Shown: positions 1-64,000 of the stretch, one piece after another | Layout: each line of letters starts with the position of its first letter | How positions within the stretch are numbered: position 1 is the stretch's first letter | NCBI RefSeq assembly: GCF_003991155.1 | Contig: NZ_CP031293.1 | Length of the DNA: 64,000 nt | Reading direction: 5' to 3' (one strand) | DNA from: Escherichia coli | GTDB taxonomy: Bacteria; Pseudomonadota; Gammaproteobacteria; Enterobacterales; Enterobacteriaceae | Translations under genes and position numbers: made by a program | The notes under the pieces: generated by a model | Told to the model about the DNA's origin: nothing | The model's input: only the letters and a program-made list of their open reading frames with translations | Database searches by the model: none

Positions 1-149
1 GCGATGGCATAAATAATAAAGCCGACTAAAAAGATATGACTGTTCATAATTCACATCCTGCCAGTAGAGAGAGAATAAAGTAAGAGTTCCCGGAGTGCTG
101 AATGTATTCAGCACTCAATTGCGGTCTATTTTTTTAATTCTTAAATTTA

Positions 150-539
150 TTAGCGGGTCGCGTTATAACAGGTCACATCGACTTCAACTTTACAATCGAC
201 AACCAGATCAGCTACACAACAAATACGTGCAGGCGGATTCTCGCCAAAAAATTCTCTGAATACTTTATTAAATGACTGGAAATAGCGGGCGTCGGTCAGG
301 ATCACTTTCACGTGAACCACATCCGCCAGGCTATAACCGGCTTCAGTCATGATGTCGACACAGTTTTGGATCGCCAGTCGTGACTGTTCAACGATACCGC
401 CTTCTACCACTTCACCGTTTTTCATGGGGGTTTGCCCGGAGACGTACAGCCAGCCGCCCGCCTCAACCGCCCTGGCAAACGGCAAATGCTGCCCGCCAGT
501 GCCTGTTCCACCTTCCGTACCGTAACGTTTAATACTCAT
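150..539 (-). CDS. RidA/YjgF-family reactive enamine/imine deaminase
   Basis: ORF track 150..545; ATG at 539 preceded by AAGGAG-like SD; translation MSIKRYGTEGG...CYNATR has the size (~129 aa) and sequence pattern of RidA/YjgF proteins; starts 10 bp after the stop of the upstream deacylase gene (operon-like). Confidence 0.7.
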   Translation of the reverse strand: MSIKRYGTEGGTGTGGQHLPFARAVEAGGWLYVSGQTPMKNGEVVEGGIVEQSRLAIQNCVDIMTEAGYSLADVVHVKVILTDARYFQSFNKVFREFFGENPPARICCVADLVVDCKVEVDVTCYNATR

Positions 540-548
540 ATTCACTCC

Positions 549-1991
549 TTAATGTGAGGTCTGGCGGCGCAGGAAGCGTCCCGCACGGCCTGTAATATGT
601 TTATCGGGACCATAGCTCATAACGCCGTTCACCATCACCGCCTCAATGCCATCTGCCGGGCGTTTGGGATCAGAAAAGCTGGCAACATCACGAATGGTTT
701 GTGGATCGAACAACACCAGGTCCGCAAAATAGCCGACTTTCACCAGCCCACGCTGAGGCAGACGAAAACGGCTGGCAGAAAGCCCGGTCATTTTGTGGAT
801 AGCCGTGGTCAGTGGGAATAAGCCTTCATCACGGCAATAGTGACCCAGCACGCGAGGGAAAGCGCCCCATAAACGCGGATGCGGCATGGGATCATTGGGC
901 AGTCCGTCAGAGCCAATCATACTGACCGGATAACTCAACACTCGGCGGACGTCGCGCTCGTCCATGTTGTAATAGATAGCCCCGGCAGGCATCAGCAACT
1001 TCGCGGCCTCCAGCATACTCATCTGCCAGTCGATGGCGATTTGCGCCAGTGTTTTCCCGGCCTGCTGCGGATGTGTTTGTGACCAGGTGATCACAATATC
1101 GAATTCGTCGGTGACTTGTTTGAGATCCAGCGTTGAAGAGCTGGCTGAGTAAGGGTAGACATCGCAGCCAATTTCCTGGTGTTGACGCATTTGGTCAAAA
1201 AAGGCCAACGTTTCTTTTGTCCGCCCCCAGTTTTTCGCCCCGGCGCATTTATGGTGGGAAACCACGACAGGCACTTTGCCATGACGCCCAATACGAAACG
1301 CCTCATCCAGGGCATCGAGAATCGGTTCAAATTCAGAACGCAGATGGGTGGTATAAACGCCCTTCTCACCGGCTAATTCTTCCGCCAGCGCCATGACTTC
1401 TTCGGTAGTCGCCTGAAATGCCGTTGCATAGGCCAGCCCGGAACTTAACCCCAGCGCCCCCTGACTCAACGCCAGACGTAAGTCGGCACGCATAGCGGCA
1501 ATTTCATCCACCGTCGCCGGGCGAAACAGGTCGTCCATATGGTTATTACGCAGCGCCGTATGACCAATCAGCGTGCCAACGTTCAGTGACGGCCTGGCTG
1601 CTTCCACTGCCTGGGCATAGCTTTCAACGGTAGGATAAATAAAGTGCTCTGCTTCCCCCAACAGATTCATCGGGTCAGGAACTTCACCTTTCATTTTCGC
1701 CGACGCCGCACTAATCCCGCAGTTACCGACAATCACCGTAGTGATCCCCTGGCTGATCTTTGGCAGATATTCCGGGATGCGAATAACGTTGATATCGTCA
1801 TGGGTATGAACGTCGATAAACCCTGGTGCCAGCACCCGCCCTTCCCCGTCAATGACCTGCTGCGCCGTAACGTTAAGCGCAGGGGCAATATCGACAATCC
1901 GATCACCTGTTATTGCCACGTCACCGCGAAATTCAGGGCCGCCGCTACCGTCGATAACGGTCACATTTTTGATTAACCAGTCAACCTGCAT
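549..1991 (-). CDS. N-acyl-D-amino-acid deacylase (D-aminoacylase, amidohydrolase-3 family)
   Basis: ORF track 549..2000; likely ATG at 1991 with GGAG SD 8 nt upstream; ~480 aa with metal-binding HTHDD motif near N-terminus and overall D-aminoacylase-like sequence. Confidence 0.7.
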   Translation of the reverse strand: MQVDWLIKNVTVIDGSGGPEFRGDVAITGDRIVDIAPALNVTAQQVIDGEGRVLAPGFIDVHTHDDINVIRIPEYLPKISQGITTVIVGNCGISAASAKMKGEVPDPMNLLGEAEHFIYPTVESYAQAVEAARPSLNVGTLIGHTALRNNHMDDLFRPATVDEIAAMRADLRLALSQGALGLSSGLAYATAFQATTEEVMALAEELAGEKGVYTTHLRSEFEPILDALDEAFRIGRHGKVPVVVSHHKCAGAKNWGRTKETLAFFDQMRQHQEIGCDVYPYSASSSTLDLKQVTDEFDIVITWSQTHPQQAGKTLAQIAIDWQMSMLEAAKLLMPAGAIYYNMDERDVRRVLSYPVSMIGSDGLPNDPMPHPRLWGAFPRVLGHYCRDEGLFPLTTAIHKMTGLSASRFRLPQRGLVKVGYFADLVLFDPQTIRDVASFSDPKRPADGIEAVMVNGVMSYGPDKHITGRAGRFLRRQTSH

Positions 1992-2191
1992 GTTCGTCAC
2001 TCCATTTCTGCAATGGTGACAAGTTAACCATTTACAAGGACGAAAAACAGTGGAAAACTACGCAAAACCCAGATGATTTTATGATACTTTTATTCATAAA
2101 TAATAAGATAAATAAACTAAATATTTATATTTCATTTAGTTACAAATGATACTCACATCCGATACGGTGAAAAACTTAAAAGGTAAATGTT

Positions 2192-3412
2192 ATGAAATAC
2201 CACTCAGAACCTCTGGTTCCCCATAAATCTGCCCTGATGCAAATGCCCGCAAATCTCCTTGCCGAAGATGTCTGTTTACCTGCCGCGATCATTAAAAAGC
2301 AGGCCCTGGAGAACAACATTACGTGGATGCAACGCTACGCTGACGCGCGCGGCGTTTCACTGGCACCGCACGGTAAAACCACCATGACGCCGTGGATTTT
2401 TCAGGCGCAGCAGGCGGCTGGTGCCTGGGCAATAGGTGTCGGTAGCGCATGGCAGGCTGGTGCGGCAATGGCGAGCGGTATTCAGCGAGTGCTGATGGTT
2501 AACCAGCTGGTCGGCAAGGCGAATATGCAGTTGATTGCCCAGTTGCAACGACATTACCCGACGGTCGATTTTATCTGCTGTATCGACAGCATTGAGAACG
2601 CCCGCGCTTTGTCTGCCTTTTTTGCCAGTCAGCAACAGACACTGAACGTGATGATTGAGTTGGGTGTCCCCGGCGGGCGCTGTGGTTGCCGCTCAAGGGA
2701 TGCCGCACTGACACTGGCTAAACAGGCAGCCCAATTACCGGGGTTACGCCTGCGGGGGCTTGAGTTATATGAAGGCGTTTTACACGGTGACGCTCCACAA
2801 CCGCAGGTAGAAGCTCTGCTGCGGGATGCCGCACAACTGGCCTGTGATATGGCAAGTCTGGTTGATGGCGAGTTTATTCTCACCGGAGCAGGCACGGTCT
2901 GGTATGACGTGGTGTGCAATATCTGGCTGGCGGCAGAAAAGCCTGATAACTGCCGCATTGTTATTCGCCCTGGCTGCTACATCACTCACGACACCGGGAT
3001 CTACGACGCGGCACAACAACAGTTGCTTGCCCGTGATCCTGTGGCCTGCGATCTGGCAGGCGATCTCACATCTGCGCTGGAACTGGTCGCCATGGTGCAA
3101 TCGGTGCCGGAAGCTGATCGTGCGGTGGTAAATTTTGGTAAGCGTGATTGCGCCTTCGACGCCGGACTGCCGCAACCAGTCGCCCACTACCGCAACGGCA
3201 AATCACTGGCATTTGATCCACAGGCGATTCGCAGTACAGGTATTATGGATCAGCACTGCATGTTGCAACTGTCAGCTAATAGCGACGTGCAAGTGGGGGA
3301 TATTCTGGTGTTTGGCACATCGCATCCGTGCCTGACCTTCGACAAATGGAAAACGTTGTTATTGACTGATGACGACTACAACGTACTGGCAGAATTAGAC
3401 ACTCTCTTCTAA
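2192..3412 (+). CDS. PLP-dependent alanine-racemase-fold enzyme, D-serine dehydratase-like (DSD1)/D-threonine aldolase family
   Basis: 406 aa ORF with PHGKTT motif (candidate PLP lysine) near N-terminus; divergent from the deacylase/RidA pair; followed by a hairpin terminator. Confidence 0.55.
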   Translation: MKYHSEPLVPHKSALMQMPANLLAEDVCLPAAIIKKQALENNITWMQRYADARGVSLAPHGKTTMTPWIFQAQQAAGAWAIGVGSAWQAGAAMASGIQRVLMVNQLVGKANMQLIAQLQRHYPTVDFICCIDSIENARALSAFFASQQQTLNVMIELGVPGGRCGCRSRDAALTLAKQAAQLPGLRLRGLELYEGVLHGDAPQPQVEALLRDAAQLACDMASLVDGEFILTGAGTVWYDVVCNIWLAAEKPDNCRIVIRPGCYITHDTGIYDAAQQQLLARDPVACDLAGDLTSALELVAMVQSVPEADRAVVNFGKRDCAFDAGLPQPVAHYRNGKSLAFDPQAIRSTGIMDQHCMLQLSANSDVQVGDILVFGTSHPCLTFDKWKTLLLTDDDYNVLAELDTLF

Positions 3413-3416
3413 GAAC

Positions 3417-3451
3417 GCCCCTTCGGTTAATTATCGAAGGGGCATTTTTAT
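3417..3451 (+). terminator. Rho-independent terminator after the DSD1-like gene
   Basis: GCCCCTTCG ... CGAAGGGGC stem followed by ATTTTTATT. Confidence 0.55.
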
Positions 3452-3495
3452 TGTGATCTCAATCACATATCCACCCGACGAATAATTCTTGCCCA

Positions 3496-3523
3496 ACCGC
3501 TCACCGCCATTCCTGACCGCTTA
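3496..3523 (+). promoter_or_regulatory. Putative BtsR (YehT) binding site: direct repeat ACCGCTCA-N12-ACCGCTTA upstream of btsT
   Basis: Two copies of ACC(G)CT(C/T)A about 12-13 bp apart, roughly 160-180 bp upstream of the btsT start; matches the reported LytTR-type BtsR motif in the yjiY promoter. Confidence 0.5.
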
Positions 3524-3679
3524 CATCCCTAAAATAACCACTCAGTTATTTACCTTACTTTACGCGCGCGTAACTCTGGCAACATCACTGCAGGATAGCG
3601 GTCAATTTACCTCCTCAAACGCAACGCAAACCTAGAACGGCTTCGGCCAACTATTAATCAATACATGCCAGGTTTTACT

Positions 3680-5830
3680 ATGGATACTAAAAAGATATTC
3701 AAGCACATACCCTGGGTGATTCTCGGAATCATCGGTGCATTCTGCCTCGCGGTAGTTGCATTACGTCGGGGGGAGCACGTCAGTGCCCTGTGGATCGTGG
3801 TCGCCTCTGTGTCGGTGTATCTGGTGGCTTATCGCTACTACAGTCTGTACATCGCCCAGAAGGTGATGAAACTCGACCCCACGCGCGCGACGCCTGCGGT
3901 TATTAACAACGACGGTCTGAACTATGTTCCGACCAACCGTTACGTGTTGTTTGGTCACCACTTCGCCGCTATCGCCGGTGCTGGTCCGCTGGTTGGTCCG
4001 GTTCTCGCCGCGCAGATGGGCTACCTGCCTGGCACGCTGTGGCTGCTGGCGGGGGTAGTGCTGGCCGGTGCGGTACAGGACTTTATGGTGCTGTTTATCT
4101 CCTCTCGCCGTAACGGCGCATCTCTCGGTGAGATGATCAAAGAAGAGATGGGACCAGTACCGGGGACTATCGCGCTGTTTGGCTGTTTCTTAATCATGAT
4201 CATCATCCTTGCCGTCCTGGCGCTGATTGTGGTTAAAGCCCTGGCCGAAAGTCCGTGGGGTGTCTTCACCGTTTGCTCAACCGTACCGATTGCGCTGTTT
4301 ATGGGTATCTACATGCGCTTTATTCGTCCGGGGCGTGTGGGTGAAGTCTCTGTCATTGGTATCGTGCTGCTGGTTGCCTCTATCTACTTCGGTGGCGTGA
4401 TTGCTCACGATCCGTACTGGGGTCCGGCACTGACCTTTAAAGACACCACCATTACCTTCGCGCTGATTGGCTATGCGTTTGTTTCCGCACTGCTGCCAGT
4501 GTGGCTGATCCTCGCACCGCGCGACTATCTGGCAACCTTCCTGAAAATCGGCGTTATCGTCGGCCTGGCGCTGGGTATCGTGGTGTTGAACCCGGAACTG
4601 AAAATGCCTGCGATGACCCAGTACATTGACGGTACTGGCCCGCTGTGGAAAGGCGCTCTGTTCCCGTTCCTGTTCATCACCATCGCCTGTGGTGCGGTAT
4701 CTGGCTTCCACGCGCTGATCTCTTCCGGTACGACGCCGAAACTGCTGGCTAACGAAACCGACGCGCGTTTCATCGGCTACGGCGCAATGCTGATGGAATC
4801 CTTCGTGGCGATTATGGCGCTGGTTGCTGCGTCCATCATCGAACCGGGTCTTTACTTCGCGATGAACACCCCGCCTGCTGGCCTTGGCATCACCATGCCT
4901 AACCTGCATGAAATGGGTGGCGAGAACGCGCCGATCATCATGGCGCAGCTGAAAGACGTTACCGCACACGCGGCAGCGACCGTCAGCTCCTGGGGCTTCG
5001 TGATTTCGCCAGAGCAGATCCTGCAAACCGCGAAAGACATTGGTGAGCCTTCTGTCCTGAACCGTGCAGGTGGTGCGCCGACGCTGGCGGTAGGTATCGC
5101 TCACGTGTTCCACAAAGTGCTGCCGATGGCTGACATGGGCTTCTGGTATCACTTCGGTATTCTGTTCGAAGCCCTGTTCATCCTGACCGCGCTGGATGCG
5201 GGTACCCGTTCTGGTCGCTTTATGCTTCAAGACCTGCTGGGTAACTTCATCCCGTTCCTGAAAAAAACCGACTCTCTGGTTGCCGGTATCATCGGTACTG
5301 CGGGCTGTGTGGGTCTGTGGGGCTACCTGCTGTATCAGGGCGTGGTCGATCCGCTGGGCGGCGTTAAGAGCCTGTGGCCGCTGTTCGGTATCTCCAACCA
5401 GATGCTGGCAGCCGTAGCGCTGGTACTGGGCACCGTTGTGCTGATTAAGATGAAGCGCACCCAATACATCTGGGTAACTGTTGTTCCGGCTGTATGGCTG
5501 CTTATCTGCACCACCTGGGCGCTGGGCCTGAAACTGTTCAGCACCAACCCGCAGATGGAAGGCTTCTTCTACATGGCAAGCCAGTACAAAGAGAAGATTG
5601 CTAACGGTACTGACCTGACGGCACAGCAGATTGCCAACATGAACCACATCGTTGTGAACAACTACACCAACGCAGGTCTGAGTATTCTGTTCCTGATTGT
5701 GGTGTACAGCATCATCTTCTACGGTTTCAAAACCTGGCTGAAGGTGCGTAACAGCGACAAACGTACTGACAAAGAAACTCCGTACGTTCCAATCCCGGAA
5801 GGCGGCGTGAAGATCTCTTCGCACCACTAA
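3680..5830 (+). CDS. btsT: Pyruvate/H+ symporter, CstA family
   Basis: 716 aa from ATG at 3680 (MDTKKIFKHIPWVILG...); multi-pass membrane protein sequence recognised as BtsT/YjiY; ORF track 3665..5830. Confidence 0.9.
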   Translation: MDTKKIFKHIPWVILGIIGAFCLAVVALRRGEHVSALWIVVASVSVYLVAYRYYSLYIAQKVMKLDPTRATPAVINNDGLNYVPTNRYVLFGHHFAAIAGAGPLVGPVLAAQMGYLPGTLWLLAGVVLAGAVQDFMVLFISSRRNGASLGEMIKEEMGPVPGTIALFGCFLIMIIILAVLALIVVKALAESPWGVFTVCSTVPIALFMGIYMRFIRPGRVGEVSVIGIVLLVASIYFGGVIAHDPYWGPALTFKDTTITFALIGYAFVSALLPVWLILAPRDYLATFLKIGVIVGLALGIVVLNPELKMPAMTQYIDGTGPLWKGALFPFLFITIACGAVSGFHALISSGTTPKLLANETDARFIGYGAMLMESFVAIMALVAASIIEPGLYFAMNTPPAGLGITMPNLHEMGGENAPIIMAQLKDVTAHAAATVSSWGFVISPEQILQTAKDIGEPSVLNRAGGAPTLAVGIAHVFHKVLPMADMGFWYHFGILFEALFILTALDAGTRSGRFMLQDLLGNFIPFLKKTDSLVAGIIGTAGCVGLWGYLLYQGVVDPLGGVKSLWPLFGISNQMLAAVALVLGTVVLIKMKRTQYIWVTVVPAVWLLICTTWALGLKLFSTNPQMEGFFYMASQYKEKIANGTDLTAQQIANMNHIVVNNYTNAGLSILFLIVVYSIIFYGFKTWLKVRNSDKRTDKETPYVPIPEGGVKISSHH

Positions 5831-5838
5831 CCGTGTTT

Positions 5839-5866
5839 AGCCCCGCTTCGGCGGGGCTTTGTTCTT
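5839..5866 (+). terminator. Rho-independent terminator after btsT
   Basis: AGCCCCGC-TTCG-GCGGGGCT hairpin followed by TTGTTCTT. Confidence 0.55.
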
Positions 5867-5879
5867 ATCAGAGTGAACT

Positions 5880-6083
5880 ATGTTTGGTAACTTAGGACAG
5901 GCAAAAAAATATCTCGGCCAGGCGGCGAAGATGTTGATTGGCATTCCAGACTACGACAACTACGTCGAGCATATGAAGACCAACCATCCCGACAAGCCGT
6001 ACATGAGCTATGAAGAATTCTTCCGCGAACGCCAGAACGCACGCTACGGCGGCGATGGTAAAGGCGGTATGCGCTGTTGTTAA
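5880..6083 (+). CDS. yjiX: Small conserved protein YjiX (DUF466)
   Basis: 67 aa [17 protein letters not shown]...GMRCC, directly downstream of btsT as in E. coli. Confidence 0.85.
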
Positions 6084-6093
6084 CGGAGAGAGC

Positions 6094-7050
6094 ATGAACC
6101 CGATTGCAGTTACCCTACTCACCGGTTTTTTAGGCGCGGGCAAAACTACCCTGCTGCGCCATATTCTTAACGAACAGCACGGCTACAAGATTGCCGTGAT
6201 TGAAAACGAATTCGGCGAAGTCTCCGTTGATGATCAACTGATTGGCGACCGCGCCACGCAGATCAAAACGCTGACCAACGGCTGCATCTGCTGTTCGCGC
6301 TCCAACGAGCTGGAAGACGCACTACTCGACCTGCTGGATAATCTCGACAAGGGCAATATTCAGTTCGACCGTCTGGTCATTGAATGCACCGGCATGGCCG
6401 ATCCCGGCCCGATTATTCAGACCTTTTTCTCCCATGAGATTTTATGCCAGCGCTACCTGCTGGACGGCGTGATTGCGCTGGTGGATGCGGTACATGCCGA
6501 TGAGCAGATGAACCAGTTCACCATCGCCCAGTCACAGGTTGGCTACGCCGACCGTATTCTGCTGACTAAAACCGACGTCGCAGGCGAAGCAGAAAAACTG
6601 CGTGAACGCCTGGCGCGCATCAACGCCCGTGCACCGATCTACACCGTCACCCACGGCGACATCGACCTGGGCCTGCTGTTCAACACCAACGGTTTTATGC
6701 TGGAAGAGAACGTCGTCAGCACCAAACCGCGTTTCCACTTTATCGCGGACAAACAAAACGATATTTCGTCGATTGTGGTGGAACTGGATTACCCGGTAGA
6801 TATCAGCGAAGTTTCCCGCGTGATGGAAAACCTGCTGCTGGAGTCGGCGGATAAACTACTGCGTTACAAAGGGATGCTATGGATTGACGGCGAACCTAAT
6901 CGCCTGCTGTTCCAGGGCGTCCAACGCCTCTACAGCGCCGACTGGGACCGCCCGTGGGGCGATGAAACACCGCATAGCACAATGGTGTTTATCGGGATTC
7001 AGCTGCCGGAGGATGAGATTCGGGCGGCGTTTGCGGGGTTGAGGAAGTAA
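6094..7050 (+). CDS. yjiA: CobW/P47K-family GTPase YjiA
   Basis: ATG at 6094 gives 318 aa MNPIAVTLLTGFLGAGKTTLL... with GTP-binding P-loop and CxCC motif; ORF track 6010..7050 extends upstream in frame. Confidence 0.85.
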   Translation: MNPIAVTLLTGFLGAGKTTLLRHILNEQHGYKIAVIENEFGEVSVDDQLIGDRATQIKTLTNGCICCSRSNELEDALLDLLDNLDKGNIQFDRLVIECTGMADPGPIIQTFFSHEILCQRYLLDGVIALVDAVHADEQMNQFTIAQSQVGYADRILLTKTDVAGEAEKLRERLARINARAPIYTVTHGDIDLGLLFNTNGFMLEENVVSTKPRFHFIADKQNDISSIVVELDYPVDISEVSRVMENLLLESADKLLRYKGMLWIDGEPNRLLFQGVQRLYSADWDRPWGDETPHSTMVFIGIQLPEDEIRAAFAGLRK

Positions 7051-7083
7051 TTTTGGATGATGGCCGCCATGTGGCGGCCTGAA

Positions 7084-7386
7084 TTATTTTTTGTTCTGAT
7101 CGCGCAGCATCGCTTCACGTAAAATTGCGTTCAGGCGAGTTTGATAGCCTTTACCTGGTCGCTTCAACCATTCCATCACATCAGAATCAATACGCACCGA
7201 GGCCTGAGTTTTCAATGGCCGATAAAACTTACCGCGTTCTGCGTTAGACCATTGCTCATCGCTGGAAGGTGGGATATCACTGTAATCAATATCTTCGTCG
7301 GATTTATTCGCCAGCGCCTTCAGTTCGGCCTCATGCTGCACATCGAGTGTAGAGGAGGTCCCTCGTTTATGTTTAACCATGCTCAT
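7084..7386 (-). CDS. BrnA-like antitoxin (ribbon-helix-helix type)
   Basis: ATG at 7386 (MSMVKHKRGTSSTLD...); downstream of and overlapping the BrnT-like gene by 14 bp in the toxin-first order typical of brnTA. Confidence 0.6.
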   Translation of the reverse strand: MSMVKHKRGTSSTLDVQHEAELKALANKSDEDIDYSDIPPSSDEQWSNAERGKFYRPLKTQASVRIDSDVMEWLKRPGKGYQTRLNAILREAMLRDQNKK

Positions 7387-7654
7387 AGCGATTCCTCTCT
7401 TTACGATCTGCTTTTCGTGCACTGATGATTCGAATAATTTCATTTCCGCTTTCGAAACGGATGGTATGCGCAACCAGAATAACCACGATGCCGTAAACCA
7501 GGCCGATTGTCTGCCAGCGATACTCACCGTTTTCTATGCGTTCTTGCTGTGACAAATGTTGTGGATCATCAAACACTAACACCGCATCTTCAAAGCGGAT
7601 GCCATGTTTCACCCGATTACTTTTGGCCTTGTTTGCATCCCATTCAAACTCCAT
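7373..7654 (-). CDS. BrnT-like toxin (DUF497 ribonuclease toxin family)
   Basis: Translation MEFEWDANKAKSNRVKHGIRFEDA... matches the conserved N-terminal signature of BrnT/DUF497 toxins; start taken at ATG 7654 (in-frame alternatives at 7660 and 7669). Confidence 0.65.
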   Translation of the reverse strand: MEFEWDANKAKSNRVKHGIRFEDAVLVFDDPQHLSQQERIENGEYRWQTIGLVYGIVVILVAHTIRFESGNEIIRIISARKADRKERNRYEHG

Positions 7655-7856
7655 TGGCATAGTTGCCATCCCTAATTGTATATACAAAAATGTATCTACA
7701 ATTATTCTGCAATTATAGCGTTGATGTTGGAAATAGCATCACGTTTTGGATAATCAACCATGAAATTGACAATGAGTGAGTTGGACTTGATTCATCCAAT
7801 AGAATTTCTCGCCTGACATGGCACACTAAACACCTCGCTGTCGTTAAGGGATTACC

Positions 7857-9023
7857 GTGAAAAACTACAAAGTCATTACCCCGCTTTTTCCTACCTATGC
7901 GCAAGTTAAGGCTATGATGAAAGCCGTCTCAGGCTATTCCCTGAAAGCGGTGCGCAATATGATTACTGCCATTCACGAGCAAACCGGTACGCCGCAAAAA
8001 CCCGTTGACTGGTCAGAACCCGACCTGTGGATCAGCGAGCGCTTAACGGGTGAAGATGCCGACATCGCCCGTCGTATTTGGGATACCGATAATCACATCT
8101 TGAACCCGCGCCACAGCTACGGCTGCTACTTATTCCTCAACTATCCCCAGTTTGAGCTGATGGAAAGCACACCAGATGATATCTGGCAGCCCACCTCGCG
8201 CGGGCAAAAATTCCTGCAAGATGACGAAAAAACGCTGCGTTCACTGGACGACCAGGAAGGCATTCTGCAACTGCTTGAGCTGCTGGCTGGCCGGGAAATG
8301 TCGCGCCGCGCCGATTTATTGCCGGAATGGCAGGCCTTTTTGCATCAGCATTCGAAATTCGCGTCAGCAAGTTCAGTGAAAAGCACGCTCTACTCCCGTC
8401 TCTATAACCTTATCGACCGTGACATGGTTAACCGTGAAGGCATGAGCTATCGCATCACCGATACCGGGCGCGCCTGGCTTGGAAAAGCGTTGCCAGCACG
8501 AAAAAGCGATCCGCGTAAAGAGCTGTTGGAAGCGGTAAAACGCTATAACGAACAGCAAAAAGAGCTGCTGCGCGAACAAATCAGCACGATGAACCCGTAC
8601 AAATTTGAGCAACTGGTTGGTCAATTACTGGAAGCAATGGGCTACGAGCAGGTCGAAGTGACCAAAGCCTCAGGCGACAAAGGTGTGGACGTGATTGGTC
8701 AGGTGCAGGTCGGCATCACCACTATTACCGAAGTGGTGCAGGTCAAAAGAATGCAGAACACTATCACTCGCCCGTATATCGACCAGTTGCGCGGGGCGTT
8801 GCCTTACCACAAAGCCATTCGCGGTACGCTCATCACCACCGGGAAATTTGCGGCGAAATGTGCAGAAGCGGCGCTCTTTCCGGGTGCCGCGCCCATTACG
8901 CTTATCGACGGCGATCGTTTACTGGAACTGTTAATCGAAAATAACGTCGGCATTCGCCGCAGCAATGCAGTGGAATTGCTGGATGTGGATTTGCAGTTGT
9001 TTGATGAGCTGGAGATGGATTAA
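7857..9023 (+). CDS. Mrr-family (type IV-like) restriction endonuclease with extended N-terminal region
   Basis: C-terminal ~130 aa carry the Mrr catalytic core (GDKGVDVIG ... EVVQVKR ... LITTGKF ... LIDGDRL); winged-helix-like segment (SYRITDTGRAWL) upstream; start codon uncertain (GTG 7857 or internal ATG). Confidence 0.65.
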   Translation: MKNYKVITPLFPTYAQVKAMMKAVSGYSLKAVRNMITAIHEQTGTPQKPVDWSEPDLWISERLTGEDADIARRIWDTDNHILNPRHSYGCYLFLNYPQFELMESTPDDIWQPTSRGQKFLQDDEKTLRSLDDQEGILQLLELLAGREMSRRADLLPEWQAFLHQHSKFASASSVKSTLYSRLYNLIDRDMVNREGMSYRITDTGRAWLGKALPARKSDPRKELLEAVKRYNEQQKELLREQISTMNPYKFEQLVGQLLEAMGYEQVEVTKASGDKGVDVIGQVQVGITTITEVVQVKRMQNTITRPYIDQLRGALPYHKAIRGTLITTGKFAAKCAEAALFPGAAPITLIDGDRLLELLIENNVGIRRSNAVELLDVDLQLFDELEMD

Positions 9024-9067
9024 AGGGCGAAATCTGCCGCCTCTACCATTACAATACGGAGTTCATC

Positions 9068-9244
9068 GTGGTCAAAGCACCAACTAAAAAAGCCAAAGCA
9101 AAGAAAAGCTCTGAAGAAACATTATGTGATACCACAAACCAATTTCGTGGTAGCGTTGAGTCCTCCGAATACAAGCACGTGGTGTTAAGCCTCGTGCTCC
9201 AGAAACTCATCAGCGATAAGTTTGAAGCACGCCGCAAAAAATGA
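9068..9244 (+). pseudogene. Truncated 5' fragment of a type I R-M methyltransferase gene (hsdM N-terminal domain only)
   Basis: Reading frame VVKAPTKKAKAKKSSEETLCDTTNQFRGSVESSEYKHVVLSLVLQKLISDKFEARRKK-stop; the SEYKHVV...ISD motif is the hallmark of HsdM N-terminal domains; frame ends after 58 codons. Confidence 0.55.
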
Positions 9245-9903
9245 TTGCCGAAGCGTTAAAAGCTGATGGGATGGAAGAAATTTATTTTTCTGGCGACAAA
9301 AAAGCGGAATCTATCGATATTTTTGACGAAGATTATCTGGCGCGAATTAACAAGATCAAACTTCCAGCAACGAAGATCCTGTTATTACAAAAATTACTGG
9401 AAAAAGCGATCAGCGAGTTCAGGAAAGTGAACCAGTTGCAAGGGATTAACTTCACCCGCCGCTTCCAGGCGATTATAGATCGTTATAATGAGCGGCGAGA
9501 AGATGATGTACTCAACGGTGAAGAATTCGATACATTCAGTCAGGAAATGATTGATATTATCTATGATATTAAAACCGAAATGGGCACCTGGGCCGATTTA
9601 GGCATTGATATTGAAGAAAAAGCCTTTTTCGACATTCTTGCTCATATGCGCGATAAATATCAGTTCACCTATGACGATGAAAAAATGCTGTCACTGGCAA
9701 AAGAGATGAAAAGCGTTGTTGACAACACATCGAAATATCCTGACTGGAGTAAACGCGATGATATTAAAGCGAAACTGAAAGTTGAACTTATTCTGCTTCT
9801 ACACAAGCATAAGTTCCCGCCAGTAGCGAATGATGATGTTTATATGGGTGTGCTGGCACAGGCAGAGAATTTTAAAGAACATCATATGAGTGCTTTAAAT
9901 TAA
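9241..9903 (+). pseudogene. 3' fragment of a type I R-M restriction subunit gene (hsdR C-terminal DUF3387-like domain)
   Basis: 220-aa ORF with EEKAFFDIL ... DWSKRDDIKAKLKVELILLLHKHKFPP, the conserved C-terminal domain pattern of HsdR; no helicase or nuclease domains upstream; begins in a different frame immediately at the stop of the hsdM fragment. Confidence 0.6.
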
Positions 9904-9910
9904 TTATGAA

Positions 9911-9936
9911 GGCCGGATACACTTTGTTATCCGGCC
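9911..9936 (+). terminator. Stem-loop (REP-like palindrome) after the hsdR remnant
   Basis: GGCCGGATA ... TATCCGGCC 9-bp inverted repeat; weak T-tract, so terminator function uncertain. Confidence 0.35.
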
Positions 9937-10024
9937 ATTCTGAATTAACGTTAATTTCTCTTCCAGATCTTTCCAGTAACGCTTTTATTATTTTCTATTT
10001 TTAGCTGGACTTTCCCTGTATTTA

Positions 10025-10040
10025 CTGATGATATATCCAG
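10025..10040 (+). promoter_or_regulatory. Putative LexA box (CTG-N10-CAG) in the symE promoter
   Basis: CTGATGATATATCCAG about 80 bp upstream of the symE ATG; symE is a known SOS-regulated gene. Confidence 0.55.
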
Positions 10041-10047
10041 GTATTTA

Positions 10048-10124
10048 GCGCGGTGCGAATGTGCGCCAACACACCCGCACCGCTCATCACAATCCCTATT
10101 TCACGAGAATAGTAATCATGACTG
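10048..10124 (-). ncRNA. symR: SymR-like cis-antisense sRNA overlapping the symE 5' end (position inferred)
   Basis: By analogy with K-12 symE/symR; a TAGAAT -10-like hexamer lies on the minus strand just inside the symE coding start. Exact ends not determinable from sequence alone. Confidence 0.35.
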
Positions 10125-10456
10125 ACACGCATTCTATTGCACAACCGTTCGAAGCAGAAGTCTCCCCGGCAAATAACCGTCAATTAACCGTGAGTTATGC
10201 GAGCCGCTACCCGGATTACAGCCGTATTCCCGCCATCACCCTGAAAGGTCAGTGGCTGGAAACCGCCGGTTTTGCTACCGGCACGGCGGTAGATGTCAAA
10301 GTGATGGAAGGCTGTATTGTCCTCACCGCCCAACCACCCGCCGCCGAAGAGAGCGAACTGATGCAGTCACTGCGCCAGGTGTGCAAGCTGTCGGCGCGTA
10401 AACAAAGGCAGGTGCAGGATTTTATTGGGGTGATTAGTAGCAAAACGCCACGCTAA
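10118..10456 (+). CDS. symE: SOS-induced toxin-like protein SymE
   Basis: ATG at 10118: [48 protein letters not shown]... recognised as SymE (YjiW). Confidence 0.85.
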
Positions 10457-10497
10457 GTTTCTCTCCCCTTCCCCATACGGAAAGGGGAATTGCCCCC

Positions 10498-10662
10498 TCA
10501 CTCCACATCTTCCCTGCGTAACCCAATATCCCTCAACCGCTCATCACTCATCTGCTGTAACACCCGCCGGGCCTGCATTTGCCGCCGCCAACGCCTCACT
10601 GCCTGCCAGAGTTGCACAAGTCCAATAAACGGTGCTTTAGCTTTGTTTTCGTGAAATTCCAT
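10498..10662 (-). CDS. yjiS: DUF1127 small protein YjiS
   Basis: Not in the ORF track (54 aa); minus-strand translation MEFHENKAKAPFIGLVQLWQAVRRWRRQMQARRVLQQMSDERLRDIGLRREDVE with the DUF1127 signature. Confidence 0.8.
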   Translation of the reverse strand: MEFHENKAKAPFIGLVQLWQAVRRWRRQMQARRVLQQMSDERLRDIGLRREDVE

Positions 10663-10838
10663 CTGCTGCCTCCTCATCTTTCAGAGGCTTCATCATCCGC
10701 CTTCTGGCAGCTCACAATACAGATGCAAATATTAGTTTTATTTAACATACAGACAGGTTAAAACAGCATCTGCATCCGGTTTTTTAGCCTCATCTGTACC
10801 GGTTTTTCCCTCTGTATGGTCCAAATAAGGAATACAGC

Positions 10839-12251
10839 ATGACGCGTTATCAACATCTGGCGACTCTGCTTGCCGAGCGGATTGAGCAAGGGCTGTATCG
10901 TCACGGGGAGAAATTGCCGTCGGTGCGCAGCTTGAGTCAGGAGCACGGCGTCAGTATCAGCACCGTGCAGCAGGCGTACCAGACGCTGGAGACGATGAAG
11001 CTCATCACTCCGCAGCCGCGTTCGGGTTATTTTGTCGCACAACGGAAAGCCCAGCCGCCAGTACCGCCGATGACGCGTCCGGTGCAGCGCCCGGTGGAAA
11101 TTACCCAGTGGGATCAGGTGCTGGATATGCTGGAGGCGCATAGCGACAGTTCCATTGTTCCGTTAAGTAAAAGCACGCCGGATGTCGAAACGCCCAGCCT
11201 GAAACCGCTGTGGCGGGAGCTAAGCCGGGTGGTGCAGCATAATCTGCAAACCGTTCTCGGTTATGACTTGTTAGCCGGTCAGCGAGTGTTGCGAGAGCAG
11301 ATTGCCCGCCTGATGCTCGACAGCGGCTCGGTGGTCACCGCCGATGACATCATCATTACTAGCGGCTGCCATAACTCGATGTCGCTAGCGTTAATGGCGG
11401 TGTGTAAACCGGGCGATATTGTCGCGGTCGAATCCCCCTGTTATTACGGTTCGATGCAGATGCTGCGCGGCATGGGCGTGAAAGTGATTGAAATCCCCAC
11501 CGATCCAGAAACAGGCATCAGCGTTGAAGCGCTGGAACTGGCGCTGGAGCAGTGGCCGATTAAAGGCATCATTCTGGTGCCAAACTGTAATAATCCGCTG
11601 GGATTTATTATGCCGGACGCGCGCAAACGGGCCGTTCTCTCTCTCGCTCAGCGTCATGATATTGTGATTTTTGAAGATGATGTCTACGGCGAACTGGCAA
11701 CGGAGTATCCGCGCCCGCGGACCATTCATTCCTGGGATATCGACGGGCGAGTGCTGTTGTGCAGCTCGTTCAGTAAAAGTATTGCTCCAGGCCTGCGCGT
11801 GGGTTGGGTCGCACCGGGGCGTTATCACGATAAACTGATGCATATGAAATACGCCATCAGCAGCTTTAATGTGCCGTCCACGCAAATGGCGGCGGCAACG
11901 TTTGTGCTGGAAGGTCACTATCATCGCCATATCCGGCGGATGCGGCAGATCTATCAGCGCAATTTGGCGCTTTATACCTGCTGGATACGGGAATATTTTC
12001 CCTGCGAAATCTGTATTACGCGCCCGAAAGGCGGATTTTTACTGTGGATAGAATTGCCTGAACAGGTCGATATGGTTTGCGTTGCGCGGCAGCTATACCG
12101 CATAAAAATCCAGGTGGCGGCAGGCTCGATTTTCTCAGCTTCCGGCAAATACCGTAATTGTCTGCGCATCAACTGCGCTTTGCCGCTCAGCGAAACCTAT
12201 CGCGAAGCACTGAAGCAAATTGGCGAAGCCGTGTATCGGGCAATGGAATGA
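10839..12251 (+). CDS. yjiR: MocR/GntR-family PLP-dependent transcriptional regulator
   Basis: 470 aa; N-terminal GntR-type HTH (LPSVRSLSQEHGVSISTVQQAY) plus aminotransferase-like domain. Confidence 0.85.
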   Translation: MTRYQHLATLLAERIEQGLYRHGEKLPSVRSLSQEHGVSISTVQQAYQTLETMKLITPQPRSGYFVAQRKAQPPVPPMTRPVQRPVEITQWDQVLDMLEAHSDSSIVPLSKSTPDVETPSLKPLWRELSRVVQHNLQTVLGYDLLAGQRVLREQIARLMLDSGSVVTADDIIITSGCHNSMSLALMAVCKPGDIVAVESPCYYGSMQMLRGMGVKVIEIPTDPETGISVEALELALEQWPIKGIILVPNCNNPLGFIMPDARKRAVLSLAQRHDIVIFEDDVYGELATEYPRPRTIHSWDIDGRVLLCSSFSKSIAPGLRVGWVAPGRYHDKLMHMKYAISSFNVPSTQMAAATFVLEGHYHRHIRRMRQIYQRNLALYTCWIREYFPCEICITRPKGGFLLWIELPEQVDMVCVARQLYRIKIQVAAGSIFSASGKYRNCLRINCALPLSETYREALKQIGEAVYRAME

Positions 12252-12368
12252 ATTCGAAATAGTGGCGAGCCCCCTGATTTCCTCTCACGAATAGCGTGTG
12301 ACTCGTTTTATCTTTGCAGGGTCATCTCCACGTTCCAGTATGGCTTAGGCAAATTGCGCTTCGTTCAT

Positions 12369-12467
12369 GCCGGATGCCATGTGAACGCCTTACCAGGTCT
12401 ACAAAATTTTTAAAGTTCAATATATTGAATGGGTTATGTAGACCTGATAAGCGTAGCACATCAGGCA
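12369..12467. repeat. REP/BIME-like pair of inverted palindromic units
   Basis: GCCGGATGCCATGTGAACGCCTTACCAGGTCTAC and an inverted partner GTAGACCTGATAAGCGTAGCACATCAGGCA in the yjiR-rpnD intergenic region. Confidence 0.55.
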
Positions 12468-12493
12468 GCTTTGCGTTTGTCATCGGCCTCTGA

Positions 12494-13450
12494 TTAGTAC
12501 TCGATCCATGGATCGCGCTTGCTTTCAGGCAAGGGCTGATCTAATGCCTGCATTTGCTCTGCCGAAAGTCCGGTATATCGTTGTATCCATTCAGGATCCG
12601 CCCCATTCTGCAACAACAATCGGAGGAGGCTCTTTTCCCCTTCTTCTTTCCCTTCTTTCCTCCCCCTCTCCCTTCCCAACAGCCATCCATCATTATGAAT
12701 TCGCTCTGCAATCGTCATTATTCGCTCCCTGTGTTGTGGCATTCGACGGATAAGTTCGCTGATAAACTCATTAAAACGCGCTTCATCGCCAGTCAGTAAA
12801 ATGTAATTTAACAGCGCGGTTATCTGGCTGTCATTAGCGCACCCTGTAACCAGTAATACTGCCAGTTGATCAATAAGCCCCATTAGATCGCGCTGGCGAA
12901 TATGCTTTTGGATCAACTCCAGCAGGGCGACTCTGCGATGCTGCACAATCTCGTCGTCTGGCACGACAGTGACATCCACCAGCGGGAACGCTGCGGTATA
13001 AAGCTTCCGTGCGGTAGCCGGGTCGGCAAATTCATCCAGCCAGCACAAAGACCAGGGGTAAGGACTACGGCTACCGTGATAAAACAGCATCGGGATGACC
13101 AGCGGTAGCGGCCGGCGTTTATCATGCTCGATATGGCGCTGCATCACCGCCATGGAATATCGCATCAGGCGAAAGGCCATATGGATATCCTCGCGGCTCT
13201 GATGTTCAATCACCACATAAATATAGCCATCTCCTTCGCGGGTCTTTACCGACCACAGAATATCGGAATGTAGCGCCCGCAATTTTTCATCGACAAAGCT
13301 GGCGTATTCCAGTTTTAAGCTGTCGAGATCGCACAGTTCACGTAAATCTTTGGGTAAGTGGATCTCCATAAAATCCCGCGCGGTGTCAGGGTGGGTGAGA
13401 AAAGATTTAAATAATGCGTCATGCGGCGTGCTGGTCGTGAAGTTTGTCAT
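12494..13450 (-). CDS. rpnD: Rpn-family recombination-promoting nuclease (PD-(D/E)xK, transposase_31-like)
   Basis: 318-aa intact ORF with Rpn/YhgA-like N-terminus ([26 protein letters not shown]). Confidence 0.75.
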
Positions 13451-13916
13451 GGCGATCCGTCACCTGTAGATAAGATGGCCCGACTGTAGCGACTAACAAA
13501 ACCATTCTCACCCGGCAATTTCTCGTTCCCCGAGGTGCTTTCCAGGCTATTTTTGTTCCTCTGCAAACGATACATTTTTCCGGAAACAGGCTCGCATTTT
13601 ACATTTCCTGTACCCGGCAGATATTCCCCTTTCCACCGCACTCTTTTGATTAACCGCAAATTTTAATTACACTTAAGGTGTATATTTTCTATGCAACCCA
13701 TCAATTCAAGAGGTGTAATGTGCTGATGACTATTTGTAATCGTTATACATTCTGACCTGGAGTCAGAAGGTATTTCTCTGTCTGTATGTTCACAGGCAGT
13801 GTGGTTGATTACATGAAATTCAGTACATTTGCCCGTCTCGCCTGCCTTTCGTCATTACCGACGGTATTGAATTTCGTTTTCCCCATTGGGATTCTCCGGA
13901 CAAGGAGTTGTTTGTT

Positions 13917-15149
13917 ATGCCACGTTTTTTTGCCCGCCATGCCGCCACGCTGTTTTTCCCGATGGCGTTGATTTTGTATGACTTTGCTGCGTATCTGTCG
14001 ACGGACCTGATCCAGCCAGGGATCATTAATGTGGTCCGTGATTTTAATGCCGATGTCAGTCTGGCCCCTGCTGCCGTCAGTCTCTATCTCGCTGGAGGCA
14101 TGGCATTGCAGTGGCTGCTGGGGCCGCTTTCCGACAGGATTGGCCGCAGGCCGGTGCTGATTACCGGGGCGTTAATTTTTACCCTTGCCTGCGCCGCGAC
14201 AATGTTCACCACGTCAATGACACAATTTCTTATCGCGCGTGCAATTCAGGGCACCAGTATCTGTTTTATTGCCACCGTTGGTTATGTCACGGTGCAGGAG
14301 GCGTTCGGACAGACAAAAGGGATCAAGTTGATGGCGATTATCACCTCCATCGTACTGATTGCGCCGATTATTGGCCCGCTTTCCGGCGCAGCTCTGATGC
14401 ACTTTGTGCACTGGAAAGTCCTTTTTGCCATCATTGCGGTTATGGGTTTTATCTCATTTGTCGGCTTGCTGCTGGCGATGCCAGAGACGGTGAAGCGCGG
14501 CGCGGTTCCGTTTAGCGCCAAAAGCGTCTTACGCGATTTTCGCAATGTCTTTTGCAACCGGCTGTTCCTCTTTGGCGCGGCAACCATCGCCCTCAGCTAT
14601 ATCCCAATGATGAGCTGGGTGGCTGTCTCGCCGGTGATCCTGATCGATGCGGGCGGCTTAACAACTTCGCAGTTCGCCTGGACGCAGGTTCCGGTATTCG
14701 GCGCGGTGATTGTCGCGAATGCCATCGTGGCGCGTTTCGTTAAAGATCCGACCGAACCGCGGTTTATCTGGCGTGCCGTACCCCTTCAACTGGTCGGCCT
14801 CGCGCTGTTGATTATCGGCAATCTGCTGTCGCCACACGTCTGGCTGTGGTCGGTGCTCGGCACCAGTCTGTATGCTTTCGGGATTGGTTTGATCTTCCCG
14901 ACCTTATTCCGCTTTACGCTGTTTTCCAATAACTTACCGAAAGGGACCGTCTCCGCATCGCTGAATATGGTGATCCTGATGGTGATGTCTGTCTCGGTCG
15001 AAATCGGCCGCTGGCTGTGGTTTAACGGCGGTCGCTTGCCGTTTCATCTGTTAGCCGTTGTGGCAGGCGTTATCGTCGTTTTCACCCTGGCCGGATTGCT
15101 TAATCGCGTGCGCCAACATCAGGCTGCCGAGCTGGCGGAGGAGCGGTGA
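13917..15149 (+). CDS. mdtM: MFS multidrug efflux transporter MdtM
   Basis: ATG at 13917 with AAGGAG SD; 410 aa [27 protein letters not shown]... recognised as MdtM (YjiO). Confidence 0.9.
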
Positions 15150-15189
15150 TTTTTGCGCGATCCTGCCGTCAGGCTCTATTCTTAACGTT

Positions 15190-16470
15190 ATGAATAAACT
15201 CATCGAACTCAGACGCGCCAAAATGTTGGCGCTCTCTTTACTGCTTATCGCCGCTGCTACCTTTGTCGTTACGCTGTTTTTGCCGCCCAATTTTTGGGTG
15301 AGCGGCGTGAAGGCGATTGCTGAAGCGGCGATGGTCGGCGCGCTGGCTGACTGGTTTGCGGTGGTGGCGCTATTTCGCCGCGTGCCGATTCCGATCATTT
15401 CTCGTCATACGGCGATTATCCCGCGTAATAAAGACCGGATTGGCGAAAATCTCGGTCAGTTCGTGCAGGAAAAATTTCTCGATACCCAATCGCTGGTGGC
15501 ATTGATTCGACGTCACGAACCGGCGTTGTTGATTGGCAACTGGTTTAGTCAGCCAGAAAACGCCCGCCGCGTTGGTCAGCATCTGTTGCAGATCATGAGT
15601 GGTTTTCTTGAACTGACCGATGATGCGCGTATTCAGCGCCTGCTTAAGCGCGCGGTCCACCGGGCGATTGATAAGGTTGATCTTTCTGGCACCAGTGCGT
15701 TGATGCTGGAGAGTATGACCAAAAACGATCGTCATCAGGTGCTGCTCGATACGCTGATCGCACAGTTGATCGCCCTTCTCCAGCGCGATAAATCGCGCAA
15801 GTTTATCGCCCAGCAGATTGTTCGCTGGCTGGAGAGTGAGCATCCACTGAAAGCCAAAATTCTCCCCACTGAATGGCTGGGCGAACATAGCGCGGAGTTA
15901 GTTTCTGACGCGGTGAATTCTTTGCTTGATGATATTAGTCGCGATCGTGCGCATCAGATCCGCCATGCATTTGATCGCGCCACTTTTGCCCTGATCGACA
16001 AGTTGAAAAACGATCCTGAAATGGCAGCGCGAGCCGATGCCGTAAAAAGCTATCTGAAAGAAGATGAAGCTTTTAACCGCTATCTCAGTGAATTGTGGGG
16101 GGATTTGCGGGAATGGCTGAAAGCGGATATCAACAGTGAAGATTCTCGTGTGAAAGAACGCATCGCACGAGCGGGTCAATGGTTTGGCGAAACGTTAATT
16201 GCCGATGATGCCTTGCGGGCGTCGTTAAATGGTCACCTGGAACAAGCCGCGCACCGCGTCGCGCCTGAGTTTTCCGCATTCCTGACGCGCCACATCAGCG
16301 ATACGGTAAAAAGCTGGGATGCCAGGGATATGTCGCGGCAAATCGAGTTAAATATCGGCAAAGATCTGCAGTTTATTCGTGTTAACGGTACGCTGGTTGG
16401 CGGATGTATTGGGCTGATTTTATATTTGCTGTCGCAGCTCCCGGCCTTGTTCCCCCTCGGCAATTTTTAG
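15190..16470 (+). CDS. yjiN: DUF445 inner-membrane protein YjiN
   Basis: 426 aa from ATG 15190 ([25 protein letters not shown]...). Confidence 0.8.
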
Positions 16471-16585
16471 AAATCCATGAAAAACTAAGTGGCTAACCGC
16501 GAGAGAGATCAAATAAACCATACTAAAAGAATGGTAATAATGTGGCCTCTTTTCATTATCTCCCGTGGTACGGGGAAGGAAAATC

Positions 16586-17737
16586 ATGTCACTTGTCACC
16601 GATCTACCCGCTATTTTCGATCAGTTCTCTGAAGCTCGCCAGAAAGGCTTTCTCACCGTCATGGATCTCAAGGAGCGCGGCATTCCGCTGGTTGGCACTT
16701 ACTGCACCTTTATGCCGCAAGAGATCCCGATGGCAGCCGGTGCGGTTGTGGTTTCGCTCTGTTCCACCTCTGATGAAACCATTGAAGAAGCGGAGAAAGA
16801 TCTGCCGCGCAACCTCTGCCCGCTGATTAAAAGCAGCTACGGCTTTGGCAAAACCGATAAATGCCCCTACTTCTACTTTTCGGATCTGGTGGTCGGTGAA
16901 ACCACCTGCGACGGCAAAAAGAAAATGTATGAATACATGGCGGAGTTTAAGCCCGTGCATGTGATGCAATTGCCCAACAGCGTTAAGGACGATGCCTCGC
17001 GTGCATTATGGAAAGCTGAGATGCTGCGCTTACAAAAAGCGGTAGAGGAACGTTTTGGACACGAGATTAGCGAAGATGCTCTGCGCGATGCCATTGTGCT
17101 GAAAAACCGCGAACGTCGCGCACTGGCTAATTTTTATCATCTTGGGCAGTTAAATCCTCCGGCGCTTAGCGGCAGCGACATTCTGAAAGTGGTCTACGGC
17201 GCAACCTTCCGGTTCGATAAAGAGGCGTTGGTTGACGAACTGGATGCAATGACCGCCCGCGTTCGTCAGCAGTGGGAAGAAGGCCAGCGACTGGACCCGC
17301 GTCCACGCATTTTAATCACCGGCTGCCCAATTGGCGGCGCAGCAGAGAAAGTGGTGCGCGCGATTGAAGAGAATGGCGGCTGGGTTGTCGGTTATGAAAA
17401 CTGCACTGGGGCGAAAGCGACCGAGCAATGCGTGGCGGAAACGGGCGATGTCTACGACGCGCTGGCGGATAAATATCTGGCGATTGGCTGCTCCTGTGTT
17501 TCGCCGAACGATCAGCGCCTGCAAATGCTCAGCCAGATGGTTGAAGAATATCAGGTCGATGGCGTAGTTGATGTGATTTTGCAGGCGTGCCATACCTACG
17601 CGGTGGAATCGCTGGCGATTAAACGTCATGTGCGTCAGCAGCACAACATTCCTTATATCGCTATTGAAACAGACTACTCCACCTCAGATGTCGGGCAGCT
17701 CAGCACCCGTGTCGCGGCCTTTATTGAGATGCTGTAA
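16586..17737 (+). CDS. yjiM: 2-hydroxyglutaryl-CoA dehydratase D-component-like protein YjiM
   Basis: 383 aa from ATG 16586 (MSLVTDLPAIFDQF...) with SD GGAAGGA. Confidence 0.8.
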   Translation: MSLVTDLPAIFDQFSEARQKGFLTVMDLKERGIPLVGTYCTFMPQEIPMAAGAVVVSLCSTSDETIEEAEKDLPRNLCPLIKSSYGFGKTDKCPYFYFSDLVVGETTCDGKKKMYEYMAEFKPVHVMQLPNSVKDDASRALWKAEMLRLQKAVEERFGHEISEDALRDAIVLKNRERRALANFYHLGQLNPPALSGSDILKVVYGATFRFDKEALVDELDAMTARVRQQWEEGQRLDPRPRILITGCPIGGAAEKVVRAIEENGGWVVGYENCTGAKATEQCVAETGDVYDALADKYLAIGCSCVSPNDQRLQMLSQMVEEYQVDGVVDVILQACHTYAVESLAIKRHVRQQHNIPYIAIETDYSTSDVGQLSTRVAAFIEML

Positions 17738-17746
17738 GGAGTGGCA

Positions 17747-18514
<768 letters not shown>

Positions 18515-18697
18515 AAGAGTTTTTATTTTTATTTCACTCCACAGTCGGCGTCATACAAACCCGCAAAGCGTTGCAGGCAGCGGGCATGACTTTTCGCGTC
18601 AGCGATATTCCCCGTGATTTACGCGGCGGCTGCGGGTTATGCATTTGGCTGACCTGTCCCCCCGGCGAGGAAATACAATGGGTGATCCCTGGGCTGA

Positions 18698-19693
<996 letters not shown>

Positions 19694-19760
19694 CAGGCTG
19701 GCATATTTCACCTTTTTGTTATTAACTTGTTAACAACAAAAATGACATACAAGGTTAAAC

Positions 19761-20939
19761 ATGCCTTCGTCCTCGCATCCCGTAGAACGCTTTTCTTTCA
19801 GCACCGCGCTTTTCGGGATGCTGGTTCTGACCCTAGGTATGGGATTAGGTCGCTTCCTTTATACGCCTATGTTGCCCGTCATGATGGCGGAAGGGGCGTT
19901 TTCATTTAGCCAGCTCTCGTGGATTGCCAGCGGCAACTATGCGGGGTATCTGGCTGGCAGTCTGCTATTTTCGTTTGGCGCATTTCACCAGCCGTCGCGC
20001 CTACGCCCATTTCTGTTGGTTTCTGCCCTGGCGAGCGGGTTGTTGATCCTCGCAATGGCATGGTTGCCGCCATTTATTCTGGTGTTATTGATTCGCTTCC
20101 TGGCGGGTGTCGCCAGCGCCGGTATGCTGATTTTTGGTTCGACGCTGATTATGCAGCACACGCGCCATCCTTTTGTGCTGGCAGCTTTGTTTTCTGGCGT
20201 TGGCATTGGCATTGCACTGGGCAACGAATATGTTCTGGCAGGCCTGCATTTTGCCTTATCCTCGCAAACGTTATGGCAAGGCGCCGGGGCGCTTTCTGGC
20301 ATGATGCTGATTGCACTTACGCTTTTAATGCCCTCGAAAAAACACGCCATCGCACCAATGCCATTGGCAAAAACGGAGCAACAGATAATGAGCTGGTGGT
20401 TACTGGCTATTCTGTACGGCCTGGCGGGATTTGGTTATATCATCGTCGCGACTTACCTGCCGCTCATGGCGAAAGATGCAGGCTCACCATTGTTAACCGC
20501 CCATCTCTGGACGTTAGTCGGCTTATCAATTGTGCCAGGCTGCTTTAGCTGGCTATGGGCAGCAAAACGTTGGGGGGCTTTGCCTTGCCTGACGGCGAAT
20601 TTGCTGGTGCAGGCTATCAGTGTGCTGCTTACTCTCGCCAGCGACTCTCCTCTCTTGCTTATCATTAGTAGTATCGGTTTTGGCGGTACCTTTATGGGCA
20701 CGACATCTCTGGTGATGACTATCGCCCGCCAACTGAGCGTTCCGGGAAATCTCAATCTTTTAGGCTTTGTGACGCTCATTTACGGCATTGGACAAATCCT
20801 CGGCCCGGCGCTGACCAGTATGCTCGGCAATGGAACATCGGCGCTTGCCGGCGCCACTCTCTGCGGCGCGGCGGCGTTGTTTATTGCTGCGCTTATCAGC
20901 ACAGTACAATTATTTAAGCTGCAAGTGGTCACTTCATGA
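19761..20939 (+). CDS. yjiJ: MFS-type transporter YjiJ
   Basis: 392-aa polytopic membrane protein. Confidence 0.8.
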
Positions 20940-20951
20940 GGAGTGTTTCCC

Positions 20952-21506
20952 TTACCACTCAAGAAATTCGACCGCAACCGTTGATGTCAGCCAGACTCCG
21001 TTTTCCGCTTGCCAGAAAGGGATGCCTCGTTTCGCCATTTCCTGTGCTTTGACGGTTAAGATAACCGGCGATCCGTGTCTTGCTCCCACTTTGCGTGCCG
21101 TTGCTTCATCAGCAGAGAGATGCACGTAATGACGCTCCCCTGCAATCAGCCCCTGTTTTTTTATCTCGTCAAGGAAACGGCTTGCCGTACCGTGGTAAAG
21201 AAACTGTGGCGGTGTTTTTTCGGCAAAGGAAATAGCGACCTGCGAAGTCGAATGCCCCTGAACCGCGCGGATGCACCTACCATCACTGGAATAACTAAAA
21301 CGCTTTTTATCACTGGTGGCGACCACGGTATCCAGCAATGTACGGGTTAATCGCTTGCCCGCTTTTTGGGCACAAAGTATGAGCTTATCGATATCCGCCC
21401 ATCCTTCACGGTCAAGTACGATACCAATCGCCTCCGGTTTGTGTCGGAGGACAAAACTTAAAAACTTGCTCGTATCCGCCAGCTCTTTTTCGTTGTACTT
21501 TGCCAT
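20952..21506 (-). CDS. kptA: RNA 2'-phosphotransferase (Tpt1/KptA)
   Basis: 184 aa from ATG 21506 ([25 protein letters not shown]...). Confidence 0.85.
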
Positions 21507-21743
21507 CTCGTTTTCGTCCCTGGATTTTCTGTTTTTATTTACTGATGTCATTGTCACTGGGTTTATGAATTTTCTGCAACTCAATCCTGCGCAGAGCCTT
21601 TTCCACACAGCGTAATTTTTCCGCTATGCAAAAAACGCATAGCCAGAAACATACTTGCATTTTCCCCATACCCACATGGCTGATAAGGTTTTTCCGCTCC
21701 AGGAATTTTCCTGGCTCAAGCAACACACAAACACAAAAAAACA

Positions 21744-22439
21744 ATGGGGATTGTTATGACACAACAAGGGGATGCTGTAGCCGGGGAGCTGGCGACAGAA
21801 AAAGTGGGCATTAAAGGGTATCTGGCTTTTTTTCTCACCATAATCTTTTTTTCCGGTGTTTTTTCCGGAACAGACAGCTGGTGGCGCGTTTTTGATTTTT
21901 CCGTTCTGAACGGATCGTTTGGGCAACTGCCTGGTGCGAACGGAGCCACCACCTCATTTCGCGGGGCGGGTGGCGCGGGGGCTAAAGATGGCTTTCTCTT
22001 TGCGCTGGAGCTGGCACCGTCAGTCATTCTCTCTCTGGGGATTATTTCAATTACCGATGGTCTTGGTGGATTACGCGCCGCGCAGCAGTTAATGACACCT
22101 GTGCTAAAACCGTTGTTGGGCATTCCAGGGATCTGCTCGCTGGCGCTGATCGCTAACCTGCAAAACACGGATGCCGCCGCCGGTATGACCAAAGAGCTGG
22201 CGCAGGAAGGTGAAATTACCGAACGCGATAAAGTGATTTTCGCCGCATATCAAACCAGCGGTAGCGCCATCATCACCAACTACTTCTCTTCCGGCGTCGC
22301 GGTGTTTGCCTTTCTGGGCACGTCCGTAATCGTACCTTTAGCCGTCATCCTGGTGTTTAAATTTGTCGGAGCCAACATTTTGCGCGTCTGGCTTAACTTC
22401 GAAGAACGTCGCAACCCAACGCAAGGAGCGCAAGCATGA
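21744..22439 (+). CDS. yjiH: Nucleoside-recognition/SpmA-like membrane protein YjiH
   Basis: 231-aa membrane ORF; stop overlaps the yjiG start (ATGA). Confidence 0.75.
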   Translation: MGIVMTQQGDAVAGELATEKVGIKGYLAFFLTIIFFSGVFSGTDSWWRVFDFSVLNGSFGQLPGANGATTSFRGAGGAGAKDGFLFALELAPSVILSLGIISITDGLGGLRAAQQLMTPVLKPLLGIPGICSLALIANLQNTDAAAGMTKELAQEGEITERDKVIFAAYQTSGSAIITNYFSSGVAVFAFLGTSVIVPLAVILVFKFVGANILRVWLNFEERRNPTQGAQA

Positions 22440-22897
22440 CAACTCAGGTCCGCAAAAACGTCATGGATATGTTTATCGATGGCGCGCGCCGTGGCTTTAC
22501 TATCGCCACCACCAACCTGCTGCCAAACGTGGTGATGGCGTTTGTCATCATTCAGGCGCTGAAAATTACCGGCCTGCTCGACTGGGTGGGGCATATCTGT
22601 GAACCGGTAATGGCGCTGTGGGGATTACCCGGTGAAGCGGCAACCGTCCTTTTAGCCGCATTAATGAGTATGGGCGGCGCAGTCGGTGTTGCCGCCAGTC
22701 TGGCGACCGCTGGCGCATTAACCGGCCACGATGTCACCGTTTTACTGCCCGCGATGTATTTAATGGGCAACCCGGTGCAAAATGTCGGTCGCTGCCTGGG
22801 GACAGCCGAAGTGAATGCCAAATATTACCCGCATATCATTACGGTCTGCGTGATTAACGCATTGCTGTCGATCTGGGTTATGCAGCTTATTGTTTAA
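22436..22897 (+). CDS. yjiG: SpmB-like membrane protein YjiG
   Basis: 153-aa membrane ORF translationally coupled to yjiH. Confidence 0.8.
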   Translation: MTTQVRKNVMDMFIDGARRGFTIATTNLLPNVVMAFVIIQALKITGLLDWVGHICEPVMALWGLPGEAATVLLAALMSMGGAVGVAASLATAGALTGHDVTVLLPAMYLMGNPVQNVGRCLGTAEVNAKYYPHIITVCVINALLSIWVMQLIV

Positions 22898-22909
22898 CAA
22901 GGAGTTACC

Positions 22910-24082
22910 ATGATTGATTATACCGCAGCCGGTTTTACCCTGCTGCAGGGAGCGCATTTGTATGCGCCGGAAGATCGGGGAATTTGCGATGTCCTCGTCG
23001 CTAACGGCAAAATTATCGCCGTTGCCAGTAATATCCCTTCTGACATTGTACCGGACTGCACGGTTGTCGATCTCAGCGGGCAAATCCTCTGCCCAGGTTT
23101 TATTGATCAACACGTCCATTTGATTGGCGGTGGCGGCGAAGCAGGTCCCACGACGCGCACGCCGGAAGTGGCGCTAAGTCGCCTGACGGAAGCGGGCGTC
23201 ACGTCAGTGGTTGGTCTGCTGGGCACCGACTCTATCTCTCGCCACCCGGAATCCCTGCTCGCCAAGACCCGTGCGCTCAATGAAGAAGGCATCAGCGCCT
23301 GGATGCTGACCGGCGCTTATCATGTCCCTTCCCGCACTATTACGGGTTCCGTGGAAAAAGACGTGGCGATTATCGATCGCGTGATTGGTGTGAAATGCGC
23401 CATCTCTGATCACCGTTCTGCCGCACCGGACGTTTATCACCTGGCTAATATGGCGGCGGAATCCCGCGTTGGCGGTTTGCTCGGCGGCAAACCTGGCGTC
23501 ACCGTGTTCCACATGGGCGACAGTAAAAAGGCGTTACAGCCTGTCTATGACCTGCTGGAAAACTGCGATGTGCCGATCAGCAAGCTGCTGCCGACCCACG
23601 TTAACCGCAACGTTCCGTTGTTTGAGCAGGCGCTGGAGTTCGCGCGCAAAGGCGGCACCATCGACATCACCAGCAGCATTGACGAACCGGTCGCCCCTGC
23701 CGAAGGTATTGCCCGCGCCGTTCAGGCGGGTATTCCGCTGGCACGCGTCACCCTCAGCTCCGACGGCAACGGTAGCCAGCCGTTCTTCGATGACGAAGGG
23801 AATTTAACCCATATCGGTGTTGCCGGTTTTGAAACGTTGCTGGAAACCGTGCAGGTGCTGGTCAAAGACTATGATTTCAGTATCAGCGATGCCCTGCGCC
23901 CGCTCACCAGTAGCGTAGCCGGTTTCCTTAACCTGAGCGGGAAAGGCGAAATTCTGCCAGGCAATGACGCAGACTTACTGGTCATGACGCCAGAATTGCG
24001 CATTGAGCAGGTATACGCTCGCGGCAAACTGATGGTCAAAGACGGCAAAGCCTGCGTGAAAGGAACGTTTGAAACGGCTTAA
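22910..24082 (+). CDS. iadA: Isoaspartyl dipeptidase
   Basis: 390 aa; amidohydrolase metal-binding motifs (FIDQHVHLIGGGGE...). Confidence 0.85.
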   Translation: MIDYTAAGFTLLQGAHLYAPEDRGICDVLVANGKIIAVASNIPSDIVPDCTVVDLSGQILCPGFIDQHVHLIGGGGEAGPTTRTPEVALSRLTEAGVTSVVGLLGTDSISRHPESLLAKTRALNEEGISAWMLTGAYHVPSRTITGSVEKDVAIIDRVIGVKCAISDHRSAAPDVYHLANMAAESRVGGLLGGKPGVTVFHMGDSKKALQPVYDLLENCDVPISKLLPTHVNRNVPLFEQALEFARKGGTIDITSSIDEPVAPAEGIARAVQAGIPLARVTLSSDGNGSQPFFDDEGNLTHIGVAGFETLLETVQVLVKDYDFSISDALRPLTSSVAGFLNLSGKGEILPGNDADLLVMTPELRIEQVYARGKLMVKDGKACVKGTFETA

Positions 24083-24146
24083 ACGGTTGTCAGCCGCCCG
24101 AATGGACGTAGAATGCCCGCAAGGGCGGCTGACAGAGTAAAACGTA

Positions 24147-25058
24147 ATGGATGGCTGTGGTGCGGTTTTGCATAATATTGAAACAAAATGGCTTTATGAT
24201 TTTCTGACCCTGGAAAAATGCCGCAACTTTTCCCAGGCGGCAGTCAGTCGCAACGTCTCGCAACCGGCATTCAGCCGCCGCATCCGTGCACTGGAACAGG
24301 CGATTGGCGTTGAATTGTTTAACCGCCAGGTGACGCCGCTGCAACTCTCGGAACAAGGGAAAATCTTTCATTCGCAGATCCGCCATCTGTTGCAACAGTT
24401 AGAAAGCAATCTGGCAGAGCTGCGTGGCGGCAGCGATTACGCGCAACGTAAAATCAAGATAGCCGCTGCACACTCTCTTTCCCTCGGTCTGTTACCGTCC
24501 ATTATCAGCCAGATGCCGCCGCTCTTTACCTGGGCGATTGAAGCCATTGATGTCGATGAAGCGGTCGATAAACTGCGTGAAGGGCAAAGTGACTGTATTT
24601 TTTCCTTTCACGACGAAGATTTGCTGGAAGCACCATTTGACCACATTCGCTTATTTGAATCTCAATTGTTCCCCGTCTGCGCCAGTGACGAACACGGAGA
24701 AGCACTTTTTAACCTCGCGCAGCCACACTTTCCGTTACTGAATTACAGCCGCAACTCCTACATGGGGCGATTGATTAATCGCACCCTGACGCGCCACAGT
24801 GAGTTAAGTTTCAGCACCTTTTTTGTCTCTTCGATGAGCGAGCTTTTAAAGCAGGTTGCCCTCGACGGCTGTGGAATTGCCTGGTTGCCGGAGTATGCCA
24901 TCCAACAAGAAATTCGCAGCGGGAAGCTCGTTGTGCTTAATCGGGACGAACTAGTGATCCCGATTCAGGCTTACGCATACAGGATGAACACCCGTATGAA
25001 TCCCGTTGCCGAACGCTTCTGGCGTGAACTGCGCGAGCTGGAGATTGTGCTTAGCTGA
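24147..25058 (+). CDS. hypT: LysR-family regulator HypT (YjiE)
   Basis: 303 aa with N-terminal LysR HTH ([29 protein letters not shown]). Confidence 0.8.
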
Positions 25059-25443
25059 CATTCTCCAGCGTCGCACTACGCCAACCGCCATTATCCCAGA
25101 CCAGATCAAACGTTAGCGGTTCATCGTCGTGGTACAGCATTATCTCAAGGCAGATCGCCAGCGTGTGGCAGTACGCTTCTTTCAAATTGACCTGCAACGC
25201 CGCAATCCGTGGCTCATGAAATAACAGTGCAGAACGCAGCTGACGGCAATACCAGCCCTGAAGATGTTTGTCGCTCTGGTTATGCAGTTGCCACTCGGGC
25301 ATGCCTGAAACAAGTAATGACGGTAATGCCGAATGAGGAGAATTAAAAAGTGTGAGGAGATCGCTGCATACCGATTTACGCAGCGATGACGTTTTATTGC
25401 CTGAAATTTCAGGTAAAACAGCCTGAAGTGATTGGCGCATCAT
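25051..25443 (-). CDS. iraD: Anti-adapter protein IraD
   Basis: 130 aa [19 protein letters not shown]...; 3' end overlaps the hypT stop (convergent). Confidence 0.75.
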
Positions 25444-26115
25444 TTTGCGCACTCCTGACGTTTAGCAACATATGCGGCTTGCCCTGAACACCGGGCACCA
25501 CTGTATTGATGCTCATTTTCCATAGCCATTCCCTTTTGTTCATTACATCCATGTCAGTCTGAGACAGGCCTGAATCCTGTCAGCAAAGTATAAAACCTTA
25601 CTTGCCTATGAATATCTACTGACTTTTCAGGAAAAAAGTCATGATTTGATAAAAATCATCAAACTCAAAAAAAAACTGCTAGTATATTCTGAATATTCCG
25701 AATAGTTATGTAGATGAAAATACTTGTCACCGCCGCTACTTAATTCCGGTGGGAAATTATTTATTTCCGCATAATCAGCCATGTATTATTTGAAACAATT
25801 AGTTTGTAAATAATATAAATTGATAACATATCAAATACATCAAAAATACCATTCACAGGCATTATTAATATAGACATCAATATAGCAACATCAAATTCCA
25901 ATTAGTAATAAGATATGCTTTTTAATTGCATGAAAATAATTTCAAATGAGCGTTTTTTGATACTTTAGAGTGTTTCCTACCCTTTAATATCACCGTGTAG
26001 AGTTGATATCACTACAACAGAAACATGCATGTCATTTGTTTACTTCTCTTTTTACTACAGAAAAATTTATCTATTTTTCTAAACATCAGTGAAATACTCC
26101 TAAAAGGTAACTATT

Positions 26116-26946
26116 ATGTCTATGCCATTAAGCAATGCCCTTCAGAGCCAAATTATTACAGATAATCACTTCCTTCATCATCCAAAAGTCGACAGTGAGT
26201 TAACACGTCGATATGAATATGCACGCCTGGATACGGAAAATATCTATCTTCTGCCTCTTGCTCGTGGCAATAACCATAATTACGATGGAAAAAGCGTTGT
26301 CGAAATTAGAAAACTTGATATTAGTAAAGAGCCCTGGCCATTTAATTATGTGACAGAAACATGCAGAGAATCCGATGGTATTACAACAACAGGACGTATG
26401 CTCTATCGAAACTTGAAAATCACCACAGTTTTAGACGAAATATATGGTGGTATATGTAAAAAGGCGCATGCTGCCACAGAGTTAGCAGAAGGATTAAGGC
26501 TAAATTTATTTATGAAGAGCCCTTCCTATCCTGTTGAGGACTATACAGTTCATGAAATAACATTAGGCCCTGGTTGCAATGTTCCAGGTTACGCCGGAAC
26601 CACGATAGGATATATTTCAACCCTTCCAGCTTCTCAGGCAAAAAGATGGACCAATGAGCAGCCAAGGATTGATATCTATATTGATCAGATAATGACGGTA
26701 ACAGGGGTAGCAAATTCTTCCGGATTCGCCCTTGCCGCATTACTTAATGCTAATATTGAGTTGGGTAATGACCCAATAATTGGTATAGAAGCCTATCCCG
26801 GTACCGCGGAGATCCATGCAAAAATGGGATATAAAGTTATCCCGGGTGATGAAAATGCACCACTCAAACGTATGACTCTGCAACCGTCATCTCTTCCAGA
26901 ACTGTTTGAATTAAAAAATGGTGAATGGAATTATATTGGTAAATAA
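26116..26946 (+). CDS. yjiC: Uncharacterised protein YjiC
   Basis: 276-aa ORF downstream of a ~650 bp AT-rich intergenic region; position and size match yjiC. Confidence 0.6.
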   Translation: MSMPLSNALQSQIITDNHFLHHPKVDSELTRRYEYARLDTENIYLLPLARGNNHNYDGKSVVEIRKLDISKEPWPFNYVTETCRESDGITTTGRMLYRNLKITTVLDEIYGGICKKAHAATELAEGLRLNLFMKSPSYPVEDYTVHEITLGPGCNVPGYAGTTIGYISTLPASQAKRWTNEQPRIDIYIDQIMTVTGVANSSGFALAALLNANIELGNDPIIGIEAYPGTAEIHAKMGYKVIPGDENAPLKRMTLQPSSLPELFELKNGEWNYIGK

Positions 26947-27086
26947 CTACCAGGAACAATGAGTACTAATATTCAGGTTATACAGATATTTAAACAATAC
27001 CCTGCAATTTACAAAGTAATACTCATTGCGACTTCTTAATTTAAGAAAGCGCAAGAAACGTTTACCCTTGCGCTTATCATAATAAG

Positions 27087-27860
27087 TCAGGCGTCGACTT
27101 TATCCAGCGGCCATGAATCAAACAGATAGCCATCAAAATAAATATCGTCAACGTTCGAGAATTCCAGCAGACGTTGCTTAACGTTTTCCAGATGCTGCCA
27201 CATTGCCAGCTTCGCCGCTCGGGCATCTTTTTTGATTAACGCGGCGAGGATCTGTTTGTGATCGCCCAACCACTCTTTGCGATACAGGCTGTCATCCAGA
27301 TGGCTGTGCAACTGGATCCACATTGGATTGTTTTCCCGCCACTGCCAGGACTGACGGAACAGCTCCACCAGCATGCTGTTATGCGTTGCTTCGGCAATAG
27401 CGAGATGGAACTGCATGTCACCGCTTTCGCTGCTGCCCGGCGCACTGGAAGCCAGTTCACGCTCTTCCAGTTGCAATGCCTGACGCATTTTGACGATATC
27501 TTCGCGGGTAGCCTGCAAAGCGGCAAACTCGGCGATGTTGCTCTCCAATAACTGCCGCGCCTGTAACAGCTCAAAAGGACCGGCATCGTTGCAGACGTTG
27601 GCATCCGGACTGTCTGTGTTCTGGCTGCCTGAGTTATCAAGAACATAGATACCGGCACCCCGGCGTACTTCCACCAGCCCTTTGATCTCCAGCATGATCA
27701 GCGCTTCACGTACCACCGTCCGCGTGACATCAAGCATTTCTGCAATTTCACGCTCCGGCGGCAGCCGTTCGCCAGGATTGTACGGCGTCTTTATGATCAG
27801 ATCGCGGATCATCGCCCCGACTTCCTGGTAAGGTCTTTGCGCAGAGGTGGCAGATTTCAT
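27087..27860 (-). CDS. uxuR: GntR/FadR-family repressor of the uxu regulon
   Basis: 257 aa with GntR HTH (ERLPPEREIAEMLDVTRTVVREAL). Confidence 0.85.
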   Translation of the reverse strand: MKSATSAQRPYQEVGAMIRDLIIKTPYNPGERLPPEREIAEMLDVTRTVVREALIMLEIKGLVEVRRGAGIYVLDNSGSQNTDSPDANVCNDAGPFELLQARQLLESNIAEFAALQATREDIVKMRQALQLEERELASSAPGSSESGDMQFHLAIAEATHNSMLVELFRQSWQWRENNPMWIQLHSHLDDSLYRKEWLGDHKQILAALIKKDARAAKLAMWQHLENVKQRLLEFSNVDDIYFDGYLFDSWPLDKVDA

Positions 27861-27897
27861 GGTGTTGTGTCCGTTAGGTGCGGTTAATCAAATTTTT

Positions 27898-27931
27898 GCC
27901 GGATGCGGCGTGAACGCCTTATCCGGCCTAC
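27898..27931. repeat. REP element
   Basis: GCCGGATGCGGCGTGAACGCCTTATCCGGCCTAC, the canonical E. coli REP sequence, between uxuR and uxuB. Confidence 0.75.
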
Positions 27932-28074
27932 AACGGGCAATTTTACGGCCCCCGTTAATCTCAAACTATACCATTAGCACTGGAAGTTGGCACGTACAGG
28001 TGGGCAAAAAAACGAAAACTGGTCAACCAAATATCAGTTTGATTGACCAGTAAGTCTGTAGGGTAATCAGTTAG

Positions 28075-29535
28075 TTACAGCGCAGCCACACACTCGCGCG
28101 CACCGCGTTCGCACAGCTGCTGATATGCCGCCGTCACTGCGCCAACAAAGTCGGCATTCTGCGGCAGATCATCGGCAAAAATACCGCTCAGGCCCAGCAG
28201 CGCTTTCACGCGGTCTGCGCCCTGATACTGCGCGTTGATCTTCTGGAACTCCGCCAGCATCGGGTCGACCACGTCAATGGCATTACCCTGCTCATCCACG
28301 CCCTGGGTGTAACGCATCCAGCCAGCCACGCCCAGCGCCAGGTGACGCCAGCTGCCGCCGTTTTGCAGGTGCAGACGCACCGGGTCCAGCAGACGCTGCG
28401 GTAACTTCTGGCTGCCGTCCATCGCAATCTGCCAGGTACGGTGACGCAGAGACGGGTTGCTGAAACGCTCGATCAGCAGCGTCGCATAGGCGTTCAGGTC
28501 TGTACCTTCCGGCATCGACAGCGTTGGCGCTTGTTCCTGCATCATCAGGGCAAAGGCCGCTTTGCGATAATCCGGGTTAGTCATGGTGTCGGCAATGGTT
28601 TCATAGCCACCGAGGTAACCGAGGTACGCCAGGAAAGAGTGGCTGCCGTTCAGCATACGCAGCTTCATCATTTCGAACGGTACAACGTCTGCAACGAACT
28701 GTGCGCCCACTTTATCCCAGTCCGGACGACCATTAACGAAGTTATCTTCAATCACCCACTGACGGAACGGTTCGCAGGCAATGGCGCACGGGTCGTAAAC
28801 ACCCAGCTGGTCAGCAATTTCCTGTAAGGTTTCTGGCGTCGCCGCCGGAACGATGCGGTCAACCATGGTGCACGGGAAGGTGACGTTCTCTTCAATCCAT
28901 GCCGCCAGCTGTGGATCACGCGCCTGAGCCAGCCCCAGAACCGCGACCTTCGCCACATGACCGTTTTCACGTACGTTGTCGCAGGACATCACCGTAAACG
29001 CTTTCAGCCCTTTTTCACGACGCAGACGCAGGGCTTCTACGATGTAACCAATCGCGGACTTCGGCGCAGTCGGGTTTTCCAGATCGTGCTTAATCAGCGG
29101 ATTATTGAGATCCAGCTGACCGCTTGCCGCATCGGCGCAATAACCTTTCTCTGTGACCGTCAGGGAGACAATCGCCGTCTGCGGACGCGCCATCGCGTTG
29201 AGAATACCTTCACAACCGTCGATTTCCGGGTGCAGGGCTTCTTTCATCGAACCGATAATTTTCAGCTCGGTGCTTTCTGCGCCTTTTTCCGCCACGGTGT
29301 ACAGCAGTTGCTGTTTTTTCAGGTTTTCGATCAGCACGCGGTCGTTACCTGGCATCAGGTTAACTTCGCAGATACCCCAGTCGCTGTCGGTACTTTCCAG
29401 CAGATGATGGGTATACAGCGCCTGGTGCGCGCGGTGAAACGCTCCGCAACCGAGATGCACAATGCGTGATTCCAGACGAGAATGATCCCATGACGGGCGG
29501 GCAACCGGCAGATTGCTGTCAACAATAGTAGTCAT
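28075..29535 (-). CDS. uxuB: D-mannonate oxidoreductase
   Basis: 486 aa with Rossmann motif near N-terminus (IVHLGCGAFHRAHQ). Confidence 0.9.
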   Translation of the reverse strand: MTTIVDSNLPVARPSWDHSRLESRIVHLGCGAFHRAHQALYTHHLLESTDSDWGICEVNLMPGNDRVLIENLKKQQLLYTVAEKGAESTELKIIGSMKEALHPEIDGCEGILNAMARPQTAIVSLTVTEKGYCADAASGQLDLNNPLIKHDLENPTAPKSAIGYIVEALRLRREKGLKAFTVMSCDNVRENGHVAKVAVLGLAQARDPQLAAWIEENVTFPCTMVDRIVPAATPETLQEIADQLGVYDPCAIACEPFRQWVIEDNFVNGRPDWDKVGAQFVADVVPFEMMKLRMLNGSHSFLAYLGYLGGYETIADTMTNPDYRKAAFALMMQEQAPTLSMPEGTDLNAYATLLIERFSNPSLRHRTWQIAMDGSQKLPQRLLDPVRLHLQNGGSWRHLALGVAGWMRYTQGVDEQGNAIDVVDPMLAEFQKINAQYQGADRVKALLGLSGIFADDLPQNADFVGAVTAAYQQLCERGARECVAAL

Positions 29536-29615
29536 CGTAAACTCCAGAATCCGTCTTCAGAGAGTGACGGCAAGGAAGAAGGAACCGGCACGGCGCGCAG
29601 CCATGCCGGTGGATA

Positions 29616-30800
29616 TTAACGGCTAAAGAAAGCGCGCTGGATCGCCAGTTCGACACCGCGAACTTCGGCCAGGCCTTTCAGACGACCAATTGCGGAGTAA
29701 CCTGGGTTGGTTTTCTTCTTCAGGTCGTCCAGCATCTGATGACCGTGGTCCGGACGCATCGGGATCAGGTCTTCTTTGCCTTCCGCTTTACGACGGTGTT
29801 CTTCTTCAACAATCGCTTTCACCACTTCGTACATATCAACGTCACCGTTCAGGTGCGCCGCTTCGTGGAAGGTTTTCGGGTTATCTTCACGCATGGTGGA
29901 ACGCAGATGGGTGAAGTAAATACGCGGACCGAACTGCTTGATCATATCAACCAGATCGTTGTCAGCACGCACGCCGTAGGAACCGGTGCACATGGTGAAA
30001 CCGTTCGCCATGCTGTTTACGGTATCAACCATCCACTGCATATCTTCAATGGTGGAAACAATGCGCGGCAGGCCGAGGATTGGGCGCGGCGGATCGTCCG
30101 GGTGAACAGCCATACGGACGCCAACTTCTTCCGCAACTGGAATGATCGCCTTCAGGAAGACCGCAAAGTTTTCGCGCAGTTTGGCTTTGTCGATATCTTT
30201 GTACAGCTCCAGGTGCTTACGGAACTGGTCGAGGGTGTACCCTTCTTCCGCGCCCGGCAGACCGGCAATGATGTTACGGGTCAGACGCGCTTTGTCTTCG
30301 TCGCTCATAGTGGCGAAGCGTTCAGCTGCCTGAGCAATTTCTTCTTCGGTGTAATCCGCTTCCGCACCTGGGCGTTTCAGGATATGCATTTCGAATGCAG
30401 CGAATTCGATCTGGTCGAAGCGCAGAGCTTTGGAGCCGTCTGGCAGCACGTATTCGAGGTCAGTACGGGTCCAGTCGAGCACCGGCATGAAGTTGTAGCA
30501 CACGGTGCGAATGCCGCACTGCGCCAGGTTGCGCAGGGTCTGCTGATAGTTAGCAATCCACTGCTCATAGTTGCCAGTGTGGGTTTTGATATCTTCGTGA
30601 ATTGGTACGCTTTCAACGACAGACCACACCAGGCCTGCGTCTTCAACGATCGCCTTGCGTTTGAGGATCTCTTCTACGGACCATACTTCGCCGTTCGGGA
30701 TATGGTGCAGCGCGGTAACCACGCCAGTTGCGCCCGCCTGACGGACATCAGCTAAAGAAACCGGATCGTTTGGGCCGTACCAGCGCCAGGTCTGTTCCAT
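29616..30800 (-). CDS. uxuA: D-mannonate dehydratase
   Basis: 394 aa from ATG 30800 ([16 protein letters not shown]...). Confidence 0.9.
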
Positions 30801-30961
30801 GATTTTTCCTCTTTCACATAGTGGGTTCCACAGCAAAGAGACGTGGAGCCCCGGAGTTGTTTAGGTATCCGGATGAACAACCAGACCGCAGCCGTGGCGT
30901 TGCATCGGATGAGATGGCGTATAAGTTCTACCTTTTGGTAAGACATGTCAACCCGAATTCT

Positions 30962-30979
30962 AAAATTGGTTAACCACAT
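30962..30979. promoter_or_regulatory. Putative UxuR/ExuR operator (palindrome TGGTTAACCA) in the uxuA-gntP divergent region
   Basis: AAATTGGTTAACCACAT; perfect 10-bp palindrome of the GntR/FadR-type operator shape, ~165 bp upstream of uxuA. Confidence 0.4.
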
Positions 30980-31139
30980 CACAAGAATTTCACTCTCATG
31001 GTTGTTGCTGCAAATTGCATCAAAGGGTAATCGATGGTTATTGATCAGAGGATGTGACATTCATCGCAACAATGGTTGACCAATTTACATAACATGTCGC
31101 CCAAAATAACAACGGTTCAACCAGGTAAGGTAAAACGTT

Positions 31140-32483
31140 ATGCATGTGCTTAACATTCTCTGGGTGGTATTCGGCATTGGTCTGATGCTGGTACTGAATT
31201 TGAAGTTCAAAATCAATTCAATGGTGGCTTTGTTGGTGGCGGCGCTGTCCGTCGGGATGCTGGCGGGCATGGATTTGATGTCGCTGCTGCACACCATGAA
31301 AGCGGGCTTCGGCAACACGCTGGGGGAACTGGCTATCATCGTGGTGTTCGGTGCGGTCATCGGTAAATTGATGGTCGACTCCGGCGCGGCTCACCAGATA
31401 GCACATACGCTGCTGGCGCGTCTCGGTCTGCGCTATGTACAGCTGTCGGTGATTATCATCGGCCTGATTTTCGGTCTGGCGATGTTTTATGAAGTGGCCT
31501 TTATCATGTTAGCGCCGCTGGTTATTGTTATTGCCGCCGAAGCTAAAATTCCGTTCCTGAAACTGGCGATCCCGGCAGTAGCAGCTGCCACTACCGCACA
31601 TTCACTGTTCCCACCGCAGCCGGGTCCGGTGGCGCTGGTGAATGCTTATGGCGCGGATATGGGGATGGTTTATATCTATGGCGTACTGGTGACGATCCCA
31701 AGTGTAATCTGCGCAGGTCTGATCCTGCCGAAGTTCCTCGGCAATCTTGAGCGCCCAACGCCATCATTCCTGAAAGCAGATCAACCGGTAGATATGAATA
31801 ATCTGCCCTCTTTCGGCGTTTCGATTCTGGTGCCGCTGATCCCGGCGATCATTATGATCTCCACCACCATCGCCAATATCTGGCTGGTAAAAGATACCCC
31901 TGCCTGGGAAGTGGTTAACTTTATCGGTTCCTCGCCGATTGCAATGTTTATTGCGATGGTGGTTGCATTCGTACTCTTTGGCACCGCGCGTGGTCATGAC
32001 ATGCAGTGGGTGATGAACGCTTTTGAAAGCGCGGTGAAGAGTATTGCAATGGTGATTCTGATCATCGGTGCGGGTGGCGTGCTGAAGCAGACCATCATCG
32101 ACACCGGCATTGGCGACACCATCGGCATGTTGATGTCCCACGGCAATATCTCGCCCTACATCATGGCATGGCTGATCACTGTGCTAATTCGTCTGGCGAC
32201 GGGTCAGGGTGTCGTTTCGGCGATGACCGCCGCCGGGATTATCAGTGCTGCAATCCTTGATCCAGCAACCGGTCAGCTGGTTGGCGTGAATCCGGCGCTG
32301 CTGGTGCTGGCGACGGCTGCGGGTTCCAACACCCTCACCCACATTAATGATGCCTCATTCTGGCTGTTCAAAGGTTACTTTGACCTGTCGGTAAAAGACA
32401 CGTTGAAAACCTGGGGACTGCTGGAGCTGGTCAACTCCGTGGTTGGGCTGATTATTGTGTTGATTATTAGCATGGTAGCGTAA
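31140..32483 (+). CDS. gntP: Gluconate/fructuronate permease (GntP family)
   Basis: 447-aa polytopic membrane ORF. Confidence 0.9.
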
Positions 32484-32544
32484 AAGAACACCGGAGCCTG
32501 CCAATGGCAGGCTCTGACTGATGACAAAGTCTAAAAATGTGCCC

Positions 32545-32655
32545 GGCCAGTCCCCTCGCCCCTCCGGGGAGAGGGTTAGGGTGAGGGGAACAGACCAGCA
32601 AAGTGCGCTTTGTTTATGCCAGATGCGACGCTGACGCGTCTTATCTGGCCTACAA
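32545..32655. repeat. GC-rich palindromic repeat cluster (REP/BIME-like)
   Basis: CCCCTCGCCCCTCCGGGGAGAGGGTTAGGGTGAGGGGA followed by a REP-type unit TGCCAGATGCGACGCTGACGCGTCTTATCTGGCCTAC. Confidence 0.55.
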
Positions 32656-32725
32656 AGGGCTAACGTGCAGGTTTTTAGCTTCAGGTAATATTGCGTACCA
32701 GCATTAGCAATGTCCTGTGATTTCT

Positions 32726-33628
32726 TTATTGATAAACAAAAGTCACGCCAATAATCGATTGCACATTCCCTGCAGTCACCTGCCCTCCGGTACGTGCGTA
32801 ATTTGCCGTTAATCCCAGACTTACCGCCGAAGTCCCTACTGCTCCTAACGATACCGTGTTATTCGCTGGAATAATCGTACCGTTGCGCGTCAACTGTACG
32901 CCGACGCCCTGCGCGGGTGAAAACGAGGCGGTATTGGTGAAAATCGAGTTGCCCGCATCTGCGGTTGTGCCGGAGAGGTAATACCCCAGGTTTTGGCTTT
33001 TCGCACAATAAACGGTAAGAGGAATCGGCACTGAACCAGGGTAGTCCGGCAGAGTAACGGTGACATCACGAGCAGAAACATCGCAGCCGCCAGTGGGCAC
33101 CACCACATCATTATTGGCGTAAATATTCCACACAAACTGAAAATCATCGCTGTTATAGTTGTTGGTCTGTCGCAAAATAAGCACGGCCATTAATGAACCA
33201 GCTTTAATCGCCACCCCGCCAGCACTGCTCACAGGCGTCAAATAAAGCGCCACCGGCCACGGCTTATCCGTTCTCGAATTATAAACAACGCGCGGCGTTT
33301 CACTGGTGGTAGGAAATGGATAGCTACTACCACTATATTTTACGGTCCCGGAAAAATTAGATAACACGCCGCCATAAGCCGAGCCTCGTTGCAGTGTGAC
33401 ATAGTCTGTAATGGTTTCCGGATAATCGTTATGGCAAAAGATTTGCGTCGAAAGATCTACGACCAGGTTTTGCCCCACATTCACGGCAGGCGCAAGGTTT
33501 ACATAAACATTGGCGCTGCCACCGCCAATAGGGATAGCTGTACCATTGGCGGTTTTACAGGCGAATGACCAGGCATTTACCGACCAGCCCATCAGCAGTA
33601 CAGCAAACAGGGTAATAACTCGTTTCAT
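32726..33628 (-). CDS. fimH: Type 1 fimbrial mannose-specific adhesin
   Basis: 300 aa from ATG 33628 (MKRVITLFAVLLMGWSVNAWSFACKTANGTAIPIGGGSANVYVNLAP...). Confidence 0.9.
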   Translation of the reverse strand: MKRVITLFAVLLMGWSVNAWSFACKTANGTAIPIGGGSANVYVNLAPAVNVGQNLVVDLSTQIFCHNDYPETITDYVTLQRGSAYGGVLSNFSGTVKYSGSSYPFPTTSETPRVVYNSRTDKPWPVALYLTPVSSAGGVAIKAGSLMAVLILRQTNNYNSDDFQFVWNIYANNDVVVPTGGCDVSARDVTVTLPDYPGSVPIPLTVYCAKSQNLGYYLSGTTADAGNSIFTNTASFSPAQGVGVQLTRNGTIIPANNTVSLGAVGTSAVSLGLTANYARTGGQVTAGNVQSIIGVTFVYQ

Positions 33629-33647
33629 TACAATCATCTCTTCGGGT

Positions 33648-34151
33648 TCAGCTGTAGGTATAGGTGATGCTAATCACTGCCTGAATGGTTCCCTGAGTGG
33701 CTCCACCATTTACGGTCAATGCTCTGACCTGTAACGGGAAGTGCGCTGATTGTGAGGAATCATCCACCTGAACTGTTTTGGTTGCGCCAGTATTCAATGT
33801 GTTGCCACTGTCATCCTGTAGCTCTAACTGGATGTTTTGCGCGGTCCCCTGATTTTTATAATATCCGGTACTGTCGGCTGCCCCGCTGAAGCTGGCAGTG
33901 ACCCTCGACGTTCCCACCGGACAATTAGTCAACTCAAGCGCAACATCATGCCAGGCCGATGCCGCCCCGGCAGACATAAGACTGAAAGAATAAAGATCGC
34001 CGAGATCAACCGTGGCATTGGTGGTGGAAACCGTGCACGGTTTGGCGACGACCTTACCGTTCACCGTGATGGTGACATCGGCTGCCTGTATCGTCGCACT
34101 TGCGAGCGCCAATATTGCCGCCAATAAATACCCACGTTTGCGCCATTTCAT
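33648..34151 (-). CDS. fimG: Type 1 fimbrial minor subunit
   Basis: 167 aa; signal peptide and pilin-like C-terminus. Confidence 0.85.
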   Translation of the reverse strand: MKWRKRGYLLAAILALASATIQAADVTITVNGKVVAKPCTVSTTNATVDLGDLYSFSLMSAGAASAWHDVALELTNCPVGTSRVTASFSGAADSTGYYKNQGTAQNIQLELQDDSGNTLNTGATKTVQVDDSSQSAHFPLQVRALTVNGGATQGTIQAVISITYTYS

Positions 34152-34163
34152 GAGCATCTCCAG

Positions 34164-34694
34164 TTACTGATATTCAAGAGTGAAGGTAGCCGTGGCATTA
34201 ATATGCCCCGCAGTGACAGGCACCTGTGTCGCCATTAGCCGGGCGTAAAAATTCAACGTATTTGGTTTACCCGGCGTCAGGGTCGTCCACGAAAGCGCGG
34301 ACGATGGGGCATTAAGGGGTATCTCATTTTGCTGCTCATTCAGAAGCTGTATTCCCAGTCCCGCAGCCGCTGACACCGTATTTTCAAGTGCAAGCAGGTT
34401 GGCATTGTGGCTATCTGCAACGCCGGTAAACCCAACCTTTACGGCAGAAACAGCGTTACCACAGGGTGACAGCAAAATACGAAATGGAACGACAGGAGTC
34501 GTCGCGCCAATGTTGTTAAATTGCTTCGCCGCGTTTTCCATCAGATCAACAGTAAAATTGGTTGATTCAGCGGCCACACTACAGCCGTTATCTCTGACAT
34601 AGCCGCGGATAGTAATCGTGCTATCCGCAGCCAAAGCGTGACTTACCGCCAGCCACAAAAAAGCGCACAGAAGATAAAAAGGTTTGTTTCTCAT
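34164..34694 (-). CDS. fimF: Type 1 fimbrial minor subunit
   Basis: 176 aa [22 protein letters not shown]... Confidence 0.85.
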
Positions 34695-34703
34695 CACGCC
34701 CCC

Positions 34704-37340
34704 TTAACGACATTCAGCTGATAGCTGGGTTAATAACTGCTGCTGACTCTCTGGTGGCAGTTGATAATTGGCGACACAGTGAGCATTTTCCTCTTCTCCC
34801 CATTTCACCTGAACTTTTCCCGCTAAAGGCATTCCGCTGAGGTAAACCTGACCATTATCCGCAACAATGCCGCTACTCTGGCTACTCTCTGATGTCACCA
34901 TCGCCCCAAACGGCAGCGGCTTATTATTGTGGGTCAGCGTCATGAGCAGTTTTATCCCAACGCGCGCTTTAAACTCTGCTCGCACGATCGCCCCACGGGT
35001 GGGAACAACGTTAGCGACCGCGTTATCTAAATCGACGTTATCAGCCAGGGTATTGGTATCCAGCGCTACTCTGTTTTCCCGATATTCAGTGGCATAAGGC
35101 AGCACGGCATAACCGCGCCAGTCGGTACGCACCCCCGTCTGGTTTTCGACTTTTGCATCTTTTGCGCCAGGCGCTTTAACAAGCACCACCGTATCGTTTA
35201 ACGGCTGCCCCAGCGTTACGCCATTGGCATGAGCCAGTACCCCACCGCTGACTCCGTAATAGAGCTGCTTAATATCATCGCTATGGCTGTAACCGATGTT
35301 GGCATTGCCGTAACCACCGCGATAATTCAGCGTGGCGTAGCCTGTACTTCCGCTATTACCATCGCCTCCCCCGGCATAGCCGGTTTGCACGCTATAGCTG
35401 AGGTTGTTGTCTGCCAGCAACGTACCGTATACACCGGCCAGATTGGTCATCCGACCGTTGAGATCGTGTGACATGCTGTAGCTGGCACTGGCATGTCGCC
35501 ACTGAGATTTACTGTCAGAACGCAGCCAGTGGCTGAAAGGAATATTGACGTTAAGCGCTAACATCTGATCCCGTCCTTTTTGCCAGGCGTTTTTCGTCAG
35601 GCTATAGCTGAGCGTCCAGTTAATATCTTCGAACGCAGTATTTAATCCAGCCTGGAATTGCTCATCGACATTACTCGTTCCCCAATAAGTTTGATGGCTA
35701 CCACTCAAATACAGTGTTGATGTGCGCCCGAGTTGCTGAGTAACGGTGAGTTGTAATTTCCCGCGTTTGTTATAAGCGAGATTGTAATAGTCGGTGAATT
35801 TCGGCTTAACCTGAATAACTCCGTCCTGTGTTTCGATGTTGTAGCCATTCATTCGACTGTATGTTGTATCAGCGAAATTAAAATATCCGCTGGTCGAATA
35901 ACGGTAACCCACTAACTGAATATTCGTGCCTGACTCATTGAGCGATTTGTTATAGAGAAAACGCACCGATTGTCCATCATGCTGACTGTCATCGGGAAGT
36001 GTGGAATTAGCCTGCGTCATATCCACAGACAGAGCGCCCAGTGCCCCCATGTTTTTCCCGATACCGAAATTAAACGCACGATAACGATCCGCCAGTTGCG
36101 TTCCACCATATATTGTCCAGCCAGCCGGAAGGCCGTGGAGTAATGTACTCTGGAAAAAGCGGGGTTTTTCCTGTTGCGCATTTCCACTACGGTATTCTCC
36201 TGCCGTAATGGAATAACGAGTATGCCCTTCACGTTGCAAAAGCGGGACTGACGAATAGGGTACGGTAAAAATCTGCGTGCTGCCGTCAGCCTCTTTGATC
36301 GTTACCTGCAAGTCACCACTATTACCTGCGGCATAGATATCGTTGATGGTAAAAGGCCCCGGTGGCACCGTACTATTATAAATGTCATACCCATTTTGTT
36401 TAATAGTGACCTGTGCAGTACCACGAGCAATACCGTGGATCACCGGGGCAAATCCTCTTTGGCTATCGGGTAACATATTGTCATCTGAGGCCAATTGTGC
36501 GCCGCGAAAGTTAATACCATCGAAAATATCGCCCTGAGTATAACCATCACCCAGCGTCAGCCGGGAACGTAACGGTATTATGTCTCGCTCAAGCCAGGTA
36601 TTGATATGCTGCCATTTATTTTTGCTACCTGATGAACTGTCGCTACTGTTATAACTCCAGGTGGTATTGTCGCGTAAACGCCACGCACCAATATTTAACC
36701 CACTCTGTAGGTTTAAATATGCATAATGGCTGTTACCCCCAATTCGATTCTGTACACTATTTCCGCTGAAATTATAATTGAGCAATCCGGCATTAATACC
36801 GGGATCCCATAACTCAGGAGGAATATAACCACGCGCGCGATTACTCATAAATGCCTGAGGGATCGTCAGGTTGAGTCGCTGCTGACCCACATCCAGTTGC
36901 GCAGTAGCGTCATGTATCATTGAGGTTAATGGCACGCAGGCATCATCCGCCAGCAGATTCATACCGGAGACAGAAGCCGTATTCAGCCCCATACTGGCAA
37001 GTTGCGCGCGTGTCAGGCAGGGAACAATCCCTTGTTCGCTGTCGCCCGTATTAAATGTGACATCACGCGTTGCCATATAACCATTATTCAAATAGATATC
37101 GACACGATACGTCCCTGGCGGTAATTCTTGCCCATTTTCAAAACGCGATAAATCAGCCACAGCCTGGGGATCATCCGCTAAAAAACGCGGGTTAAAATAG
37201 AGTTCGGCAGATGACAAAGGTGCCTGTGCGGTAAAAGCACAGGCAACAAAGAGCCGGACAAAAAAACCAGCCAAACGATGCTTACGAATATGCAAGCACT
37301 GTGTGTTTCGCTGGTAAAGTCTTAAATTCAGATATGACAT
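34704..37340 (-). CDS. fimD: Fimbrial outer-membrane usher
   Basis: 878-aa usher-family ORF. Confidence 0.9.
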   Translation of the reverse strand: MSYLNLRLYQRNTQCLHIRKHRLAGFFVRLFVACAFTAQAPLSSAELYFNPRFLADDPQAVADLSRFENGQELPPGTYRVDIYLNNGYMATRDVTFNTGDSEQGIVPCLTRAQLASMGLNTASVSGMNLLADDACVPLTSMIHDATAQLDVGQQRLNLTIPQAFMSNRARGYIPPELWDPGINAGLLNYNFSGNSVQNRIGGNSHYAYLNLQSGLNIGAWRLRDNTTWSYNSSDSSSGSKNKWQHINTWLERDIIPLRSRLTLGDGYTQGDIFDGINFRGAQLASDDNMLPDSQRGFAPVIHGIARGTAQVTIKQNGYDIYNSTVPPGPFTINDIYAAGNSGDLQVTIKEADGSTQIFTVPYSSVPLLQREGHTRYSITAGEYRSGNAQQEKPRFFQSTLLHGLPAGWTIYGGTQLADRYRAFNFGIGKNMGALGALSVDMTQANSTLPDDSQHDGQSVRFLYNKSLNESGTNIQLVGYRYSTSGYFNFADTTYSRMNGYNIETQDGVIQVKPKFTDYYNLAYNKRGKLQLTVTQQLGRTSTLYLSGSHQTYWGTSNVDEQFQAGLNTAFEDINWTLSYSLTKNAWQKGRDQMLALNVNIPFSHWLRSDSKSQWRHASASYSMSHDLNGRMTNLAGVYGTLLADNNLSYSVQTGYAGGGDGNSGSTGYATLNYRGGYGNANIGYSHSDDIKQLYYGVSGGVLAHANGVTLGQPLNDTVVLVKAPGAKDAKVENQTGVRTDWRGYAVLPYATEYRENRVALDTNTLADNVDLDNAVANVVPTRGAIVRAEFKARVGIKLLMTLTHNNKPLPFGAMVTSESSQSSGIVADNGQVYLSGMPLAGKVQVKWGEEENAHCVANYQLPPESQQQLLTQLSAECR

Positions 37341-37405
37341 TATTCCTCCGGTTTAAATCACCCGGCAGTCAATTCTTTTTATTCAGGCGAAAAAATCCCC
37401 CTGCG

Positions 37406-38131
37406 TTATTCCATTACGCCCGTCATTTTGGGGGTAAGTGCGCCATAATCATTTATTGTTCGGTAAGTAATATTGCTTCCTGCATCAGAAGGCAATTTAA
37501 CCGTGCTTTCGCCCATTGGAGGCACCAATGCATTTTCAAGAACCCGAGTTCCGGCATTCAACTCTGTTACCGTCAGGTAATAGGGTGTCGGGTTAATCAG
37601 CATCAGAGAATTCGCGCTACGACGAAATCTTAATTTTTCTGCGGCCTGATCGGGTGGCAACGCTAATTTAGCCGGACGATAGTACAGTTTAATGCGGCTG
37701 ATAATTGCGAGCTGTAGCGTATTCTCAGTCAATTTTGATTTATCCATTGACGGAATCGCTTTAACATTCATCCAGAATAAACTTTCCCGATCCTGTGGCA
37801 ATTGGTTATTTGTTGCATCAAGAATACGCAAGGTATTCTCTTTTTTTCCCTTCATCGCAAACAGAGGTGGCGTCACGATAAAACGGCCATCCTTTACACC
37901 ATCGGCATTTTCTACCCATGATTGAATTAAATAGGTGCTATTTTCATCATTATTTGTCACGGCAAGTTGCACTTGTTTTTGCCCTGCCGGATAAATTACG
38001 CGAGTCGCACCTAAGGCCACTCCCGCTTCAGCGCGTCCGGCAACCATCATTGCCATGAACATCAGGATACCTGCCAGCAAGCAGAATGTTATTTCCTGCG
38101 ATTTCCTTACATTGACGTTTTTATTACTCAC
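37406..38131 (-). CDS. fimC: Periplasmic fimbrial chaperone
   Basis: 241 aa, PapD-like chaperone sequence. Confidence 0.9.
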   Translation of the reverse strand: MSNKNVNVRKSQEITFCLLAGILMFMAMMVAGRAEAGVALGATRVIYPAGQKQVQLAVTNNDENSTYLIQSWVENADGVKDGRFIVTPPLFAMKGKKENTLRILDATNNQLPQDRESLFWMNVKAIPSMDKSKLTENTLQLAIISRIKLYYRPAKLALPPDQAAEKLRFRRSANSLMLINPTPYYLTVTELNAGTRVLENALVPPMGESTVKLPSDAGSNITYRTINDYGALTPKMTGVME

Positions 38132-38167
38132 TGTCCTGTTCCTGTTATCACATTATCTGCTGAACAA

Positions 38168-38707
38168 TTACTGATAGGTTAAAGAGAACCAGGCCTGGGC
38201 ATTGGCGATGCCGCCAGTAACCCGACGCCCGGTAGCACGATATTTGGCGATGAAATGTAGCGAAGTAGAGCCTGAGTAAAGCCGTTTCCAGTTTGCTGGA
38301 GGACGGTTAATCGGTACGAGGTTTCCTTCATCATCAAACAACGCTACGCCAATATTGGTGGCTATCCCTGGCCCCTCTCCCACGGAAAGCACATCCGGAT
38401 TTTTACCATCCGCGACACCGTGAAACGCCACACCCACACGTTCACTCACCACCGTGCTACATTCCCGTAAATGAATAACAAAAGGCACCGGTGCGCTATC
38501 TTCCCCTACCGCATGAAACCGGTTACTGCTGATTTGCCCCATATTGACCGTCATTTGTTTATCACCGGCTTCAATCCGGCAAGCTTCCGCAATAATGACG
38601 CCCTGAAATTGCATATTTCCGCCGGGCAGCGTGGTATTCCATTTATTTCCGGCCAGAGCAAACATTGGCAGCAACGACGCTAACAGAAATAATCTCTTCC
38701 TTTTCAT
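38168..38707 (-). CDS. fimI: Fimbrin-like protein FimI
   Basis: 179 aa from ATG 38707 ([19 protein letters not shown]...); ORF track extends in frame to 38839. Confidence 0.8.
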
Positions 38708-38771
38708 CGTTATTTTTATCGCACAAGGGTGGGCATCCCTGCCCGTAATGACGTCCCTGAACCTGGGTAGG

Positions 38772-39320
38772 TTATTGATACTGAACCTTGAAGGTCGCAT
38801 CCGCATTAGCAGCACCCGGGGTTGCGACACCGGTTGCATAATAACGCGCCTGGAACGGAATGGTGTTAGTACCGTTATTCAGGGTTGTTTGCTCACTGAA
38901 TGTCGCACCGTCCAGCGTCAGCGCAGCACCCGTTCTGTCCAGGATCTGCACACCAACGTTTGTTGCACTACCTGCAGCAGAACTCTGCAGAGCCAGAACG
39001 TTGGTATGAGTCGCATCAATCGCCGTACCTAAAAAGGCAACAGCGGCTTTTGATGCAACATTGGTATCGCAATCATTCAGCTGAATGTTAAAACCGACAG
39101 CAGAACTGGTTGCTCCGTCCTGTGCCAGCGATGCGGTACGAACCTGTCCTAACTGAACGGTTTGATCAACAGAGCCTGCATCAACTGCGCAAGCGGCGTT
39201 AACAACTTCCCCTTTAAAGTGAACGGTCCCACCATTAACCGTCGTGGCAGCGGCCAGAGCCGCTGTAGAACTGAGGGACAGAGCCGACAGAACAACGATT
39301 GCCAGAGTTTTAATTTTCAT
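38772..39320 (-). CDS. fimA: Type 1 fimbrial major subunit
   Basis: 182 aa [23 protein letters not shown]... Confidence 0.9.
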
Positions 39321-39439
39321 GCTGCTTTCCTTTAAAAAAACTATTTCTAAATCGACATGGGCAGTCGTTCTGTACGCTTTGTTTTGTCAACGAGTTTGAC
39401 TGCCAACACTGCACAGTTTCCCCCCAAAAGATGAAACAT

Positions 39440-39753
39440 TTGGGGCCATTTTGACTCATAGAGGAAAGCATCGCGCACAAACTTTTTCAGTTTATTTGTT
39501 GGCTTAATGTTCTATAGTTATCTTTATTTGCAGTTTTTTATATTGCATGAGGTGGTTTTTGGAGAGAAGAATGAGGAAGTTGCGTCGAGCTACAGAAACG
39601 TTAGCTTTACATATAGCGGAGGTGATGTGAAATTAATTTACAAGAGAAATAATTTACATATCAAACAGTTAGATGATTTTTGTCGTTTTTTAATATTTTT
39701 ATGCTTGAGAAAAAATACGTAACTTATTTATGATATAGACAGTTTGGCCCCAA
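39440..39753. promoter_or_regulatory. fimS: fimS invertible phase-variation switch (314 bp) bounded by 9-bp inverted repeats TTGGGGCCA / TGGCCCCAA
   Basis: Both 9-bp inverted repeats read directly at 39440-39448 and 39745-39753, between fimA and fimE. Confidence 0.85.
39705..39735 (+). promoter_or_regulatory. fimA promoter inside fimS (TTGAGA-N18-TATGATA), pointing away from fimA (OFF orientation)
   Basis: -35/-10-like hexamers on the plus strand next to the fimE-proximal inverted repeat, whereas fimA is on the minus strand to the left. Confidence 0.5.
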
Positions 39754-39800
39754 TTGTCTTGTATTTATTTGTTTTTTAACTTTATTATCAATAAGTTAAA

Positions 39801-40397
39801 TCAAACTTCTTCTCTTTTTAATTTTTCGTTTATGAGATTATTTCTTTCCCATAATCCGGCAAAACGAGCAGCATTACTGGCGGTATAACGCACTGTATGG
39901 CGAATATTTCGATGCCCGAGATAATCCTGAATTAAACGGGTATCTGCACCACGCTCCGCCAGTTCATAACCGCAAGCATGCCTTAACATATGAGGATGAG
40001 TCTGCGTTACGGTTCCAGCTTCAATACCTGCATCACGAATAATGCGATAGGCCTGCTGGCGAGAAAGCCGACTCCCGCGGCGAGAAATAAATATAGCGTC
40101 GGTCCGGTCAGCGCCTTTCCAGTTAGCACGTTCCAGGGTCCAGCGTTCCACGGCTTCACGCTCATCAAAACGTAACGGGTGAACGGTAGAAAATCCGTTC
40201 TTCAGTCGGCGAATATTTATTCGACCTTCATTAAGGTCAAGATCCTGATAATGCAGATCAAGCAGTTCACTAATACGCATCCCATGCCGATATGCCAACA
40301 GAATAAGACAATAATCTCTGGCTCCCGTTGCCCCGTAACAAACCGCCTGCATCATGGCCTGAACTTCTTTACCGGTAAGATAACGACGTTTACTCAC
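39801..40397 (-). CDS. fimE: Tyrosine recombinase regulating fimS (ON-to-OFF)
   Basis: 198-aa integrase-family ORF (HPHMLRHACGY...). Confidence 0.9.
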   Translation of the reverse strand: MSKRRYLTGKEVQAMMQAVCYGATGARDYCLILLAYRHGMRISELLDLHYQDLDLNEGRINIRRLKNGFSTVHPLRFDEREAVERWTLERANWKGADRTDAIFISRRGSRLSRQQAYRIIRDAGIEAGTVTQTHPHMLRHACGYELAERGADTRLIQDYLGHRNIRHTVRYTASNAARFAGLWERNNLINEKLKREEV

Positions 40398-40874
40398 AAT
40401 AGTAGTACTCCTAACTGAGATATATTTGAATGAATACCTATAGGAAACCTCAATCGGTCAAAATTAGCCCAATAGATAAAAAGATAACCACACACGAAGT
40501 GATGTGGCTATCAGTCAATTACATTAAATATCATACAAAAATAAAATATCACCGATGTGACAACATCTATTTTCATTGATTTGATTCAATATAACAATAG
40601 ATTGCAGAGGATTAACTTCCAGTTGCTTAAAAAATAAAGAAAAAAGTGTGGAAACAGGAGAATTTAAGTGATGTGTAAATTTATGAATGATTTTGTTTAT
40701 TTATTTTGAAGAACATAAACCATTGGATTTTGTATGGGTATGGTTAACTTAATGTTTATTATGATAATTAAGAATTACACTTACAATAACATCAATTAAT
40801 AAATGGTTAATCATTTTTGATATATCGTAAGAATAATGTAGTTTTTAACACCATCCATGGTATCTCAACTATCT

Positions 40875-41477
40875 CTATAAAACAGCGTGACGCTGTCGTC
40901 CTCTGGCTCTATCCCAGATGCCGTAAAAACGCCCTGCATTGCTGGCGGTATACCAGACAGTATGACGAATATTGCGATGCCCAAGATAATCCTGGATAAG
41001 TCGCGTATCTATTCCCATATTCGCCAAAGCAAAACCACACGAATGGCGTAACATGTGCGGATGAATCTCCAGTGACAACCCGGCATTACCACCAGAAGTC
41101 GAGATAATATGGTAAAACTGTTGCCGAGAAAGCGGATTCCCCTTACGTGATAAAAATACCCACTCGCTCTCAGAATGCGGATAAGAAGTACGGATACTCA
41201 ACCAGTTTTTTAAAGCCTGAACTTCTTTGTTCAATAGCGGGTGCGTTGTTGAAAAGCCTTTTTTTAATCGATGGATATATATACACTTTGCCTTAAGATC
41301 AATATCCGAAATCCTCAATCGGCAAATTTCACTCGCCCGGAAACCATGAATAAAACAAAGCAAAGTCAGACAATAATTACGTGCAGCATGAGGCCCGGTA
41401 TTTGCTGCTTTAAGGAGTGATTCGATTTCACTATGGGTAAGGAAGTTCCTTTTTTTGTTATCAGCCTTATTCTTCAT
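40875..41477 (-). CDS. fimB: Tyrosine recombinase regulating fimS
   Basis: 200-aa integrase-family ORF (HPHMLRHSCGF...). Confidence 0.9.
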   Translation of the reverse strand: MKNKADNKKRNFLTHSEIESLLKAANTGPHAARNYCLTLLCFIHGFRASEICRLRISDIDLKAKCIYIHRLKKGFSTTHPLLNKEVQALKNWLSIRTSYPHSESEWVFLSRKGNPLSRQQFYHIISTSGGNAGLSLEIHPHMLRHSCGFALANMGIDTRLIQDYLGHRNIRHTVWYTASNAGRFYGIWDRARGRQRHAVL

Positions 41478-42490
41478 CGTTTTCCCTTATAATTACAGAC
41501 GCGCACTAGCTGTGCTGGGTTAGCAATAATCCAACATTTTAATCCTGATTATGTTTATAAAAGCGAACGTTTGCTTAATAACTAACGTAAGTGGACCAGT
41601 TCTTCTGAGCGAACTTAAATGGAGTAGCGATAGTTACTTATAATAACTTTGCCATACAAACGCCATGCTCTTGCATGCTATGTACCTTTATATATTTATC
41701 AATCTGATACGAATCTAATAATAACCCTCATCATTAATGCAACTAATCTTATCTATATATCATGTGATATGTTCTGTAACAAGTAAAATCAACATAAAAA
41801 ATTCAGCAAAATTTAATATTCGTTCAACTAGCCGTCTCACATATGACATTATTAGTCAACTGCATTTGCCACAAAATGGCTATTTCATGGAACGCAGTTA
41901 TTTCTTAGTGGCTATTATCATGCTAATTCTTAGGTCCCTAGCGATTATTCCTGCCTGGTTCATCAGCTTACGCCATGAGATTGTTACATTCCTTTTTATC
42001 CTGGAGATATGGGGGAACGCAGGCGACGCTTTTTCATCTACATCCGTTGGTAAATATGGCTTTGGTCACTACGACTTAAACCTTCCTCAATCACAGCTAT
42101 TCGCCGGGCGATACGGCAAACAAACTAAGTGAAACATCATCCTGAAAACACTAACATCAACAAGCCTCTCCAGATCGACATCAGGAGTGACCAGTTACAA
42201 GCCACAAACCAAGAAACATATTTCATGATGAGAATTATGCTCAGCCTGATGGCGGGTAAACACTTATTTTCACCAAGCTCACTGAGTTAGCTTGCAAAGC
42301 TTCCTTTGTTTAGATTCTAAATAAATTATTTATAAAACAAATAGTTAAAAGAAAGCCTTTAGTTTTTGAAGACCACCTCAAGTGTTCGTCTGGCTTCACA
42401 TGTCATCTTCCTCTTAGAAAAAGATCGACATATTTTGTGACACGAATTGCAAATCTGGTTTTGTTGTATGGATTGCGTGATTTTTGATCT

Positions 42491-42510
42491 GGTATAACAG
42501 GTATAAAGGT
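42491..42510. promoter_or_regulatory. Putative NanR operator (tandem GGTATA repeats)
   Basis: GGTATAACAGGTATAAAGGT in the long fimB-nanC intergenic region. Confidence 0.5.
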
Positions 42511-42929
42511 GCACCACGATAGTCAATGAGACTGGGCATCTCGTAATCTATGGCAAACATCACTTCAGTTCTTTCTCATCGGGTGATGAAAACGCACTTC
42601 AGTCAGAAAGGAATATGAAAATGAGATCAACAGACACTCTATTTTATGACTCTGGGTAAAATGAATTGAGTAAGTGATATAGCTTACGAACATTCAAATC
42701 AATTAAACATCAGAATAGATTTTATACTCAGGTATTTAATCTGGCTCTCTGTTTATTTAAATAATGTGGAAAGAGAATTTTCACAGGAGACCTTATACAA
42801 AAAATATAAAATACAGCTACTCGTTGCCAAAGACACTATAAGCCTGGCAAAAAATATTACACAACATAAATGCTAATTGTTTATGCGGGCTTTGTATTGC
42901 TTTCTGTATCCTACAAATGAGTGAAATTT

Positions 42930-43646
42930 ATGAAAAAGGCTAAAATACTTTCTGGCGTATTATTACTGTGCTTTTCGTCACCATTAATTTCTCAGGCTGC
43001 GACACTGGACGTACGTGGTGGATATCGTAGCGGAAGCCATGCCTATGAGACTCGACTCAAAGTCAGTGAGGGATGGCAAAATGGATGGTGGGCAAGCATG
43101 GAAAGTAATACCTGGAATACCATTCATGATAATAAAAAGGAAAATGCCGCACTCAATGATGTTCAGGTTGAAGTTAATTACGCGATTAAACTTGATGATC
43201 AATGGACGGTGCGCCCGGGAATGTTAACGCATTTTAGCAGCAACGGCACACGCTACGGACCCTACGTAAAACTGTCCTGGGACGCGACAAAAGATCTTAA
43301 TTTTGGCATTCGCTATCGTTACGACTGGAAAGCTTACCGACAACAAGACTTATCCGGTGATATGTCTCGTGATAACGTTCATCGTTGGGATGGATATGTC
43401 ACTTACCATATTAATAGTGATTTCACCTTCGCATGGCAAACGACGCTATACAGCAAACAGAACGATTATCGCTATGCAAACCATAAGAAATGGGCGACGG
43501 AAAATGCATTTGTTCTACAATACCATATGACGCCCGATATTACGCCATACATAGAATATGACTACCTTGACCGCCAGGGTGTTTACAACGGCAGAGATAA
43601 TTTATCGGAAAACAGTTATCGCATTGGTGTGTCATTTAAACTGTAG
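42930..43646 (+). CDS. nanC: N-acetylneuraminic acid outer-membrane channel (KdgM family)
   Basis: 238 aa from ATG 42930 (MKKAKILSGVLLLCFSSPLISQA...). Confidence 0.85.
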   Translation: MKKAKILSGVLLLCFSSPLISQAATLDVRGGYRSGSHAYETRLKVSEGWQNGWWASMESNTWNTIHDNKKENAALNDVQVEVNYAIKLDDQWTVRPGMLTHFSSNGTRYGPYVKLSWDATKDLNFGIRYRYDWKAYRQQDLSGDMSRDNVHRWDGYVTYHINSDFTFAWQTTLYSKQNDYRYANHKKWATENAFVLQYHMTPDITPYIEYDYLDRQGVYNGRDNLSENSYRIGVSFKL

Positions 43647-43665
43647 TAGACAGGAGACAGTCACA

Positions 43666-44772
43666 ATGAATAAAACAATAATGGCGCTTGCTATCATGAT
43701 GGCTTCATTTGCCGCAAACGCGTCTGTATTACCGGAAACTCCTGTGCCATTTAAAAGTGGTACCGGAGCAATTGATAACGACACTGTCTACATTGGTTTA
43801 GGTAGCGCAGGTACAGCATGGTACAAGCTGGATACACAGGCCAAAGATAAAAAATGGACAGCGTTAGCTGCATTCCCTGGTGAACCGAGAGATCAAGCAA
43901 CCTCGGCATTTATTGATGGCAATCTGTATGTGTTTGGCGGCATTGGCAAAAACAGCGAGGGCTTGACTCAGGTATTTAATGACGTACACAAATACAACCC
44001 CAAAACCAATAGCTGGGTTAAATTGATGTCGCACGCGCCGATGGGCATGGCGGGTCATGTGACTTTTGTACACAACGGCAAGGCTTATGTTACTGGCGGT
44101 GTTAACCAGAATATCTTCAATGGCTATTTTGAAGATCTCAACGAAGCTGGAAAAGATTCAACCGCTATAGATAAAATCAACGCCCACTATTTTGACAAAA
44201 AAGCAGAAGATTATTTCTTCAATAAGTTTCTGTTGTCTTTTGATCCCTCAACACAGCAATGGAGTTACGCTGGCGAATCTCCCTGGTACGGGACGGCTGG
44301 TGCGGCGGTTGTGAATAAGGGTGATAAAACCTGGCTTATTAATGGCGAAGCCAAACCAGGATTGCGAACGGATGCCGTATTTGAACTTGATTTCACCGGT
44401 AATAATTTAAAATGGAATAAGCTTGCTCCCGTCGCATCACCAGATGGCGTCGCTGGCGGTTTTGCAGGCATGAGCAATGACTCACTTATATTTGCCGGAG
44501 GAGCTGGATTCAAAGGTTCACGAGAAAATTACCAGAACGGTAAGAACTATGCGCATGAAGGCCTGAAAAAATCATATAGCGCTGATATTCATCTTTGGCA
44601 TAACGGGAAATGGGATAAATCGGGCGAATTATCGCAAGGTCGGGCCTACGGAGTATCATTGCCCTGGAATAATAGTCTATTGATTATTGGCGGTGAAACT
44701 GCGGGTGGCAAAGCGGTGACGGATTCAGTTTTAATTTCTGTGAAGGATAATAAAGTCACAGTACAAAACTAA
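43666..44772 (+). CDS. nanM: N-acetylneuraminate mutarotase (Kelch-repeat)
   Basis: 368 aa from ATG 43666 (MNKTIMALAIMMASFAANA...). Confidence 0.85.
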   Translation: MNKTIMALAIMMASFAANASVLPETPVPFKSGTGAIDNDTVYIGLGSAGTAWYKLDTQAKDKKWTALAAFPGEPRDQATSAFIDGNLYVFGGIGKNSEGLTQVFNDVHKYNPKTNSWVKLMSHAPMGMAGHVTFVHNGKAYVTGGVNQNIFNGYFEDLNEAGKDSTAIDKINAHYFDKKAEDYFFNKFLLSFDPSTQQWSYAGESPWYGTAGAAVVNKGDKTWLINGEAKPGLRTDAVFELDFTGNNLKWNKLAPVASPDGVAGGFAGMSNDSLIFAGGAGFKGSRENYQNGKNYAHEGLKKSYSADIHLWHNGKWDKSGELSQGRAYGVSLPWNNSLLIIGGETAGGKAVTDSVLISVKDNKVTVQN

Positions 44773-44777
44773 CGCTT

Positions 44778-44801
44778 CAGGGCCCCGGTAAAGGGGCCCT
44801 G
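44778..44801 (+). terminator. Stem-loop after nanM
   Basis: CAGGGCCCC-GGTAAA-GGGGCCCTG hairpin; weak T-tract. Confidence 0.4.
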
Positions 44802-44836
44802 CTATCAATTTGTCATTTGTATTACGCGAAAATTAT

Positions 44837-45823
44837 ATGAACGCAATAATATCGCCCGATTATTACTATGTTCTTACCGTTGCTGGTCAGTCTAATGCCA
44901 TGGCGTATGGCGAAGGACTGCCATTACCGGACAGGGAAGATGCGCCTCATTCCAGAATTAAACAATTAGCGAGATTTGCGCATACGCATCCCGGAGGCCC
45001 GTCATGTCACTTTAACGACATTATTCCACTGACTCACTGCCCACACGATGTTCAGGATATGCAGGGTTATCACCATCCTCTGGCAACGAATCATCAAACA
45101 CAGTACGGCACCGTTGGCCAGGCACTGCATATAGCACGGAAATTACTGCCCTTCATTCCTGATAATGCAGGGATTCTCATCGTTCCGTGTTGCCGTGGCG
45201 GATCGGCTTTTACCGCAGGCAGCGAAGGGACATATTCAGAACGGCACGGAGCCAGCCATGATGCTTGTCGTTGGGGAACGGATACTCCGCTATACCAGGA
45301 TTTAGTCAGCAGAACGCGAGCCGCACTGGCAAAAAATCCGCAGAACAAATTCCTCGGCGTATGCTGGATGCAAGGCGAATTTGACTTAATGACCAGTGAC
45401 TACGCGTCACACCCTCAACACTTTAATCATATGGTTGAAGCCTTTCGTAGGGATCTAAAACAATACCATTCTCAGCTTAATAATATTACTGACGCACCGT
45501 GGTTTTGCGGCGATACCACCTGGTACTGGAAAGAAAAATTCCCTCATGCGTATGAAGCGATTTATGGCAATTATCAAAATAATGTTTTAGCCAATATTAT
45601 TTTCGTCGACTTCCAGCAACAAGGTGAAAGAGGACTGACGAACGCGCCTGATGAAGATCCGGACGATTTAAGCACGGGATATTACGGTTCAGCGTACCGG
45701 TCACCGGAGAACTGGACGACGGCACTGCGAAGCAGTCATTTCAGCGCGGCAGCCCGTCGGGGGATTATTTCTGACAGGTTTGTAGAAGCAATTTTGCGTT
45801 TGTCACATTTTCACAAAGAATAG
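44837..45823 (+). CDS. nanS: 9-O-acetyl-N-acetylneuraminate esterase (SGNH/DUF303)
   Basis: From ATG 44837 (MNAIISPDYYYVLTVAGQSNAMA...); ORF track begins at 44810. Confidence 0.8.
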   Translation: MNAIISPDYYYVLTVAGQSNAMAYGEGLPLPDREDAPHSRIKQLARFAHTHPGGPSCHFNDIIPLTHCPHDVQDMQGYHHPLATNHQTQYGTVGQALHIARKLLPFIPDNAGILIVPCCRGGSAFTAGSEGTYSERHGASHDACRWGTDTPLYQDLVSRTRAALAKNPQNKFLGVCWMQGEFDLMTSDYASHPQHFNHMVEAFRRDLKQYHSQLNNITDAPWFCGDTTWYWKEKFPHAYEAIYGNYQNNVLANIIFVDFQQQGERGLTNAPDEDPDDLSTGYYGSAYRSPENWTTALRSSHFSAAARRGIISDRFVEAILRLSHFHKE

Positions 45824-45872
45824 TACACGCTATTCCTTGTGCAATCAGGCCAACTCGCAATAAAGGCAGCAA

Positions 45873-46567
45873 CTATGCTTGAAGCCCCTTCCCCGCCGGA
45901 TAAATAATATCCTTACGGCAATTGGTAACCGTATAAAAGGCCTGATGTTTTGAACTGCCGTTGACGGAGATGAAGTAATCTGCTTTTTTGGCAGCATCCA
46001 ATAACGCATCAATGGCAACGCGATCATTGTTGAGCTCAATTCATAGCGCTGGATACAATTTCAATAAGGCGTCTTTACCACGTTGCGTGGCATTTTTGTA
46101 ATACTGTAAAACACCCGCTTTTTCCCGCGGAGATTCCGATACAACGGAGACGTTACGCTTGCTGGTATGGTTTCTGTCGGGAGGGTACTACCGATATCCT
46201 TACAAGCGTAGAGCTGTTCCATCATGCGTGCCAACAACAACATACGGATATCCAACCGTTCCCAGCGACGTAGGAACATCTCGCGAATGTTAATCCAGTA
46301 CTGTAGTCGGCGATCGCTATCACCAGATTCACAATCATAAAGAACCTCTGCAATATCAAGAGTATACTTGAGAATTTATGTCGATTCATTTTTCGTGCAC
46401 AACATTTCGATAGCTTCGAGGGCATCATGGTATTCTTTGTGACTGAAGGTCCATGAAAGTAACGTATCGAGAATAATCCCTGTAGTTGCCAAAATGAGTT
46501 GATCACTACACAATGATTTGTTTGTACAGAAGGAACGATTATTATATGTTCTTGTAGGGCAGAGCAC
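45873..46567 (-). pseudogene. Degraded gene remnant (internal stops and one frameshift), possibly yjhR-like
   Basis: Minus-strand translation runs ...SWTFSHKEYHDALEAIEMLCTKNEST-stop-ILKYTLDIAEVLYDCESGDSDRRLQYWINIREMFLRRWERLDIRMLLLARMMEQLYA... then shifts frame to ...YYKNATQRGKDALLKLYPAL-stop-IELNNDRVAIDALLDAAKKADYFISVNGSSKHQAFYTV...; four overlapping short ORFs in the track. Confidence 0.45.
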
Positions 46568-46684
46568 GTTGCTACCGTAACAGCGTTGAAGATAATTTGG
46601 CCGAGACTGTAGTGGCCCAGTTTAAAAGGTAGCAGAATTTTAAAAGTGTCAGGTGCATAGAATTAAAAAAATGGAACTATAAAA

Positions 46685-48418
46685 ATGGAAATCATATTAC
46701 CAAAAAACACCTTATATGACAGAGAGCAAAATGTCTTTTTTGAAAAGGTTACGGCCTTAATTGGCGAAAATGGTGCTGGTAAGTCCTCGATTTTACAATC
46801 CGTATTTATTAACTGTTTAACAAAAAAATATCTACCAGAAACAAAGGTTGTTTGTTTTTCTTCTGGACAAAATGAGAAATACTCAACGTACTTCTCTGAT
46901 TATCTTTCTCATGAAAGGCAAGCAAATAGAGGTCTTAACTTAGATTGTTGTTATTACGATAAATCATGGTCAAAGTTACTAATATTCATATCCACAATTT
47001 GTAAATCAAATGGTCTTGTTAGAAATTTTTTATGTGAGAAAGGCTATATTGATGTATCAGATGATAAAAATGATGATATATCAAGCAAGCTTACATTGAC
47101 GGTCCGAGTAAATTCGGCTTACGTTAATCGAGTAAAAATGGCATTAGCACAAGAAGAACAAGGTATTGAAAATACTTTAAGGTATTCAGCTTATCATAGG
47201 ACTTTAGAAAGTTTCATTAATAATATTGTTAATGCTGATTATGATTTCGAGTCTCCACTTGAAGCTCAAGAGATCTTGCTAACTCATTCAAATTTTTTCA
47301 ATCCATCATTTGAGGAAGCAGAAGATTCCTTTTTTGATCCTATCATAACATTTTTCACTCAAGCAGCAGATAATGATTACTTTATAATAAAACCATCATT
47401 ACAGCTAGAGTTTAAAAATAATATCGAACTGAATGATATTAGTGATGGGGAATATCAAGTACTCTTTTTATACTCTCTGCTTGATATTTTTGATAGTCCT
47501 AATACTTTATTCTTATTAGATGAGATAGATTCCCATTTACATTACAAGAATATTGAGCTCTTATGGCATCGACTACATAGTATTAATGGTTATGCGATAA
47601 CAACCACCCATCTATTAGACTCAATTACAGCTACTGATAATGATTTTAAAAACTTAAAGATTGTTGATAAAGGAAAAATAAAAGAAGATGATAAAATAAA
47701 AACTATAATAGAACGTTTATCTGTCTTGACAAGAATATCAGACGTACAGTTCGAAGTGTGTCGTAAACTAGAAAACATAGTATTGATGGATGATTATAAT
47801 GATTGGACTATTTTTTATGCCTTAGCAAAGAAAAAAGGACTTGATGTATCAAAGTTAGATGGCCTCCATGCAATAAAACAGTCCTCTGGTTACGATAATT
47901 TAAATCAAGAGTTCGCAAAACCAAAAATAGAGTGGATTAATTCGCTTTTAAATGTAAATACTGATAAAAAAGTCAAAAGAATATTCATGATCTGCGACAA
48001 AGATGAGGCTCCAATTACCTATCAGAAAGATGGAGTTCAAGTCAATGGAAGTGAATATTCAAAACATATAGCGAAGTTAGAAAATAAAAACAAAAATAAA
48101 ATATATCTCCTTGCATGGAAAAGAAGAGAAATAAAAAACTACTTACTATCTTATACGGCATTGTCCCATCATGGATTTATCGAGCAAATAAACAATGGAG
48201 ATCTGCCAGCTAACAGTTATTTAAAAGAAAACGATCCTGGAGATAATTCAGCAATTAGCCGGCTTAACGTAAAACATTGCATCACAAAAATAATTGATTC
48301 TGATGGTATAGGATTAGATATATCAAAACTTTACTCATATATAGAACTTATACCACCTGCTGAGATCAGTGAAGATATAGTGAACATGTACAATTTTTTG
48401 GTGGAGAAATTAAAATGA
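46685..48418 (+). CDS. OLD/PARIS-like ABC-type ATPase (AAA_15/21-like) with C-terminal Toprim-like (RloB/DUF4435-like) domain
   Basis: 577 aa; Walker A LIGENGAGKSSIL, Walker B/D-loop LFLLDEIDSHLH, C-terminal DxD-type motif IFMICDKDE; very AT-rich coding sequence; stop overlaps the next gene's start (ATGA). Confidence 0.6.
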   Translation: MEIILPKNTLYDREQNVFFEKVTALIGENGAGKSSILQSVFINCLTKKYLPETKVVCFSSGQNEKYSTYFSDYLSHERQANRGLNLDCCYYDKSWSKLLIFISTICKSNGLVRNFLCEKGYIDVSDDKNDDISSKLTLTVRVNSAYVNRVKMALAQEEQGIENTLRYSAYHRTLESFINNIVNADYDFESPLEAQEILLTHSNFFNPSFEEAEDSFFDPIITFFTQAADNDYFIIKPSLQLEFKNNIELNDISDGEYQVLFLYSLLDIFDSPNTLFLLDEIDSHLHYKNIELLWHRLHSINGYAITTTHLLDSITATDNDFKNLKIVDKGKIKEDDKIKTIIERLSVLTRISDVQFEVCRKLENIVLMDDYNDWTIFYALAKKKGLDVSKLDGLHAIKQSSGYDNLNQEFAKPKIEWINSLLNVNTDKKVKRIFMICDKDEAPITYQKDGVQVNGSEYSKHIAKLENKNKNKIYLLAWKRREIKNYLLSYTALSHHGFIEQINNGDLPANSYLKENDPGDNSAISRLNVKHCITKIIDSDGIGLDISKLYSYIELIPPAEISEDIVNMYNFLVEKLK

Positions 48419-50322
48419 ACACCTCTTTATTTGAAGATCTACTTACACTAATCAAGAAAAAGAGTTCGATAAGGAATACAGAACAAGCAGTAGAGTTAAT
48501 TTCATTATTTATTTTTTTACATTATATAAAATTATATCTTTATGAAAATGATAAAAGATTTTCAGATATAAAAAACATATCAAGCAACAACATTAATGAA
48601 ATTAAATATTATTATCAGCAACTATATGAAAGTTTTATTTTCTCGATAGATATAAAAAATATAAACCACGACATGCTTGAAAAGCTCAGGAGTAAGATAG
48701 GTTTTTTAATTAATAACATCAATGACCATGAAATAATTAAATATATAGATTATTCTATTTCGCAGATACATTCACTTACAGAATTCTATCAATATGCAAA
48801 TTCTTATCAATCTTTAATTCTTAGGATGGTTAATGAATCGGGTCGTTCAGGTGAATATGTTACTCCATCTGCTTTAGTTCAGCTCATGGTTGAAATGTTA
48901 TCACCTACAGATGGCACATCAATCTACGACCCCGCATGTGGAACTGGGGGTTTATTAATAGAGTCAGCACGATATATTAAAGGCAACAGTTTAAACAAAA
49001 ACTTAAATTTAAATTATTCCCTTATTGGTAATGACACATCATCATTTGCCTGTCTAATCTCAATTGTTAACCTTTTAATCAATAAAGAATTTAATTTTGA
49101 AATAATACTAAAAGATAGCTTAGATATAAATTATAAGAATACAAAATATGACTTTATTTTAACTAACCCACCATTTGGGAAAAAGAGCGGTTGGGATAAT
49201 ATTCATATTGACACACATTATAAAGGACCTAATCTAGACTATTACTTCCTGGAGCATGTTATTGACTCTCTCGCTGTTAATGGCAAAGCAGCCATAATAT
49301 TACCAGAGCGTTTTTTATATGATGTGAGTAAAGAGTGCATCACTCTTAAAGATAAGATCTTCCAAAATTATAATTTAGATTGTATTTTATCTATACCGTC
49401 AGGTGCATTGCTTCCTTACACTGCAGTAAAATTATGTATTCTTTTTATAAGTAATCCTGGCCCAACAGATAGAATATTTTTCTACAATTTAAATAATGGT
49501 GAAAAATACTCACGTACAAATATTATAAAATTCGATGATTTTATAGATTTTTTAGAGTCAGCAAAAAATAGAACAATAACTGAACACTCCTGGATTATCA
49601 ATATTAGTGATACACCTTCATCTTATAACTTACTCTTAAAAGATAAAGAGCGAAACTCATATGAGTTTCTTAGTGATTCTATAGTTAACATTGAACAGAC
49701 AATACGTAATAATGAATTATTACTAACAGAGTTGTCTTTATTAAGAGAAAAAATAGCAATCTTAGAGTCAACAATAAAAAATCATTCGCATGAATATGAA
49801 TTTGAGAGACTTAAAGTTGGAAATATTGCAATAGTAAAATCCGGAAATTTATTACAAAAAAACAGGCTGTTACCCACTGGACCAATTCCTGTATACGGTG
49901 GAAATGGAGTTATTGGATATAACAATGAGGCAATGGTAAATGGTGAAAATATTATTATTGGTAAGGTCGGAGCTCTTTGCGGAAACGTTCGGTATGTTCA
50001 AGGTGATATTTGGGTGACAAATAACTCATTAATTATTAAGAATTATTTACCAAATAAAGTTTTAACACCCTACCTTGCAAAGTTATTATCTACTTTAAAC
50101 TTAAGAAAGCTCGCCGTTGGTACCGCTCAACAATATTTAACCACAACACAAATAAAAAATGTAGAAATTAGCATTCCACCTTTAACGACCCAGCATAAAT
50201 TAAATATGTGGCTTGATGAGTTAGATAATACCCTTGAACAATATAATAAGCTCATTGAAAAAATAATGAATGATAAGCGAGAACTTAAAGAGAATTTGTA
50301 TAAAGGTCTTTTAATAGAATAG
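48415..50322 (+). CDS. HsdM-like N6-adenine DNA methyltransferase fused to one HsdS-type target-recognition domain (M-S fusion)
   Basis: 635 aa; motif X EYVTP, motif I DPACGTGG, motif IV TNPPFG; C-terminal ~180 aa resemble a single TRD plus HsdS conserved helix (KVGNIAIVKSGN ... VTNNSLIIKN ... TTQHKLNMWLDELD); AT-rich; translationally coupled to the upstream gene. Confidence 0.7.
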   Translation: MNTSLFEDLLTLIKKKSSIRNTEQAVELISLFIFLHYIKLYLYENDKRFSDIKNISSNNINEIKYYYQQLYESFIFSIDIKNINHDMLEKLRSKIGFLINNINDHEIIKYIDYSISQIHSLTEFYQYANSYQSLILRMVNESGRSGEYVTPSALVQLMVEMLSPTDGTSIYDPACGTGGLLIESARYIKGNSLNKNLNLNYSLIGNDTSSFACLISIVNLLINKEFNFEIILKDSLDINYKNTKYDFILTNPPFGKKSGWDNIHIDTHYKGPNLDYYFLEHVIDSLAVNGKAAIILPERFLYDVSKECITLKDKIFQNYNLDCILSIPSGALLPYTAVKLCILFISNPGPTDRIFFYNLNNGEKYSRTNIIKFDDFIDFLESAKNRTITEHSWIINISDTPSSYNLLLKDKERNSYEFLSDSIVNIEQTIRNNELLLTELSLLREKIAILESTIKNHSHEYEFERLKVGNIAIVKSGNLLQKNRLLPTGPIPVYGGNGVIGYNNEAMVNGENIIIGKVGALCGNVRYVQGDIWVTNNSLIIKNYLPNKVLTPYLAKLLSTLNLRKLAVGTAQQYLTTTQIKNVEISIPPLTTQHKLNMWLDELDNTLEQYNKLIEKIMNDKRELKENLYKGLLIE

Positions 50323-50330
50323 ATCACAAT

Positions 50331-50357
50331 AGCAGGGTGTCCATAAAACACCCTGCT
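50331..50357. terminator. Hairpin between the convergent M-S fusion gene and hsdR
   Basis: AGCAGGGTG-TCCATAAAA-CACCCTGCT stem-loop. Confidence 0.45.
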
Positions 50358-50402
50358 ACTGGTTGCAAGTAAGTTGCAATATCTGTACTGCTGAAGCTAC
50401 TA

Positions 50403-53400
50403 TTAATAATGCTCCTCAATATACCCATACGCCTTCTGGAACAACTCTTTATCTTTCCCTAGTCCAAACTGGGCCAAGGTCAGTAAAAGCGCCTTTTGGA
50501 TTTCGCGCGGGCCACTGTTGGAATTTTGCCAGCCATCAAAGCGGGTAGCTTTCACAATTTTATCAATTTGCTCTACAACATCACCGATTAACTTAGGGGT
50601 AGTTTCCGGACGTGTTTCGAGGAAAAGCTTAGTCAACGCCTGTTTATTATCAGCTTCAGTTACTGGGCGCTCGCCCGTTTCGCGCTCGGCTTGAACGGTA
50701 TCTTTCGCTGCATCCAACAGGCCTTTCAACCAGTCAATGGCCTTGATAACACCAGCTTCATAGTCCTGACGCAGTTTTTCAAGGCGCTCGCCCAATGCCA
50801 CAAATTTAGGATCATGACTGCCGCGCAAACGTCCCATAAGATCAATCTCCAGGCGTTTGGCACGTTGTTCCTGCTCTTTAGCGGTCAGGGTAAAAATAGC
50901 GTGCTCGTCCATAACCAACTCGTCAATATCATCGCGAATACGATTGATATCAGTATGCTCATGGATCATCTTGATTGTTTCGGGGCCAAGGGCAGCCCAA
51001 ACAAGCGCACCTGTCTGCCCTACCGGACGCACCGATTCATAAATTTGCGCCAGCCATTTATAGTCCTGACGATAAGAGGTCAAAAAAGGATCTGGGTTGA
51101 TAGCTGACCATAACTTGGATAACACACCAAAGCTGGCAGCGAATTCATCGCGTTTCTCGTTGGTCGGCAGGCATTCCTGCGCGGCCATAATACCTTCAAA
51201 ACCAGCTATGGACCGATCCACACCAGGGAAGAAGGACAAACATTTATTCAGTTGTAACGGCAATAGCTCTTTAAATGCCTCAATTCCCTCTACAACTCCT
51301 TCAATTTCTTCAGGGTTATAGGCCAGAGCGGTACGCAGATTTTCGAAAACGCCGAGGTAGTCGATAATTAATCCCATGTCCTTGCGTACAGTATCGGTTT
51401 CGTACAACCGGTTGGTTCGGCACATGGCCTGAAGAAGAGTATGATCGCGTAGAGGCTTATCGAGGTACATGCAGTAGCAAATCGGGGCATCAAAACCCGT
51501 AAGCAGCTTGGCGGTTACGATAATAAGCTGTAATGGATGTTCAGGATCTTTAAAGCATTCAATCAGATCCTTTTGCACCTGTTCTTCGGCATCAATGTGC
51601 TGCCAGCGTTCAAAATCGACTTGTTTGACTGGCAGCTCCAACTCATCATGCCATTTAAGCCAATCCTTGTTGAGCTTGTCTTTTTTGCCACCCTCTTCAA
51701 CTTTAACCGGAGCCTGGTCAACGTTCATAACCACTTCAACCGCATCAAAACCAAGCTTTTCACCGAGCAAATAATACATCTGCACACAGGCTTCGCGATC
51801 GTATACCACAACCATGCCTTTCATCTTTTTCGGCATAACATGGTTGGTAAAATGCTCAGCAATATCATTACTCACCGCAGCCATACGCCTAGGGGATTTC
51901 AGCATGATTGCCAGCTTGCCTGCACGCCTGGACAATGCTGCTTTTTCTTCTTCATCCAGGTTGTTTTCGGTAGCCAGTTGCTCGAACTCTTCATTGATGG
52001 CATCACGATCCACTCGGAGTTCAGCCAGCCGAGGTTCGAACTTCACCGGGTTAGTTGCGCCATCCCGGATCGACTGCTTATAGCTATAGCGGCTCATATA
52101 GCGACCTGGATCTTCTTCGGCACCGAACAATTTGAACGTATTACGATCAATGCCAGAAATCGGAGTACCAGTCAGGCCATAGAAGTGGGCATTGGGCAAC
52201 GCCCAGCGCATTTTCTCGCCTAATCCCCCTTCCTGTGTACGGTGAGCTTCGTCAACCAACACAATGATATTGTCCCGGTTGTTCAGGCCATTAGGGTTGC
52301 TATCGTCAATTTCGATATCTTTAAATTTAAAGATGGTGGTGATTAAAATGCCACGGCTGTCTTGTTCTATGTATTCACCCAACTTTTTGCAGCTTTGCAC
52401 TTTAATCAGATTCTTAACGTCGGCTCCGCCAAAGGTCTCGTTAATTTGGCTGTCCAGATCTCGCCGGTCCACAACGATAAGTACCGTCGGGTTTTTTAAC
52501 GCATTATCGGCACGTAGCATTTTGGCGGCGTAAAGCATCAACAAGGATTTACCCGATCCCTGGAAATGCCAAATAAGACCTTTTTTTGGATAGCCTCTGC
52601 GAACACGCTCAACAATTTGTTTTGCAGCTTCAAATTGCGGATAACGCGGCAGGATTTTAACGCGTTTAGGTGGAGTATTTTTGCCCGTTTTGACGGTTGA
52701 AAATAATGCAAAAGATTCAAGTAACTGCAATAAGGTTTGTGGATTTAACAAACTCTCACAGCTGTTGAGTACCGATGCTAATCCCGGCAGAATTTCATCA
52801 CGAAGCTCAGTATTATGCCAGGGCCCCCAGTCTTTAACTCTGGCATTAATGGCACCATAGGCAAAGGTTTTTCCTTCGCTGGCAAAGCACAGCAAGTTAG
52901 GTACAAAGAAAGATTCAACATTTTTCCAGTAGTACTTTTTGCCACCCATGAAATCGGCAGCACCGTCTTGCCAGGTCACGCTGGGGCGTGTTGCGGTTTT
53001 AACTTCGCCCACTACTAGCGGTATGCCGTTCACATAAAGAACAATATCAAAATAGACTTCAGTGGCCGCGATATAGCGAACCTGCTGCGCCACCACAAAG
53101 TGGTTGTTCTCTATATTGTCAAAATCAATCAGATTGATGGTGATATGGTCGCCATTCTTACCAAAAGGCAAGGTTTTGTCGGCCATCAACCATTCCTGGA
53201 AGTTTTCATTGGCCTTTACCAAGCCGGTATGGCGGGCTTCTAAAACCACTCCTCGCAGTTTGTAAATGACCTCATCGGCATAGTCAGGCTGTCTGCCGAT
53301 ATCAGGGTTTAACGAACAAAGCGCGTCTTTTAGCCACTCATCAACGAAGATATCCTGCGCTTGTTTAGGCAGGTTTTCACCGTGGCAGTAAGTCCACTTG

Positions 53401-53465
53401 ACTCCGCTTAAACCTTTTAAACGGTCGATAATTCCATTTTCTGTGACGGTTTGTTCGTTAAACAA
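50403..53465 (-). CDS. hsdR: Type I restriction enzyme R subunit
   Basis: 1020 aa; SF2 helicase motifs (GSGKSLLMLYAA Walker A, VLVDEAHRTQ DEAH box); last gene of a tightly packed four-gene operon. Confidence 0.9.
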   Translation of the reverse strand: MFNEQTVTENGIIDRLKGLSGVKWTYCHGENLPKQAQDIFVDEWLKDALCSLNPDIGRQPDYADEVIYKLRGVVLEARHTGLVKANENFQEWLMADKTLPFGKNGDHITINLIDFDNIENNHFVVAQQVRYIAATEVYFDIVLYVNGIPLVVGEVKTATRPSVTWQDGAADFMGGKKYYWKNVESFFVPNLLCFASEGKTFAYGAINARVKDWGPWHNTELRDEILPGLASVLNSCESLLNPQTLLQLLESFALFSTVKTGKNTPPKRVKILPRYPQFEAAKQIVERVRRGYPKKGLIWHFQGSGKSLLMLYAAKMLRADNALKNPTVLIVVDRRDLDSQINETFGGADVKNLIKVQSCKKLGEYIEQDSRGILITTIFKFKDIEIDDSNPNGLNNRDNIIVLVDEAHRTQEGGLGEKMRWALPNAHFYGLTGTPISGIDRNTFKLFGAEEDPGRYMSRYSYKQSIRDGATNPVKFEPRLAELRVDRDAINEEFEQLATENNLDEEEKAALSRRAGKLAIMLKSPRRMAAVSNDIAEHFTNHVMPKKMKGMVVVYDREACVQMYYLLGEKLGFDAVEVVMNVDQAPVKVEEGGKKDKLNKDWLKWHDELELPVKQVDFERWQHIDAEEQVQKDLIECFKDPEHPLQLIIVTAKLLTGFDAPICYCMYLDKPLRDHTLLQAMCRTNRLYETDTVRKDMGLIIDYLGVFENLRTALAYNPEEIEGVVEGIEAFKELLPLQLNKCLSFFPGVDRSIAGFEGIMAAQECLPTNEKRDEFAASFGVLSKLWSAINPDPFLTSYRQDYKWLAQIYESVRPVGQTGALVWAALGPETIKMIHEHTDINRIRDDIDELVMDEHAIFTLTAKEQEQRAKRLEIDLMGRLRGSHDPKFVALGERLEKLRQDYEAGVIKAIDWLKGLLDAAKDTVQAERETGERPVTEADNKQALTKLFLETRPETTPKLIGDVVEQIDKIVKATRFDGWQNSNSGPREIQKALLLTLAQFGLGKDKELFQKAYGYIEEHY

Positions 53466-53466
53466 T

Positions 53467-54633
53467 TTATTGTCCCCTCAGAAGAATATTCAAATAACTG
53501 GACTTGAGTTTACGAATTTTTTGAAGCCTTGATTTAGCTTCTCTATAACTGTTTTCGGCTAAATGTAATATATCCTTATATTTCCCAAGCTCTCTTGATG
53601 GTGGTATAACCATCTTCTGAGAATGTACATCGGCATCATTAACAGCCGGGAAACTTGTACCAACTGCCAAATTGGTTAATGAATAAGTGAATTGCTTCGA
53701 CAAAGTGAAATAATAAATAAAATCGGACAAATCATTTTTTGCCCTTAGAACAGTAAAACCTGTTGATGCTATTGAATCATTCAATATTTCAGACACATAA
53801 AACGTAGCTCTATGATTGGGTCTAACAGTGCTAACAACAATATCTTTTTCCTTAAGAATACGCCGAGCTCGGCTGGGGGCTTCAGCGAAATGGTATTCTT
53901 TAGGAGTATCGACAAAACCAGGAAAAGTCACTGAAGATATATCTATATACCTAATCAGCTTATTTTTATTGGCATCATTACTTAACAAGTCAAAATTAAT
54001 ATTTGATACATCCTTCAATCTAACTTTGTTATATCCAAATGGCAGTTTTTCTTTTCGATCAAATGTAGTCAACCGATCAATTAATCTTTGAAATAAATTT
54101 AATGCAGACCTTTCAGTCTCATTTGCACAATGTAATACTTGTTCGATTTTTTTTAAAGAATTTAAAAAATCAACTTGCAGATCCATTTCAGGAATAATAA
54201 ATTCCTGCTGACTTAAAACTTTCCATTTTATCGTTGGAGACAATGACCCCTCCGAAATTGCTACTGCACGATTCATGAAAGTATCAGACTGCATAATAAA
54301 GGGTAAAAACTCAGGTATTACAGTATTTGAATTTGCCTCCAGAACCATGGCATGAGCCGAACAGATACAATCCCAATCTGCTACCGCGACTTTACGTTGA
54401 TAAGCACGACGCTTACCAAAAATAATCTGGCCTTTTTTCACTAAAAGCTTCTGCCCTTCAACGTCACTGGGTGTACCATGACGTTTGATTTTCAGGCTGT
54501 CAGGGTCTAAATGCTCCAAACCGACATAAATTTCAAGGTCTGTCTCGCTCGGTTCCACTCGTTTAGAGATATGTTTAGCGATATCGCCAAACTTCACCAT
54601 TTGCCAGCCTTCAGGTAATTGCTGTTCTGTCAT
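53467..54633 (-). CDS. hsdS: Type I R-M specificity subunit (two TRDs)
   Basis: 388 aa with two TRD-like halves separated by a conserved central region; AT-rich; abuts hsdM2 and hsdR. Confidence 0.85.
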   Translation of the reverse strand: MTEQQLPEGWQMVKFGDIAKHISKRVEPSETDLEIYVGLEHLDPDSLKIKRHGTPSDVEGQKLLVKKGQIIFGKRRAYQRKVAVADWDCICSAHAMVLEANSNTVIPEFLPFIMQSDTFMNRAVAISEGSLSPTIKWKVLSQQEFIIPEMDLQVDFLNSLKKIEQVLHCANETERSALNLFQRLIDRLTTFDRKEKLPFGYNKVRLKDVSNINFDLLSNDANKNKLIRYIDISSVTFPGFVDTPKEYHFAEAPSRARRILKEKDIVVSTVRPNHRATFYVSEILNDSIASTGFTVLRAKNDLSDFIYYFTLSKQFTYSLTNLAVGTSFPAVNDADVHSQKMVIPPSRELGKYKDILHLAENSYREAKSRLQKIRKLKSSYLNILLRGQ

Positions 54634-56133
54634 TTACTGCTCCACCTTGCTTTCAACGTTATATCCAAGCTCTGCAAGGCTCTGGAATAATTTATTAGTT
54701 TGCTTTTTCAACTGAGTACGGCTTACTTTCCACGCTTCAATCGCATGTTCAATATTATGTACTTCAGCGTTGTTTTGTGCTTGCACATACAGTGGAATTG
54801 AAAGGTTATAAAGGTTTTCTTTAATAGCTTCAATATTCACTAAAGAGGTTATATCGTTTTTTTTCTCCGGATTAAAATAAGCCTCGCATAATACCTCCAA
54901 ATCCTCATCGGATAAGCGACTATGAGCGCGTTCACGGGTAACATGCTCAACCCCGTTGATAAATAACACTTTATTTTTGCGTTCGGCAGGTTTATTGCAA
55001 TTAAGCACCACCACACAAGATTCCATCGGCGAGTTATAAAACAGATTTGGTCCCAAACCAATCACCGCTTCAATAATGTCCGATTCAATCACCTGTTTAC
55101 GAATGGCCTGCTCAGAATCACGGAACAGCACACCGTGTGGCCAGAGCATAGCAGCACGACCGGTATCGGGTTTTAAACTTTTAATTATATGGGTATAAAA
55201 AGCATAATCAGCGCAGCCCTGCGGTGGGACACCATAAAGATTTCGACCATACGGATCAGCAGCAAACTTGTCACGATTCCATTTTTTAATGGAGTACGGT
55301 GGGTTGGCAAAAATCACATCAAACTGCTTGAGCCGATCGTTTTCAATAAACTTTGGCTCAGCCAAAGTATCACCACGCAGCACATCAAACTCTTCAATAT
55401 CGTGCAGGAACATATTCATACGGGCGATTGCGGATGTCAGCAGGTTCACTTCCTGACCATAAAGGTGCACAGAGCGCCACTCTTCCCCTCTAGCACGCAG
55501 ATCCATCACTGCATTTAGCAACATCCCACCTGTGCCACACGTTGGATCATAGGCGGTTTCACCCGGTTTTAAGCCCATAATGCGCGTCATTAAATGCACG
55601 ACTGTTCGGTTGGTGTAGAACTCTGCTGCCGTATGACCGGAATCATCAGCGAACTTTTTAATCAGGTATTCGTAGGCCTCACCAAGATCATCCTGAGCGA
55701 CAGATTTAATGCCTAGCGGAATTTGACTGAAATGTTCAATCAGATCAGCCAGCAGATGATCGGGCAGGCGCTCTTTATTGGTCCACTGCGCATCACCGAA
55801 GACGCCATGTAAACGCGGATTATTGGCTTCAATTAGTCGAAGCGCATTCTGGATCGCTTCACCAATGTTTTTACTGGTATTGCGTACCTTTTCCCAACTG
55901 GCTTCAGAGGGAATGTTGAAACGGTGAAACATCGGCATGGCGGCATATTCAGCATCACCTTCATGGAGTTCCAGCGCTTCGTTATATTCTTCCAGATAGA
56001 CATCTGACAGGCGTTTGTAAAACAGCAACGGGAAGATATACTGCTTGTAGTCTGATGCGTCAATTTGGCCACGAAGAAATTCGGCGGCTCCCCAGAGCAG
56101 CTCTTCCAGCTTTTTATTACTCATAGTACTCAT
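54634..56133 (-). CDS. hsdM: Type I R-M methyltransferase subunit, paralogue 2 (motif X variant FYTNR)
   Basis: 499 aa; HsdM_N (DASDYKQYIFPLLFYKRLSDVY), DPTCGTGG, ANPPYS; start overlaps the stop of the upstream hsdM paralogue (ATGA). Confidence 0.85.
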   Translation of the reverse strand: MSTMSNKKLEELLWGAAEFLRGQIDASDYKQYIFPLLFYKRLSDVYLEEYNEALELHEGDAEYAAMPMFHRFNIPSEASWEKVRNTSKNIGEAIQNALRLIEANNPRLHGVFGDAQWTNKERLPDHLLADLIEHFSQIPLGIKSVAQDDLGEAYEYLIKKFADDSGHTAAEFYTNRTVVHLMTRIMGLKPGETAYDPTCGTGGMLLNAVMDLRARGEEWRSVHLYGQEVNLLTSAIARMNMFLHDIEEFDVLRGDTLAEPKFIENDRLKQFDVIFANPPYSIKKWNRDKFAADPYGRNLYGVPPQGCADYAFYTHIIKSLKPDTGRAAMLWPHGVLFRDSEQAIRKQVIESDIIEAVIGLGPNLFYNSPMESCVVVLNCNKPAERKNKVLFINGVEHVTRERAHSRLSDEDLEVLCEAYFNPEKKNDITSLVNIEAIKENLYNLSIPLYVQAQNNAEVHNIEHAIEAWKVSRTQLKKQTNKLFQSLAELGYNVESKVEQ

Positions 56134-57629
56134 ACCTCGAAACCTTCTTTGATAAGCAGGGCCTCCAGCTCCTCTTCTGCTTTTTCCAGCTCAGCCAGCT
56201 TCCGTTGAAAATCTTTGAGCGCCTCTTCCACAGTGATGGTTTCTTCTTCGAGTGGCTTTTGCACATAACGAGCAATATTTAGATTGAAGTCATTTTCTTC
56301 AATCTCCTTCAGAGAAACCCAGCGTGCAACGCCTTCGATTTCTTTTGCATCTGGCCCTTGTTGCGCCTGGTCATGATAGATTTGGTATATTTCATCGGCC
56401 TGCTTGTTGGACAGCGTATTCTGCGCACGTCCCTTGGTATAGATTTCTTCAGCATTGATGATCAATACATGATCTTTATGCGCGGCCGGACGTGATTTAC
56501 GCAGCACCAAAATACACGCAGGAATCCCAGTCCCATAGAACAGGTTGGAAGCAACACCAATAATCGCCACAATGCGATTCTCTTGCAGTAATTTGGTTCG
56601 AATTGCCCCCTCTGCGCCGCCACGAAACAGCACACCATGAGGTAATACGACTGCCATACGTCCATTGTCGTTAAGTGAAGCAAACATATGCTGCACCCAG
56701 GCAAAATCACCATTTGTTTTAGGCGCCAGGCCATATTGCTTACGGCCATAGGGATCGTTCGACCACAGATCGTATCCCCATTCTTTTAAGCTAAATGGTG
56801 GGTTGGCAACAACGCAGTCAAAGGTTTCTAAACGATCGCTTTTTAAAAATTTAGGTTCGCGTAAAGTATCCCCTCGGACAATATCGAAATCTTCCTGTCC
56901 ATGCAGGAACAGATTCATACGCGCAATAGCTTCCGTCGTTAAGTTCTTTTCCTGACCCTTGATTTTTAGTAAACGCGGATCACCACCATTTTCTTTTACA
57001 TGGTGGATGGTCTCAAGCAGCATACCACCGGTACCACAGGCGGGATCGTAGACACTCTCACCGGCTTTTGGATCAAGAATGTTAACCATCAAACGAACGA
57101 TAGTTCGTGGGGTATAGAACTCACCGGCTTTCTTATTGGCTTTGTCTGCAAAGCGTTTGATCAGATACTCGTATGCGCGCCCCATATCATCGTCACGGAC
57201 ACTAGAAACGCCAAGGTTCACCTTATTGAAGTGATTGAGTAACGTAGCCAGTAACTCATCAGAAAGGCGTTCTTTATTGGTCCAGCTGGCATCGCCAAAA
57301 ATGCCATGCAGTTTAGGGTTTGCCAGTTCTATACCACGGAAGGACTCTTTTAAAGCCTGACCGATGTCCTTGGTCTCAGCGAAAACATCGCGCCAGTGGC
57401 AATTTTCAGGTATCTGAATACGGTGAAACATCTTGCCCTTGGCAAGCTCTGCATCCCCAATGCTCTCCATCGCATCGGCAAATTCTTCGTCATACACGTC
57501 ACAAATGCGCTTGAAGAACAGGATGGGGAAAATGTACGTTTTGTAATCTGACGCATCAATGGGCCCTGTAATAATATGGGCTGCATGCCATAGATGGGCC
57601 TCGAGATCTTTTAGGTTAATCAGTGTCAT
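56130..57629 (-). CDS. hsdM: Type I R-M methyltransferase subunit, paralogue 1
   Basis: 499 aa from ATG 57629 (MTLINLKDLEAHLW...); DASDYKTYIFPILFFKRICDVY, GEFYTPR, DPACGTGG, ANPPFS; ORF track extends to 57731. Confidence 0.85.
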   Translation of the reverse strand: MTLINLKDLEAHLWHAAHIITGPIDASDYKTYIFPILFFKRICDVYDEEFADAMESIGDAELAKGKMFHRIQIPENCHWRDVFAETKDIGQALKESFRGIELANPKLHGIFGDASWTNKERLSDELLATLLNHFNKVNLGVSSVRDDDMGRAYEYLIKRFADKANKKAGEFYTPRTIVRLMVNILDPKAGESVYDPACGTGGMLLETIHHVKENGGDPRLLKIKGQEKNLTTEAIARMNLFLHGQEDFDIVRGDTLREPKFLKSDRLETFDCVVANPPFSLKEWGYDLWSNDPYGRKQYGLAPKTNGDFAWVQHMFASLNDNGRMAVVLPHGVLFRGGAEGAIRTKLLQENRIVAIIGVASNLFYGTGIPACILVLRKSRPAAHKDHVLIINAEEIYTKGRAQNTLSNKQADEIYQIYHDQAQQGPDAKEIEGVARWVSLKEIEENDFNLNIARYVQKPLEEETITVEEALKDFQRKLAELEKAEEELEALLIKEGFEV

Positions 57630-57872
57630 TGTTGTCTCTTTTCGATCCTGCAGTGCTTGAACTCTCAGCAACTCATGGATTTCACAGTAAAAAAGCAAGT
57701 AAAGCGATTCCACAACCACCTGAGCGTTCAATATGTATGACGCCTTTACCCAAGTTGCTTAAATCAAGGAAATTGCCAGAGATAATACTCTGGCATCAGA
57801 ATGATACCAAGTTGAAGGGCTGATTTCCGCATCAATACCTTGTGGTAATAGGGGATTACTCTTTTACCCTTA

Positions 57873-58910
57873 TTGGCGCAAAATGGCGGCATTTCCTCAT
57901 TTCTCCATCGGAGCATCTTACGCGCTATAACCACTCTCGTTTTTTCCTATTCCCATGCAGATGAAGCACTACGCAATGAACTTGAGAAGCATCTCTCCCC
58001 GCTGAAGCGAACCGGGAAGATCACAACATGGCACGATCGCCGCATCGTTCCTGGTCAGGAGTTCGAACGTCAGATCGACCACTATTTTTCGCAAGCAGAT
58101 ATCATCCTGATCCTGATCAGCAGTGACTTTATTGCTTCTGATTACTGCTATCAGGTAGAGATGAAAAACGCACTGGAACGGCATAACCGGGGCGAGGCAG
58201 TGGTCATTCCGGTAATTTTAAGAGACTGTGCATGGCATCAGTTAGAATTCGGCAGCATTATGGCGGCGACTATCGACGGTAAACCCATCACTAAGTTTGC
58301 CACCCACGATGAAGGCTACGTTCAGGTCGTCGAGGCTGTCTCGCGTGCCATTGCCCGGATGGAAGCCAAAAAACCACAGCAAACCATACATATCCCTTCA
58401 CCGGCTCCGGCGAATCCGATCTTTCAGGGAGTAGATTCCGTTTTTACACCGCGTTCAAGCAACCTTACTCTACCCAAGAAATTTACCGATCTGGATAAAG
58501 ATCGTGCCAGACGTGAGGGCTTTGAATATGTTGCCCGCTATTTTGAAAATTCGTTAGATGAACTCAAAAAGCGCCACCCCGGATTAGATATCGATTTTAA
58601 TCGGCTTGATACAGATTCATTCACCTGTGCCGTGTATATCAATGGCAGTAAGGTCGGCCAATGTGGCATCTGGCGAGGCAATCAACATCATGGAATGGGA
58701 GATATCTGTTATAGCCAGGATAATGTTGTTCGAAACAGTATTAACGAAACTCTAAGCCTTGCTGATAACGGCCAGACTCTTGGTTTTCGTGCTCTGATGG
58801 GAGGCTTCAGTCGAGGAACTTCACGAGACGAACTATTGACCAATGAAGGTATGTCGGAACATCTCTGGGAAATGTTCTTCGGGCTAATCAAGCAAAGAAT
58901 GTCCCGATAA
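57873..58910 (+). CDS. TIR-domain protein with uncharacterised C-terminal domain
   Basis: 345 aa; N-terminal ~150 aa show bacterial TIR pattern (VFSYSHADEALRNELEKHL ... ADIILILISSDFIASDYCYQVEMKNALERH); remaining ~190 aa not recognised. Confidence 0.65.
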   Translation: MAQNGGISSFLHRSILRAITTLVFSYSHADEALRNELEKHLSPLKRTGKITTWHDRRIVPGQEFERQIDHYFSQADIILILISSDFIASDYCYQVEMKNALERHNRGEAVVIPVILRDCAWHQLEFGSIMAATIDGKPITKFATHDEGYVQVVEAVSRAIARMEAKKPQQTIHIPSPAPANPIFQGVDSVFTPRSSNLTLPKKFTDLDKDRARREGFEYVARYFENSLDELKKRHPGLDIDFNRLDTDSFTCAVYINGSKVGQCGIWRGNQHHGMGDICYSQDNVVRNSINETLSLADNGQTLGFRALMGGFSRGTSRDELLTNEGMSEHLWEMFFGLIKQRMSR

Positions 58911-59094
58911 TTTGCCATATCACAGTCGGGCATACTGCCCGATTTTTGTGCTGTCATTATTGGCAATATCTCAATAGGCGTTGAGAAATGGTGCAATTTA
59001 ATCTTGCCAGAGCGCTGTTACTTGGGGACGAAATTAATGGGCTCCTGCTGTAGTTACAGCAACGCCTGTAAATACAAAAATAGGCGTTGCAAAT

Positions 59095-60150
59095 TCATGC
59101 TGGCAAATACGTTTTCTTAAGCGGCACCAATAGCTTAGTCTCTATATCCACTTGCTCATAGTTTTCAACTAACGCGCGTACCAAATCATCCAGCGTCCAT
59201 AGCGTCAACGGGATTGTAGAACGATCGGCCTCATAACGCGCATCCTTGCTGAATCCGCCGGTACTGACATACAGCCCGCGATCGTCTTTATGGCGGCCAC
59301 CGATAAAGCTACGGATTTGCTGGCTGCTCATCTGTTCCCGCCGGTGCTTCACCTCAACAATAATGCGCGGATTTTCAAACCCAAATCCGTCAGGCGAAGC
59401 AATGATGTCTTTCCCACGGTCAGCACCCGCAGGCGATACCTGAGTTTTATATCCCATGCTGCGTAACACGCCAGCGACCAGATTCTGCATCTCATCCCAG
59501 TCGAGACGGTTGATACGATCCTTGATGCCTTCAAAAGCGATCATTTCCATGTCGCGCAGAGGATTAGAAACGACCTCATCCTCTTCACCTGAAACAGGTA
59601 CTTCCGGCACGATATCTGAGACAGGCTTATTGCCCTGCACTAATTCATTCACAGCAAAATCAGGCACCTGAAAAACTGTCAGCGTTGAACCAAGGGTGTT
59701 TCTAGTTGCATCACTCAGACTATCGCGCTTAATCTCTTCCGCATTCCACTTCACTTTACGGGCGATGCCCATGCCATCTTCAAGCCACTCGGCATGAAAC
59801 TCAAAATCTGACGCTATTTTCCCTATTAAATAGGTCCGATTAGAAGGTGAATAAGTGATAGCCCAGTCGCCTTTCTGCATTTCATTCACAAAGCGCCAGA
59901 CCTGAGAAGCTCCAGAACGAACTGTGCCTGGCTTAGTCTGTGGCTCAAGCTCCTGATACCGGGTAAACAACTGCTCTCTTGAGCATCCAGGTTTCACATA
60001 GGGAGCGAGCTGCGACCAACCAATTGCAACAACCTGTTTGTCTCTGAAGTCGTCGTACAATTTTCCGCCATCACCGCGGATCATCCACATCTTAGTCGCC
60101 ACAATAATTCCTTCTGAAAATACTTCATCGTTATACCGGGACGTGATCAT
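59095..60150 (-). CDS. Putative modification-dependent restriction endonuclease: PUA/EVE-like N-terminal domain fused to Mrr-type catalytic domain
   Basis: C-terminus has the Mrr core (GADRGKDIIAS ... IIVEVKHRRE ... YVSTGGFS); N-terminus has EVE-like pattern (VWRFVNEMQKGDWAITYS ... YLIGKIA); ATG 60150 has SD AAGGTGG (ORF track starts at 60183). Confidence 0.6.
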   Translation of the reverse strand: MITSRYNDEVFSEGIIVATKMWMIRGDGGKLYDDFRDKQVVAIGWSQLAPYVKPGCSREQLFTRYQELEPQTKPGTVRSGASQVWRFVNEMQKGDWAITYSPSNRTYLIGKIASDFEFHAEWLEDGMGIARKVKWNAEEIKRDSLSDATRNTLGSTLTVFQVPDFAVNELVQGNKPVSDIVPEVPVSGEEDEVVSNPLRDMEMIAFEGIKDRINRLDWDEMQNLVAGVLRSMGYKTQVSPAGADRGKDIIASPDGFGFENPRIIVEVKHRREQMSSQQIRSFIGGRHKDDRGLYVSTGGFSKDARYEADRSTIPLTLWTLDDLVRALVENYEQVDIETKLLVPLKKTYLPA

Positions 60151-60212
60151 TCCATTCAGCCACCTTATCCAGGGGAAAAACACCGATAAGATGGCTAATC
60201 AAAATGTCTGTT

Positions 60213-63200
60213 CTAAACCTGACGCCTATCAAGACTATTATAAATAGCCTCAATCTCACCTTTCAGGTTATCACCAGAGTAAACCATCGATGTATCGTAT
60301 CGTTCATATCGCGCTTCCCGTGTCGCACTAAACCAGTTGAACGATCCCACGCATAGCAAACCATCATCACCAATAACAATTTTGCTATGAACACGGTTTA
60401 CCAGCTTTGTAGCAATACCCAGCGCATTCAGTTTCTCCAGCGCCGCTTTAAGGTTCTGCTGCTTCTCTTTTCGCTTCTCAAAATCTTTATGTTCAGTGTT
60501 GTAGCTTCTGTCAGTGACTATCGTGACGTTAATACCACGTGAACACGCCGCAATCATGGAATCAAGAAAACCCGTTTGCTCCAGCTTTTGCCAGGTCAGC
60601 CATGGAGAAACTATCGTGATGTGTTTATCGGTATTTTCAAACGTCTGATTCAGGAAGTTATCATGCTGCTCCACACCATGAAGTGTGTAGATTTTGGTCT
60701 CGGAAGTTTTTAAATCCTTACGCTCTTTATAATCAAAAGAGAGCGCATTCTTCTCGAACTCAAAGAGATATTTTGCCAGCAATCCTCGCGGAGATGAGGG
60801 AGCCTGGATCTCAAACAGATCCATATCGCCGAAGACCAGGAAGCTATCCTTCGCACGGGAGACTGCAACATTCAGCATGCTGTTATCGCTATCAATAAAC
60901 CCGCCGTCTTCATGTTTTGAATAGACTGGCGAGAATATAACAATCGCTCTTTCCGCTCCCTGAAGAGAGTGCACGGTGCCCACTGTGAGCGACTTTTCAT
61001 TCGCGCCCGTACTGATACCTTGTTTACCCAGCGCCTGTTTTATAGTGGATACCTGCGCGCTAAAAGGCGTCACGATACCGACAACTTCATGAAGCGATTT
61101 GCCGTAATGCGCTTCAATATTTTGCTGGTTCTCTGCCAACCAGGCCGCTATCGTTTCAGCCTCAAGCAAATTATATCTACTTCCACTACTTGCCTGCTCT
61201 CCTTTACCATCAATATGGAGATAACCCATTGCGGGCATTAAATTGCTCTCTTCACGCCCTCTTTTAGGCAACAACTTACCGTGATAGCAGAGCGTATTAC
61301 AGTATCCAATAATATTATCGAAGCACCGGCGGTGTTCATATAGGTACATACCACGAGCCAGTTCGGGATCATATTGATAGCGCGAAGCAAACTGCGCTAT
61401 TTTCATAACGCTGCCAGATGCGGCACTTTTACCAAGGTCTGCGATTGCCGTATATTTCTCGGTAATCTCTTCTTGCGTACTGCCAGACAGAATTTTTTCC
61501 GCCAGCATGTTACCGACATCAATCGCGGGAGCAATACTCCATATTGGCGGGATCTGCTCCGTATCGCCAATCACTAATGCCTTCTTAGCTAATGCAAACG
61601 AGGCAGCAGCCACTTCAGGAAGCACCTGCCCGGCTTCATCGACAATGAGTAAATCGGCAAAATCATACAAATAACTTTTCTCGAATTTACGTTGTCCTTT
61701 GTGCTCACTTATCTGCATATTGCCGGGCAGCATATAGCATGTCATCACCACACATGGAGTGAGTTTCATTCGACGTTGCCAACGGGCGGTTACCCCTTTA
61801 GCGCCTTGTTTCTTCTTCTCTTCCTGCAGATCATCAATTCTGGCCATATCCATCAGCCAACGACCTTCCCAGTAGTGAGTCGTCAGTAAAAATGCAGGGA
61901 AGCGAATCTGCGTATCAGCCAGTTCATCGGCCTGTGAGAAGCTCAGTTCCTCGTCGCCCTCATACCCTAAATCAAATGCCAGCCTCTGCCACTCCTGAAC
62001 CGCCTGCTGTTCTTTAAGAACGATTTCATGGGCGGAGTCAATCTGCTGCCGGTATGTTGTTTGCTCGCGCTCAGCGGAATTGAGCAGCCCATCAATATTA
62101 CGTTCGATAGTTTCAGGATCAGACCACTGATTTCCTGCAATCAGCGCGCCTAATTTATCTTCGAGAAACAGCTGTATTTGGTACTGTCGCTTATTGCGAA
62201 CCGCCGGGAGCCAGGAAAATAATGAATAGATCAGTGATTCACCGGCGCGATATTTTTTCCATTCCGTTTTAGCACTCTTCAGTAGAGTGACTTTTTGTTC
62301 TTGTCCGGAAAGTAATTTATTTAAATTATCGAGATATTGCTCAATATCATTAGCAATAAGCTCACGCGCAGCCCGAATCTGGCTTAACATTTGCCATGTT
62401 GCGTTCAGTCTTATCAGTTGCTCGGATTTTGCTGCCAACTGACCATGCAGGAGTTCAATGATCTTTTCAGGGGATGAACACTCTTTTTCAGGAAAGGCTG
62501 CCTTAGCCTTCTCCAGATAAAACAGCAGTGCATCCTCTACATACTCTTTTGACTCAACCTGGGTGAAGAAATCTTCAGTTTGATATTTTTTGGCTGCCTC
62601 AGCTTTACGAGTGCTTGAGGGAAAATAAGCGCCGAAGCTTTTCAGCTCTGGCAACCATCGTCCGGCCATCGCACCTGAACCTTGCGAAAAGTCTTTCCCG
62701 AATGCCTCAATAATGTTCGTTACAGCCTGGTTATTCGTTGAAGTCGCGATAATAACCGGAGGCTCAGATTTTTCGAGAGCTGCTCTGGCCCACTGCGTGG
62801 CGATGATAGAAAGCACCAGCGTGGTTTTTCCGGTTCCCGGAGGTCCATTAACAGCAAGGATATCGCCATGTCTTGCATCCAGAAAATGGCTTAAGGCATC
62901 GCGCTGAGCCTTTGCCAGCGGAAACTTATCTCCGGAGTGTCCAAGCCTGTCGCTGAATTTTGCTCCTGGGGCCAGCAAAGACTCTGCAGCATGAACCTCT
63001 CGCGAGGCGAAGCGATTGAAGAGCGGCACATCCTTCTTGCAAACAAGCAGGTGATCATAAAGAGAAAGGATATGGAAACTGGCACCGCCAGATTGCGCCG
63101 TTTTAACAATATAACCGTGCTCAGCGAGTACATATTGCTCAGGATTTTTAATCCAGTCGCCGGCAACATTCTTCAGCAGCCTCTCTGAATCATCCAGATA

Positions 63201-63728
63201 TTGACGCCACTCCTGCTGCAAGGCTGCATATCGTGCTTCCCGTTCTTCATCCGTTTCGGCAGTCTTATCAATGCTGTCATCAAAGTTGATAGAGAACGAG
63301 GTATGGATTGTCTTGTATTTGTCATACTGCCCAATATCACCAATCGAAAATGCTCCTTTTGGCAAAGGTTCAAGCAGGTCTCTGGGAATGGAGGTCGCTG
63401 GCGTCGGATATAAAAAACCCTCACGGCTTAGCAAGGCTGGCGTCACTAGCGGGGTAACAATATCAGGTGCGCCTGCGGAACGGTCCTTACCATGCTGCAG
63501 TAACCGAAAATAAACTTTTGGGCGCAAGACGACATCGACCGTTTCGACATCGTCTTTTTCTCCCTCAAAAAATTTACTGACAATCGCTTCGTCAAGACGT
63601 CCCGCCGCTATCCCATGCCAGTGAGTGAAATTTTTGGCGTCTTTCCGTTCAAAACTGCCCTTTCCTGACTCAGCATCTGCAAGCGAGTTGCGCCAGTATG
63701 AGGCAAACCCTAAAGCATTTTCATCCAT
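60213..63728 (-). CDS. SF1 (Upf1/Dna2-like) helicase fused to C-terminal PLD-family nuclease; type II Mokosh-like
   Basis: 1171 aa; Walker [14 protein letters not shown], Walker [11 protein letters not shown], helicase C-terminal motifs ([17 protein letters not shown]), PLD HxK(x)4D motif [21 protein letters not shown]. Confidence 0.7.
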
Positions 63729-64000
63729 TACCAGTCCTATGACTCAATGAAATCCATTGATTTATCGAATATAAAATCACCGTATGGATAACTATTGTCC
63801 ACGTTGAAAGGCTGGCTGCAATGTTTTGTTCACGCTTCGATACAAATACTCAGGTTATACGGAGTTCAGAAAACGACCATATCATGTTGCATGGCACATA
63901 AAAGCTTTATAACCGAAGCAGCAAAGGATTACCGGCTGCGCAGCACGCCCCGAAAGCCCGTGAGCCCTGCTGGACAGCGTTCAGTGCAATATTGGAGCCT

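Follow-up and report, generated by a model that had tools for sequence, protein, structure and literature searches.

The DNA analyzed here, a window of 64,000 nucleotides from Escherichia coli, begins inside a five-gene accessory island that is made up of ongR-, ongIT-, ongD-, ongB- and ongC-like genes and is inserted between tsr and btsT. We consider it likely, with a probability of roughly 0.8, that this island serves E. coli for the import and breakdown of an oxidised N-acetyl-hexosamine, that is, an acid of the N-acetyl-glucosaminic type, by analogy with the ong cluster of Pseudoalteromonas. A sequence-only reading of the same stretch had proposed a trio of genes for D-amino-acid catabolism next to btsT. 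The three open reading frames that it had delimited are real, and the families to which it had assigned them (deacylase, RidA and DSD1-like) are borne out by Pfam and PDB matches that chance cannot explain; the unit, however, has five genes, since a symporter and a MurR/RpiR regulator belong to it past the window start. In the same way, the chemical logic of that reading (deacylation, PLP-dependent beta-elimination and imine hydrolysis by RidA) stands, whereas the substrate class should most likely be revised: an oxidised N-acetyl-hexosamine is preferred over proteinogenic N-acyl-D-amino acids because of the matches to ong proteins, the OngB-type pocket of the deacylase, and the sugar-acid genes found in relatives.

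The limits of the island were obtained by blastn of the K-12 spacer. It covers 5.9 kb, from -2416 to 3496 in window coordinates (12584-18496 in L001, whose positions exceed those of the window by 15000), and takes the place of 135 bp in the spacer that separates tsr from btsT in K-12; its right-hand boundary relative to K-12 falls at 3496..3497, and in most E. coli genomes the match starts only at 3497 or 3434. Gene annotation, start codons included, was taken from RefSeq (identical record NZ_CP029747.1). In K-12 MG1655 tsr and btsT are adjacent, as the sequence-only reading had stated; the 377 bp between them contain none of the island genes. These genes are present in 193 of 5,426 complete E. 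coli genomes (about 4%), and are chromosomal in every case, so that the idea of an accessory cassette, which their presence in K-12 and in most strains would have contradicted, is upheld. The site itself is a mosaic: it is empty in K-12 and holds hpa genes in E. coli B, while in E308 the island, 98.4% identical to that of the window and inserted at the same place, lies beside a cluster with a frameshifted Ldh gene. Base composition does not indicate a foreign origin, the GC content being 51.5% in the part of the island within the window vs 54.8% in the adjacent btsT-yjiA core, and an argument for foreign origin built on these uninformative values was dropped.

All five genes are intact and of full length in the 193 genomes, and two alleles of the island differ by 87 synonymous vs 14 non-synonymous codon changes; on these two grounds, the island genes are maintained. 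From a practical point of view, the island is of an ordinary kind, a set of accessory catabolic genes at a site known to vary.

The ong cluster of Pseudoalteromonas prydzensis ACAM 620 converts GlcNAc1A (N-acetyl-D-glucosaminate, which arises from chitin through C1 oxidation by LPMO) into KDG; knockouts have revealed that the OngR, OngIT, OngD, OngB and OngC genes are each required for growth on GlcNAc1A, and the activities of OngB and OngC have been demonstrated in vitro (Jiang et al. 2022, PMC9537276). The same five families are clustered in E. coli, with full-length identities to the Pseudoalteromonas proteins of 44% (OngR), 58% (OngIT), 84% (OngD), 54% (OngB) and 45% (OngC). Jiang et al. 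defined a cluster by at least four homologues that occur together and exceed 30% identity (PMC9537276); in the island homologues of OngC, OngD, OngIT and OngR all adjoin that of OngB, and by this definition it qualifies as an ong cluster. Indeed, the cluster is already known in E. coli, though annotated generically: Supplementary Data 3 of the same work records the five genes in this species, E308 included, and lists the E308 locus tag DQW89_RS21270 as ongC, while KdgK, GH20, TonB receptor and LPMO are scored as absent for E. coli (PMC9537276). The two systems also differ in gene order, since ongCRBD form one operon in Pseudoalteromonas, whereas in E. coli the ongC-like gene is divergent from the ongB-ongD-(ongIT)-like genes and the ongR-like gene is convergent with them. 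Moreover, unlike the Pseudoalteromonas cluster, that of E. coli has no TonB-dependent receptor, GH20 OngA, KdgK or LPMO, none of which was found between tsr and btsT.

The deacylase gene (549..1991, minus strand; Pfam Amidohydro_3, E 2.8e-42) codes for an OngB-type amidohydrolase, a proposed de-N-acetylase that would act on N-acetyl-D-glucosaminate or -galactosaminate. Its closest solved structure is KleDacyl of Klebsiella pneumoniae (PDB 9G5M, E 1e-281, 84% identity), published as a D-acylase for biocatalysis; there follow PpOngB (PDB 9KB1, Wang et al. 2025, PMC12017989; E 6e-167, 53.7% identity with no gaps), the D-aminoacylase AfDam of Alcaligenes faecalis (1M7J, E 5e-136, 47.4% identity), and the Bordetella N-acyl-D-glutamate deacylase BbDam (3GIP, E 6e-116). 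In sequence, the deacylase is therefore nearer to PpOngB than to the characterised D-aminoacylases, with which it has the subtype V amidohydrolase fold in common. The metal ligands C91, H216 and H246 and the catalytic D362 align with C97, H222, H252 and D368 of PpOngB, and six of the seven residues of the PpOngB sugar pocket (Ala193, Ala256, Ser290, Ser292, Gln298, Glu226 and Gly348) are identical, namely A187, A250, S284, S286, Q292 and E220; the seventh is Asn342 instead of Gly348, a difference that we count against our explanation. The side-chain pocket (A187, A250, Q292, N342 and S286) resembles neither the hydrophobic one of AfDam (Phe, Met, Leu, Met and Thr) nor that of BbDam, which contains an Arg. 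Mutating the PpOngB counterparts of Ser286 or Gln292 cripples the enzyme, and a 57%-identity homologue of PpOngB is specific for GlcNAc1A (PMC12017989).

The deaminase gene (2192..3412, plus strand; 406 aa), labelled "amino acid deaminase" in RefSeq, codes for an OngC-type fold-type III PLP deaminase/dehydratase, as judged from its Pfam domains, its PDB matches and its 45% identity over 386 aa to Pseudoalteromonas OngC. The sequence-only reading had allowed for an unrelated alanine racemase; the protein is instead of the DSD1/D-Ser-dehydratase type, with both D-ser_dehydrat (E 2.4e-16) and Ala_racemase_N (E 1.4e-12) above cut-off and a match to the "D-serine deaminase" 3GWQ at E 2e-106. The domain pair (PF14031 and PF01168), the PLP lysine in HGK62T, and the H-x-C motif (H378-P-C380), which we take to be a metal motif as in chicken DSD and D-THA dehydratase, are common to DSD1/D-serine dehydratase, D-threo-3-hydroxyaspartate dehydratase and D-threonine aldolase. 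The deaminase is distant from these enzymes (E 1e-27 or weaker, and only 1e-27 for the D-threonine aldolases), several of which align over the N-terminal half only, and OngC-type proteins form a clade of their own (PMC9537276). An identity with the 3-hydroxy-D-aspartate aldolase BhcC was rejected (NCBIfam model score 103 vs a cut-off of 690). We propose that the deaminase converts the free 2-amino-2-deoxy-aldonate to 2-keto-3-deoxy-hexonate and NH3.

The RidA-family gene (150..539, minus strand; 129 aa, Pfam Ribonuc_L-PSP, E 1.4e-23) follows the deacylase gene after 9 nt (ggagtgaat, with a GGAG ribosome-binding site) between stop codon and ATG, and not 10 bp, as had been counted. Its product, 84% identical to Pseudoalteromonas OngD, scores 82.2 against the archetypal RidA model TIGR00004, vs a family cut-off of 106.25, and has kept the active-site Arg in a PAR motif (residues 103-105) that lines up with the one in RidA homologues of solved structure. 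By sequence, it is thus an Arg-containing Rid member of a distinct and highly conserved OngD subgroup, and we propose that it hydrolyzes the 2-imino/enamine intermediate released by the PLP deaminase. The link with ong would in this way suggest a plausible role for OngD, an essential and so far unexplained RidA protein.

The window contains only the first 47 nt of the OngIT-like sodium:solute symporter gene (1..47, minus strand, start codon 47-45 in RefSeq record NZ_CP029747.1; 489 aa, Pfam SSF E 1e-43), the remainder lying beyond the window start. There also lies the OngR-like gene, convergent with it, for a MurR/RpiR regulator of 287 aa with HTH_6 and sugar-type SIS domains, whose closest match is HexR.

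According to the pathway that we propose, the Na+/solute symporter would bring in a free 2-acetamido-2-deoxy-aldonate (GlcNAc1A being the reference substrate), the acetyl group of which would be taken off by the Zn-dependent OngB-type amidohydrolase. The OngC-type PLP enzyme would then deaminate the product through an alpha,beta-elimination of the C3 hydroxyl, and the RidA-type protein might accelerate the hydrolysis of the enamine/imine to 2-keto-3-deoxy-hexonate. Chromosomal kdgK/eda, or dgoK/dgoA in the case of the galacto isomer, could finally lead to pyruvate and glyceraldehyde-3-phosphate. The substrate would lift the repression of the divergent operons by the MurR/RpiR protein, and a CRP-like site suggests catabolite control. 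Since no KdgK, GH20 or TonB receptor is encoded in the island and kdgK is found on the chromosome of 5,421 of 5,426 genomes, the E. coli form may be seen as a reduced, monomer-scavenging ong cluster, and without LPMO, GH20 or TonB receptor beside the island the monomer would have to come from other organisms or from oxidation. We nevertheless count against this explanation the lack of these functions, and of a kinase and an aldolase, in the island, the activity of KleDacyl on N-acetyl-D-Met, -Phe and -Trp, and the fact that a literature search found no enzyme or growth experiment with GlcNAc1A on E. coli or Klebsiella proteins. If correct, it points to a testable nutrient, an oxidised N-acetyl-hexosamine, for about 4% of E. 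coli and for what is apparently the core genome of K. pneumoniae.

A further question concerns the exact sugar. The five genes are kept together in 10 Enterobacterales and 3 Vibrio loci. In Vibrio, the cluster goes on with KdgK, an Eda-type aldolase and a GH20 hexosaminidase, whereas in K. pneumoniae, as in 8 of the 13 other loci from Enterobacterales, genes for a kinase of the DGOK family (PF05035, E 4e-90) and for an aldolase of the DgoA type (NF006600, 302 bits vs a cut-off of 207) come after that of the symporter; their products are 51% and 69-70% identical, respectively, to the characterised K-12 DgoK and DgoA. The Klebsiella cluster, with seven genes including that of KleDacyl (found in a 479-aa form), otherwise shows the same arrangement as in E. 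coli (deaminase, deacylase-RidA-SSS ... RpiR) and the same chromosomal neighborhood, between lgoTRD and genes of the hpa or hydroxyproline type. These genes of relatives, which we count against the preferred explanation as regards the exact sugar (gluco or galacto), and the Asn342 of the deacylase pocket suggest that the galacto epimer may be the true substrate: the enterobacterial form (E. coli, Klebsiella, Leclercia and others) might be specific for the C4 epimer N-acetyl-D-galactosaminate, with 2-keto-3-deoxy-galactonate passing to DgoK/DgoA (De Ley-Doudoroff), an idea that we hold tentatively and that refines rather than contradicts the one preferred here. Equally tentative is the role of Asn342 as the residue selecting the epimer in such a GalNAc1A sister pathway. 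Asn342 lines the polyol pocket beside Glu220, the counterpart of Glu226 that binds the C4-OH in PpOngB. It is found in KleDacyl, in all 13 scanned Enterobacterales loci and in those loci of Burkholderiales that were examined; 13 of 13 DgoK/DgoA loci have Asn at this position, and 5 of 5 KdgK loci have Gly or Cys. For the high-GC Burkholderiales and Pseudomonas loci, where ORF calls are spurious, neighbor content was determined by tblastn alone. Asn-bearing Enterobacterales and Burkholderiales were grouped in 0 of 100 bootstraps of a neighbor-joining tree, which speaks for the galacto epimer; however, few loci were sampled, the tree is a simple one, and the association between residue and kinase could in part reflect ancestry shared within each clade. 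It also weighs against this substrate that the E. coli island has neither kinase nor aldolase. Resident dgoK/dgoA are induced by D-galactonate via DgoR, whereas kdgK/eda are induced by KDG itself via KdgR, which would make a gluco product more likely for the form with five genes. Furthermore, nothing on galactosaminate catabolism or on a natural source of GalNAc1A was found in the literature searched. Should the galacto epimer be the substrate, gut Enterobacteriaceae could use oxidised GalNAc, e.g., from mucin O-glycans, and the wider reach of the finding would lie in this possible switch of the enteric version.

A generic N-acyl-D-amino-acid pathway, in which a D-amino acid of the proteinogenic type (e.g., D-Ser or D-Thr from the N-acetyl forms) is freed, dehydrated by the DSD1-like enzyme and its aminoacrylate or aminocrotonate quenched by RidA, appears improbable to us. 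It agrees with the D-aminoacylase, DSD1 and RidA superfamilies of the proteins, and Jiang et al. describe a catabolism of N-acetyl-D-Ser/Thr with the same logic, OngC deaminating D-Ser and D-Thr too in vitro (PMC9537276). KleDacyl, characterised with N-acetyl-D-amino acids only (GlcNAc1A was not among its substrates), hydrolyzes N-acetyl-D-ABA and, weakly, N-acetyl-D-Met, -Phe and -Trp, with a kcat/Km of 1.5-2.8 min-1 mM-1 in 1 mM Co2+ and a Km of 19-32 mM (PDB 9G5M/9GV8, PMC12149444). Its value for Ac-D-Met, about 0.05 mM-1 s-1, is however some 30-fold below that of PpOngB on GlcNAc1A (1.6 mM-1 s-1; PMC12017989), as is typical of a side activity, and PpOngB is inactive on all three compounds (PMC12017989). 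In addition, the neighboring dehydratase could make no use of Met, Phe and Trp, which lack a leaving group at the beta position; the pocket is polar and of the OngB type (A187, A250, S286 and Q292), not built of Phe/Met/Thr/Leu or Arg as in AfDam and BbDam; the regulator is a SIS-domain, sugar-type protein; and in relatives, kinases and aldolases for keto-deoxy sugar acids and a GH20 hexosaminidase are encoded in physical linkage with the cluster. What remains of the D-amino-acid idea is the deamination of D-Ser and D-Thr by OngC and the weak activity of KleDacyl. Besides, an oxidised N-acetyl-hexosamine is a sugar acid and, formally, an N-acetyl-D-amino acid.

That the island is what remains of a larger, Klebsiella-like region and is now decaying, with the pathway lost in E. 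coli, would fit the absence of the kinase and aldolase of most relatives and the mosaic tsr-btsT site, but is very improbable given the intact genes and predominantly synonymous changes described above, the same five-gene form in Franconibacter and Shimwellia, and the presence of the missing steps elsewhere in nearly all E. coli (kdgK as above; dgoK-dgoA in 5,019 of 5,426 genomes).

As for the non-coding elements, the deacylase and deaminase genes are separated by a divergent, AT-rich putative control region (1992..2191), in which an alignment of 12 Enterobacterales revealed four blocks of invariant columns, all read on the minus strand: GAGTATCAT (2146-2154), TGAATAAAAGTATCA (2082-2096), a block at 2043-2067 with a CRP-like TGCGT-N6-CCACT (2049-2064), and CTTGTAAATGGTTAACTT (2021-2038). 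Vibrio ong clusters have a module resembling this one, TGTGT-N6-TCACT. Since a generic sigma-70 scan was not above chance (3 promoter-like sites vs 3.8 expected in shuffled sequence), the promoter assignments draw on phylogenetic footprinting only. The 102-nt spacer between the RidA and symporter genes contains a near-perfect palindrome of 24 nt (93..116, minus strand), GAGTGCTGAAT-AC-ATTCAGCACTC, detected by a repeat search, with 11-nt arms that are 100% complementary; it is not conserved in other Enterobacterales, and for this reason no role is assigned to it. Downstream of the deaminase gene, the repeat and terminator search identified an intrinsic terminator (3417..3443, plus strand), with an 11-bp stem including 7 GC pairs and followed by ATTTTTATTG.

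The comparative analysis of the three genes located between positions 150 and 3412 suggests, with a probability that we estimate at about 0.8, that they belong to a reduced cassette of the ong type, directed at an oxidised N-acetyl-hexosamine. The sequence-only reading had interpreted them as a D-amino-acid catabolic trio; the observation itself stands, whereas the interpretation is borne out only in part, since the unit is larger than three genes and the substrate class is most likely another one. The ORF check of the window recovered the three long ORFs where they had been placed, and the Pfam search upheld their families, that is, Ribonuc_L-PSP (E 1.4e-23) for the RidA gene (150-539, minus strand), Amidohydro_3 (E 2.8e-42) for the deacylase gene (549-1991, minus strand) and D-ser_dehydrat (E 2.4e-16) plus Ala_racemase_N (E 1.4e-12) for the deaminase gene (2192-3412, plus strand), which is followed at its 3' side by an intrinsic terminator with an 11-bp stem (3417-3443). 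Between the deacylase stop and the RidA ATG there are 9 nt, and not 10 as previously counted, including a GGAG ribosome-binding site. The window is 100% identical to the RefSeq record of E. coli 2016C-3878 (NZ_CP029747.1), where a sodium:solute symporter gene (489 aa; start codon at window 47-45, the remainder outside) comes after the RidA gene on the same strand and is followed by a convergent MurR/RpiR regulator gene (287 aa, HTH_6 and SIS domains) and then by tsr. Hence, the three genes of the supposed trio are real, but the unit is larger, the symporter and regulator genes also belonging to it.

The best solved relative of the deacylase is the K. pneumoniae "D-acylase" KleDacyl (9G5M; E 1e-281, 84% identity), followed by PpOngB (9KB1; E 6e-167, 53.7% identity, gapless); the classical D-aminoacylases score behind both (1M7J, E 5e-136, 47.4%; 3GIP, E 6e-116). 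PpOngB deacetylates N-acetyl-D-glucosaminate (GlcNAc1A) and is encoded in the ong cluster of Pseudoalteromonas prydzensis, whose products are OngR (MurR/RpiR), OngIT (SSS), OngB (a D-aminoacylase-like deacetylase), OngC (a fold-type III PLP deaminase), OngD (RidA), KdgK, a GH20 hexosaminidase and a TonB receptor; the ongCRBD operon is repressed by OngR, and the knockout of each ong gene abolishes growth on GlcNAc1A (Jiang et al. 2022, PMC9537276). For the comparison, the ong cluster of the closely related Pseudoalteromonas sp. ZZD1 was taken, its OngB having 92% identity to PpOngB; each of the five proteins encoded by the E. coli island matched its counterpart there over the full length (OngR 44%, OngIT 58%, OngD 84%, OngB 54% and OngC 45% identity). 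The pocket of the deacylase points largely in the same direction. According to Wang et al. 2025 (PMC12017989), OngB is discriminated from D-aminoacylases by Ala193, Ala256, Ser292, Gln298 and Gly348 (Phe, Met, Thr, Leu or Arg, and Met in the latter) together with Glu226 and Ser290, which contact the sugar hydroxyls, and PpOngB is crippled by S292T and Q298A/N. The residues common to the two families are all conserved in the window deacylase, which also equals PpOngB at six of the seven discriminating positions (A187, A250, S284, S286, Q292 and E220); the seventh is Asn342 (codon at window 968-966) in place of Gly. In the phmmer alignment, AfDam Arg297, rather than Leu298, lies opposite Gln292, the residue being other than Gln in either case.

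A scan based on the OngB alignment, with one genome per species, yielded 80 loci. The five genes are found together in the E. coli arrangement at 10 Enterobacterales and three Vibrio loci; Burkholderiales loci keep four of the five together, and in most Pseudomonas loci just the regulator and the deacetylase lie close to each other. The cluster of Vibrio europaeus extends further, to KdgK, an Eda-type KDPG aldolase and a GH20 enzyme, and shows the canonical ong layout; compared with it, the E. coli island lacks KdgK, the Eda-type aldolase and GH20, as well as an LPMO. Chromosomal kdgK is present in 5,421 of 5,426 E. coli genomes and dgoK-dgoA in 5,019, and the island looks like a monomer-scavenging version relying on kdgK and/or dgoK-dgoA.

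In Pseudoalteromonas, OngIT is needed for uptake, OngB deacetylates GlcNAc1A, and OngB and OngC together convert it in vitro into GlcN1A and then into the 2-keto-3-deoxy acid KDG; OngC yields KDG and NH3, water not being a co-substrate, and OngD is essential (PMC9537276). On the basis of homology, the E. coli OngIT-, OngB-, OngC- and OngR-like proteins would act as their counterparts. The OngC reaction would be a PLP-dependent alpha,beta-elimination, so that an enamine/imine would have to be released; because of this, and because the OngD-type protein retains the RidA active-site Arg (PAR, residues 103-105), the latter probably speeds imine hydrolysis, which is the same role that had been assigned to it from the sequence. 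Across 12 Enterobacterales, four blocks of the 200-bp divergent spacer are invariant or almost invariant. The block at 2049-2064 (TGCGT-N6-CCACT) has in the Vibrio clusters a counterpart that is a better CRP-like palindrome (TGTGT-N6-TCACT); other conserved blocks (…AAAAGTATCA…, …TTGTAAATGGTTAAC…) are candidate promoter elements or a candidate OngR operator, and we infer a regulation of the divergent operons. The gap between the RidA stop codon and the start of the symporter gene holds a 24-nt near-perfect palindrome (93-116; GAGTGCTGAATACATTCAGCACTC), which other Enterobacterales lack in the equivalent spacer, several of them harboring GC-rich REP-like hairpins there instead.

It is conceivable, even though we would not favor it, that the enteric form acts on the C4 epimer N-acetyl-D-galactosaminate, leading to KDGal. 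The deacylase occurs in more than 50,000 K. pneumoniae assembly blocks and is apparently part of the core genome of this species. After the symporter gene, K. pneumoniae and eight of 13 further Enterobacterales loci encode a DGOK-family kinase (51% identical to K-12 DgoK) and an aldolase of the DgoA type (69-70% identical to K-12 DgoA) instead of the KdgK/Eda pair of Vibrio. Among the scanned loci (L004-L084), the 13 with DgoK/DgoA, which come from two unrelated clades, all have Asn at deacetylase position 342, and the five with KdgK all have Gly or Cys there, although the sample is small; the Asn-bearing Enterobacterales and Burkholderiales never grouped in the NJ tree (0/100 bootstraps). Moreover, Asn342 is located in the polyol-binding pocket beside Glu220, the counterpart of the PpOngB residue binding the C4-OH (PMC12017989). 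It is this combination of linkage, covariation, separate clades and pocket position that brings the galacto epimer into consideration. The E. coli island, however, has no kinase of its own. Furthermore, kdgK/eda are self-induced by KDG, whereas dgoKA needs D-galactonate. The literature searched yielded nothing about the catabolism of galactosaminate.

A generic D-amino-acid catabolism appears unlikely: KleDacyl does cleave N-acetyl-D-Met, -Phe and -Trp (PMC12149444) and OngC deaminates D-Ser and D-Thr (PMC9537276), but the kcat/Km of KleDacyl on N-acetyl-D-amino acids is just 1.5-2.8 min-1 mM-1 with a Km of 19-32 mM, in an assay set that included no sugar acids (PMC12149444), and is about 30-fold below that of PpOngB on GlcNAc1A (1.6 s-1 mM-1, PMC12017989), Met, Phe and Trp are impossible substrates for a beta-eliminating dehydratase, and the sugar-type regulator, together with the sugar-acid kinases, aldolases and GH20 linked in relatives, favors a sugar acid. 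KleDacyl (L085/L086, K. pneumoniae, 10001-11440), which was described and crystallised as a "D-acylase", shows the polar pocket of the OngB type, and its gene is part of a seven-gene cluster resembling ong; the physiological substrate of this enzyme has probably been mis-assigned.

Regarding the ong-type cassette, Supplementary Data 3 of Jiang et al. 2022 scored E. coli strains, e.g., CVM N36401PS and E308, as positive, with ongC, ongR, ongB, ongD and ongIT present and lpmo, ongOT-1, kdgK and ongA absent (PMC9537276). For E308, that table gives ongC as DQW89_RS21270, which encodes the "amino acid deaminase" of the island of this strain; that island is 98.4% identical to the one of the window and occupies the same tsr-adjacent site. 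Therefore, this kind of cluster is already known and noted in E. coli, there bioinformatically only; the literature searched yielded no experiment in which GlcNAc1A was used with the genes of E. coli or Klebsiella. The island genes are under purifying selection: over the five genes, the window and E308 alleles differ by 87 synonymous codon changes against 14 non-synonymous ones.

In K-12 MG1655, tsr adjoins btsT across a 377-bp spacer, as the sequence-only reading had stated for their adjacency, and the suggested comparison with other genomes confirmed the accessory status of the genes, which are harbored by only 193 of 5,426 complete E. coli genomes, always on the chromosome (97-100% identity), from humans, poultry, pigs, cattle and water. 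The alignment of the K-12 spacer to the identical record (L001) showed that 135 bp of it are replaced by 5.9 kb (window -2416 to 3496; L001 12584-18496); the part of this insert inside the window is unremarkable in base composition. The tsr-btsT spacer is a variable site (loci compared: the L001 segment, L002 and L089 8322-13244): it is empty in K-12, holds the hpa (4-hydroxyphenylacetate) cluster in E. coli B, and in E308 a hydroxyproline-type cluster (DHDPS-like, ALDH, APC permease and a frameshifted Ldh_2) next to the five-gene island, while in Klebsiella the ong-like cluster is flanked by hpa or hydroxyproline-type genes and lgoTRD homologues. This variety points to an old region of synteny that has undergone differential loss. 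The insertion lies 60 bp upstream of the tsr start codon, and a sigma-28-type tsr promoter is kept just outside the island (L001 12524-12600; TAAAGTTT-N11-GCCGACAA vs. TAAAGTTT-N11-GCCGAAAA in K-12), so the tsr expression signals appear to be preserved.

Elsewhere in the window, the "immigration control region" is remodelled. A BrnA antitoxin/BrnT toxin gene pair (7084-7660, minus strand) lies between yjiA and a restriction gene, where K-12 has only mrr; the latter gene, encoding a 388-aa endonuclease (plus strand, within 7857-9903), takes the position that mrr, on the opposite strand, has in K-12 and is followed in the same interval by two type I R-M pseudogene fragments (hsdM N-terminal and hsdR C-terminal). 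Just past these fragments, upstream of symE, the GC content falls to 0.37-0.43 (9250-10000). Lastly, a 516-aa ORF antisense within btsT (4277-5827, minus strand), which has no RefSeq annotation, very probably just mirrors the coding strand as a shadow ORF rather than being a gene.

Follow-up and report, generated by a model that had tools for sequence, protein, structure and literature searches.

Three BtsR-type repeats in the btsT promoter of an Escherichia coli strain whose upstream neighbor gene differs from K-12

In the DNA analyzed here (the window, 64,000 nt of Escherichia coli), the stretch between positions 3452 and 3585 is very likely the btsT promoter with three BtsR octamers, in which R2 and R3 make up the published binding site, R1 acts as an auxiliary one and control of the gene is retained. 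External pyruvate is sensed by BtsS, which binds it, and BtsR binds the direct repeat in the promoter of btsT, also called yjiY, and activates its transcription (PMC5431176, PMC10653868). In addition, cAMP-CRP is required for expression and CsrA limits translation (PMC5431176, PMC7730263), and the Salmonella btsT is likewise dependent on BtsSR (PMC9504724). An earlier sequence-only reading of this DNA had noticed two short repeats about 12 bp apart, R1 and R2, had taken them as the reported site of the yjiY promoter and had proposed that pyruvate-responsive control was preserved next to a different upstream gene. R3 was absent from that reading. The features are collected in Table 1.

Table 1. 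Features of the btsT promoter region, in window coordinates.
Feature	Position	Strand	Remarks
Intrinsic terminator of the 'amino acid deaminase' gene	3417-3443	+	11-pair stem with 7 G-C pairs, then ATTTTTATTG
CRP-binding core (predicted), TGTGATCTCAATCACA	3452-3467	.	TGTGA-N6-TCACA; conserved across genera
R1, ACCGCTCA	3496-3503	+	Upstream third BtsR-type repeat (predicted); first half of the pair noticed earlier
R2, ACCGCTTA	3516-3523	+	Upstream half of the published YehT/BtsR site; second half of the pair noticed earlier; identical in K-12
R3, ACCACTCA	3537-3544	+	Downstream half of the published site; 13 nt past R2
TTTACG, possible weak -35	3559-3564	+	15 bp before the -10 hexamer
Extended -10-like element, TGGCAACAT	3577-3585	+	TGnCAAnAT; TG 40 nt after the R3 start; putative
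5' UTR (inferred)	3592-3679	+	GGA 3593-3595; conserved TACCTCCTC 3608-3616; UUCG hairpin 3639-3648
btsT (yjiY), pyruvate/H+ symporter, the regulated gene	3680-5830	+	K-12 identity and annotation

The identity of the regulated gene was established by comparison with K-12, since 714 of the 716 residues of BtsT are identical in both proteins. The same region in the chromosome of E. coli ECCNB12-2 is identical and annotated there as btsT, and the first 20 kb of the window show 100% identity to several complete E. coli chromosomes. The list of open reading frames places the start of the gene at 3665; the annotated ATG at 3680 is the one conserved in all species, and the stop codon is included at 5830. 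The repeats had been assigned to the btsT promoter on the basis of the letters, and correctly so: the downstream ORF is btsT and both octamers fit the BtsR/YehT motif.

The three octamers lie on the same strand and each of them is an exact fit to ACC[G/A]CT[C/T]A. R1 and R2 are located 184 and 164 nt 5' of btsT and are separated by 12 nt (3504-3515), or 20 bp from start to start, and a spacer of 13 nt, CATCCCTAAAATA, lies between R2 and R3, giving a step of 21 bp. As 20 or 21 bp make about two helical turns, the three copies are predicted to lie on the same face of the DNA. Sites of LytTR regulators consist of two direct or inverted repeats of 9-11 nt, 11-13 nt apart (PMC4847170). Both spacers of the array fall in this range, and the repeats of the btsT promoter comprise 8-9 conserved nucleotides when position -1, which is 70-80% conserved, is counted.

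Single octamers were not enriched in the 64-kb window when searched as ACCKCTYA (7 found, 5.3 expected). This pattern, with G or T at position 4, misses R3, and with the correct degeneracy at position 4, R (G/A), the pattern ACCRCTYA was found 12 times against 5.9 expected. The phased R1-R2 pair occurred once in the window with 0.02 expected, and the three-copy pattern once with 0.00 expected. No further octamer pairs at 19-22 bp steps were found on either strand of the 64 kb, one mismatch being allowed. The two repeats noticed earlier, with their 12-nt gap, are both present and the pair is far beyond chance.

An alignment with the K-12 btsT promoter had been suggested as a check. Between about 3513 and the ATG it gave a single difference, at 3590, with G in the window and A in K-12 (G or T in other strains). 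In the stretch from the CRP core to R2, at least three unrelated haplotypes were found in E. coli (window/hpa-context, K-12/B2 and O157), and in the 26 nt before R1 the window and K-12 are identical at 6 of 26 positions, counted by eye. In all compared haplotypes, CCGCTCA and the CRP core are retained at an unchanged distance. R1 itself reads ACCGCTCA in the window, in FORC_028 and in O157; GCCGCTCA, with A changed to G at the first base, in K-12, in B2 strains and in E. albertii; and GCCACTCA in one strain, BCE-1. The btsT upstream region was located in 5,383 complete genomes. By a coverage-based estimate, not a base-by-base tally, the window-like allele is present in 2261 and the K-12-like allele in 2633 of 5426 complete genomes, and on this coverage-based estimate roughly half of E. 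coli carries a perfect R1.

Conservation of the array was then examined across Enterobacterales. One btsT locus per species was fetched for 80 species, from Escherichia to Rahnella, Erwinia and Pantoea; 78 of these, together with the window and K-12, were the 80 sequences scanned, the two others having too little upstream sequence. When copies could deviate from ACCRCTYA at one base and follow each other at 19-22 bp, three phased copies were found in 65 sequences, four in 14 and two in 1, that is, three or more in 79 of 80. When the upstream regions were shuffled, none of 4000 reached three phased copies and 24 of 4000 reached two, and the reverse-complement and coding-sequence controls never gave more than one phased copy.

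Multiple alignment revealed as conserved islands the CRP core, R1, R2, R3, ATTTACC..ACTTTACGCGCGCG and TCTGGCAAGAT. The geometry was measured in 70 species anchored on TCTGGCAAGAT, the -10-like element. The distance from the CRP GTGA to R1 was 43 nt (42-44) in 66 of the 70 anchored species. From R1 to R2 the step was 20 nt, sometimes 21, and from R2 to R3 it was 20 or 21 nt, with 22 found once. R3 and the TG of the -10-like element were 38-40 nt apart (40 in 54 species, 39 in 13 and 38 in 3). Information content per position was 1.65 bits in R1, 1.81 in R2, the highest value, and 1.68 in R3, whereas the spacers had 0.47-0.62 and the position that precedes R1 by one step had 0.30; since each repeat position was the best match of four offsets, conservation of R1 and R2 is slightly inflated, with a small bias as the offsets were nearly all 20. 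R1 is as conserved as R3. Its first base is A in 97% of species, and therefore the G of K-12 is the unusual state.

Several Citrobacter species (loci L011, L013, L014 and L020) present a fourth phased copy, CCCACTCA, 20 bp 5' of R1. In a few other genera an extra copy was observed 5' or 3' of the array, so that the array size ranges from 2 to 4 depending on the species. A general fourth repeat 5' of R1 was considered and discarded, since it is found only in a few Citrobacter and relatives and the position has 0.30 bits overall.

The role of R1 is the point on which alternatives have to be weighed. R1 could be no BtsR site at all, being either the eroding remnant of a tandem duplication or a site for another protein (e.g., YpdB/PyrR), in which case only R2 and R3 would matter. 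The literature describes two repeats, and only 74% of species have an A as the final base of R1. Moreover, K-12, with its imperfect R1, shows full BtsSR-dependent induction in the literature, so that R1 is at most auxiliary. The same octamer core, ACCRCT, is however 86-100% conserved in R1 in a fixed register across about 70 species, with adjacent spacers that are nearly random, and R1 is kept in E. coli alleles with unrelated flanks. A different protein is also not the simplest explanation for a repeat that is the same word as R2 and R3. As for YpdB, it recognizes GGCATTTCAT, and a yjiY fragment with GCCGCTCA was the no-binding control in its study (PMC4847170). A site unrelated to BtsR is thus considered unlikely, although it keeps some weight, and R1 as a third, auxiliary BtsR site is preferred. 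Neither a third repeat nor an explicit motif string was mentioned in the full-text literature searched, which lacked the primary 2012 paper and Fig. 3B of PMC5552118. Such a third repeat would be a modest addition to what is already a known system, the btsT promoter controlled by BtsR and CRP.

The YehT/BtsR motif, ACC[G/A]CT[C/T]A in two direct copies, is reportedly given in the abstract of Kraxenberger et al. 2012. PMC4222967, citing Kraxenberger 2012, describes YehT binding to a direct repeat with a 13-bp spacer. Since R2+R3 (3516-3544) is the sole pair with a 13-nt spacer, we infer that it corresponds to the published YehT/BtsR site, rather than R1+R2, which has 12 nt. The R2+R3 pair also gives the degenerate positions of the motif, G/A at position 4 and C/T at position 7. 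An oligonucleotide of the Jung laboratory, 'yjiY YehT bs', reads CCTTTGCCGCTCAACCGCAAAACTG-ACCGCTTA-CATCCCTAAAATA-ACCACTCA-GTTA (PMC4847170). It spans an R1-like octamer, R2 and R3, ends 4 nt past R3 and is arranged like the YpdB oligonucleotide, both sites being near the 3' end; R2-R3 of the window matches it exactly (PMC4847170). The K-12 counterpart of R1, GCCGCTCA, lies 12 nt ahead of ACCGCTTA and is outside the motif.

That the validated BtsR site in the yjiY promoter is R1+R2 is consequently very improbable. Both octamers are exact motif fits and LytTR sites, with spacers of 11-13 nt, would allow their 12 nt (PMC4847170), but the published spacer is 13 bp (PMC4222967), K-12, where the site was defined, does not offer an invariant initial A with its GCCGCTCA, and both the spacer and the degenerate positions are fitted by R2/R3, in agreement with the two sites at the 3' end of the YehT oligonucleotide. 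From the original identification of the noted pair with the reported site, the promoter, the motif and the R2 half-site were right, and the partner and the spacing (12 instead of 13) were not. A different spacing had been named by the sequence-only reading as evidence against itself, and the R1+R2 pair does have one; R2+R3 is intact 20 bp further on. Since R2+R3 is intact and R1 itself is conserved, the conclusion of preserved control stands. A chance intergenic feature without regulatory role in the window strain, which would agree with the lack of enrichment of single octamers, is refuted by the shuffle controls and the conservation of the array (0.02 pairs and 0.00 triples expected, three copies in 0 of 4000 shuffles, array in 79 of 80 sequences).

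Upstream of the repeats, the btsT region presents what is expected of a cAMP-CRP promoter, TGTGA-N6-TCACA at a conserved upstream position, and this is the sole perfect copy in the 64 kb. In a crp mutant, btsT expression is abolished (PMC7730263). Downstream of the repeats, a consensus scan of 3380-3720 gave no standard sigma-70 promoter on the + strand. Cross-genus alignment showed that TTTACG belongs to the conserved block ATTTACC..ACTTTACGCGCGCG, and TCTGGCAAGAT was almost invariant across genera in the multiple alignment. From this conservation, the -35 and -10 elements were tentatively assigned, and transcription would start near 3592.

A sigma-54 promoter at TGGCAA-N5-CTGCA (3577-3592) was evaluated and rejected. 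Sigma-54 promoters have a conserved GG at -24 and GC at -12 and use an AAA+ enhancer-binding activator. K-12 has CTACA, through its single promoter difference at 3590, and Salmonella has CTCCA, so that the GC is missing from both; BtsR, a LytTR regulator, lacks an AAA+ domain, which also counts against a promoter of this type. The sigma-54-like spacing was put down to chance; the motif overlaps the extended -10-like element.

In the 5' UTR, the TACCTCCTC block has the same core as the 16S anti-Shine-Dalgarno sequence. The hairpin, GGC-UUCG-GCC, has 3 bp and is conserved, with one covarying pair, GC in 7 sequences and AU in 5. Translation of btsT is under CsrA control (PMC5431176, PMC7730263), to which the TACCTCCTC block and the UUCG hairpin may be related. 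No RNA family was matched when 3400-3720 was scanned against Rfam at E<=1, and the folding of the whole btsT 5' UTR was no better than that of shuffled sequences (z = +1.0).

An ERIC/IRU-like insertion of about 123 bp (GTGAGTGAATCCCCGGGAGCTTA...AAGTGACAGGGGTGAACGA) was observed in the btsT 5' UTR of some strains, between the UUCG hairpin and the ribosome-binding site. It is carried by E. coli FORC_028, Escherichia sp. E1V33, E. albertii and probably locus L016, and it is missing from the window, where the corresponding position is about 3650-3668, and from K-12. This insertion accounts for the '22-249' class of BLAST matches to the btsT upstream region.

In K-12, tsr lies directly 5' of btsT and is divergent. 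In the window, five genes are inserted between tsr and btsT, coding for an RpiR-family regulator, a sodium:solute symporter, RidA, an N-acyl-D-amino-acid deacylase and a deaminase. The last of them (2192-3412), annotated as 'amino acid deaminase', is on the same strand as btsT, so the earlier remark that the upstream neighbor is unlike that of K-12 was borne out. The intrinsic terminator between this gene and the CRP core would insulate the btsT promoter from deaminase-gene read-through.

The same terminator stems, with another loop, were found 3' of hpaC in E. coli FORC_028. The stems, GCCCCTTC / GAAGGGGC, are thus common to the D-amino-acid-island and hpa-operon contexts and the loops differ, and these shared stems suggest that alternative cargos may have been swapped at the same terminator. 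What lies 5' of btsT (window 150-3412) varies among E. coli, and at least four versions of this junction were seen: tsr directly adjacent (K-12, B2), the five-gene island (window), the hpa 4-hydroxyphenylacetate operon (FORC_028) and a gene for a hypothetical protein of 181 aa (O157:H7).

On the other side of btsT, the yjiA ORF as listed (6010-7050) encodes 346 aa, 28 codons more at its 5' end than the 318-aa GTPase of the annotation, and its beginning overlaps the last part of yjiX (5880-6083). Since the family model aligns from residue 29, the annotation, with the shorter protein, likely has the right start.

Because the sequence from R2 to the ATG is one base off K-12 and 5425 of 5426 complete E. 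coli genomes carry btsSR, the different upstream gene has very probably left control of btsT by BtsS/BtsR and CRP intact. The earlier claim that control is preserved is supported by better evidence than it was given.

A mechanism consistent with these data can be proposed. Phosphorylated BtsR would occupy R2 and R3, and probably R1, all on the same side of the DNA. Acting with CRP, whose site is some 40 bp farther upstream, it would recruit RNA polymerase to a weak core promoter, tentatively made up of TTTACG, a 15-bp spacer and the extended -10 TGGCAACAT. As the third and auxiliary BtsR site, R1 may aid cooperative occupancy or link BtsR to the upstream CRP; it is a perfect match in the window strain and would be weakened in K-12 by the A to G change at its first base. 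The terminator would separate the promoter from the foreign upstream gene, and pyruvate- and CRP-dependent control would thus be retained.

That the btsT control module is kept where another gene cluster sits upstream is of routine annotation value. R1 goes beyond routine: this third repeat matches the published pair in conservation, and the laboratory strain has a degenerate copy of it. If R1 is functional, K-12-based models of BtsR-DNA binding depict only a reduced form of the natural site, and induction of pyruvate uptake may vary among E. coli lineages through a single cis-regulatory base. A broader proposal is plausible, if somewhat short of probable: BtsR would act on a conserved R1-R2-R3 array (four repeats in some Citrobacter) locked at a fixed distance from the CRP site, and not on two repeats as defined in K-12, which would have an atypical, weakened form of the array, and the A/G polymorphism in R1 would tune the strength or timing of pyruvate scavenging by lineage.

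Compared with the YehT/BtsR site of K-12 yjiY (Kraxenberger et al. 2012, J Bacteriol 194:4272), the window has the same gene and promoter, with R2, the 13-nt spacer and R3 identical in every base and the CRP site present. It differs in R1, which is outside the published two-repeat site and is a perfect ACCGCTCA in the window versus GCCGCTCA in K-12, in the haplotype between CRP and R2, and in the upstream gene, which belongs to a D-amino-acid-type island and is not tsr. Promoters controlled by AgrA and other LytTR regulators (agr P2/P3, VirR boxes, ComE boxes) contain direct repeats of about 9 bp with spacers of 11-13 bp, just 5' of a weak core promoter. The btsT array resembles them in its direct repeats and spacers; mostly two repeats have been described for them, whereas btsT has three phased copies (four in some Citrobacter), conserved with a CRP site at a fixed distance. 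YpdB (PyrR) is a paralogue of BtsR in the LytTR family and belongs to the same pyruvate network; it also uses two direct repeats, spaced by about two helical turns, 5' of a single transporter gene. Its site in the yhjX promoter consists of GGCATTTCAT, 11 nt and GGCATTTCAT, so the recognition word is another and there are two sites instead of three, and YpdB does not bind the yjiY fragment (PMC4847170). YpdB occupies its two sites sequentially and cooperatively, according to an 'AB-BA' sequential binding model (PMC4847170), and by analogy this type of cooperative, ordered occupancy may be the best available mechanistic model for BtsR on its array.

Follow-up and report, generated by a model that had tools for sequence, protein, structure and literature searches.

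We asked what became of the resident type I restriction-modification system between yjiA and yjiR in this Escherichia coli genome. A first-pass annotation of the window (the whole 64,000-nucleotide stretch of DNA that was analysed) had proposed that the mrr-hsdRMS-mcrBC block of K-12 is absent between these genes and that the region has been remodelled. The genes identified in the window agree with those that PGAP annotates in another genome, 100% identical to the window over positions 6000-13500, in which both hsd pieces are flagged as partial pseudogenes. The following genes frame the interval:

6094 to 7050, + strand: yjiA, the conserved left anchor (PGAP annotation of the identical genome; K-12 synteny).
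10498 to 10662, - strand: yjiS, a DUF1127 gene (Pfam DUF1127, E=2.8e-12).
10839 to 12251, + strand: yjiR, a conserved framework gene (PGAP annotation).

The yjiA-yjiR interval measures 3,788 bp, matching the "about 3.8 kb" of the first-pass annotation, and all of the elements that it listed were found where it had placed them. In K-12 MG1655 the same interval spans 16,334 bp (the annotation had given over 10 kb) and contains mrr, hsdR, hsdM, hsdS, symR/symE, mcrB, mcrC, yjiV, yjiT and yjiS; the K-12 gene list of the annotation was correct, and the block is indeed absent here. By locus comparison, the anchors on the left (yjiX-yjiA) and on the right (yjiS-yjiR-rpn-mdtM-yjiN) are the same genes in K-12, NC101, EC958 and O157:H7. 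The interval belongs to the immigration control region, defence hotspot 36 of Enterobacteriaceae. Sibley and Raleigh reportedly described cassette-like variation of this region in 2004, and the window likewise has changeable defence content flanked by conserved anchors. The available text of a 2025 EcoSal Plus review (PMC12707154) lists types IA, IB and ID and three type IV families among the contents of the region, describes brnAT, symE/symR and rpn as its toxin-antitoxin modules, and reports that enterobacterial immigration control regions hold a type I system in only 36% of cases; that text does not mention an hsdM::hsdR deletion allele. The locus fits this repertoire, as a type I relic and the type IV, brnAT, symE/symR and rpn classes were all found. 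The locus is a specific decayed variant inside the described range of cassette variation, and variation of this kind is ordinary and already well documented.

We compared the interval with its K-12 counterpart. Both occupy the slot from yjiA to yjiS/yjiR and both have symE/symR, and K-12 pairs its type I system with an Mrr-family type IV enzyme, as the type ID cassette described below does. The K-12 system is EcoKI, of type IA with the order R-M-S, whereas that of the window is of type ID with the order M-S-R. The two Mrr proteins have only the catalytic domain in common (31% identity, confined to the C-terminal 170 aa). In K-12, mrr points towards yjiA, but in the window the Mrr-family gene runs parallel to yjiA, so the opposite relative orientation noted at first pass was correct. 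The window lacks mcrBC, yjiV and yjiT, and it carries brnTA, which is absent from K-12. Between symE and yjiS, where K-12 has mcrBC/yjiV/yjiT and O157:H7 has gmrSD, only 41 bp are left in the window, so this slot is empty. Beyond the match to the Mrr catalytic domain, no K-12-like mrr, hsdRMS or mcrBC sequence was found in the interval. Across 5,426 complete E. coli genomes, the set used for all population counts, the full K-12 block (defined as ≥80% of the mrr-hsdRMS-symE-mcrBC block) is present in 583 (10.7%); within the block, symE alone has matches in most genomes. The K-12 arrangement is a minority state, not the reference state.

We consider it very probable that the interval is a standard alternative cassette of type ID in which the type I system was destroyed by one internal deletion. 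The cassette has the order yjiA-brnA-brnT-mrr-like-hsdM-hsdS-hsdR-symR/symE-yjiS and is intact in NC101 and in the ST131 strain EC958, where the type I system is EcoMII. The order and flanks in EC958 (yjiA-brnA-brnT-mrr-like-hsdM...hsdR-symE-yjiS-yjiR-rpn-mdtM) are identical to those of the window; relative to EC958, the window is without the methylase, the specificity subunit and a functional nuclease, with 5,435 bp gone and a 1-bp frameshift. Because this cassette, intact elsewhere, normally includes brnTA and the different Mrr gene, these are not signs of remodelling, and the earlier description of a region remodelled from K-12 is misleading. The remains of the type I system are as follows:

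9068 to 9244, + strand: 5' remnant of hsdM, 58 codons and a TGA (Pfam HsdM_N, E=6.9e-6; PGAP partial pseudogene).
9236 to 9241, + strand: a run of six A, seven in intact hsdM (alignments to intact genomes).
9239 to 9251, + strand: deletion junction, with one copy of a 13-bp imperfect repeat left (alignments; overlap of BLAST pieces).
9241 to 9903, + strand: 3' remnant of hsdR, 220 codons (Pfam T1RH-like_C, E=9.5e-54; PADLOC REase_I, E=1.7e-84).

The hsdM remnant is collinear with the beginning of the complete gene in NC101 and EC958, and the hsdR remnant corresponds to residues 868-1087 of the 1,087-aa type ID HsdR, with 97% identity to EC958. Members of type ID have high HsdR/HsdM sequence identity and complete hsdM, hsdS and hsdR genes, they complement one another genetically, and the adenines that they methylate are spaced 6 bp apart. 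With only 58 hsdM and 220 hsdR codons left and hsdS absent, the locus is a type ID relic and not a functional member. The R subunit of EcoMII is reported to be 92% identical to that of StySBLI, the type ID prototype, and EcoMII of EC958 methylates AACN4CTTT (PMC4659465). By way of this published identity, the sequence of the remnant places it in type ID (the StySBLI family). The first-pass annotation was thus right that a resident type I system has been destroyed at this locus, but the lost system was of type ID and not EcoKI. It is hardly credible that a K-12-like arrangement (mrr-hsdRMS(EcoKI)-symE-mcrBC) was deleted here and then rebuilt. Although symE/symR and the flanking yjiA, yjiS and yjiR are common to K-12, a 5' piece of hsdM followed by a 3' piece of hsdR is impossible to derive from an R-M-S operon, the remnant is nearly identical to type ID HsdR, and the sampled genomes with the same scar match the K-12 block at symE only. 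The intact parent cassette is, moreover, present in 863 genomes, against just the 583 with the full K-12 block.

The rest of the type ID cassette is retained:

7084 to 7386, - strand: brnA, antitoxin, 100 aa (Pfam BrnA_antitoxin, E=4.2e-17; annotated BrnA).
7373 to 7660, - strand: brnT, ribonuclease toxin, 95 aa (Pfam BrnT_toxin, E=5e-24; annotated BrnT).
7857 to 9023, + strand: predicted Mrr-family type IV (modification-dependent) nuclease, 388 aa, full length (Pfam Mrr_cat, E=1.6e-29).
10047 to 10123, - strand: symR, antisense RNA antitoxin (Rfam RF01809, full length, 88.9 bits vs a gathering threshold of 61).
10118 to 10456, + strand: symE, toxin (Pfam SymE_toxin, E=4.8e-21).

The brnT and brnA genes have the make-up of a BrnT/BrnA type II toxin-antitoxin module: they are small and adjacent, both domains are predicted, and the toxin gene lies first, its 3' end sharing 14 bp with the beginning of brnA. 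Likewise, symE and symR have that of a SymE/SymR type I toxin-antitoxin module, with a predicted symR antisense to symE and overlapping its start at 10118; symE is a conserved internal landmark common to the IA, IB and ID cassettes. The nuclease gene is assigned to the Mrr family by its predicted C-terminal Mrr_cat (PD-QxK) domain (residues 243-359), and its alignment with EcoKMrr takes in the VQVK/VQAK motif. The protein is 98% identical to the one adjoining EcoMII in EC958, and PADLOC matched it over its full length to PDC-S02 (E=2e-207) and also to mREase_IV (E=1e-27). Protein alignment gave no significant similarity to EcoKMrr in its N-terminal ~215 aa. The only signal from this N-terminal region was a winged-helix-type Pfam match (HVO_A0261_N) below threshold, at 18 bits vs a cut-off of 35, and no relative was found in the PDB.

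We examined how the deletion could have arisen. Intact systems carry an imperfect direct repeat of 13 bp, AAATGATTGC(C/A)GA, in hsdM and again in hsdR, and the BLAST pieces that match intact genomes overlap exactly on it (positions 140-152 of query 9100-9400). Compared with EC958, the 5,435-bp deletion runs from about codon 58 of hsdM to codon 868 of hsdR. It probably arose when the short repeats misaligned independently of RecA, through either replication slippage or illegitimate recombination. Since two genes 1.6 and 3.3 kb long are expected to share about five 10-mers by chance (1611 x 3255 / 4^10), the repeat is a plausible substrate and not proof of mechanism. In a single step the catalytic domain of the methylase would have been lost along with the specificity gene and the HsdR nuclease and motor domains, so that the cell would not have passed through a lethal state of restriction without modification. 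The loss of one A from the run of seven shifts the frame, and the hsdM remnant ends at the TGA at 9242-9244, which overlaps the ATG at 9241 of the 220-codon hsdR reading frame. Without this slip, which we place after the deletion, the two remnants would read in frame as an HsdM(1-58)::HsdR(868-1087) fusion.

The hsdM::hsdR junction occurs in 75 of the 5,426 genomes (1.4%). The first-pass annotation had accepted that it would be refuted if its arrangement were the common one across E. coli; at this frequency the arrangement is rare. Full-length type ID hsdR is found in ~863 genomes and some trace of it in 1,126, among which 263 (about a quarter) have a relic only. M172-1 likewise keeps a 3' piece of type ID hsdR directly upstream of symE. 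This relic is 211 bp long compared with 665 bp in the window, it has a 3'-5' exonuclease gene upstream and gmrSD downstream of symE, and M172-1 is without brnTA, the Mrr-like gene and the hsdM 5' end; its different length and neighbours indicate an independent event. We compared three of the 75 scar-bearing genomes base by base. Despite differences at 12-16 of 937 positions, they have the same junction and the same run of six A. Two or more flanking backgrounds carry the scar, one with mdtM and full-length yjiR, the other with truncated brnT and yjiR and no mdtM. Deletions at short repeats are able to recur, and the different backgrounds could reflect several independent origins of the identical deletion at the 13-bp repeat. 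We regard this as unlikely because all three sequences also have the separate loss of one A, and because the scar copies are closer to each other (98.3% identity over 301 bp) than to the sampled intact alleles (at most 94.4% over the 162-bp hsdR-3' piece); with several equally good 10-mers expected, repeated use of one of them is also not expected. Finding this junction together with the slip in two or more diverged backgrounds instead points to one old event. The single deletion would have been followed by divergence, by transfer between lineages through homologous recombination in the flanking framework genes, or by both.

The C-terminal region of HsdR docks the subunit onto the methylase core, which raises the question of whether the hsdR tail is still in use. 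The 220-codon reading frame would then be alive and translationally coupled to the 58-codon hsdM leader, for instance as a decoy for a type ID methylase core. The frame is open and free of indels in all three of the diverged lineages, the stop and start overlap as ATGA at 9241-9244, the upstream region of hsdM is kept, and two of the three comparisons give dN/dS values of 0.24 and 0.32. However, the third comparison gives 0.88, and all of these ratios come from tiny counts (3-6 synonymous and 5-11 non-synonymous changes). A rough estimate gives a neutral frame with ~14 substitutions about an even chance of acquiring no stop. The start codon is just that of native Met868, which lies within the repeat, the host is without a type ID methylase core to bind, PGAP calls the piece a pseudogene, and the persistence of 211-bp relics elsewhere indicates that persistence needs no function. 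A live tail is accordingly improbable on these data, and it is slightly more doubtful still that a coupled, free 220-aa HsdR C-terminal domain has been kept for interfering with related type ID assembly or for otherwise modulating restriction.

The first-pass annotation had also reported a different, intact type I system about 40 kb away, in the island on the nanS side. This was borne out by four complete reading frames just beyond nanS (50403 to 57731, - strand), annotated intact and ~41 kb from the scar:

56130 to 57731, - strand: M1, an hsdM with an NPPF motif (Pfam; complete ORF).
54634 to 56133, - strand: M2, an hsdM with an NPPY motif (Pfam; complete ORF).
53467 to 54633, - strand: hsdS (Pfam; complete ORF).
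50403 to 53465, - strand: hsdR (Pfam; complete ORF).

M1 and M2 are 47% identical (VANPPFS vs FANPPYS). Non-canonical M1M2SR systems have two similar M genes, the upstream one with NPPF and the one adjoining S with NPPY, followed by R (Morgan et al. 2016, PMC5100572). On its motifs and gene order the island system is classified as an M1(NPPF)-M2(NPPY)-S-R type I system, and m6A and m4C are its predicted modifications. The scar and the island system are not linked: an ST80 genome carries the same scar with different content beside nanS.

Judged from gene content, the yjiA-yjiR locus would now give no type I restriction or methylation, while it would keep the full-length predicted modification-dependent nuclease of the Mrr family and two toxin-antitoxin modules (BrnTA and SymE/SymR). 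The type I defence of the clone would be the unrelated M1-M2-S-R system. The scar predicts that no EcoMII-type m6A methylation or restriction arises from the locus, and AACN4CTTT methylation is not expected in the strain. Modification-dependent restriction by the Mrr-family enzyme is predicted to continue in the scar-bearing clone, which is predicted to mark its own DNA by the M1M2SR system, probably with m4C besides m6A. Beyond bookkeeping, the finding matters little. The predicted state of restriction and methylation bears on transformation, conjugation and phage work with the clone, and the relics (263/1,126) are a small, concrete example of the frequent in-place decay of restriction systems at a defence hotspot.

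The interval between yjiA and yjiR spans 3,788 bp in the window as against 16,334 bp in K-12 MG1655. The MG1655 interval comprises mrr, hsdR, hsdM, hsdS, symR/symE, mcrB, mcrC, yjiV, yjiT and yjiS, in agreement with the K-12 gene content given in the first-pass annotation. Gene calls in the window were concordant across the ORF listing, Pfam and Rfam, and agreed with the PGAP annotation of a genome that has the identical sequence at 6000-13500. They also bear out the earlier account of the genes present and of the direction in which the Mrr gene runs.

Genes of the immigration control region in the window
6094-7050, + strand: yjiA
7084-7386, - strand: brnA
7373-7660, - strand: brnT
7857-9023, + strand: Mrr_cat nuclease, 388 aa
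9068-9244: hsdM 5' fragment, 58 codons
9241-9903: hsdR 3' fragment, 220 codons
10047-10123, - strand: symR
10118-10456, + strand: symE
10498-10662, - strand: yjiS
10839-12251, + strand: yjiR

Between yjiR and mdtM, an Rpn-family gene (12494-13450, - strand) is an intact 318-codon ORF. The same protein accession occurs in EC958, where the ORF is also intact; the K-12 counterpart, rpnD, is a pseudogene by annotation.

The absence of the K-12 block was confirmed, and the earlier interpretation was borne out in part. Derivation from the K-12 operon was ruled out because the remnant runs from an hsdM 5' piece to an hsdR 3' piece, which is incompatible with the R-M-S order of K-12. We searched window 7051-10060 against 5,426 complete E. 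coli genomes. Many of them align with the window from brnA and brnT through the Mrr-like gene into the start of hsdM, and then run on into an intact hsdM. The gene order in NC101 and in EC958 (ST131) is yjiA-brnA-brnT-Mrr-like-hsdM-hsdS-hsdR-symE-yjiS-yjiR, which is the window arrangement plus a complete type I system. Between the window and EC958, the Mrr-like protein is 98% identical, and the hsdR relic shares 97% identity with residues 868-1087 of the EC958 HsdR (1,087 aa).

The EC958 system, EcoMII, has the order hsdM-hsdS-hsdR, adjoins Mrr and methylates AACN4CTTT; in the R subunit it shares 92% identity with StySBLI, the prototype of type ID (PMC4659465). The putative assignment of the cassette to type ID rests on that ST131 methylome paper and on a 2025 review (PMC12707154). 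NCBIfam offered only generic HsdR and HsdM models and none that matched the Mrr-like protein or the relic, and the family was not assigned from it. A PDB sequence search with the Mrr-like protein gave no match, and a promoter and terminator scan found sites no more numerous than in shuffled sequence. In O157:H7, the same slot instead holds a type IB alternative of the EcoAI family, in R-M-S order and with gmrSD-type genes. Such ingredients are exactly those that the review lists for the region, namely types IA, IB and ID, three type IV families, brnAT, symE/symR and rpn; it finds that only 36% of the enterobacterial loci contain a type I system (PMC12707154).

We aligned the scar with hsdM and hsdR of NC101 and EC958. 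The window tracks hsdM as far as AAATGATTGCCGA and then hsdR; the intact sequences are AAATGATTGCCGAT in hsdM and AAATGATTGCAGAA in hsdR. The junction is thus the one remaining copy of a 13-bp repeat whose two copies differ by one mismatch (9239-9251), and these are precisely the positions at which BLAST pieces of intact genomes overlap. The loss amounts to 5,435 bp when measured against EC958 and 5,462 bp against NC101, whose hsdS is longer. Both genes encode Met-Ile-Ala at the repeat in the same frame, so the two would originally have been fused in frame. The window has A6 at 9236-9241 where intact hsdM has A7; as a result the hsdM fragment stops at TGA 9242-9244, overlapping the ATG (9241) of the hsdR ORF. 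The deletion probably arose by misalignment between short repeats. By our own arithmetic, chance alone would give two genes of such lengths about five 10-mers in common, and we therefore regard the repeat as an available substrate and not a special signal.

The scar junction, defined by coverage of at least 80% of window 9100-9400, was found in 75 of the 5,426 genomes (49 at ≥99% identity and 26 at 95-99%). A full-length type ID hsdR is present in 863 genomes and any trace of it in 1,126, which leaves about 263 genomes with relics only. The K-12 mrr-to-mcrC block was detected over at least 80% of its length in 583 genomes (351 at ≥99%), and all five sampled matches with 100% identity were laboratory derivatives of K-12. 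From evenly spaced matches of the same search, we estimate that about 365 more genomes appear to carry mrr-hsdRMS-symE without mcrBC. A similar estimate from the window 7051-10060 search places brnTA beside yjiA in roughly 2,000 genomes, often without any restriction genes.

Three scar genomes were compared. The junction and A6 are identical in all three, which differ in their flanks and by substitutions at 12-16 of 937 positions, and are nearer to one another than to the sampled intact alleles. Given this common junction and mutual closeness despite divergence, we read the scar as one old deletion event followed by divergence, and it has probably spread by recombination since. In the ST80-type scar genomes (L008 and L004), brnT is cut to about 100 bp, yjiR, also truncated (about 315 bp), is fused against rpn, and mdtM is absent; decay in this lineage reaches well beyond the hsd genes. 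In one of the two, symE is frameshifted.

The type ID hsdR relics adjoining symE take several independent forms. A separate 211-bp class, counted among the roughly 263, adjoins symE in a different mosaic. Strain M172-1 (L012 4923-9907) carries yjiA, a 3'-5' exonuclease gene, a 210-bp type ID hsdR 3' relic, symE and gmrSD-type genes. Strain C9 (L006 12034-13804) has a near-empty locus, yjiA-brnA-brnT-IS1-mdtM, that lacks symE, yjiS, yjiR and rpn, so even the "conserved" genes of the inner framework are not always retained.

Beyond nanS lies a dense defence island. Its type I system (50403-57731, - strand) has complete ORFs throughout, in the order M1-M2-S-R. The M subunits are 47% identical to each other, with NPPF in the upstream M and NPPY in the S-adjacent M. 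Its gene order and motifs match those of the non-canonical type I systems that Morgan et al. (PMC5100572) showed to methylate one strand as m6A and the opposite strand as m4C. The system occurs in 109 of the 5,426 genomes, and in about 40 of these it is essentially the same as in the window. A link between the scar and gain of this system was rejected, since the content beside nanS differs in an ST80 genome bearing the same scar; their co-occurrence is a property of the clone and not a functional link.

Other genes lie nearby. Window 46685-50322 (+ strand) encodes a 577-aa AAA_21/SMC-type ATPase, with weak PADLOC matches to AriA, mad3 and PtuA, whose gene overlaps that of a 635-aa protein in which an N6 methylase is fused to one type I specificity domain. 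The otherwise nearly identical strain LWY24 has this fusion annotated as two genes. A TIR-domain protein (57873-58910, + strand) is a full-length match to the Thoeris ThsB model (PADLOC E=2e-153); its neighbours are hsdM1 and an Mrr_cat gene, and neither resembles ThsA. This second Mrr_cat nuclease (59095-60183, - strand) belongs, like the Mrr gene beside yjiA, to PADLOC candidate family PDC-S02. It adjoins a gene for a 1,171-aa SF1 helicase-PLD protein (60213-63728, - strand), a full-length Mokosh MkoC match (1,684 bits).

The 220-codon hsdR ORF, which starts at the ATGA overlap, is open in all three scar lineages. Its dN/dS values in three comparisons were 0.24, 0.32 and 0.88, from very few changes (at most 14 substitutions), and were given no weight as a sign of function. 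By a rough estimate, the chance that no stop would arise under neutrality is about even, and shorter hsdR relics persist in other genomes. We consider it very improbable that the relic keeps a function. Cassette-like variation of the locus has reportedly been known since 2004, and the window locus, a decayed form of an alternative cassette that is both known and common, is not novel. The scar is useful for predicting the restriction and methylation behaviour of the clone.

Follow-up and report, generated by a model that had tools for sequence, protein, structure and literature searches.

Two small minus-strand open reading frames (ORFs) adjoin yjiA at the edge of the Escherichia coli "immigration control" defence island. 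The question which they raise is threefold: whether they form a type II toxin-antitoxin pair of the brnTA family, whether the pair was inserted at this position and whether it is tied to the restriction gene on its other side, all of which had been proposed or implied in an earlier note on this DNA. The window referred to below is the whole stretch of E. coli DNA that was analysed, 64,000 nucleotides in length, and the reverse complement of E. coli 2016C-3878 (NZ_CP029747.1, 299130-363129) differs from it by one mismatch in 64,000, at 33188. The features of the locus are as follows.

6094-7050, plus strand: yjiA, flanking gene
7062-7079, no strand assigned: G+C-rich hairpin GGCCGCC-ATGT-GGCGGCC, from a terminator scan
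7084-7386, minus strand: brnA, antitoxin gene, 100 aa, Pfam BrnA_antitoxin
7373-7386, minus strand: 14-bp overlap of the brnT 3' end and the brnA 5' end
7373-7660, minus strand: brnT, toxin gene, 95 aa, of the RelE/BECR-superfamily family PF04365/DUF497 (Pfam, PDB match, RefSeq)
7857-9023, plus strand: Mrr_cat-domain endonuclease gene, the other flanking gene

Layout of the locus

The gene order before the pair is btsT, yjiX and yjiA, followed by the two minus-strand ORFs and then by the plus-strand endonuclease gene, and the two flanking genes are those which the earlier note had described. The 14-bp overlap that it reported is present in the sequence, with the toxin ORF ending at 7373 and the antitoxin ORF running from 7386 to 7084, as is the toxin-first order (brnT 7660..7373 before brnA 7386..7084), and the identical arrangement is found in four genera. 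The pair has the architecture of brnTA loci, namely small genes on the same strand, with the toxin first and the two adjacent or overlapping. The GC content of brnTA is 0.43-0.49, slightly low compared with approximately 0.54 in the flanks.

The stop codons of the convergent yjiA and brnA genes are separated by a gap of 33 bp that contains the hairpin. A T-run accompanies the hairpin on the plus strand (the yjiA side) only, and it is therefore called as the terminator of yjiA. K-12 is without this hairpin and has a REP-like sequence after the yjiA stop codon. No RNA family was found by Rfam in the brnTA region. Further into the window, a 516-aa ORF lies antisense to btsT (4277-5827, minus strand); it is almost certainly an artefact of composition, arising opposite a long gene that is rich in G+C.

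Identity of the pair

The pair is real, ordinary and already known: both genes have names in RefSeq, the PDB contains a near-identical complex from Salmonella, and brnAT appears in a 2025 review as a toxin-antitoxin system of the yjiA-yjiN immigration control region (PMC12707154). Its proposed membership of the brnTA family of type II pairs is borne out by Pfam, by PDB homologues, by RefSeq annotation and by this literature (PMC12707154), and the locus can be regarded with considerable confidence as a chromosomal BrnT/BrnA type II toxin-antitoxin operon on the minus strand, a standard BrnTA module. A scan of both proteins against NCBIfam returned no matches. Within the library that was searched, there was no experiment on this E. 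coli pair, and searches directed at Salmonella BrnT or STM4528/STM4529 found nothing on the pair. As a discovery brnTA is of little weight and its by-products are practical: a corrected brnT start codon at 7660, a well-supported candidate operator for BrnA and a picture of the locus across 5,426 E. coli genomes.

The toxin, BrnT

The earlier note had given the pair an extent of 7084-7654. The ORF positions and ends stand, but 7654 is the second in-frame ATG, and the toxin most likely begins at the ATG two codons before it, at 7660 (MPMEFEW..., 95 aa). This start is favoured because 7660 is preceded, at a distance of 8 nt, by an AGGGA Shine-Dalgarno sequence, because the orthologues are 95 aa in length and because Enterobacter orthologues begin with MPTEFEW, ACG replacing the second ATG. 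RefSeq also starts brnT at 7660.

The DUF497/BrnT signature which had been recognised in the toxin (MEFEWDANK...KHGI) is present, and the HMM search suggested as a check placed both proteins over the Pfam gathering scores (BrnT_toxin and BrnA_antitoxin). BrnT matches BrnT_toxin, PF04365 (formerly DUF497), with 85 bits against a cutoff of 34.5 (E = 4.6e-24) over profile positions 1-77 of 77, and its RefSeq product is 'BrnT family toxin' (WP_001131965.1). It is 86% identical to PDB entry 7VD7_A over the full length (E = 2.6e-52), and there is a weak match to the BrnT of Brucella, 3U97 (phmmer E = 0.0016). The AF2 model of BrnT (pLDDT 77) aligns with 7VD7_A at a TM of 0.74 in Foldseek; with this model as query, 7VD7 was retrieved and Brucella 3U97 was not, the latter being matched by sequence only. 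Strands at 46-55, 58-68 and 74-83 and helices at 9-19 and 86-94 give the model a predicted RelE/BECR-like fold, with a central antiparallel beta-sheet and short helices.

The residues Asp6, Glu7, Lys9, Arg41 and Glu78 are reported to be important for the RNase activity of Brucella BrnT (PMC5086665, reviewing Heaton et al. 2012), and work on an Acidovorax homologue has added a Lys-His pair and a C-terminal Glu to the important residues (PMC10714953). In an alignment of 13 enterobacterial sequences with Brucella BrnT, W7, D8, K11, K18-H19-G20, R48 and K87-E88-R89 are invariant. Four of the five Brucella RNase residues are therefore kept (D6, K9, R41 and E78 correspond to D8, K11, R48 and E88 in the 95-aa numbering), as is the KHG motif, whose importance was seen in the Acidovorax homologue. 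The equivalent of Brucella Glu7 is Ala9 here, and Ala, Thr or Glu across the clade. With dN/dS of 0.03-0.05 across genera for brnT and of 0.03-0.06 over both genes, sequence comparison indicates that brnT and brnA are both under strong purifying selection. By homology with the Brucella, Acidovorax and Salmonella proteins, BrnT would be expected to be a ribonuclease that inhibits growth.

The antitoxin, BrnA

BrnA matches BrnA_antitoxin, PF14384, with 62.7 bits against a cutoff of 26.1 (E = 4.2e-17) over profile positions 1-68 of 68; this family is a large one, matched by 3,816 representative clusters at E <= 1e-3. The RefSeq product is 'BrnA antitoxin family protein' (WP_000063158.1). Residues 14-57 match 7VD7_B, the 44-residue antitoxin fragment that was co-crystallised with the toxin (E = 1.3e-16), which supports the view, by homology, that residues ~14-57 are the segment through which BrnA would bind and neutralise BrnT. 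Residues ~58-100 form a nearly invariant ribbon-helix-helix (RHH)-like DNA-binding domain, the C-terminal RHH domain of BrnA antitoxins. Across E. coli, Salmonella, Enterobacter and Klebsiella the C-terminal 44 residues are nearly invariant, and the N-terminal half varies. The Shine-Dalgarno sequence of brnA, GAGAGGA (7399-7393), lies inside brnT, suggesting that translation of brnA is coupled to that of brnT.

Putative promoter and operator

Upstream of brnT, three further features are distinguished.

7661-7843, minus strand: upstream block with the promoter and operator region, which accompanies brnTA in every E. coli carrier irrespective of the sequence beyond it
7673-7704, no strand assigned: 14-nt inverted repeat, placed after the -10 box and before the Shine-Dalgarno sequence of brnT; putative operator for BrnA/BrnTA
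7712-7717, minus strand: perfect -10 hexamer, TATAAT, belonging to the putative promoter of brnTA

On the coding strand the order is TATAAT (7717-7712), the inverted repeat (7704-7673), AGGGA (7673-7669) and the ATG at 7660. Salmonella likewise has TATAAT as its -10 hexamer, Klebsiella has TATTAT, and the -35 element, GTGATG, approximately 19 nt upstream of the hexamer, is weak, which accounts for a consensus sigma-70 scanner calling no minus-strand promoter at brnTA. The one element on which the putative promoter is placed is the conserved TATAAT box.

The inverted repeat, found by a repeat search, reads TAATTGTAGATACA tttt TGTATATACAATTA on the coding strand, with 93% complementarity and a 4-nt spacer, and the half-sites of the putative operator are TGTATATACA. 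When the 196-bp intergenic region was shuffled 2,000 times with its dinucleotides preserved, a repeat this strong occurred in only 3 of the shuffles, and 500 shuffles of the 901-bp region gave none. In an alignment that includes the loci of Salmonella, Enterobacter and Klebsiella, the block TTGTATATACA-N5-TGTATATACAA hardly varies, and the sequence further upstream cannot be aligned. The core TTGTATATACAA also lies directly upstream of the plasmid-borne brnT of K. aerogenes p35_E and Xenorhabdus XD_p, at 66-67% coding identity. Since it is kept in four genera and in plasmid-borne relatives, the repeat at 7673-7704 is probably the operator of BrnA, and the joint conservation of the palindrome and of the BrnA DNA-binding domain fits autoregulation. 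The upstream block has a sharp outer limit in part of the population, approximately 1,100 genomes matching only positions 3-183 of a query beginning at 7661 and then diverging into IS1.

Residence or insertion in the yji region

The pair had been described as inserted between yjiA and the endonuclease gene. Homology with K-12 extends precisely to the stop codon of yjiA, which places the pair in the variable interval; beyond yjiA, K-12 has the REP-like sequence and then the convergent mrr gene, 46 bp away. A pair at the same position is, nevertheless, found in Salmonella, where the order tsr-btsT-yjiX-yjiA / brnA-brnT / mrr-hsdR-hsdM is the K-12 arrangement plus brnTA, and pairs occupy the same yji neighbourhood in Klebsiella, adjoining yjiR-yjiS, and in Enterobacter, adjoining yjiN, which is the region's other anchor gene. 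The 14-bp overlap is common to the Salmonella, Enterobacter and Klebsiella loci. Because orthologous pairs are placed in this way, the simplest reading is that the pair has long been resident in the yji region and is absent from some lineages, including K-12, and a recent insertion is less likely. At the nucleotide level, brnT and brnA are 79% identical between E. coli and Salmonella, compared with 85-91% for yjiA, yjiX and btsT. Dating of the pair by synonymous divergence was rejected, as pS is saturated (0.64-0.82) in all genus pairs.

Distribution in E. coli genomes

In a survey of 5,426 complete E. coli genomes, brnTA sequence was carried by 2,112 (39%), always in single copy and on the chromosome, and 3,314 genomes were without the pair. 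At a coverage of at least 80%, the body of brnA is present in 2,110 of the 2,112 carriers and the central part of brnT in 1,780 genomes. Expressed over all 5,426 genomes, 33% have an intact pair, ~4% a toxin-specific deletion and ~2% brnA only, and 61% are without the pair.

Two structural forms of toxin loss were recognised. A 158-bp internal deletion of brnT (~7400-7557) is present in approximately 224 genomes, a figure derived from counts, and in the examples inspected brnA, the promoter and the endonuclease are intact. In approximately 108 genomes homology ends near 7435 inside brnT and is followed by Fic and GmrSD genes; in the variant inspected brnA is intact, and everything beyond codon ~75 of brnT is replaced. 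The corresponding positions in the inspected loci are 3304-3420 in L002 and L004, for window 7400-7557, and 3304-3440 in L003, for window 7435. L004, the sole inspected example with a shorter upstream region, has an additional 11-bp deletion touching the operator. Overall, brnT is lost or truncated with brnA kept in approximately 330 genomes and essentially no genome shows the reverse, these being structural losses scored by coverage. Such an asymmetry is what a live toxin predicts, although it may represent as few as two structural events that were inherited clonally.

The neighbours of the pair vary in the same collection. The PDC-S02 endonuclease, which is the neighbour in the window, lies beside the pair in only 879 of approximately 2,000 carriers. 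In 1,113 of the 5,426 genomes, an IS1 begins 183 nt upstream of brnT, mdtM-yjiN comes immediately after it and restriction genes are absent; the IS1 junction sequence is identical in all 1,113, and may thus reflect one inherited event. These counts show that the pair does not depend on the neighbouring restriction gene. They do not bear out the tie between the two that the earlier note had implied, and a functional link of the pair to the adjacent endonuclease was rejected on these neighbour statistics.

In loci of the IS1 type, exemplified by L017 (NZ_AP021893.1, 5422-7046, corresponding to window 7084-7843), brnTA is the sole occupant of the island that remains. In strain DAX4 (L006, NZ_CP126343.1, 3001-3085), an unannotated 85-bp relic with 81% identity to the middle of brnA lies between yjiA and IS1, and looks like a much older, decayed copy. 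Within a plasmid collection, near-identical copies were found in records of 655-834 kb and in one 22-kb record, and these 'plasmid' copies are probably chromosomal segments; more distant brnTA relatives occur on small enterobacterial plasmids and on many Acinetobacter plasmids. Two matches in a phage collection were mislabelled Salmonella chromosome contigs, leaving no real phage copy.

Proposed mechanism and possible roles

The mechanism proposed for the pair is modelled by homology in all of its steps. A promoter with the perfect -10 box (7717-7712) would give rise to a bicistronic mRNA, from which brnT would be translated first, with brnA translationally coupled to it via the 14-bp overlap. 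BrnT would act as a small RelE/BECR-fold ribonuclease, its degradation of RNA leading to translation arrest, and would be neutralised by the N-terminal and middle segment of BrnA (residues ~14-57) wrapping around it. BrnA would dimerise through its C-terminal ribbon-helix-helix domain, and either BrnA alone or BrnT2-BrnA2 would bind the palindromic operator at 7673-7704, which would overlap the expected transcription start, predicted near 7705, and so repress the operon. On depletion of the antitoxin, presumed to be the more labile partner, free BrnT would stop growth.

Of the roles that such a module might have, that of a selfish addiction module of no benefit to the host can be advanced only tentatively. 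Deletions that remove brnA would kill the cell while BrnT remains, so that the pair would persist at the yjiA edge and, as a side effect, would limit the reach of island deletions. The pair has stayed in the 1,113 genomes in which the IS1-associated deletion took the island up to 183 nt from brnT, brnA alone is essentially never lost when brnT has been lost in approximately 330 genomes, and family relatives reside on small plasmids, all of which is in keeping with addiction. On the other hand, the one IS1 junction sequence shared by the 1,113 genomes may stem from a single inherited event and not from repeated selection, the 3,314 of 5,426 genomes without the pair imply that it can be lost, and strong purifying selection on the toxin across genera also fits a benefit to the host.

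A main role in abortive-infection phage defence, or in joint work with the neighbouring restriction genes, would explain the place of the pair in the immigration control region, where it lies in the yjiA-yjiN defence island beside the PDC-S02 endonuclease, type I restriction-modification remnants and symE/symR. Toxin-antitoxin pairs are counted among the occupants of defence islands in reviews, with brnAT named in this region (PMC12707154), and other RelE-superfamily toxins act in defence (PMC11980606). Such a role is nonetheless unlikely. In a scan of PADLOC-DB v2 at E <= 0.01, the neighbouring endonuclease alone found a match and neither BrnT nor BrnA did so, and a literature search for anti-phage activity of BrnTA found none. 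Moreover, the pair is kept by 1,113 E. coli genomes in which its neighbourhood has no restriction gene, the neighbours within 6 kb in Enterobacter and Klebsiella include no restriction genes, and the usual reading of related pairs on small plasmids is maintenance. The evidence found favours neither the addiction nor the abortive-infection explanation.

It is similarly doubtful that brnTA is a conserved edge module that either limits island deletions by post-segregational killing or acts in abortive infection independently of restriction. If true, this would explain why brnTA alone survives in the 1,113 restriction-stripped genomes, with a deletion that reaches to 183 nt from the start, and why the toxin is sometimes lost and the antitoxin alone is not. 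Least credible, and very improbable, is an attenuated or domesticated pair in which BrnT has lost catalysis via replacement of the Glu7 equivalent by Ala and BrnA is chiefly a small transcription factor of the RHH type: conservation fails at one of the five Brucella RNase residues and an intact orphan brnA is present in approximately 330 genomes, but brnT has a dN/dS of 0.03-0.05 with the other catalytic residues invariant, the 86%-identical Salmonella protein, also with Ala there, was crystallised as a 'toxin' with its antitoxin, and the toxin-specific deletions suggest that an intact toxin has a cost. With the corrected start codon, the candidate operator and the population picture, the pair offers a convenient natural system in which to ask whether chromosomal toxin-antitoxin modules stabilise the defence islands that they border or simply outlast them.

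The remainder of the island and of the window

The endonuclease gene at 7857-9023 encodes a protein of 388 aa with a C-terminal Mrr_cat domain and a full-length match to the PADLOC candidate family PDC-S02 (E = 2e-207). It is not an orthologue of K-12 Mrr, which is 304 aa in length and encoded in the opposite orientation. Beyond it, a 58-aa N-terminal fragment of HsdM (9068-9244) runs straight into a 220-aa C-terminal fragment of HsdR (9241-9903); the two (9068-9903) are what an internal deletion has left of a type I restriction-modification system, and both are pseudogenes in RefSeq. In other strains an intact hsdM follows the same endonuclease. The symE gene (10118-10456, plus strand), 2.5 kb from brnTA, forms a type I toxin-antitoxin system with the antisense RNA symR (10047-10123, minus strand; Rfam RF01809, 88.9 bits), and a gene for an Rpn-family nuclease is located at ~12494-13450. 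The window therefore holds all three toxin-antitoxin systems that have been named for the immigration control region in review (PMC12707154).

A second cluster of defence-type genes, according to RefSeq annotation, lies beyond nanS at ~46685-63728. It encodes an AAA ATPase together with an N-6 DNA methylase, a type I system in which S and R accompany two M genes, a protein with a TIR domain, a restriction endonuclease and a 1,171-aa protein with an AAA domain.

Comparison with known systems

The closest known system is that of PDB entry 7VD7, 'Toxin-Antitoxin complex from Salmonella enterica serovar Typhimurium', which was released on 2022-09-14; the paper describing it was not found in the library that was searched. 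The Salmonella pair is an orthologue of the present one, the toxins being 86% identical and the antitoxins ~75-80% identical over residues 14-57. As here, it lies between yjiA and restriction genes, has a 14-bp overlap and the same operator palindrome, and encodes a toxin with Ala at the Glu7-equivalent position. The two loci differ in their neighbours, which are a K-12-type Mrr and intact hsdRM in Salmonella and the PDC-S02 endonuclease and hsd remnants here.

The BrnT/BrnA pair of Brucella abortus (Heaton et al. 2012; PDB 3U97) is the founding member of PF04365/PF14384 and shares with the E. coli pair the same Pfam families, a toxin-first operon and a C-terminal RHH antitoxin. It is reported to form a 2:2 complex and to autorepress its own promoter (PMC5086665, PMC10714953, PMC11980606). 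The Brucella toxin is, however, only 34% identical to the toxin described here, in which Glu7 is replaced by Ala, and the enterobacterial toxin has insertions relative to it at residues ~31-35 and ~65-68.

Within the immigration control region, symE/symR and rpn have been grouped with brnAT (PMC12707154). They share the island with brnTA but have unrelated mechanisms: in symE/symR, a type I system, the antitoxin is an RNA, and in Rpn, a nuclease, it is internal.

Finally, plasmid-borne brnTA pairs, such as those of K. aerogenes p35_E and Xenorhabdus XD_p, are found in the Enterobacterales and Acinetobacter, where they are annotated as BrnT/BrnA and have the same gene order. The enterobacterial plasmid-borne pairs also carry the TTGTATATACAA palindrome just upstream of brnT, as here, although nucleotide identity with the present pair is only 66-71%. 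They reside on small non-mobilizable or mobilizable plasmids, for which a role in maintenance is expected, whereas the pair described here is chromosomal and syntenic across genera.

Follow-up and report, generated by a model that had tools for sequence, protein, structure and literature searches.

At positions 9068-9903 of the window, the whole 64,000-nucleotide stretch of Escherichia coli DNA analyzed here, the beginning of one type I gene (hsdM) runs directly into the end of another (hsdR), which raises the question of what the locus once encoded, how it was cut down, and whether anything that is left can still function. Our analysis indicated that this region is, very probably, the non-functional relic of an hsdM-hsdS-hsdR type I operon of the immigration control region (ICR), probably of type ID, produced by a short-repeat deletion together with a frameshift. 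The ICR, in which the fragments are situated, is a hypervariable defence locus and a known hot spot for cassette-like replacement (PMC12707154). The gene order around the scar is yjiX and yjiA, brnA-brnT (7084-7660, minus strand), an Mrr-like nuclease gene, the two fragments, symR (minus strand), symE, yjiS, yjiR, and an rpn gene. The Mrr-like gene (7857-9023, plus strand; Pfam Mrr_cat, E 1.6e-29), annotated as "restriction endonuclease", is intact, encodes a protein found in identical form on at least 1000 contigs, and is the upstream neighbor at intact and scarred loci alike. On the right-hand side, the antitoxin RNA symR (10047-10123, minus strand; Rfam RF01809, 88.9 bits) and symE (10118-10456, plus strand, position from the annotation; Pfam SymE_toxin) constitute a conserved flank. 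No tRNA genes were found within the window. Both brnA and brnT (7084-7687, minus strand) are intact open reading frames in the window; elsewhere, brnT is cut down to a small pseudogene beside an intact brnA (1071-1172 in loci L013 and L014, 6362-6463 in L010, and 6357-6452 in L011), and this truncation was seen at scarred and intact loci alike. The hsdR stop codon is followed at once by a perfect inverted repeat of 9 bp (GGCCGGATA...TATCCGGCC, window 9911-9937). This repeat, behind which there is no T-run, might represent a REP-like element or else a transcript-end hairpin common to intact loci.

The left-hand fragment, hsdM' (9068-9244, plus strand), comprises 58 codons with a GTG start, contains SEYKHVVLSLVLQKLISD, and ends at a TGA at 9242-9244. 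The first-pass annotation had read an hsdM beginning of about 58 codons here, a reading borne out by the list of open reading frames, by a Pfam match of the 58-aa peptide to HsdM_N (PF12161; E 6.9e-6; 27.2 bits against a cutoff of 24.5; profile positions 4-44 of 135), and by 86% amino acid identity of residues 16-58 to the same residues of intact HsdM (BLASTP). Pfam gave no match to the N6_Mtase catalytic domain (AdoMet binding, NPPF motif) in hsdM', the frame of which ends after 58 codons; hsdM' is thus an HsdM fragment and no functional member of the HsdM subunit class. The right-hand fragment, 'hsdR (9241-9903, plus strand), consists of 220 codons with an ATG start in a frame different from that of hsdM', with the two overlapping as ATGA. 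Its product is 96.8% identical to residues 868-1087 of the intact 1087-aa HsdR of ATCC 25922 (BLASTP), which agrees with the earlier assignment of this frame to the last ~220 HsdR codons. This identity also refutes the alternative of a conserved stand-alone gene: the frame is the hsdR 3′ end at 97% identity, and PGAP calls it an incomplete pseudogene. The only domain reported for this product on first reading, a DUF3387-like one, was recovered by Pfam as T1RH-like_C (PF11867, formerly DUF3387; E 9.5e-54), but the match spans profile positions 125-328 of 329 only, so that the domain too is cut short. Neither Pfam nor NCBIfam matched the N-terminal nuclease and SF2 motor (HSDR_N, ResIII/SWI2_SNF2; TIGR00348) in the 220-aa product; the full-length progenitor HsdR matches TIGR00348 at residues 140-745, all of which are deleted in the window. 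As judged by alignment, the identities of both fragments to intact HsdM and HsdR are far above chance level.

RefSeq/PGAP already lists both pieces as pseudogenes ("incomplete; partial in the middle of a contig"), with the C-terminus lacking in one and the N-terminus in the other. In strain 2016C-3878 (NZ_CP029747.1), the same allele is present as BEN53_RS01825 and BEN53_RS01820, with 100% identity over window 9000-9960; these entries state neither the deletion endpoints nor the extra frameshift. MRY15-117 is a further scar-bearing strain. The two fragments are thus pseudogenes already on record, at a locus where turnover of this kind is known.

To place the fragments, window positions 9000-9960 were compared by megablast with 5,426 complete E. 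coli genomes. Matches were obtained in 1,096 of these, and in 75 genomes one match ran through the complete query and across the junction. In most of the other matched genomes, the match begins at query base 240 (window 9239), inside a gene annotated as "type I restriction endonuclease subunit R", and these genomes without the scar show a second match that corresponds to the hsdM 5′ end. An intact hsdM-hsdS-hsdR operon occupies the same site, between the Mrr-like gene and symE, in roughly 1,000 of the 5,426 genomes. In ATCC 25922 (locus L001; E0708_RS13065/60/55), the order is the Mrr-like nuclease gene, hsdM (539 aa), hsdS (434 aa), hsdR (1087 aa), and symE; the same M-S-R layout was found at this site in MS20659, E189, SMN152SH1, and KC-Dl-1, and the operon is also intact in Nissle. 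The intact ICR operon, which ST131 genomes carry as well, has the same flanks (brnTA, Mrr-like gene, symR/symE, and yjiS), and the parts retained in the window are 93-98% identical to it in nucleotides. Compared with it, the window shows a frameshift, an altered start codon, and a 19-bp upstream deletion, and ~5.4 kb is gone. Both arms of the scar are collinear with L001: window 7001-9251 aligns with L001 4308-6578 at 95.7% identity, and window 9239-10599 with L001 12001-13362 at 96.0% identity. The ~5.4 kb absent between them corresponds to hsdM codons 62-539, the whole of hsdS, and hsdR codons 1-867. With both arms following one intact operon and only the segment between them gone, a single deletion suffices. 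This is what the first-pass annotation had proposed, namely that one deletion took the 3′ part of hsdM, all of hsdS, and the 5′ part of hsdR from an M-S-R operon; its suggestion that the intact progenitor be found and the endpoints mapped led to the operon at the same site and to endpoints at 13-nt repeats.

Several other rearrangements of this system were seen in the genomes compared. In KC-Dl-1 (L010 7879-9497), an otherwise full-length hsdM is annotated as frameshifted, though not at the run of seven A residues near the junction position; that run is intact, so a shared slip was rejected, and the frameshift represents another independent inactivation. M160133 (L007 7002-7211) carries an independent, shorter remnant beside symE, in which 70 codons from the 3′ end of the same hsdR are left, with a breakpoint corresponding to window 9693. 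There, another cassette with a 3′-5′ exonuclease gene stands in place of brnTA, the Mrr-like gene, and hsdMS, and the breakpoint is common to several genomes. A ~95% identical copy of the M-S-R operon lies outside the ICR in CFS3273 (L009 2316-8656), beside IS66 elements and lutABC, and remnants of the same hsdR truncated by IS elements are present in other strains (L008 6996-7244; L006 6625-7656). The copy outside the ICR and the IS-truncated remnants indicate that the system is not only allelic but also mobile.

The endpoints of the deletion fall on a 13-nt imperfect direct repeat, AAATGATTGC[C/A]GA, which occurs once in each gene of the intact loci, as AAATGATTGCCGA in hsdM (left; codons 58-62) and as AAATGATTGCAGA in hsdR (right; codons 867-871). 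The two copies match exactly over 10 nt, have the same codon phase, with ATG ATT GC- (Met-Ile-Ala) in frame in both, and are separated by 5,435-5,513 bp in four to five intact loci, the distance varying with the hsdS allele. At the window junction (9239-9251, plus strand), one copy survives, AAATGATTGCCGA. Intact hsdM reads CGC AAA AAA ATG ATT GCC GAT GGG at this point and intact hsdR reads CGT GAA ATG ATT GCA GAA GCG, and the window junction reads CGC AAAAAA TGATTGCC GAAGCG. The window has the left (hsdM) base, C, at 9249 and follows the right (hsdR) copy from 9252 on, which places the crossover in the GA at 9250-9251. Thus, the same short sequence is found at both progenitor endpoints and a single copy at the junction. 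In E. coli, deletions between short direct repeats of about 5-20 bp arise by slipped misalignment or single-strand annealing, and the window likewise keeps one 13-nt copy (10 nt exact) with the intervening 5.4 kb lost. From the junction, we infer slippage or annealing between the short repeats, and the deletion would probably have been RecA-independent. The operon contains 50 pairs of exact 10-mer repeats, which suggests that this repeat represented an opportunity rather than a designed site.

The deletion by itself is in frame and yields a fusion of HsdM residues 1-61 to HsdR residues 871-1087 (278 aa). The first-pass annotation had let the deletion pattern explain the switch to another frame as well; the deletion holds, but the frame change is due to a separate loss of 1 nt in a homopolymer run. 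This run (9236-9241, plus strand) has six A residues (A6) in the window and seven (A7) in every intact hsdM inspected (six alleles). The -1 slip from A7 to A6 gives AAA AAA TGA, with the stop at 9242-9244 overlapping the ATG at 9241. In all 75 junction-bearing genomes, the 101-nt junction is identical to that of the window, A6 included, which indicates a single origin and no sequencing error. Among the 5,426 genomes, there was no 100% match to an A7 version of the junction, that is, to the in-frame fusion, and no undeleted progenitor with the scar-specific hsdM substitutions was found.

Recombination or replication slippage between the 13-nt imperfect repeats thus removed ~5.4 kb, and with it the HsdM methyltransferase domain, the complete HsdS, and both the nuclease and the motor of HsdR. 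The separate 1-nt loss in the A7 run disrupted the potential 278-aa HsdM::HsdR fusion, leaving a stub of 58 codons and an open reading frame of 220 codons, and the remnant has probably drifted neutrally since then. Having lost these domains along with HsdS, the locus cannot restrict or modify. The type I activity of this strain, if any, stems from the system at window 50.4-57.7 kb.

The substitution pattern of the remnant was compared with that of the intact alleles. Relative to all intact alleles, the hsdM start codon is changed from ATG to GTG. In total, hsdM' carries 11 scar-specific substitutions (ten of them beyond the start codon, in 168 nt), of which 10 are nonsynonymous, including ATG>GTG, W20C, F44L, L45Q, and F47L, and one is synonymous. 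The spacer between the Mrr-like gene and hsdM' (9024-9067, plus strand) has lost 19 bp, AGCGACCCAATTTATCTGA, between 9055 and 9056 in all three scar sublineages, whereas AGCGACCCAATTTATCTGA is present in all five intact alleles aligned, and an A>G change in the same spacer has turned the Shine-Dalgarno-like motif before hsdM' from ACAGAG at intact loci into ACGGAG. The hsdR part has twelve unique substitutions. The window shares its junction, its A6 run, the loss of the 19 bp, and the changes close to the junction with two other scar sublineages, Z1323HEC0067 and DEF10. Both of these retain the ancestral base at 9134, 9366, 9380, 9417, 9551, and 9717, so the changes of the window at these positions postdate the deletion; post-deletion changes in its sublineage include A23T in hsdM' and Q47L, D59E, and T104I in the 220-aa product. 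Pooled scar-specific changes amounted to ~17 nonsynonymous and 6 synonymous, compared with 9 and 20 among intact alleles (Fisher p = 0.005; small counts), and the ratio for the scar is no different from the neutral 3:1. Although the counts are small, neither fragment appears to be under purifying selection, and the pattern fits neutral decay. The 220-codon frame is open in every copy examined, which is unremarkable, as a stop codon would seldom arise from about a dozen substitutions in 652 nt. The many synonymous differences in the 3′ part of L013 were rejected as post-deletion changes. They cluster at 9753-9932 and run on into the intergenic region, and the SymE protein of this locus (WP_000132618.1) has the same accession as that of MS20659, which together suggest an imported recombination tract. 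Across the scar sublineages, scar-specific substitutions crowd around the junction (9197-9313), with three at 9197-9206 and nine at 9270-9313, several of these forming adjacent pairs (GTA>ATG, CTT>TCT, and TCC ATC>TTC GTC); the remaining 590 nt of the hsdR part hold only about five. Periodic overwriting of the distal part by recombination with intact alleles is a possible cause of this uneven density.

Three other readings of the locus were weighed. According to one, the 220-aa product is a case of domestication: an HsdR C-terminal assembly domain that now stands alone and is translationally coupled to the stub, it could be a decoy that binds HsdM2S of its own family, for example damping restriction by a newly arriving type ID system. 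In EcoR124I, assembly of HsdR with the methyltransferase is believed to proceed through the C-terminal helical domain, and defective HsdR subunits that can still assemble are trans-dominant (PMC5248579). The frame is intact in all copies seen, the exact protein occurs on at least 1000 contigs, and an ATGA stop-start overlap can support coupling. Against this, the domain is the truncated one described above, post-deletion substitutions are mostly nonsynonymous, consistent with neutrality, and no recognizable Shine-Dalgarno sequence precedes the ATG at 9241. In a promoter and terminator scan of 7600-10200, the number of sites was not above that of shuffled controls, leaving no promoter signal beyond chance. 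Moreover, the window does not encode a cognate HsdM or HsdS; its island system is only about 28% identical. We therefore consider such domestication very improbable, and the same low likelihood applies to the related idea that the frameshift was selected because the HsdR assembly domain, as a decoy, titrates type ID methyltransferase cores. If true, the decoy would ease restriction upon gain or loss of a related system. The openness of the frame, its spread, the ATGA overlap, and the change in the ACGGAG motif are all features that do not demand function.

A relic that arose by cassette replacement or by several independent rearrangements (IS-mediated or by foreign import), instead of one internal deletion, would be in keeping with the ICR as a cassette-replacement hot spot (PMC12707154) and with the differently truncated hsdR 3′ remnants that lie beside IS elements or another cassette in other genomes. 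However, no IS or foreign sequence is present at the junction, the breakpoints lie on matching 13-mers of the one intact operon with which both arms are collinear, and every base is explained by one deletion and one homopolymer slip, which makes this origin very improbable, even more so than the decoy. Least credible of all is the reading that attributes the split frame to an error in sequencing or assembling the homopolymer, the real gene being an in-frame HsdM::HsdR fusion. It draws on the fact that one A in a run of six or seven is the sole difference between the fusion and the observed sequence, but A6 is shared by 75 of 75 independent complete genomes with the junction and none matches the A7 version at 100%, so that we give this error next to no weight. 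The preferred reading, a relic of short-repeat deletion and frameshift, implies that this lineage lost its ICR type I system yet keeps the Mrr-like nuclease, BrnTA, and SymE/SymR, which bears on the prediction of methylome and transformability. Beyond annotation, its significance is slight; the junction offers a clean natural example of short-repeat deletion, homopolymer slippage, and neutral decay, and its identical 101-nt sequence can be used as a clonal marker for the 75 complete genomes.

The family of the lost operon was assessed from the intact progenitor (e.g. HsdM WP_001029745.1 and HsdR WP_000058884.1). Its HsdM is 24% identical to that of EcoKI (type IA) and 27% identical to that of EcoCFTI (type IB), and its HsdR has no meaningful similarity to either; the 220-aa fragment gave no significant match to them. 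The type IA system EcoKI and the type IB systems EcoAI/EcoCFTI are allelic at the yjiA-symE interval of the ICR and also have three subunits, but their gene order is R-M-S, in contrast to M-S-R in the progenitor. By these comparisons, the lost operon is neither type IA nor type IB. A sequence search of the PDB with the progenitor returned distant relatives only (EcoR124I and 3KHK), which excludes type IC without naming a family; for the type IC system EcoR124I, the matches were at E 2e-24 over residues 142-510 for HsdR and at E 1e-38 for HsdM. In NCBIfam, the progenitor matched generic hsdR/hsdM models only and the 220-aa product none, and no family-letter class was returned. Members of the type ID family include StySBLI, EcoR9I, and KpnAI. 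A 2025 review of 8,424 enterobacterial ICR loci found only types IA, IB, and ID, and no IC, accompanied by brnAT, symE/symR, and rpn (PMC12707154), and staphylococcal hsdMSR operons group with StySBLI (PMC10030836), which is an indirect hint for type ID. The progenitor lies at the ICR site of EcoKI/EcoCFTI and is distinct from IA and IB, as type ID systems are. By elimination, the lost operon was thus probably type ID.

A second type I system lies far from the scar, in the island at window 50403-57731 (minus strand), with a tandem pair of hsdM genes (open reading frame calls of 499 aa and 533 aa), an hsdS (388 aa), and an hsdR (1020 aa). For the 499-aa HsdM of this system, chain B of PDB 7VRU/7VS4 is a nearly identical match (1011 bits), and the entry includes a second, different M chain as well. 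At full length, the progenitor HsdM and HsdR share about 28% identity with their island counterparts; of the fragments themselves, the HsdM piece is 31% identical over 42 aa and the HsdR piece has no match. The first-pass annotation had called the fragments unrelated to the island hsd genes and of a different family. The difference in family is upheld, but "unrelated" was too strong, as the identity of ~28% marks them as distant homologues and not paralogous copies. The system is part of a defence island at window 46685-63728, beyond fimB and the nan genes, which also encodes an AAA_21 ATPase (46685-48418), an N6_Mtase fused to a specificity domain (48415-50322), a TIR-domain protein (57873-58910), a second Mrr_cat nuclease (59095-60183), and an SF1 helicase with a PLD nuclease domain (60213-63728).

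Follow-up and report, generated by a model that had tools for sequence, protein, structure and literature searches.

A common natural allele of symE/symR, with its known control elements apparently in place, beside a deleted type I restriction system in the Escherichia coli immigration control region

The tisB/istR-1 and dinQ/agrB pairs resemble symE/symR in that a LexA-repressed gene has its translation held down by a constitutive small RNA. TisB/DinQ-type toxins are small membrane peptides, whereas SymE, 112 aa long in the sequence described here, is a soluble protein with an AbrB fold, and IstR-1 is encoded divergently and is not a true cis-antisense RNA over the ribosome-binding site. The closest described system is the pair of Escherichia coli K-12, symE (yjiW, b4347) and symR (ryjC, b4625), which are annotated in MG1655 at 4579499-4579840 and 4579835-4579911, respectively. 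In K-12, the symE mRNA is induced by mitomycin C with a peak at 60-90 min, SymR is very stable and about 10-fold in excess over the symE mRNA, without SymR there is about 3-fold more mRNA and more than 7-fold more protein, and SymE is degraded by Lon (Kawano et al. 2007). The ORF of symE also contains the symR promoter (Kawano, Aravind & Storz 2007), and two silent changes, CATTCT to CACTCC, abolished SymR in K-12 (Kawano et al. 2007). Overexpression of SymE inhibits growth (Kawano et al. 2007; PMC11894785), and the original proposal was that SymE promotes RNA cleavage (Kawano et al. 2007). Kawano et al. 2007 cite Fernandez De Henestrosa 2000 as the source for a LexA binding site, and for induction by damage, at K-12 yjiW. 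Induction of symE in K-12 can be weak, with values of 1.5-fold with AZT and a 2.5-fold lexA dependence.

The window, by which the whole 64-kb stretch of DNA that was analysed is meant, is a piece of E. coli chromosome, and its positions 9900-10700 are 100% identical to strain 2016C-3878 in a megablast comparison with 5426 complete E. coli genomes. A preliminary description, made from the letters of the window alone, had proposed that symE is retained with a LexA-box-like operator and a likely antisense symR, and had named an alignment to K-12 symE/symR as the check. In that alignment, a block of 449 bp at 9987-10435 matches K-12 at 92.9%, and all of the named elements are present and collinear with K-12 by alignment, Rfam, and Pfam. 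The coordinates and sequence strings of the description (CTGATGATATATCCAG and TAGAAT) were also right on direct reading of 9700-10800. The two loci have the same pair in the same order, with a LexA box, 4 nt, and a 77-nt antisense region, a 6-nt overlap of the antisense region with the ORF, and the symR -10 hexamer in codons 5-7 (DNA identity 92.9%, protein identity 93%). They differ by nine substitutions in SymR and the 5' UTR, mostly in the hairpin-1 loop opposite the Shine-Dalgarno sequence, by the length of SymE (112 aa in the window and 113 aa in K-12), and by the neighbours of symE, which are an hsdR remnant and yjiS in the window and hsdS and mcrB in K-12. A variable segment of defence genes lies between the anchors yjiA, which ends at 7050, and yjiN, which follows mdtM in the 2016C-3878 annotation transferred to window coordinates; this is the arrangement of the immigration control region (ICR). 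The window thus very probably carries the chromosomal symE/symR of the ICR, in a natural allele that is common and lacks none of the known control elements. The analysis shows for each part that it is present and intact, together with its geometry and orthology, and shows how frequent the allele is in the population. The locus is already known and nothing in it is new; the raw-sequence reading, done without tools, correctly recognised a known SOS-regulated antisense pair, and symR and the LexA box are annotation that PGAP omits in 2016C-3878.

The symE coding sequence runs on the + strand from an ATG at 10118 to a stop at 10456 and is an open ORF of 112 aa, so that its retention was borne out; it is annotated by PGAP in 2016C-3878 as WP_000132633.1. 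The product belongs to the AbrB/MazE-like SymE family, with residues 20-71 matching the full Pfam profile PF08845 SymE_toxin (positions 1-54 of 54) with a score of 75 bits (cut-off 29). Of 109 residues aligned with K-12 SymE, 101 are the same (93%), and synonymous codon differences are at least as numerous as non-synonymous ones in all seven pairwise comparisons with the window allele. By its likeness to K-12, the protein is expected to be active in the strain of the window. The Shine-Dalgarno core was placed by allele comparison at 10105-10107 on the + strand, as GAG in CACGAGAAUAG; K-12 has GGAG, and other E. coli alleles have AAGG or AGGG. The C-terminal tail reads …GVISSKTPR in the window versus …GVIAGKQKVA in K-12, and the divergence of the last ~7 codons reflects the loss of homology to the K-12, O157, and NU14 haplotypes from about 10436 onwards. 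The right-hand breakpoint of the ICR haplotypes hence falls inside the last ~7 codons of symE (10436-10456), and the tail of SymE is haplotype-specific, being SSKTPR when yjiS follows and AGKQKVA when mcrB or GmrSD follows. A hairpin at 10464-10488, between symE and yjiS, is not claimed as a terminator (z -1.4, no better than shuffles).

The antisense gene, which the preliminary description had offered as likely, was found on the minus strand (10047-10123), where the gene of a 77-nt cis-antisense RNA matches Rfam family RF01809 over the complete model, positions 1-77 of 77. In the Rfam scan of 8000-13000, the match scored 88.9 bits against a gathering threshold of 61 (E 5.7e-17), and it is the only gathering-level Rfam match in the whole 64 kb. 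Sub-threshold matches to ES036 (12403-12445) and to archaeal snoRNA models (~10660-10701) were dismissed as chance. The 77-mer is predicted to fold into two hairpins at -37.6 kcal/mol (z -5.06), and none of 200 shuffled sequences was as stable. The 6-nt overlap between symR and symE is the same as in the annotated MG1655 pair. SymR covers the symE 5' UTR, the Shine-Dalgarno core, which lies opposite the apical loop of hairpin 1, the AUG at 10118-10120, and codon 2, and it is cis-encoded, so its complementarity to the symE mRNA is perfect. Pairing of an RNA over the ribosome-binding site or start codon, the mark of toxin-antitoxin systems of type I, is what this position provides. The 3' hairpin of SymR is followed by GCGCUAAAUACC and not by a U-run, as in K-12; only 4 nt separate the 3' end of SymR from the LexA box, and the manner of 3'-end formation is not obvious from the sequence. 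Given the identity to K-12, a full-length symR transcript would be expected in the strain of the window.

The minus-strand hexamer TAGAAT, which had been noted just inside the symE start as the place where a SymR promoter is expected, is present at 10136-10131 (ATTCTA on the + strand at 10131-10136). It lies in symE codons 5-7, with its 3' end 7 nt upstream of the SymR 5' end at 10123, and it corresponds to the K-12 symR -10 element that was inactivated by Kawano et al. 2007. Positions 10130-10135 of the window read CATTCT, and the changes made by those authors would turn the minus-strand TAGAAT into TGGAGT. The alignment of 10118-10183, the -10 element included, is identical to K-12. The -35 element is poor, being TTCTGC at a spacing of 17 nt when read by eye, and neither a symR promoter nor an intrinsic terminator was called by simple sigma-70 and terminator scans of 9850-10750. 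Simple consensus scans are too strict for weak or non-canonical elements, and the promoter was for this reason assigned by K-12 identity; its function is likewise presumed from that identity and not from agreement with a consensus.

By K-12 identity, LexA bound to the box at 10023-10042 would repress symE transcription, and DNA damage would lead to LexA cleavage and production of the symE mRNA. SymR would be made constitutively from the TAGAAT promoter in symE codons 5-7 and would pair with the symE 5' UTR, Shine-Dalgarno sequence, AUG, and codon 2, blocking translation and lowering the mRNA. Any SymE that escapes would be removed by Lon, and accumulated SymE would inhibit growth, for which current evidence favours non-specific DNA binding and nucleoid condensation over RNA cleavage. 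It is on this last step that the elements may be real and yet the pair not a toxin-antitoxin system, with SymE an SOS-induced nucleoid-associated protein and SymR its translational governor, a reading to which we would give about an even chance. The MG1655 RefSeq annotation names the product "nucleoid-associated protein SymE". In the account of Thompson et al. 2022 given by the 2024 review PMC11894785, SymE is without endoribonuclease (RNase) activity, binds DNA non-specifically, and compacts the nucleoid on overexpression. Against this reading, overexpressed SymE is still growth-inhibitory and SymR still prevents SymE synthesis, which is type I toxin-antitoxin behaviour, and both PGAP and Pfam keep toxin or endoribonuclease names. 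The choice between a toxin and a nucleoid-associated protein is a dispute over function and label and not over the content of the window. The preliminary statement that an SOS-controlled toxin/antisense pair appears intact accordingly holds for symE, symR, and the operator, all of which are present, while its word "toxin" is contested by the RefSeq name and by PMC11894785.

The region to the left of symE holds, in the 2016C-3878 annotation by PGAP, brnA/brnT at 7084-7660 on the minus strand, followed on the + strand by an intact gene for an Mrr-family (type IV-like) restriction endonuclease of 388 aa at 7857-9023 (Pfam Mrr_cat, 102.7 bits; intact also in PGAP). Next on the + strand is an hsdM remnant at 9068-9244 (PGAP pseudogene 9068-9241), which comprises the first ~58 codons of a type I methyltransferase and aligns to the 5' end of hsdM in E110019, and then an hsdR remnant at 9241-9903 (PGAP pseudogene 9235-9903) with the C-terminal 220 codons. 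The latter matches positions 125-328 of 329 of the Pfam profile PF11867 T1RH-like_C at 183 bits. To the right of symE and convergent with it, yjiS (DUF1127; PGAP and Pfam) lies at 10498-10662 on the minus strand and forms the right edge of the variable region. Further genes annotated by PGAP in 2016C-3878 are yjiA, yjiR, an Rpn nuclease, mdtM, and yjiN. The Rpn-family recombination-promoting nuclease gene (yjiP/yjiQ, rpnD; 12494-13450, minus strand) is an intact ORF of 318 aa in the window; in the K-12 derivative BW25113, the annotation gives the yjiP/yjiQ rpn gene as a pseudogene, interrupted by an internal stop. Among the toxin-antitoxin systems of the ICR, a review counts brnAT, symE-symR, and rpn. 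From yjiA, where K-12 homology ends at 7050, to yjiS, where it resumes at 10493, the window measures 3.4 kb versus ~16 kb in K-12, and in between only the 449-bp symE/symR cassette is shared with K-12.

The nearest intact haplotype is that of E110019, with brnTA, the Mrr-like gene, hsdM, hsdS, hsdR, symE, and yjiS. E110019, A36, and 13P477T share the haplotype of the window (brnTA, Mrr-like gene, type I system, symE of 112 aa, and yjiS) at ~96-97% identity and retain the 5.5 kb that is missing from it. By blastn against E110019, the window lacks 5,522 bp, which held the whole of hsdS and the greater part of both hsdM and hsdR, as had been claimed in more general terms for the neighbouring restriction genes. 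The two blastn blocks overlap at a junction of 13 nt, AAATGATTGCCGA, at 9239-9251 (no strand assigned); in the intact haplotype, this 13-mer stands near codon 58 of hsdM as AAATGATTGCCGA and, 220 codons before the end of hsdR, as AAATGATTGCAGA. On this pattern, the hsd loss reads as a single microhomology-mediated deletion of 5.5 kb. The deleted system was probably of type ID, an assignment reached by elimination, since the review finds types IA, IB, and ID at the ICR and never IC. The preliminary description had called the surrounding locus gutted. This stands for the type I hsdMSR genes and does not stand for the rest, in which the Mrr-family nuclease gene, brnTA, and rpn are intact; nor does it extend to mcrBC, which is outside this haplotype. 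A loss of mcrBC here was rejected because the intact haplotype of the window type, E110019, already has symE adjoining yjiS, and symE directly abuts yjiS in 917 genomes, some of which have an intact type I system.

Two observations concern the remnants themselves. At the junction, hsdM and hsdR are in the same frame, and the A-run before it has 6 A versus 7 in E110019; with the 6-A run, the truncated HsdM peptide therefore ends at a TGA overlapping an ATG (ATGA), and this ATG opens an ORF of 220 aa predicted to consist solely of the HsdR C-terminal T1RH-like_C domain. The 388-aa Mrr-like gene, intact in the lineage of the window, has an internal stop and is a pseudogene in E110019 (L003 4416-5582), in which the type I system is intact; the two have thus lost reciprocal restriction functions.

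The deletion junction was found in 75 complete genomes, 70 of them at an identity of at least 99%, with human, cattle, chicken, dog, and wastewater sources on several continents, a distribution that indicates one successful lineage. Survival of symE/symR in these genomes needs no special explanation because the cassette is outside the deleted interval, and its "retention" after the hsd deletion has barely been tested by selection yet, the 70 deletion genomes being near-identical. A broader proposal makes the cassette a fixed linker that follows type I restriction systems at their 3' end and is functionally tied to them. Directly upstream of the cassette, a type I gene is found in 8 of 10 E. 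coli loci, the other two being the window, with its deleted remnant, and MSB1_1A, with an IS element. The upstream type I systems come in three arrangements, namely hsdRMS (K-12), a longer-S-subunit form (O157, ATCC 8739), and hsdM-S-R (window type), and on the opposite side of the cassette mcrBC, GmrSD, or yjiS is swapped in. We regard a functional tie of this kind as quite unlikely.

The putative symE operator is the LexA box TACTGATGATATATCCAGGT at 10023-10042 (no strand assigned), the orthologue of the K-12 yjiW/symE box TACTGATGATATATACAGGT. The CTG-N10-CAG core that had been reported upstream of symE was found by sequence search at 10025-10040 as CTGATGATATATCCAG within TACTGATGATATATCCAGGT, and the box ends 76 nt upstream of the symE ATG. 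The window and K-12 boxes have 19 of 20 bases in common, the sole change being A to C at 10037, the base before CAG. Thirteen reference boxes (uvrB, lexA-1, lexA-2, recN-1, recN-2, ruvA, recA, sulA, umuD, dinI, uvrD, uvrA/ssb, and dinB) were read from NC_000913.3. At the base before CAG they have C in seven (uvrB, lexA-2, recN-1, ruvA, dinI, uvrD, dinB), A in five, and T in one. With C the commonest base there, the idea of harm to the box from the A-to-C change was for the most part rejected. A modest weakening emerges only with a symmetrised matrix. The heterology index (HI) was calculated from a symmetrised Berg-von Hippel matrix built on the 13 K-12 boxes, and it is 10.27 for the window allele, 9.54 for the K-12 allele, and 2.3-8.7 for the reference boxes; with the same matrix the window box is therefore worse than the K-12 symE box and outside the range of the 13. 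The published HI of the K-12 symE box is 7.9, and SOS genes listed with it reach 13. The affinity of the C allele for LexA is predicted to be roughly two-fold below that of the K-12 box, and binding of LexA to it would be expected from K-12. A literature search for published SOS induction data on a C-allele strain (O157) found none.

The motif alone was rejected as evidence of a LexA box, with the bare pattern at chance rate and a matrix p of ~0.1. The bare CTG-N10-CAG pattern occurs 14 times in the 64 kb versus 12.4 +/- 3.4 expected, which is no enrichment; a stricter TACTG-W-rich pattern was reached by chance in 27 of 100 shuffles; and the window box, the best-scoring site in the 64 kb, was yet matched by 3 of 30 shuffles. 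By score alone the putative box is weak and marginally significant, and its credibility comes from position and orthology, since it has the same position, 19 of 20 bases, and a CTG and CAG that are invariant in all nine intact alleles aligned, although the flanks vary. That the pattern is a chance match, leaving symE in this allele outside LexA control, could draw on the chance-level counts and on half-sites (CTGA and CTGG) of which neither is the consensus CTGT, but it appears very improbable given that the box is orthologous by position to the one at K-12 yjiW, where LexA binding and damage induction are cited by Kawano et al., that CTG and CAG are kept in every intact allele while their surroundings change, and that ruvA, a recognised SOS gene, has a box of two CTGG half-sites, also without CTGT. 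Immediately upstream, a block at 9999-10022 on the + strand is common to all symE haplotypes; in the alignment of 10 E. coli alleles, conservation starts at about TTTTTAGCTGGAC irrespective of the upstream gene. This block presumably holds the symE -35 region, with TGGACT at 10006-10011 as a candidate, and no strong + strand promoter was found by sigma-70 consensus scan of 9850-10750.

The distribution of the operator region was examined with the 36-mer at 10020-10055, which 2860 of the 5426 complete E. coli genomes contain, 1299 without a mismatch (O157:H7, ATCC 8739, and NU14 among them), 1473 with one mismatch (K-12 among them), and 88 with two mismatches. About 47% of the complete genomes are without the region, for example through IS1-associated deletions. 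A third allele of the box, ATGTCCAG, is present in A36 and 13P477T. Ten E. coli loci gave 8 distinct SymR sequences, all of which are predicted to keep two hairpins. Diversity by segment, computed on the eight full-length alleles, is highest (pi 0.17, with 11 of 34 sites segregating) in the SymR hairpin-1 loop opposite the symE Shine-Dalgarno region (10084-10117); pi is 0.02 in the terminator hairpin, 0.025 in the part of the ORF that holds the symR promoter, and 0 in the 6-nt symE/symR overlap, so that the loop is the most polymorphic part of the cassette while the stems and terminator hairpin are nearly invariant. Complementarity is automatically preserved despite this variation because SymR is cis-encoded. 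The variation would reduce cross-talk between alleles, and it may tune symE translation. Two insertions were also seen. In MSB1_1A (NZ_LR890288.1, L019 ~630-727), a K-12-like allele has ISKox3 inserted in its LexA box, in the left half, which leaves CAG, symR, and symE intact and amounts to a natural operator disruption. In LST200A (NZ_CP110858.1, L004 7001-7180), IS1 truncates symE after ~11 codons, with homology ending at window position 10151; the deletion runs through yjiR, the LexA box survives, and symR, itself complete, is orphaned as an antisense gene.

It could also be supposed that the locus is a relic not yet decayed, useless after the hsd deletion, with its weaker operator and Shine-Dalgarno sequence as early decay. 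An HI worse than that of K-12, a Shine-Dalgarno core reduced to GAG, the dispensability of symE in E. coli as a species, where only 2860 of 5426 genomes have the operator region, and the versions disrupted by IS1 in symE (LST200A) and by ISKox3 in the box (MSB1_1A) would all fit such a history. However, the C-allele box also stands beside intact type I systems (E110019, O157:H7, ATCC 8739, NU14), and the C allele therefore predates the hsd deletion and is unrelated to it; neither the symE ORF nor the symR promoter nor the SymR fold is impaired; and the genomes bearing the deletion are ~100% identical, with no decay visible. A relic thus seems most improbable, and the locus is better read as a common allele with its control elements in place.

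For the biology of E. coli, the C-allele operator is about as common as the K-12 allele, and the affinities of the two for LexA have apparently never been compared. If the cassette were indeed a fixed linker at the end of type I systems, the exchange of cassettes could use it as a homology anchor; alternatively, an SOS-induced, DNA-coating SymE could have a functional link to type I restriction, for instance as a shield for unmodified DNA following damage, and in the event of such a coupling, the persistence of symE/symR without hsd would be a natural uncoupling experiment. The natural operator knock-out in MSB1_1A and the orphan symR of LST200A could help to probe the function of SymE.
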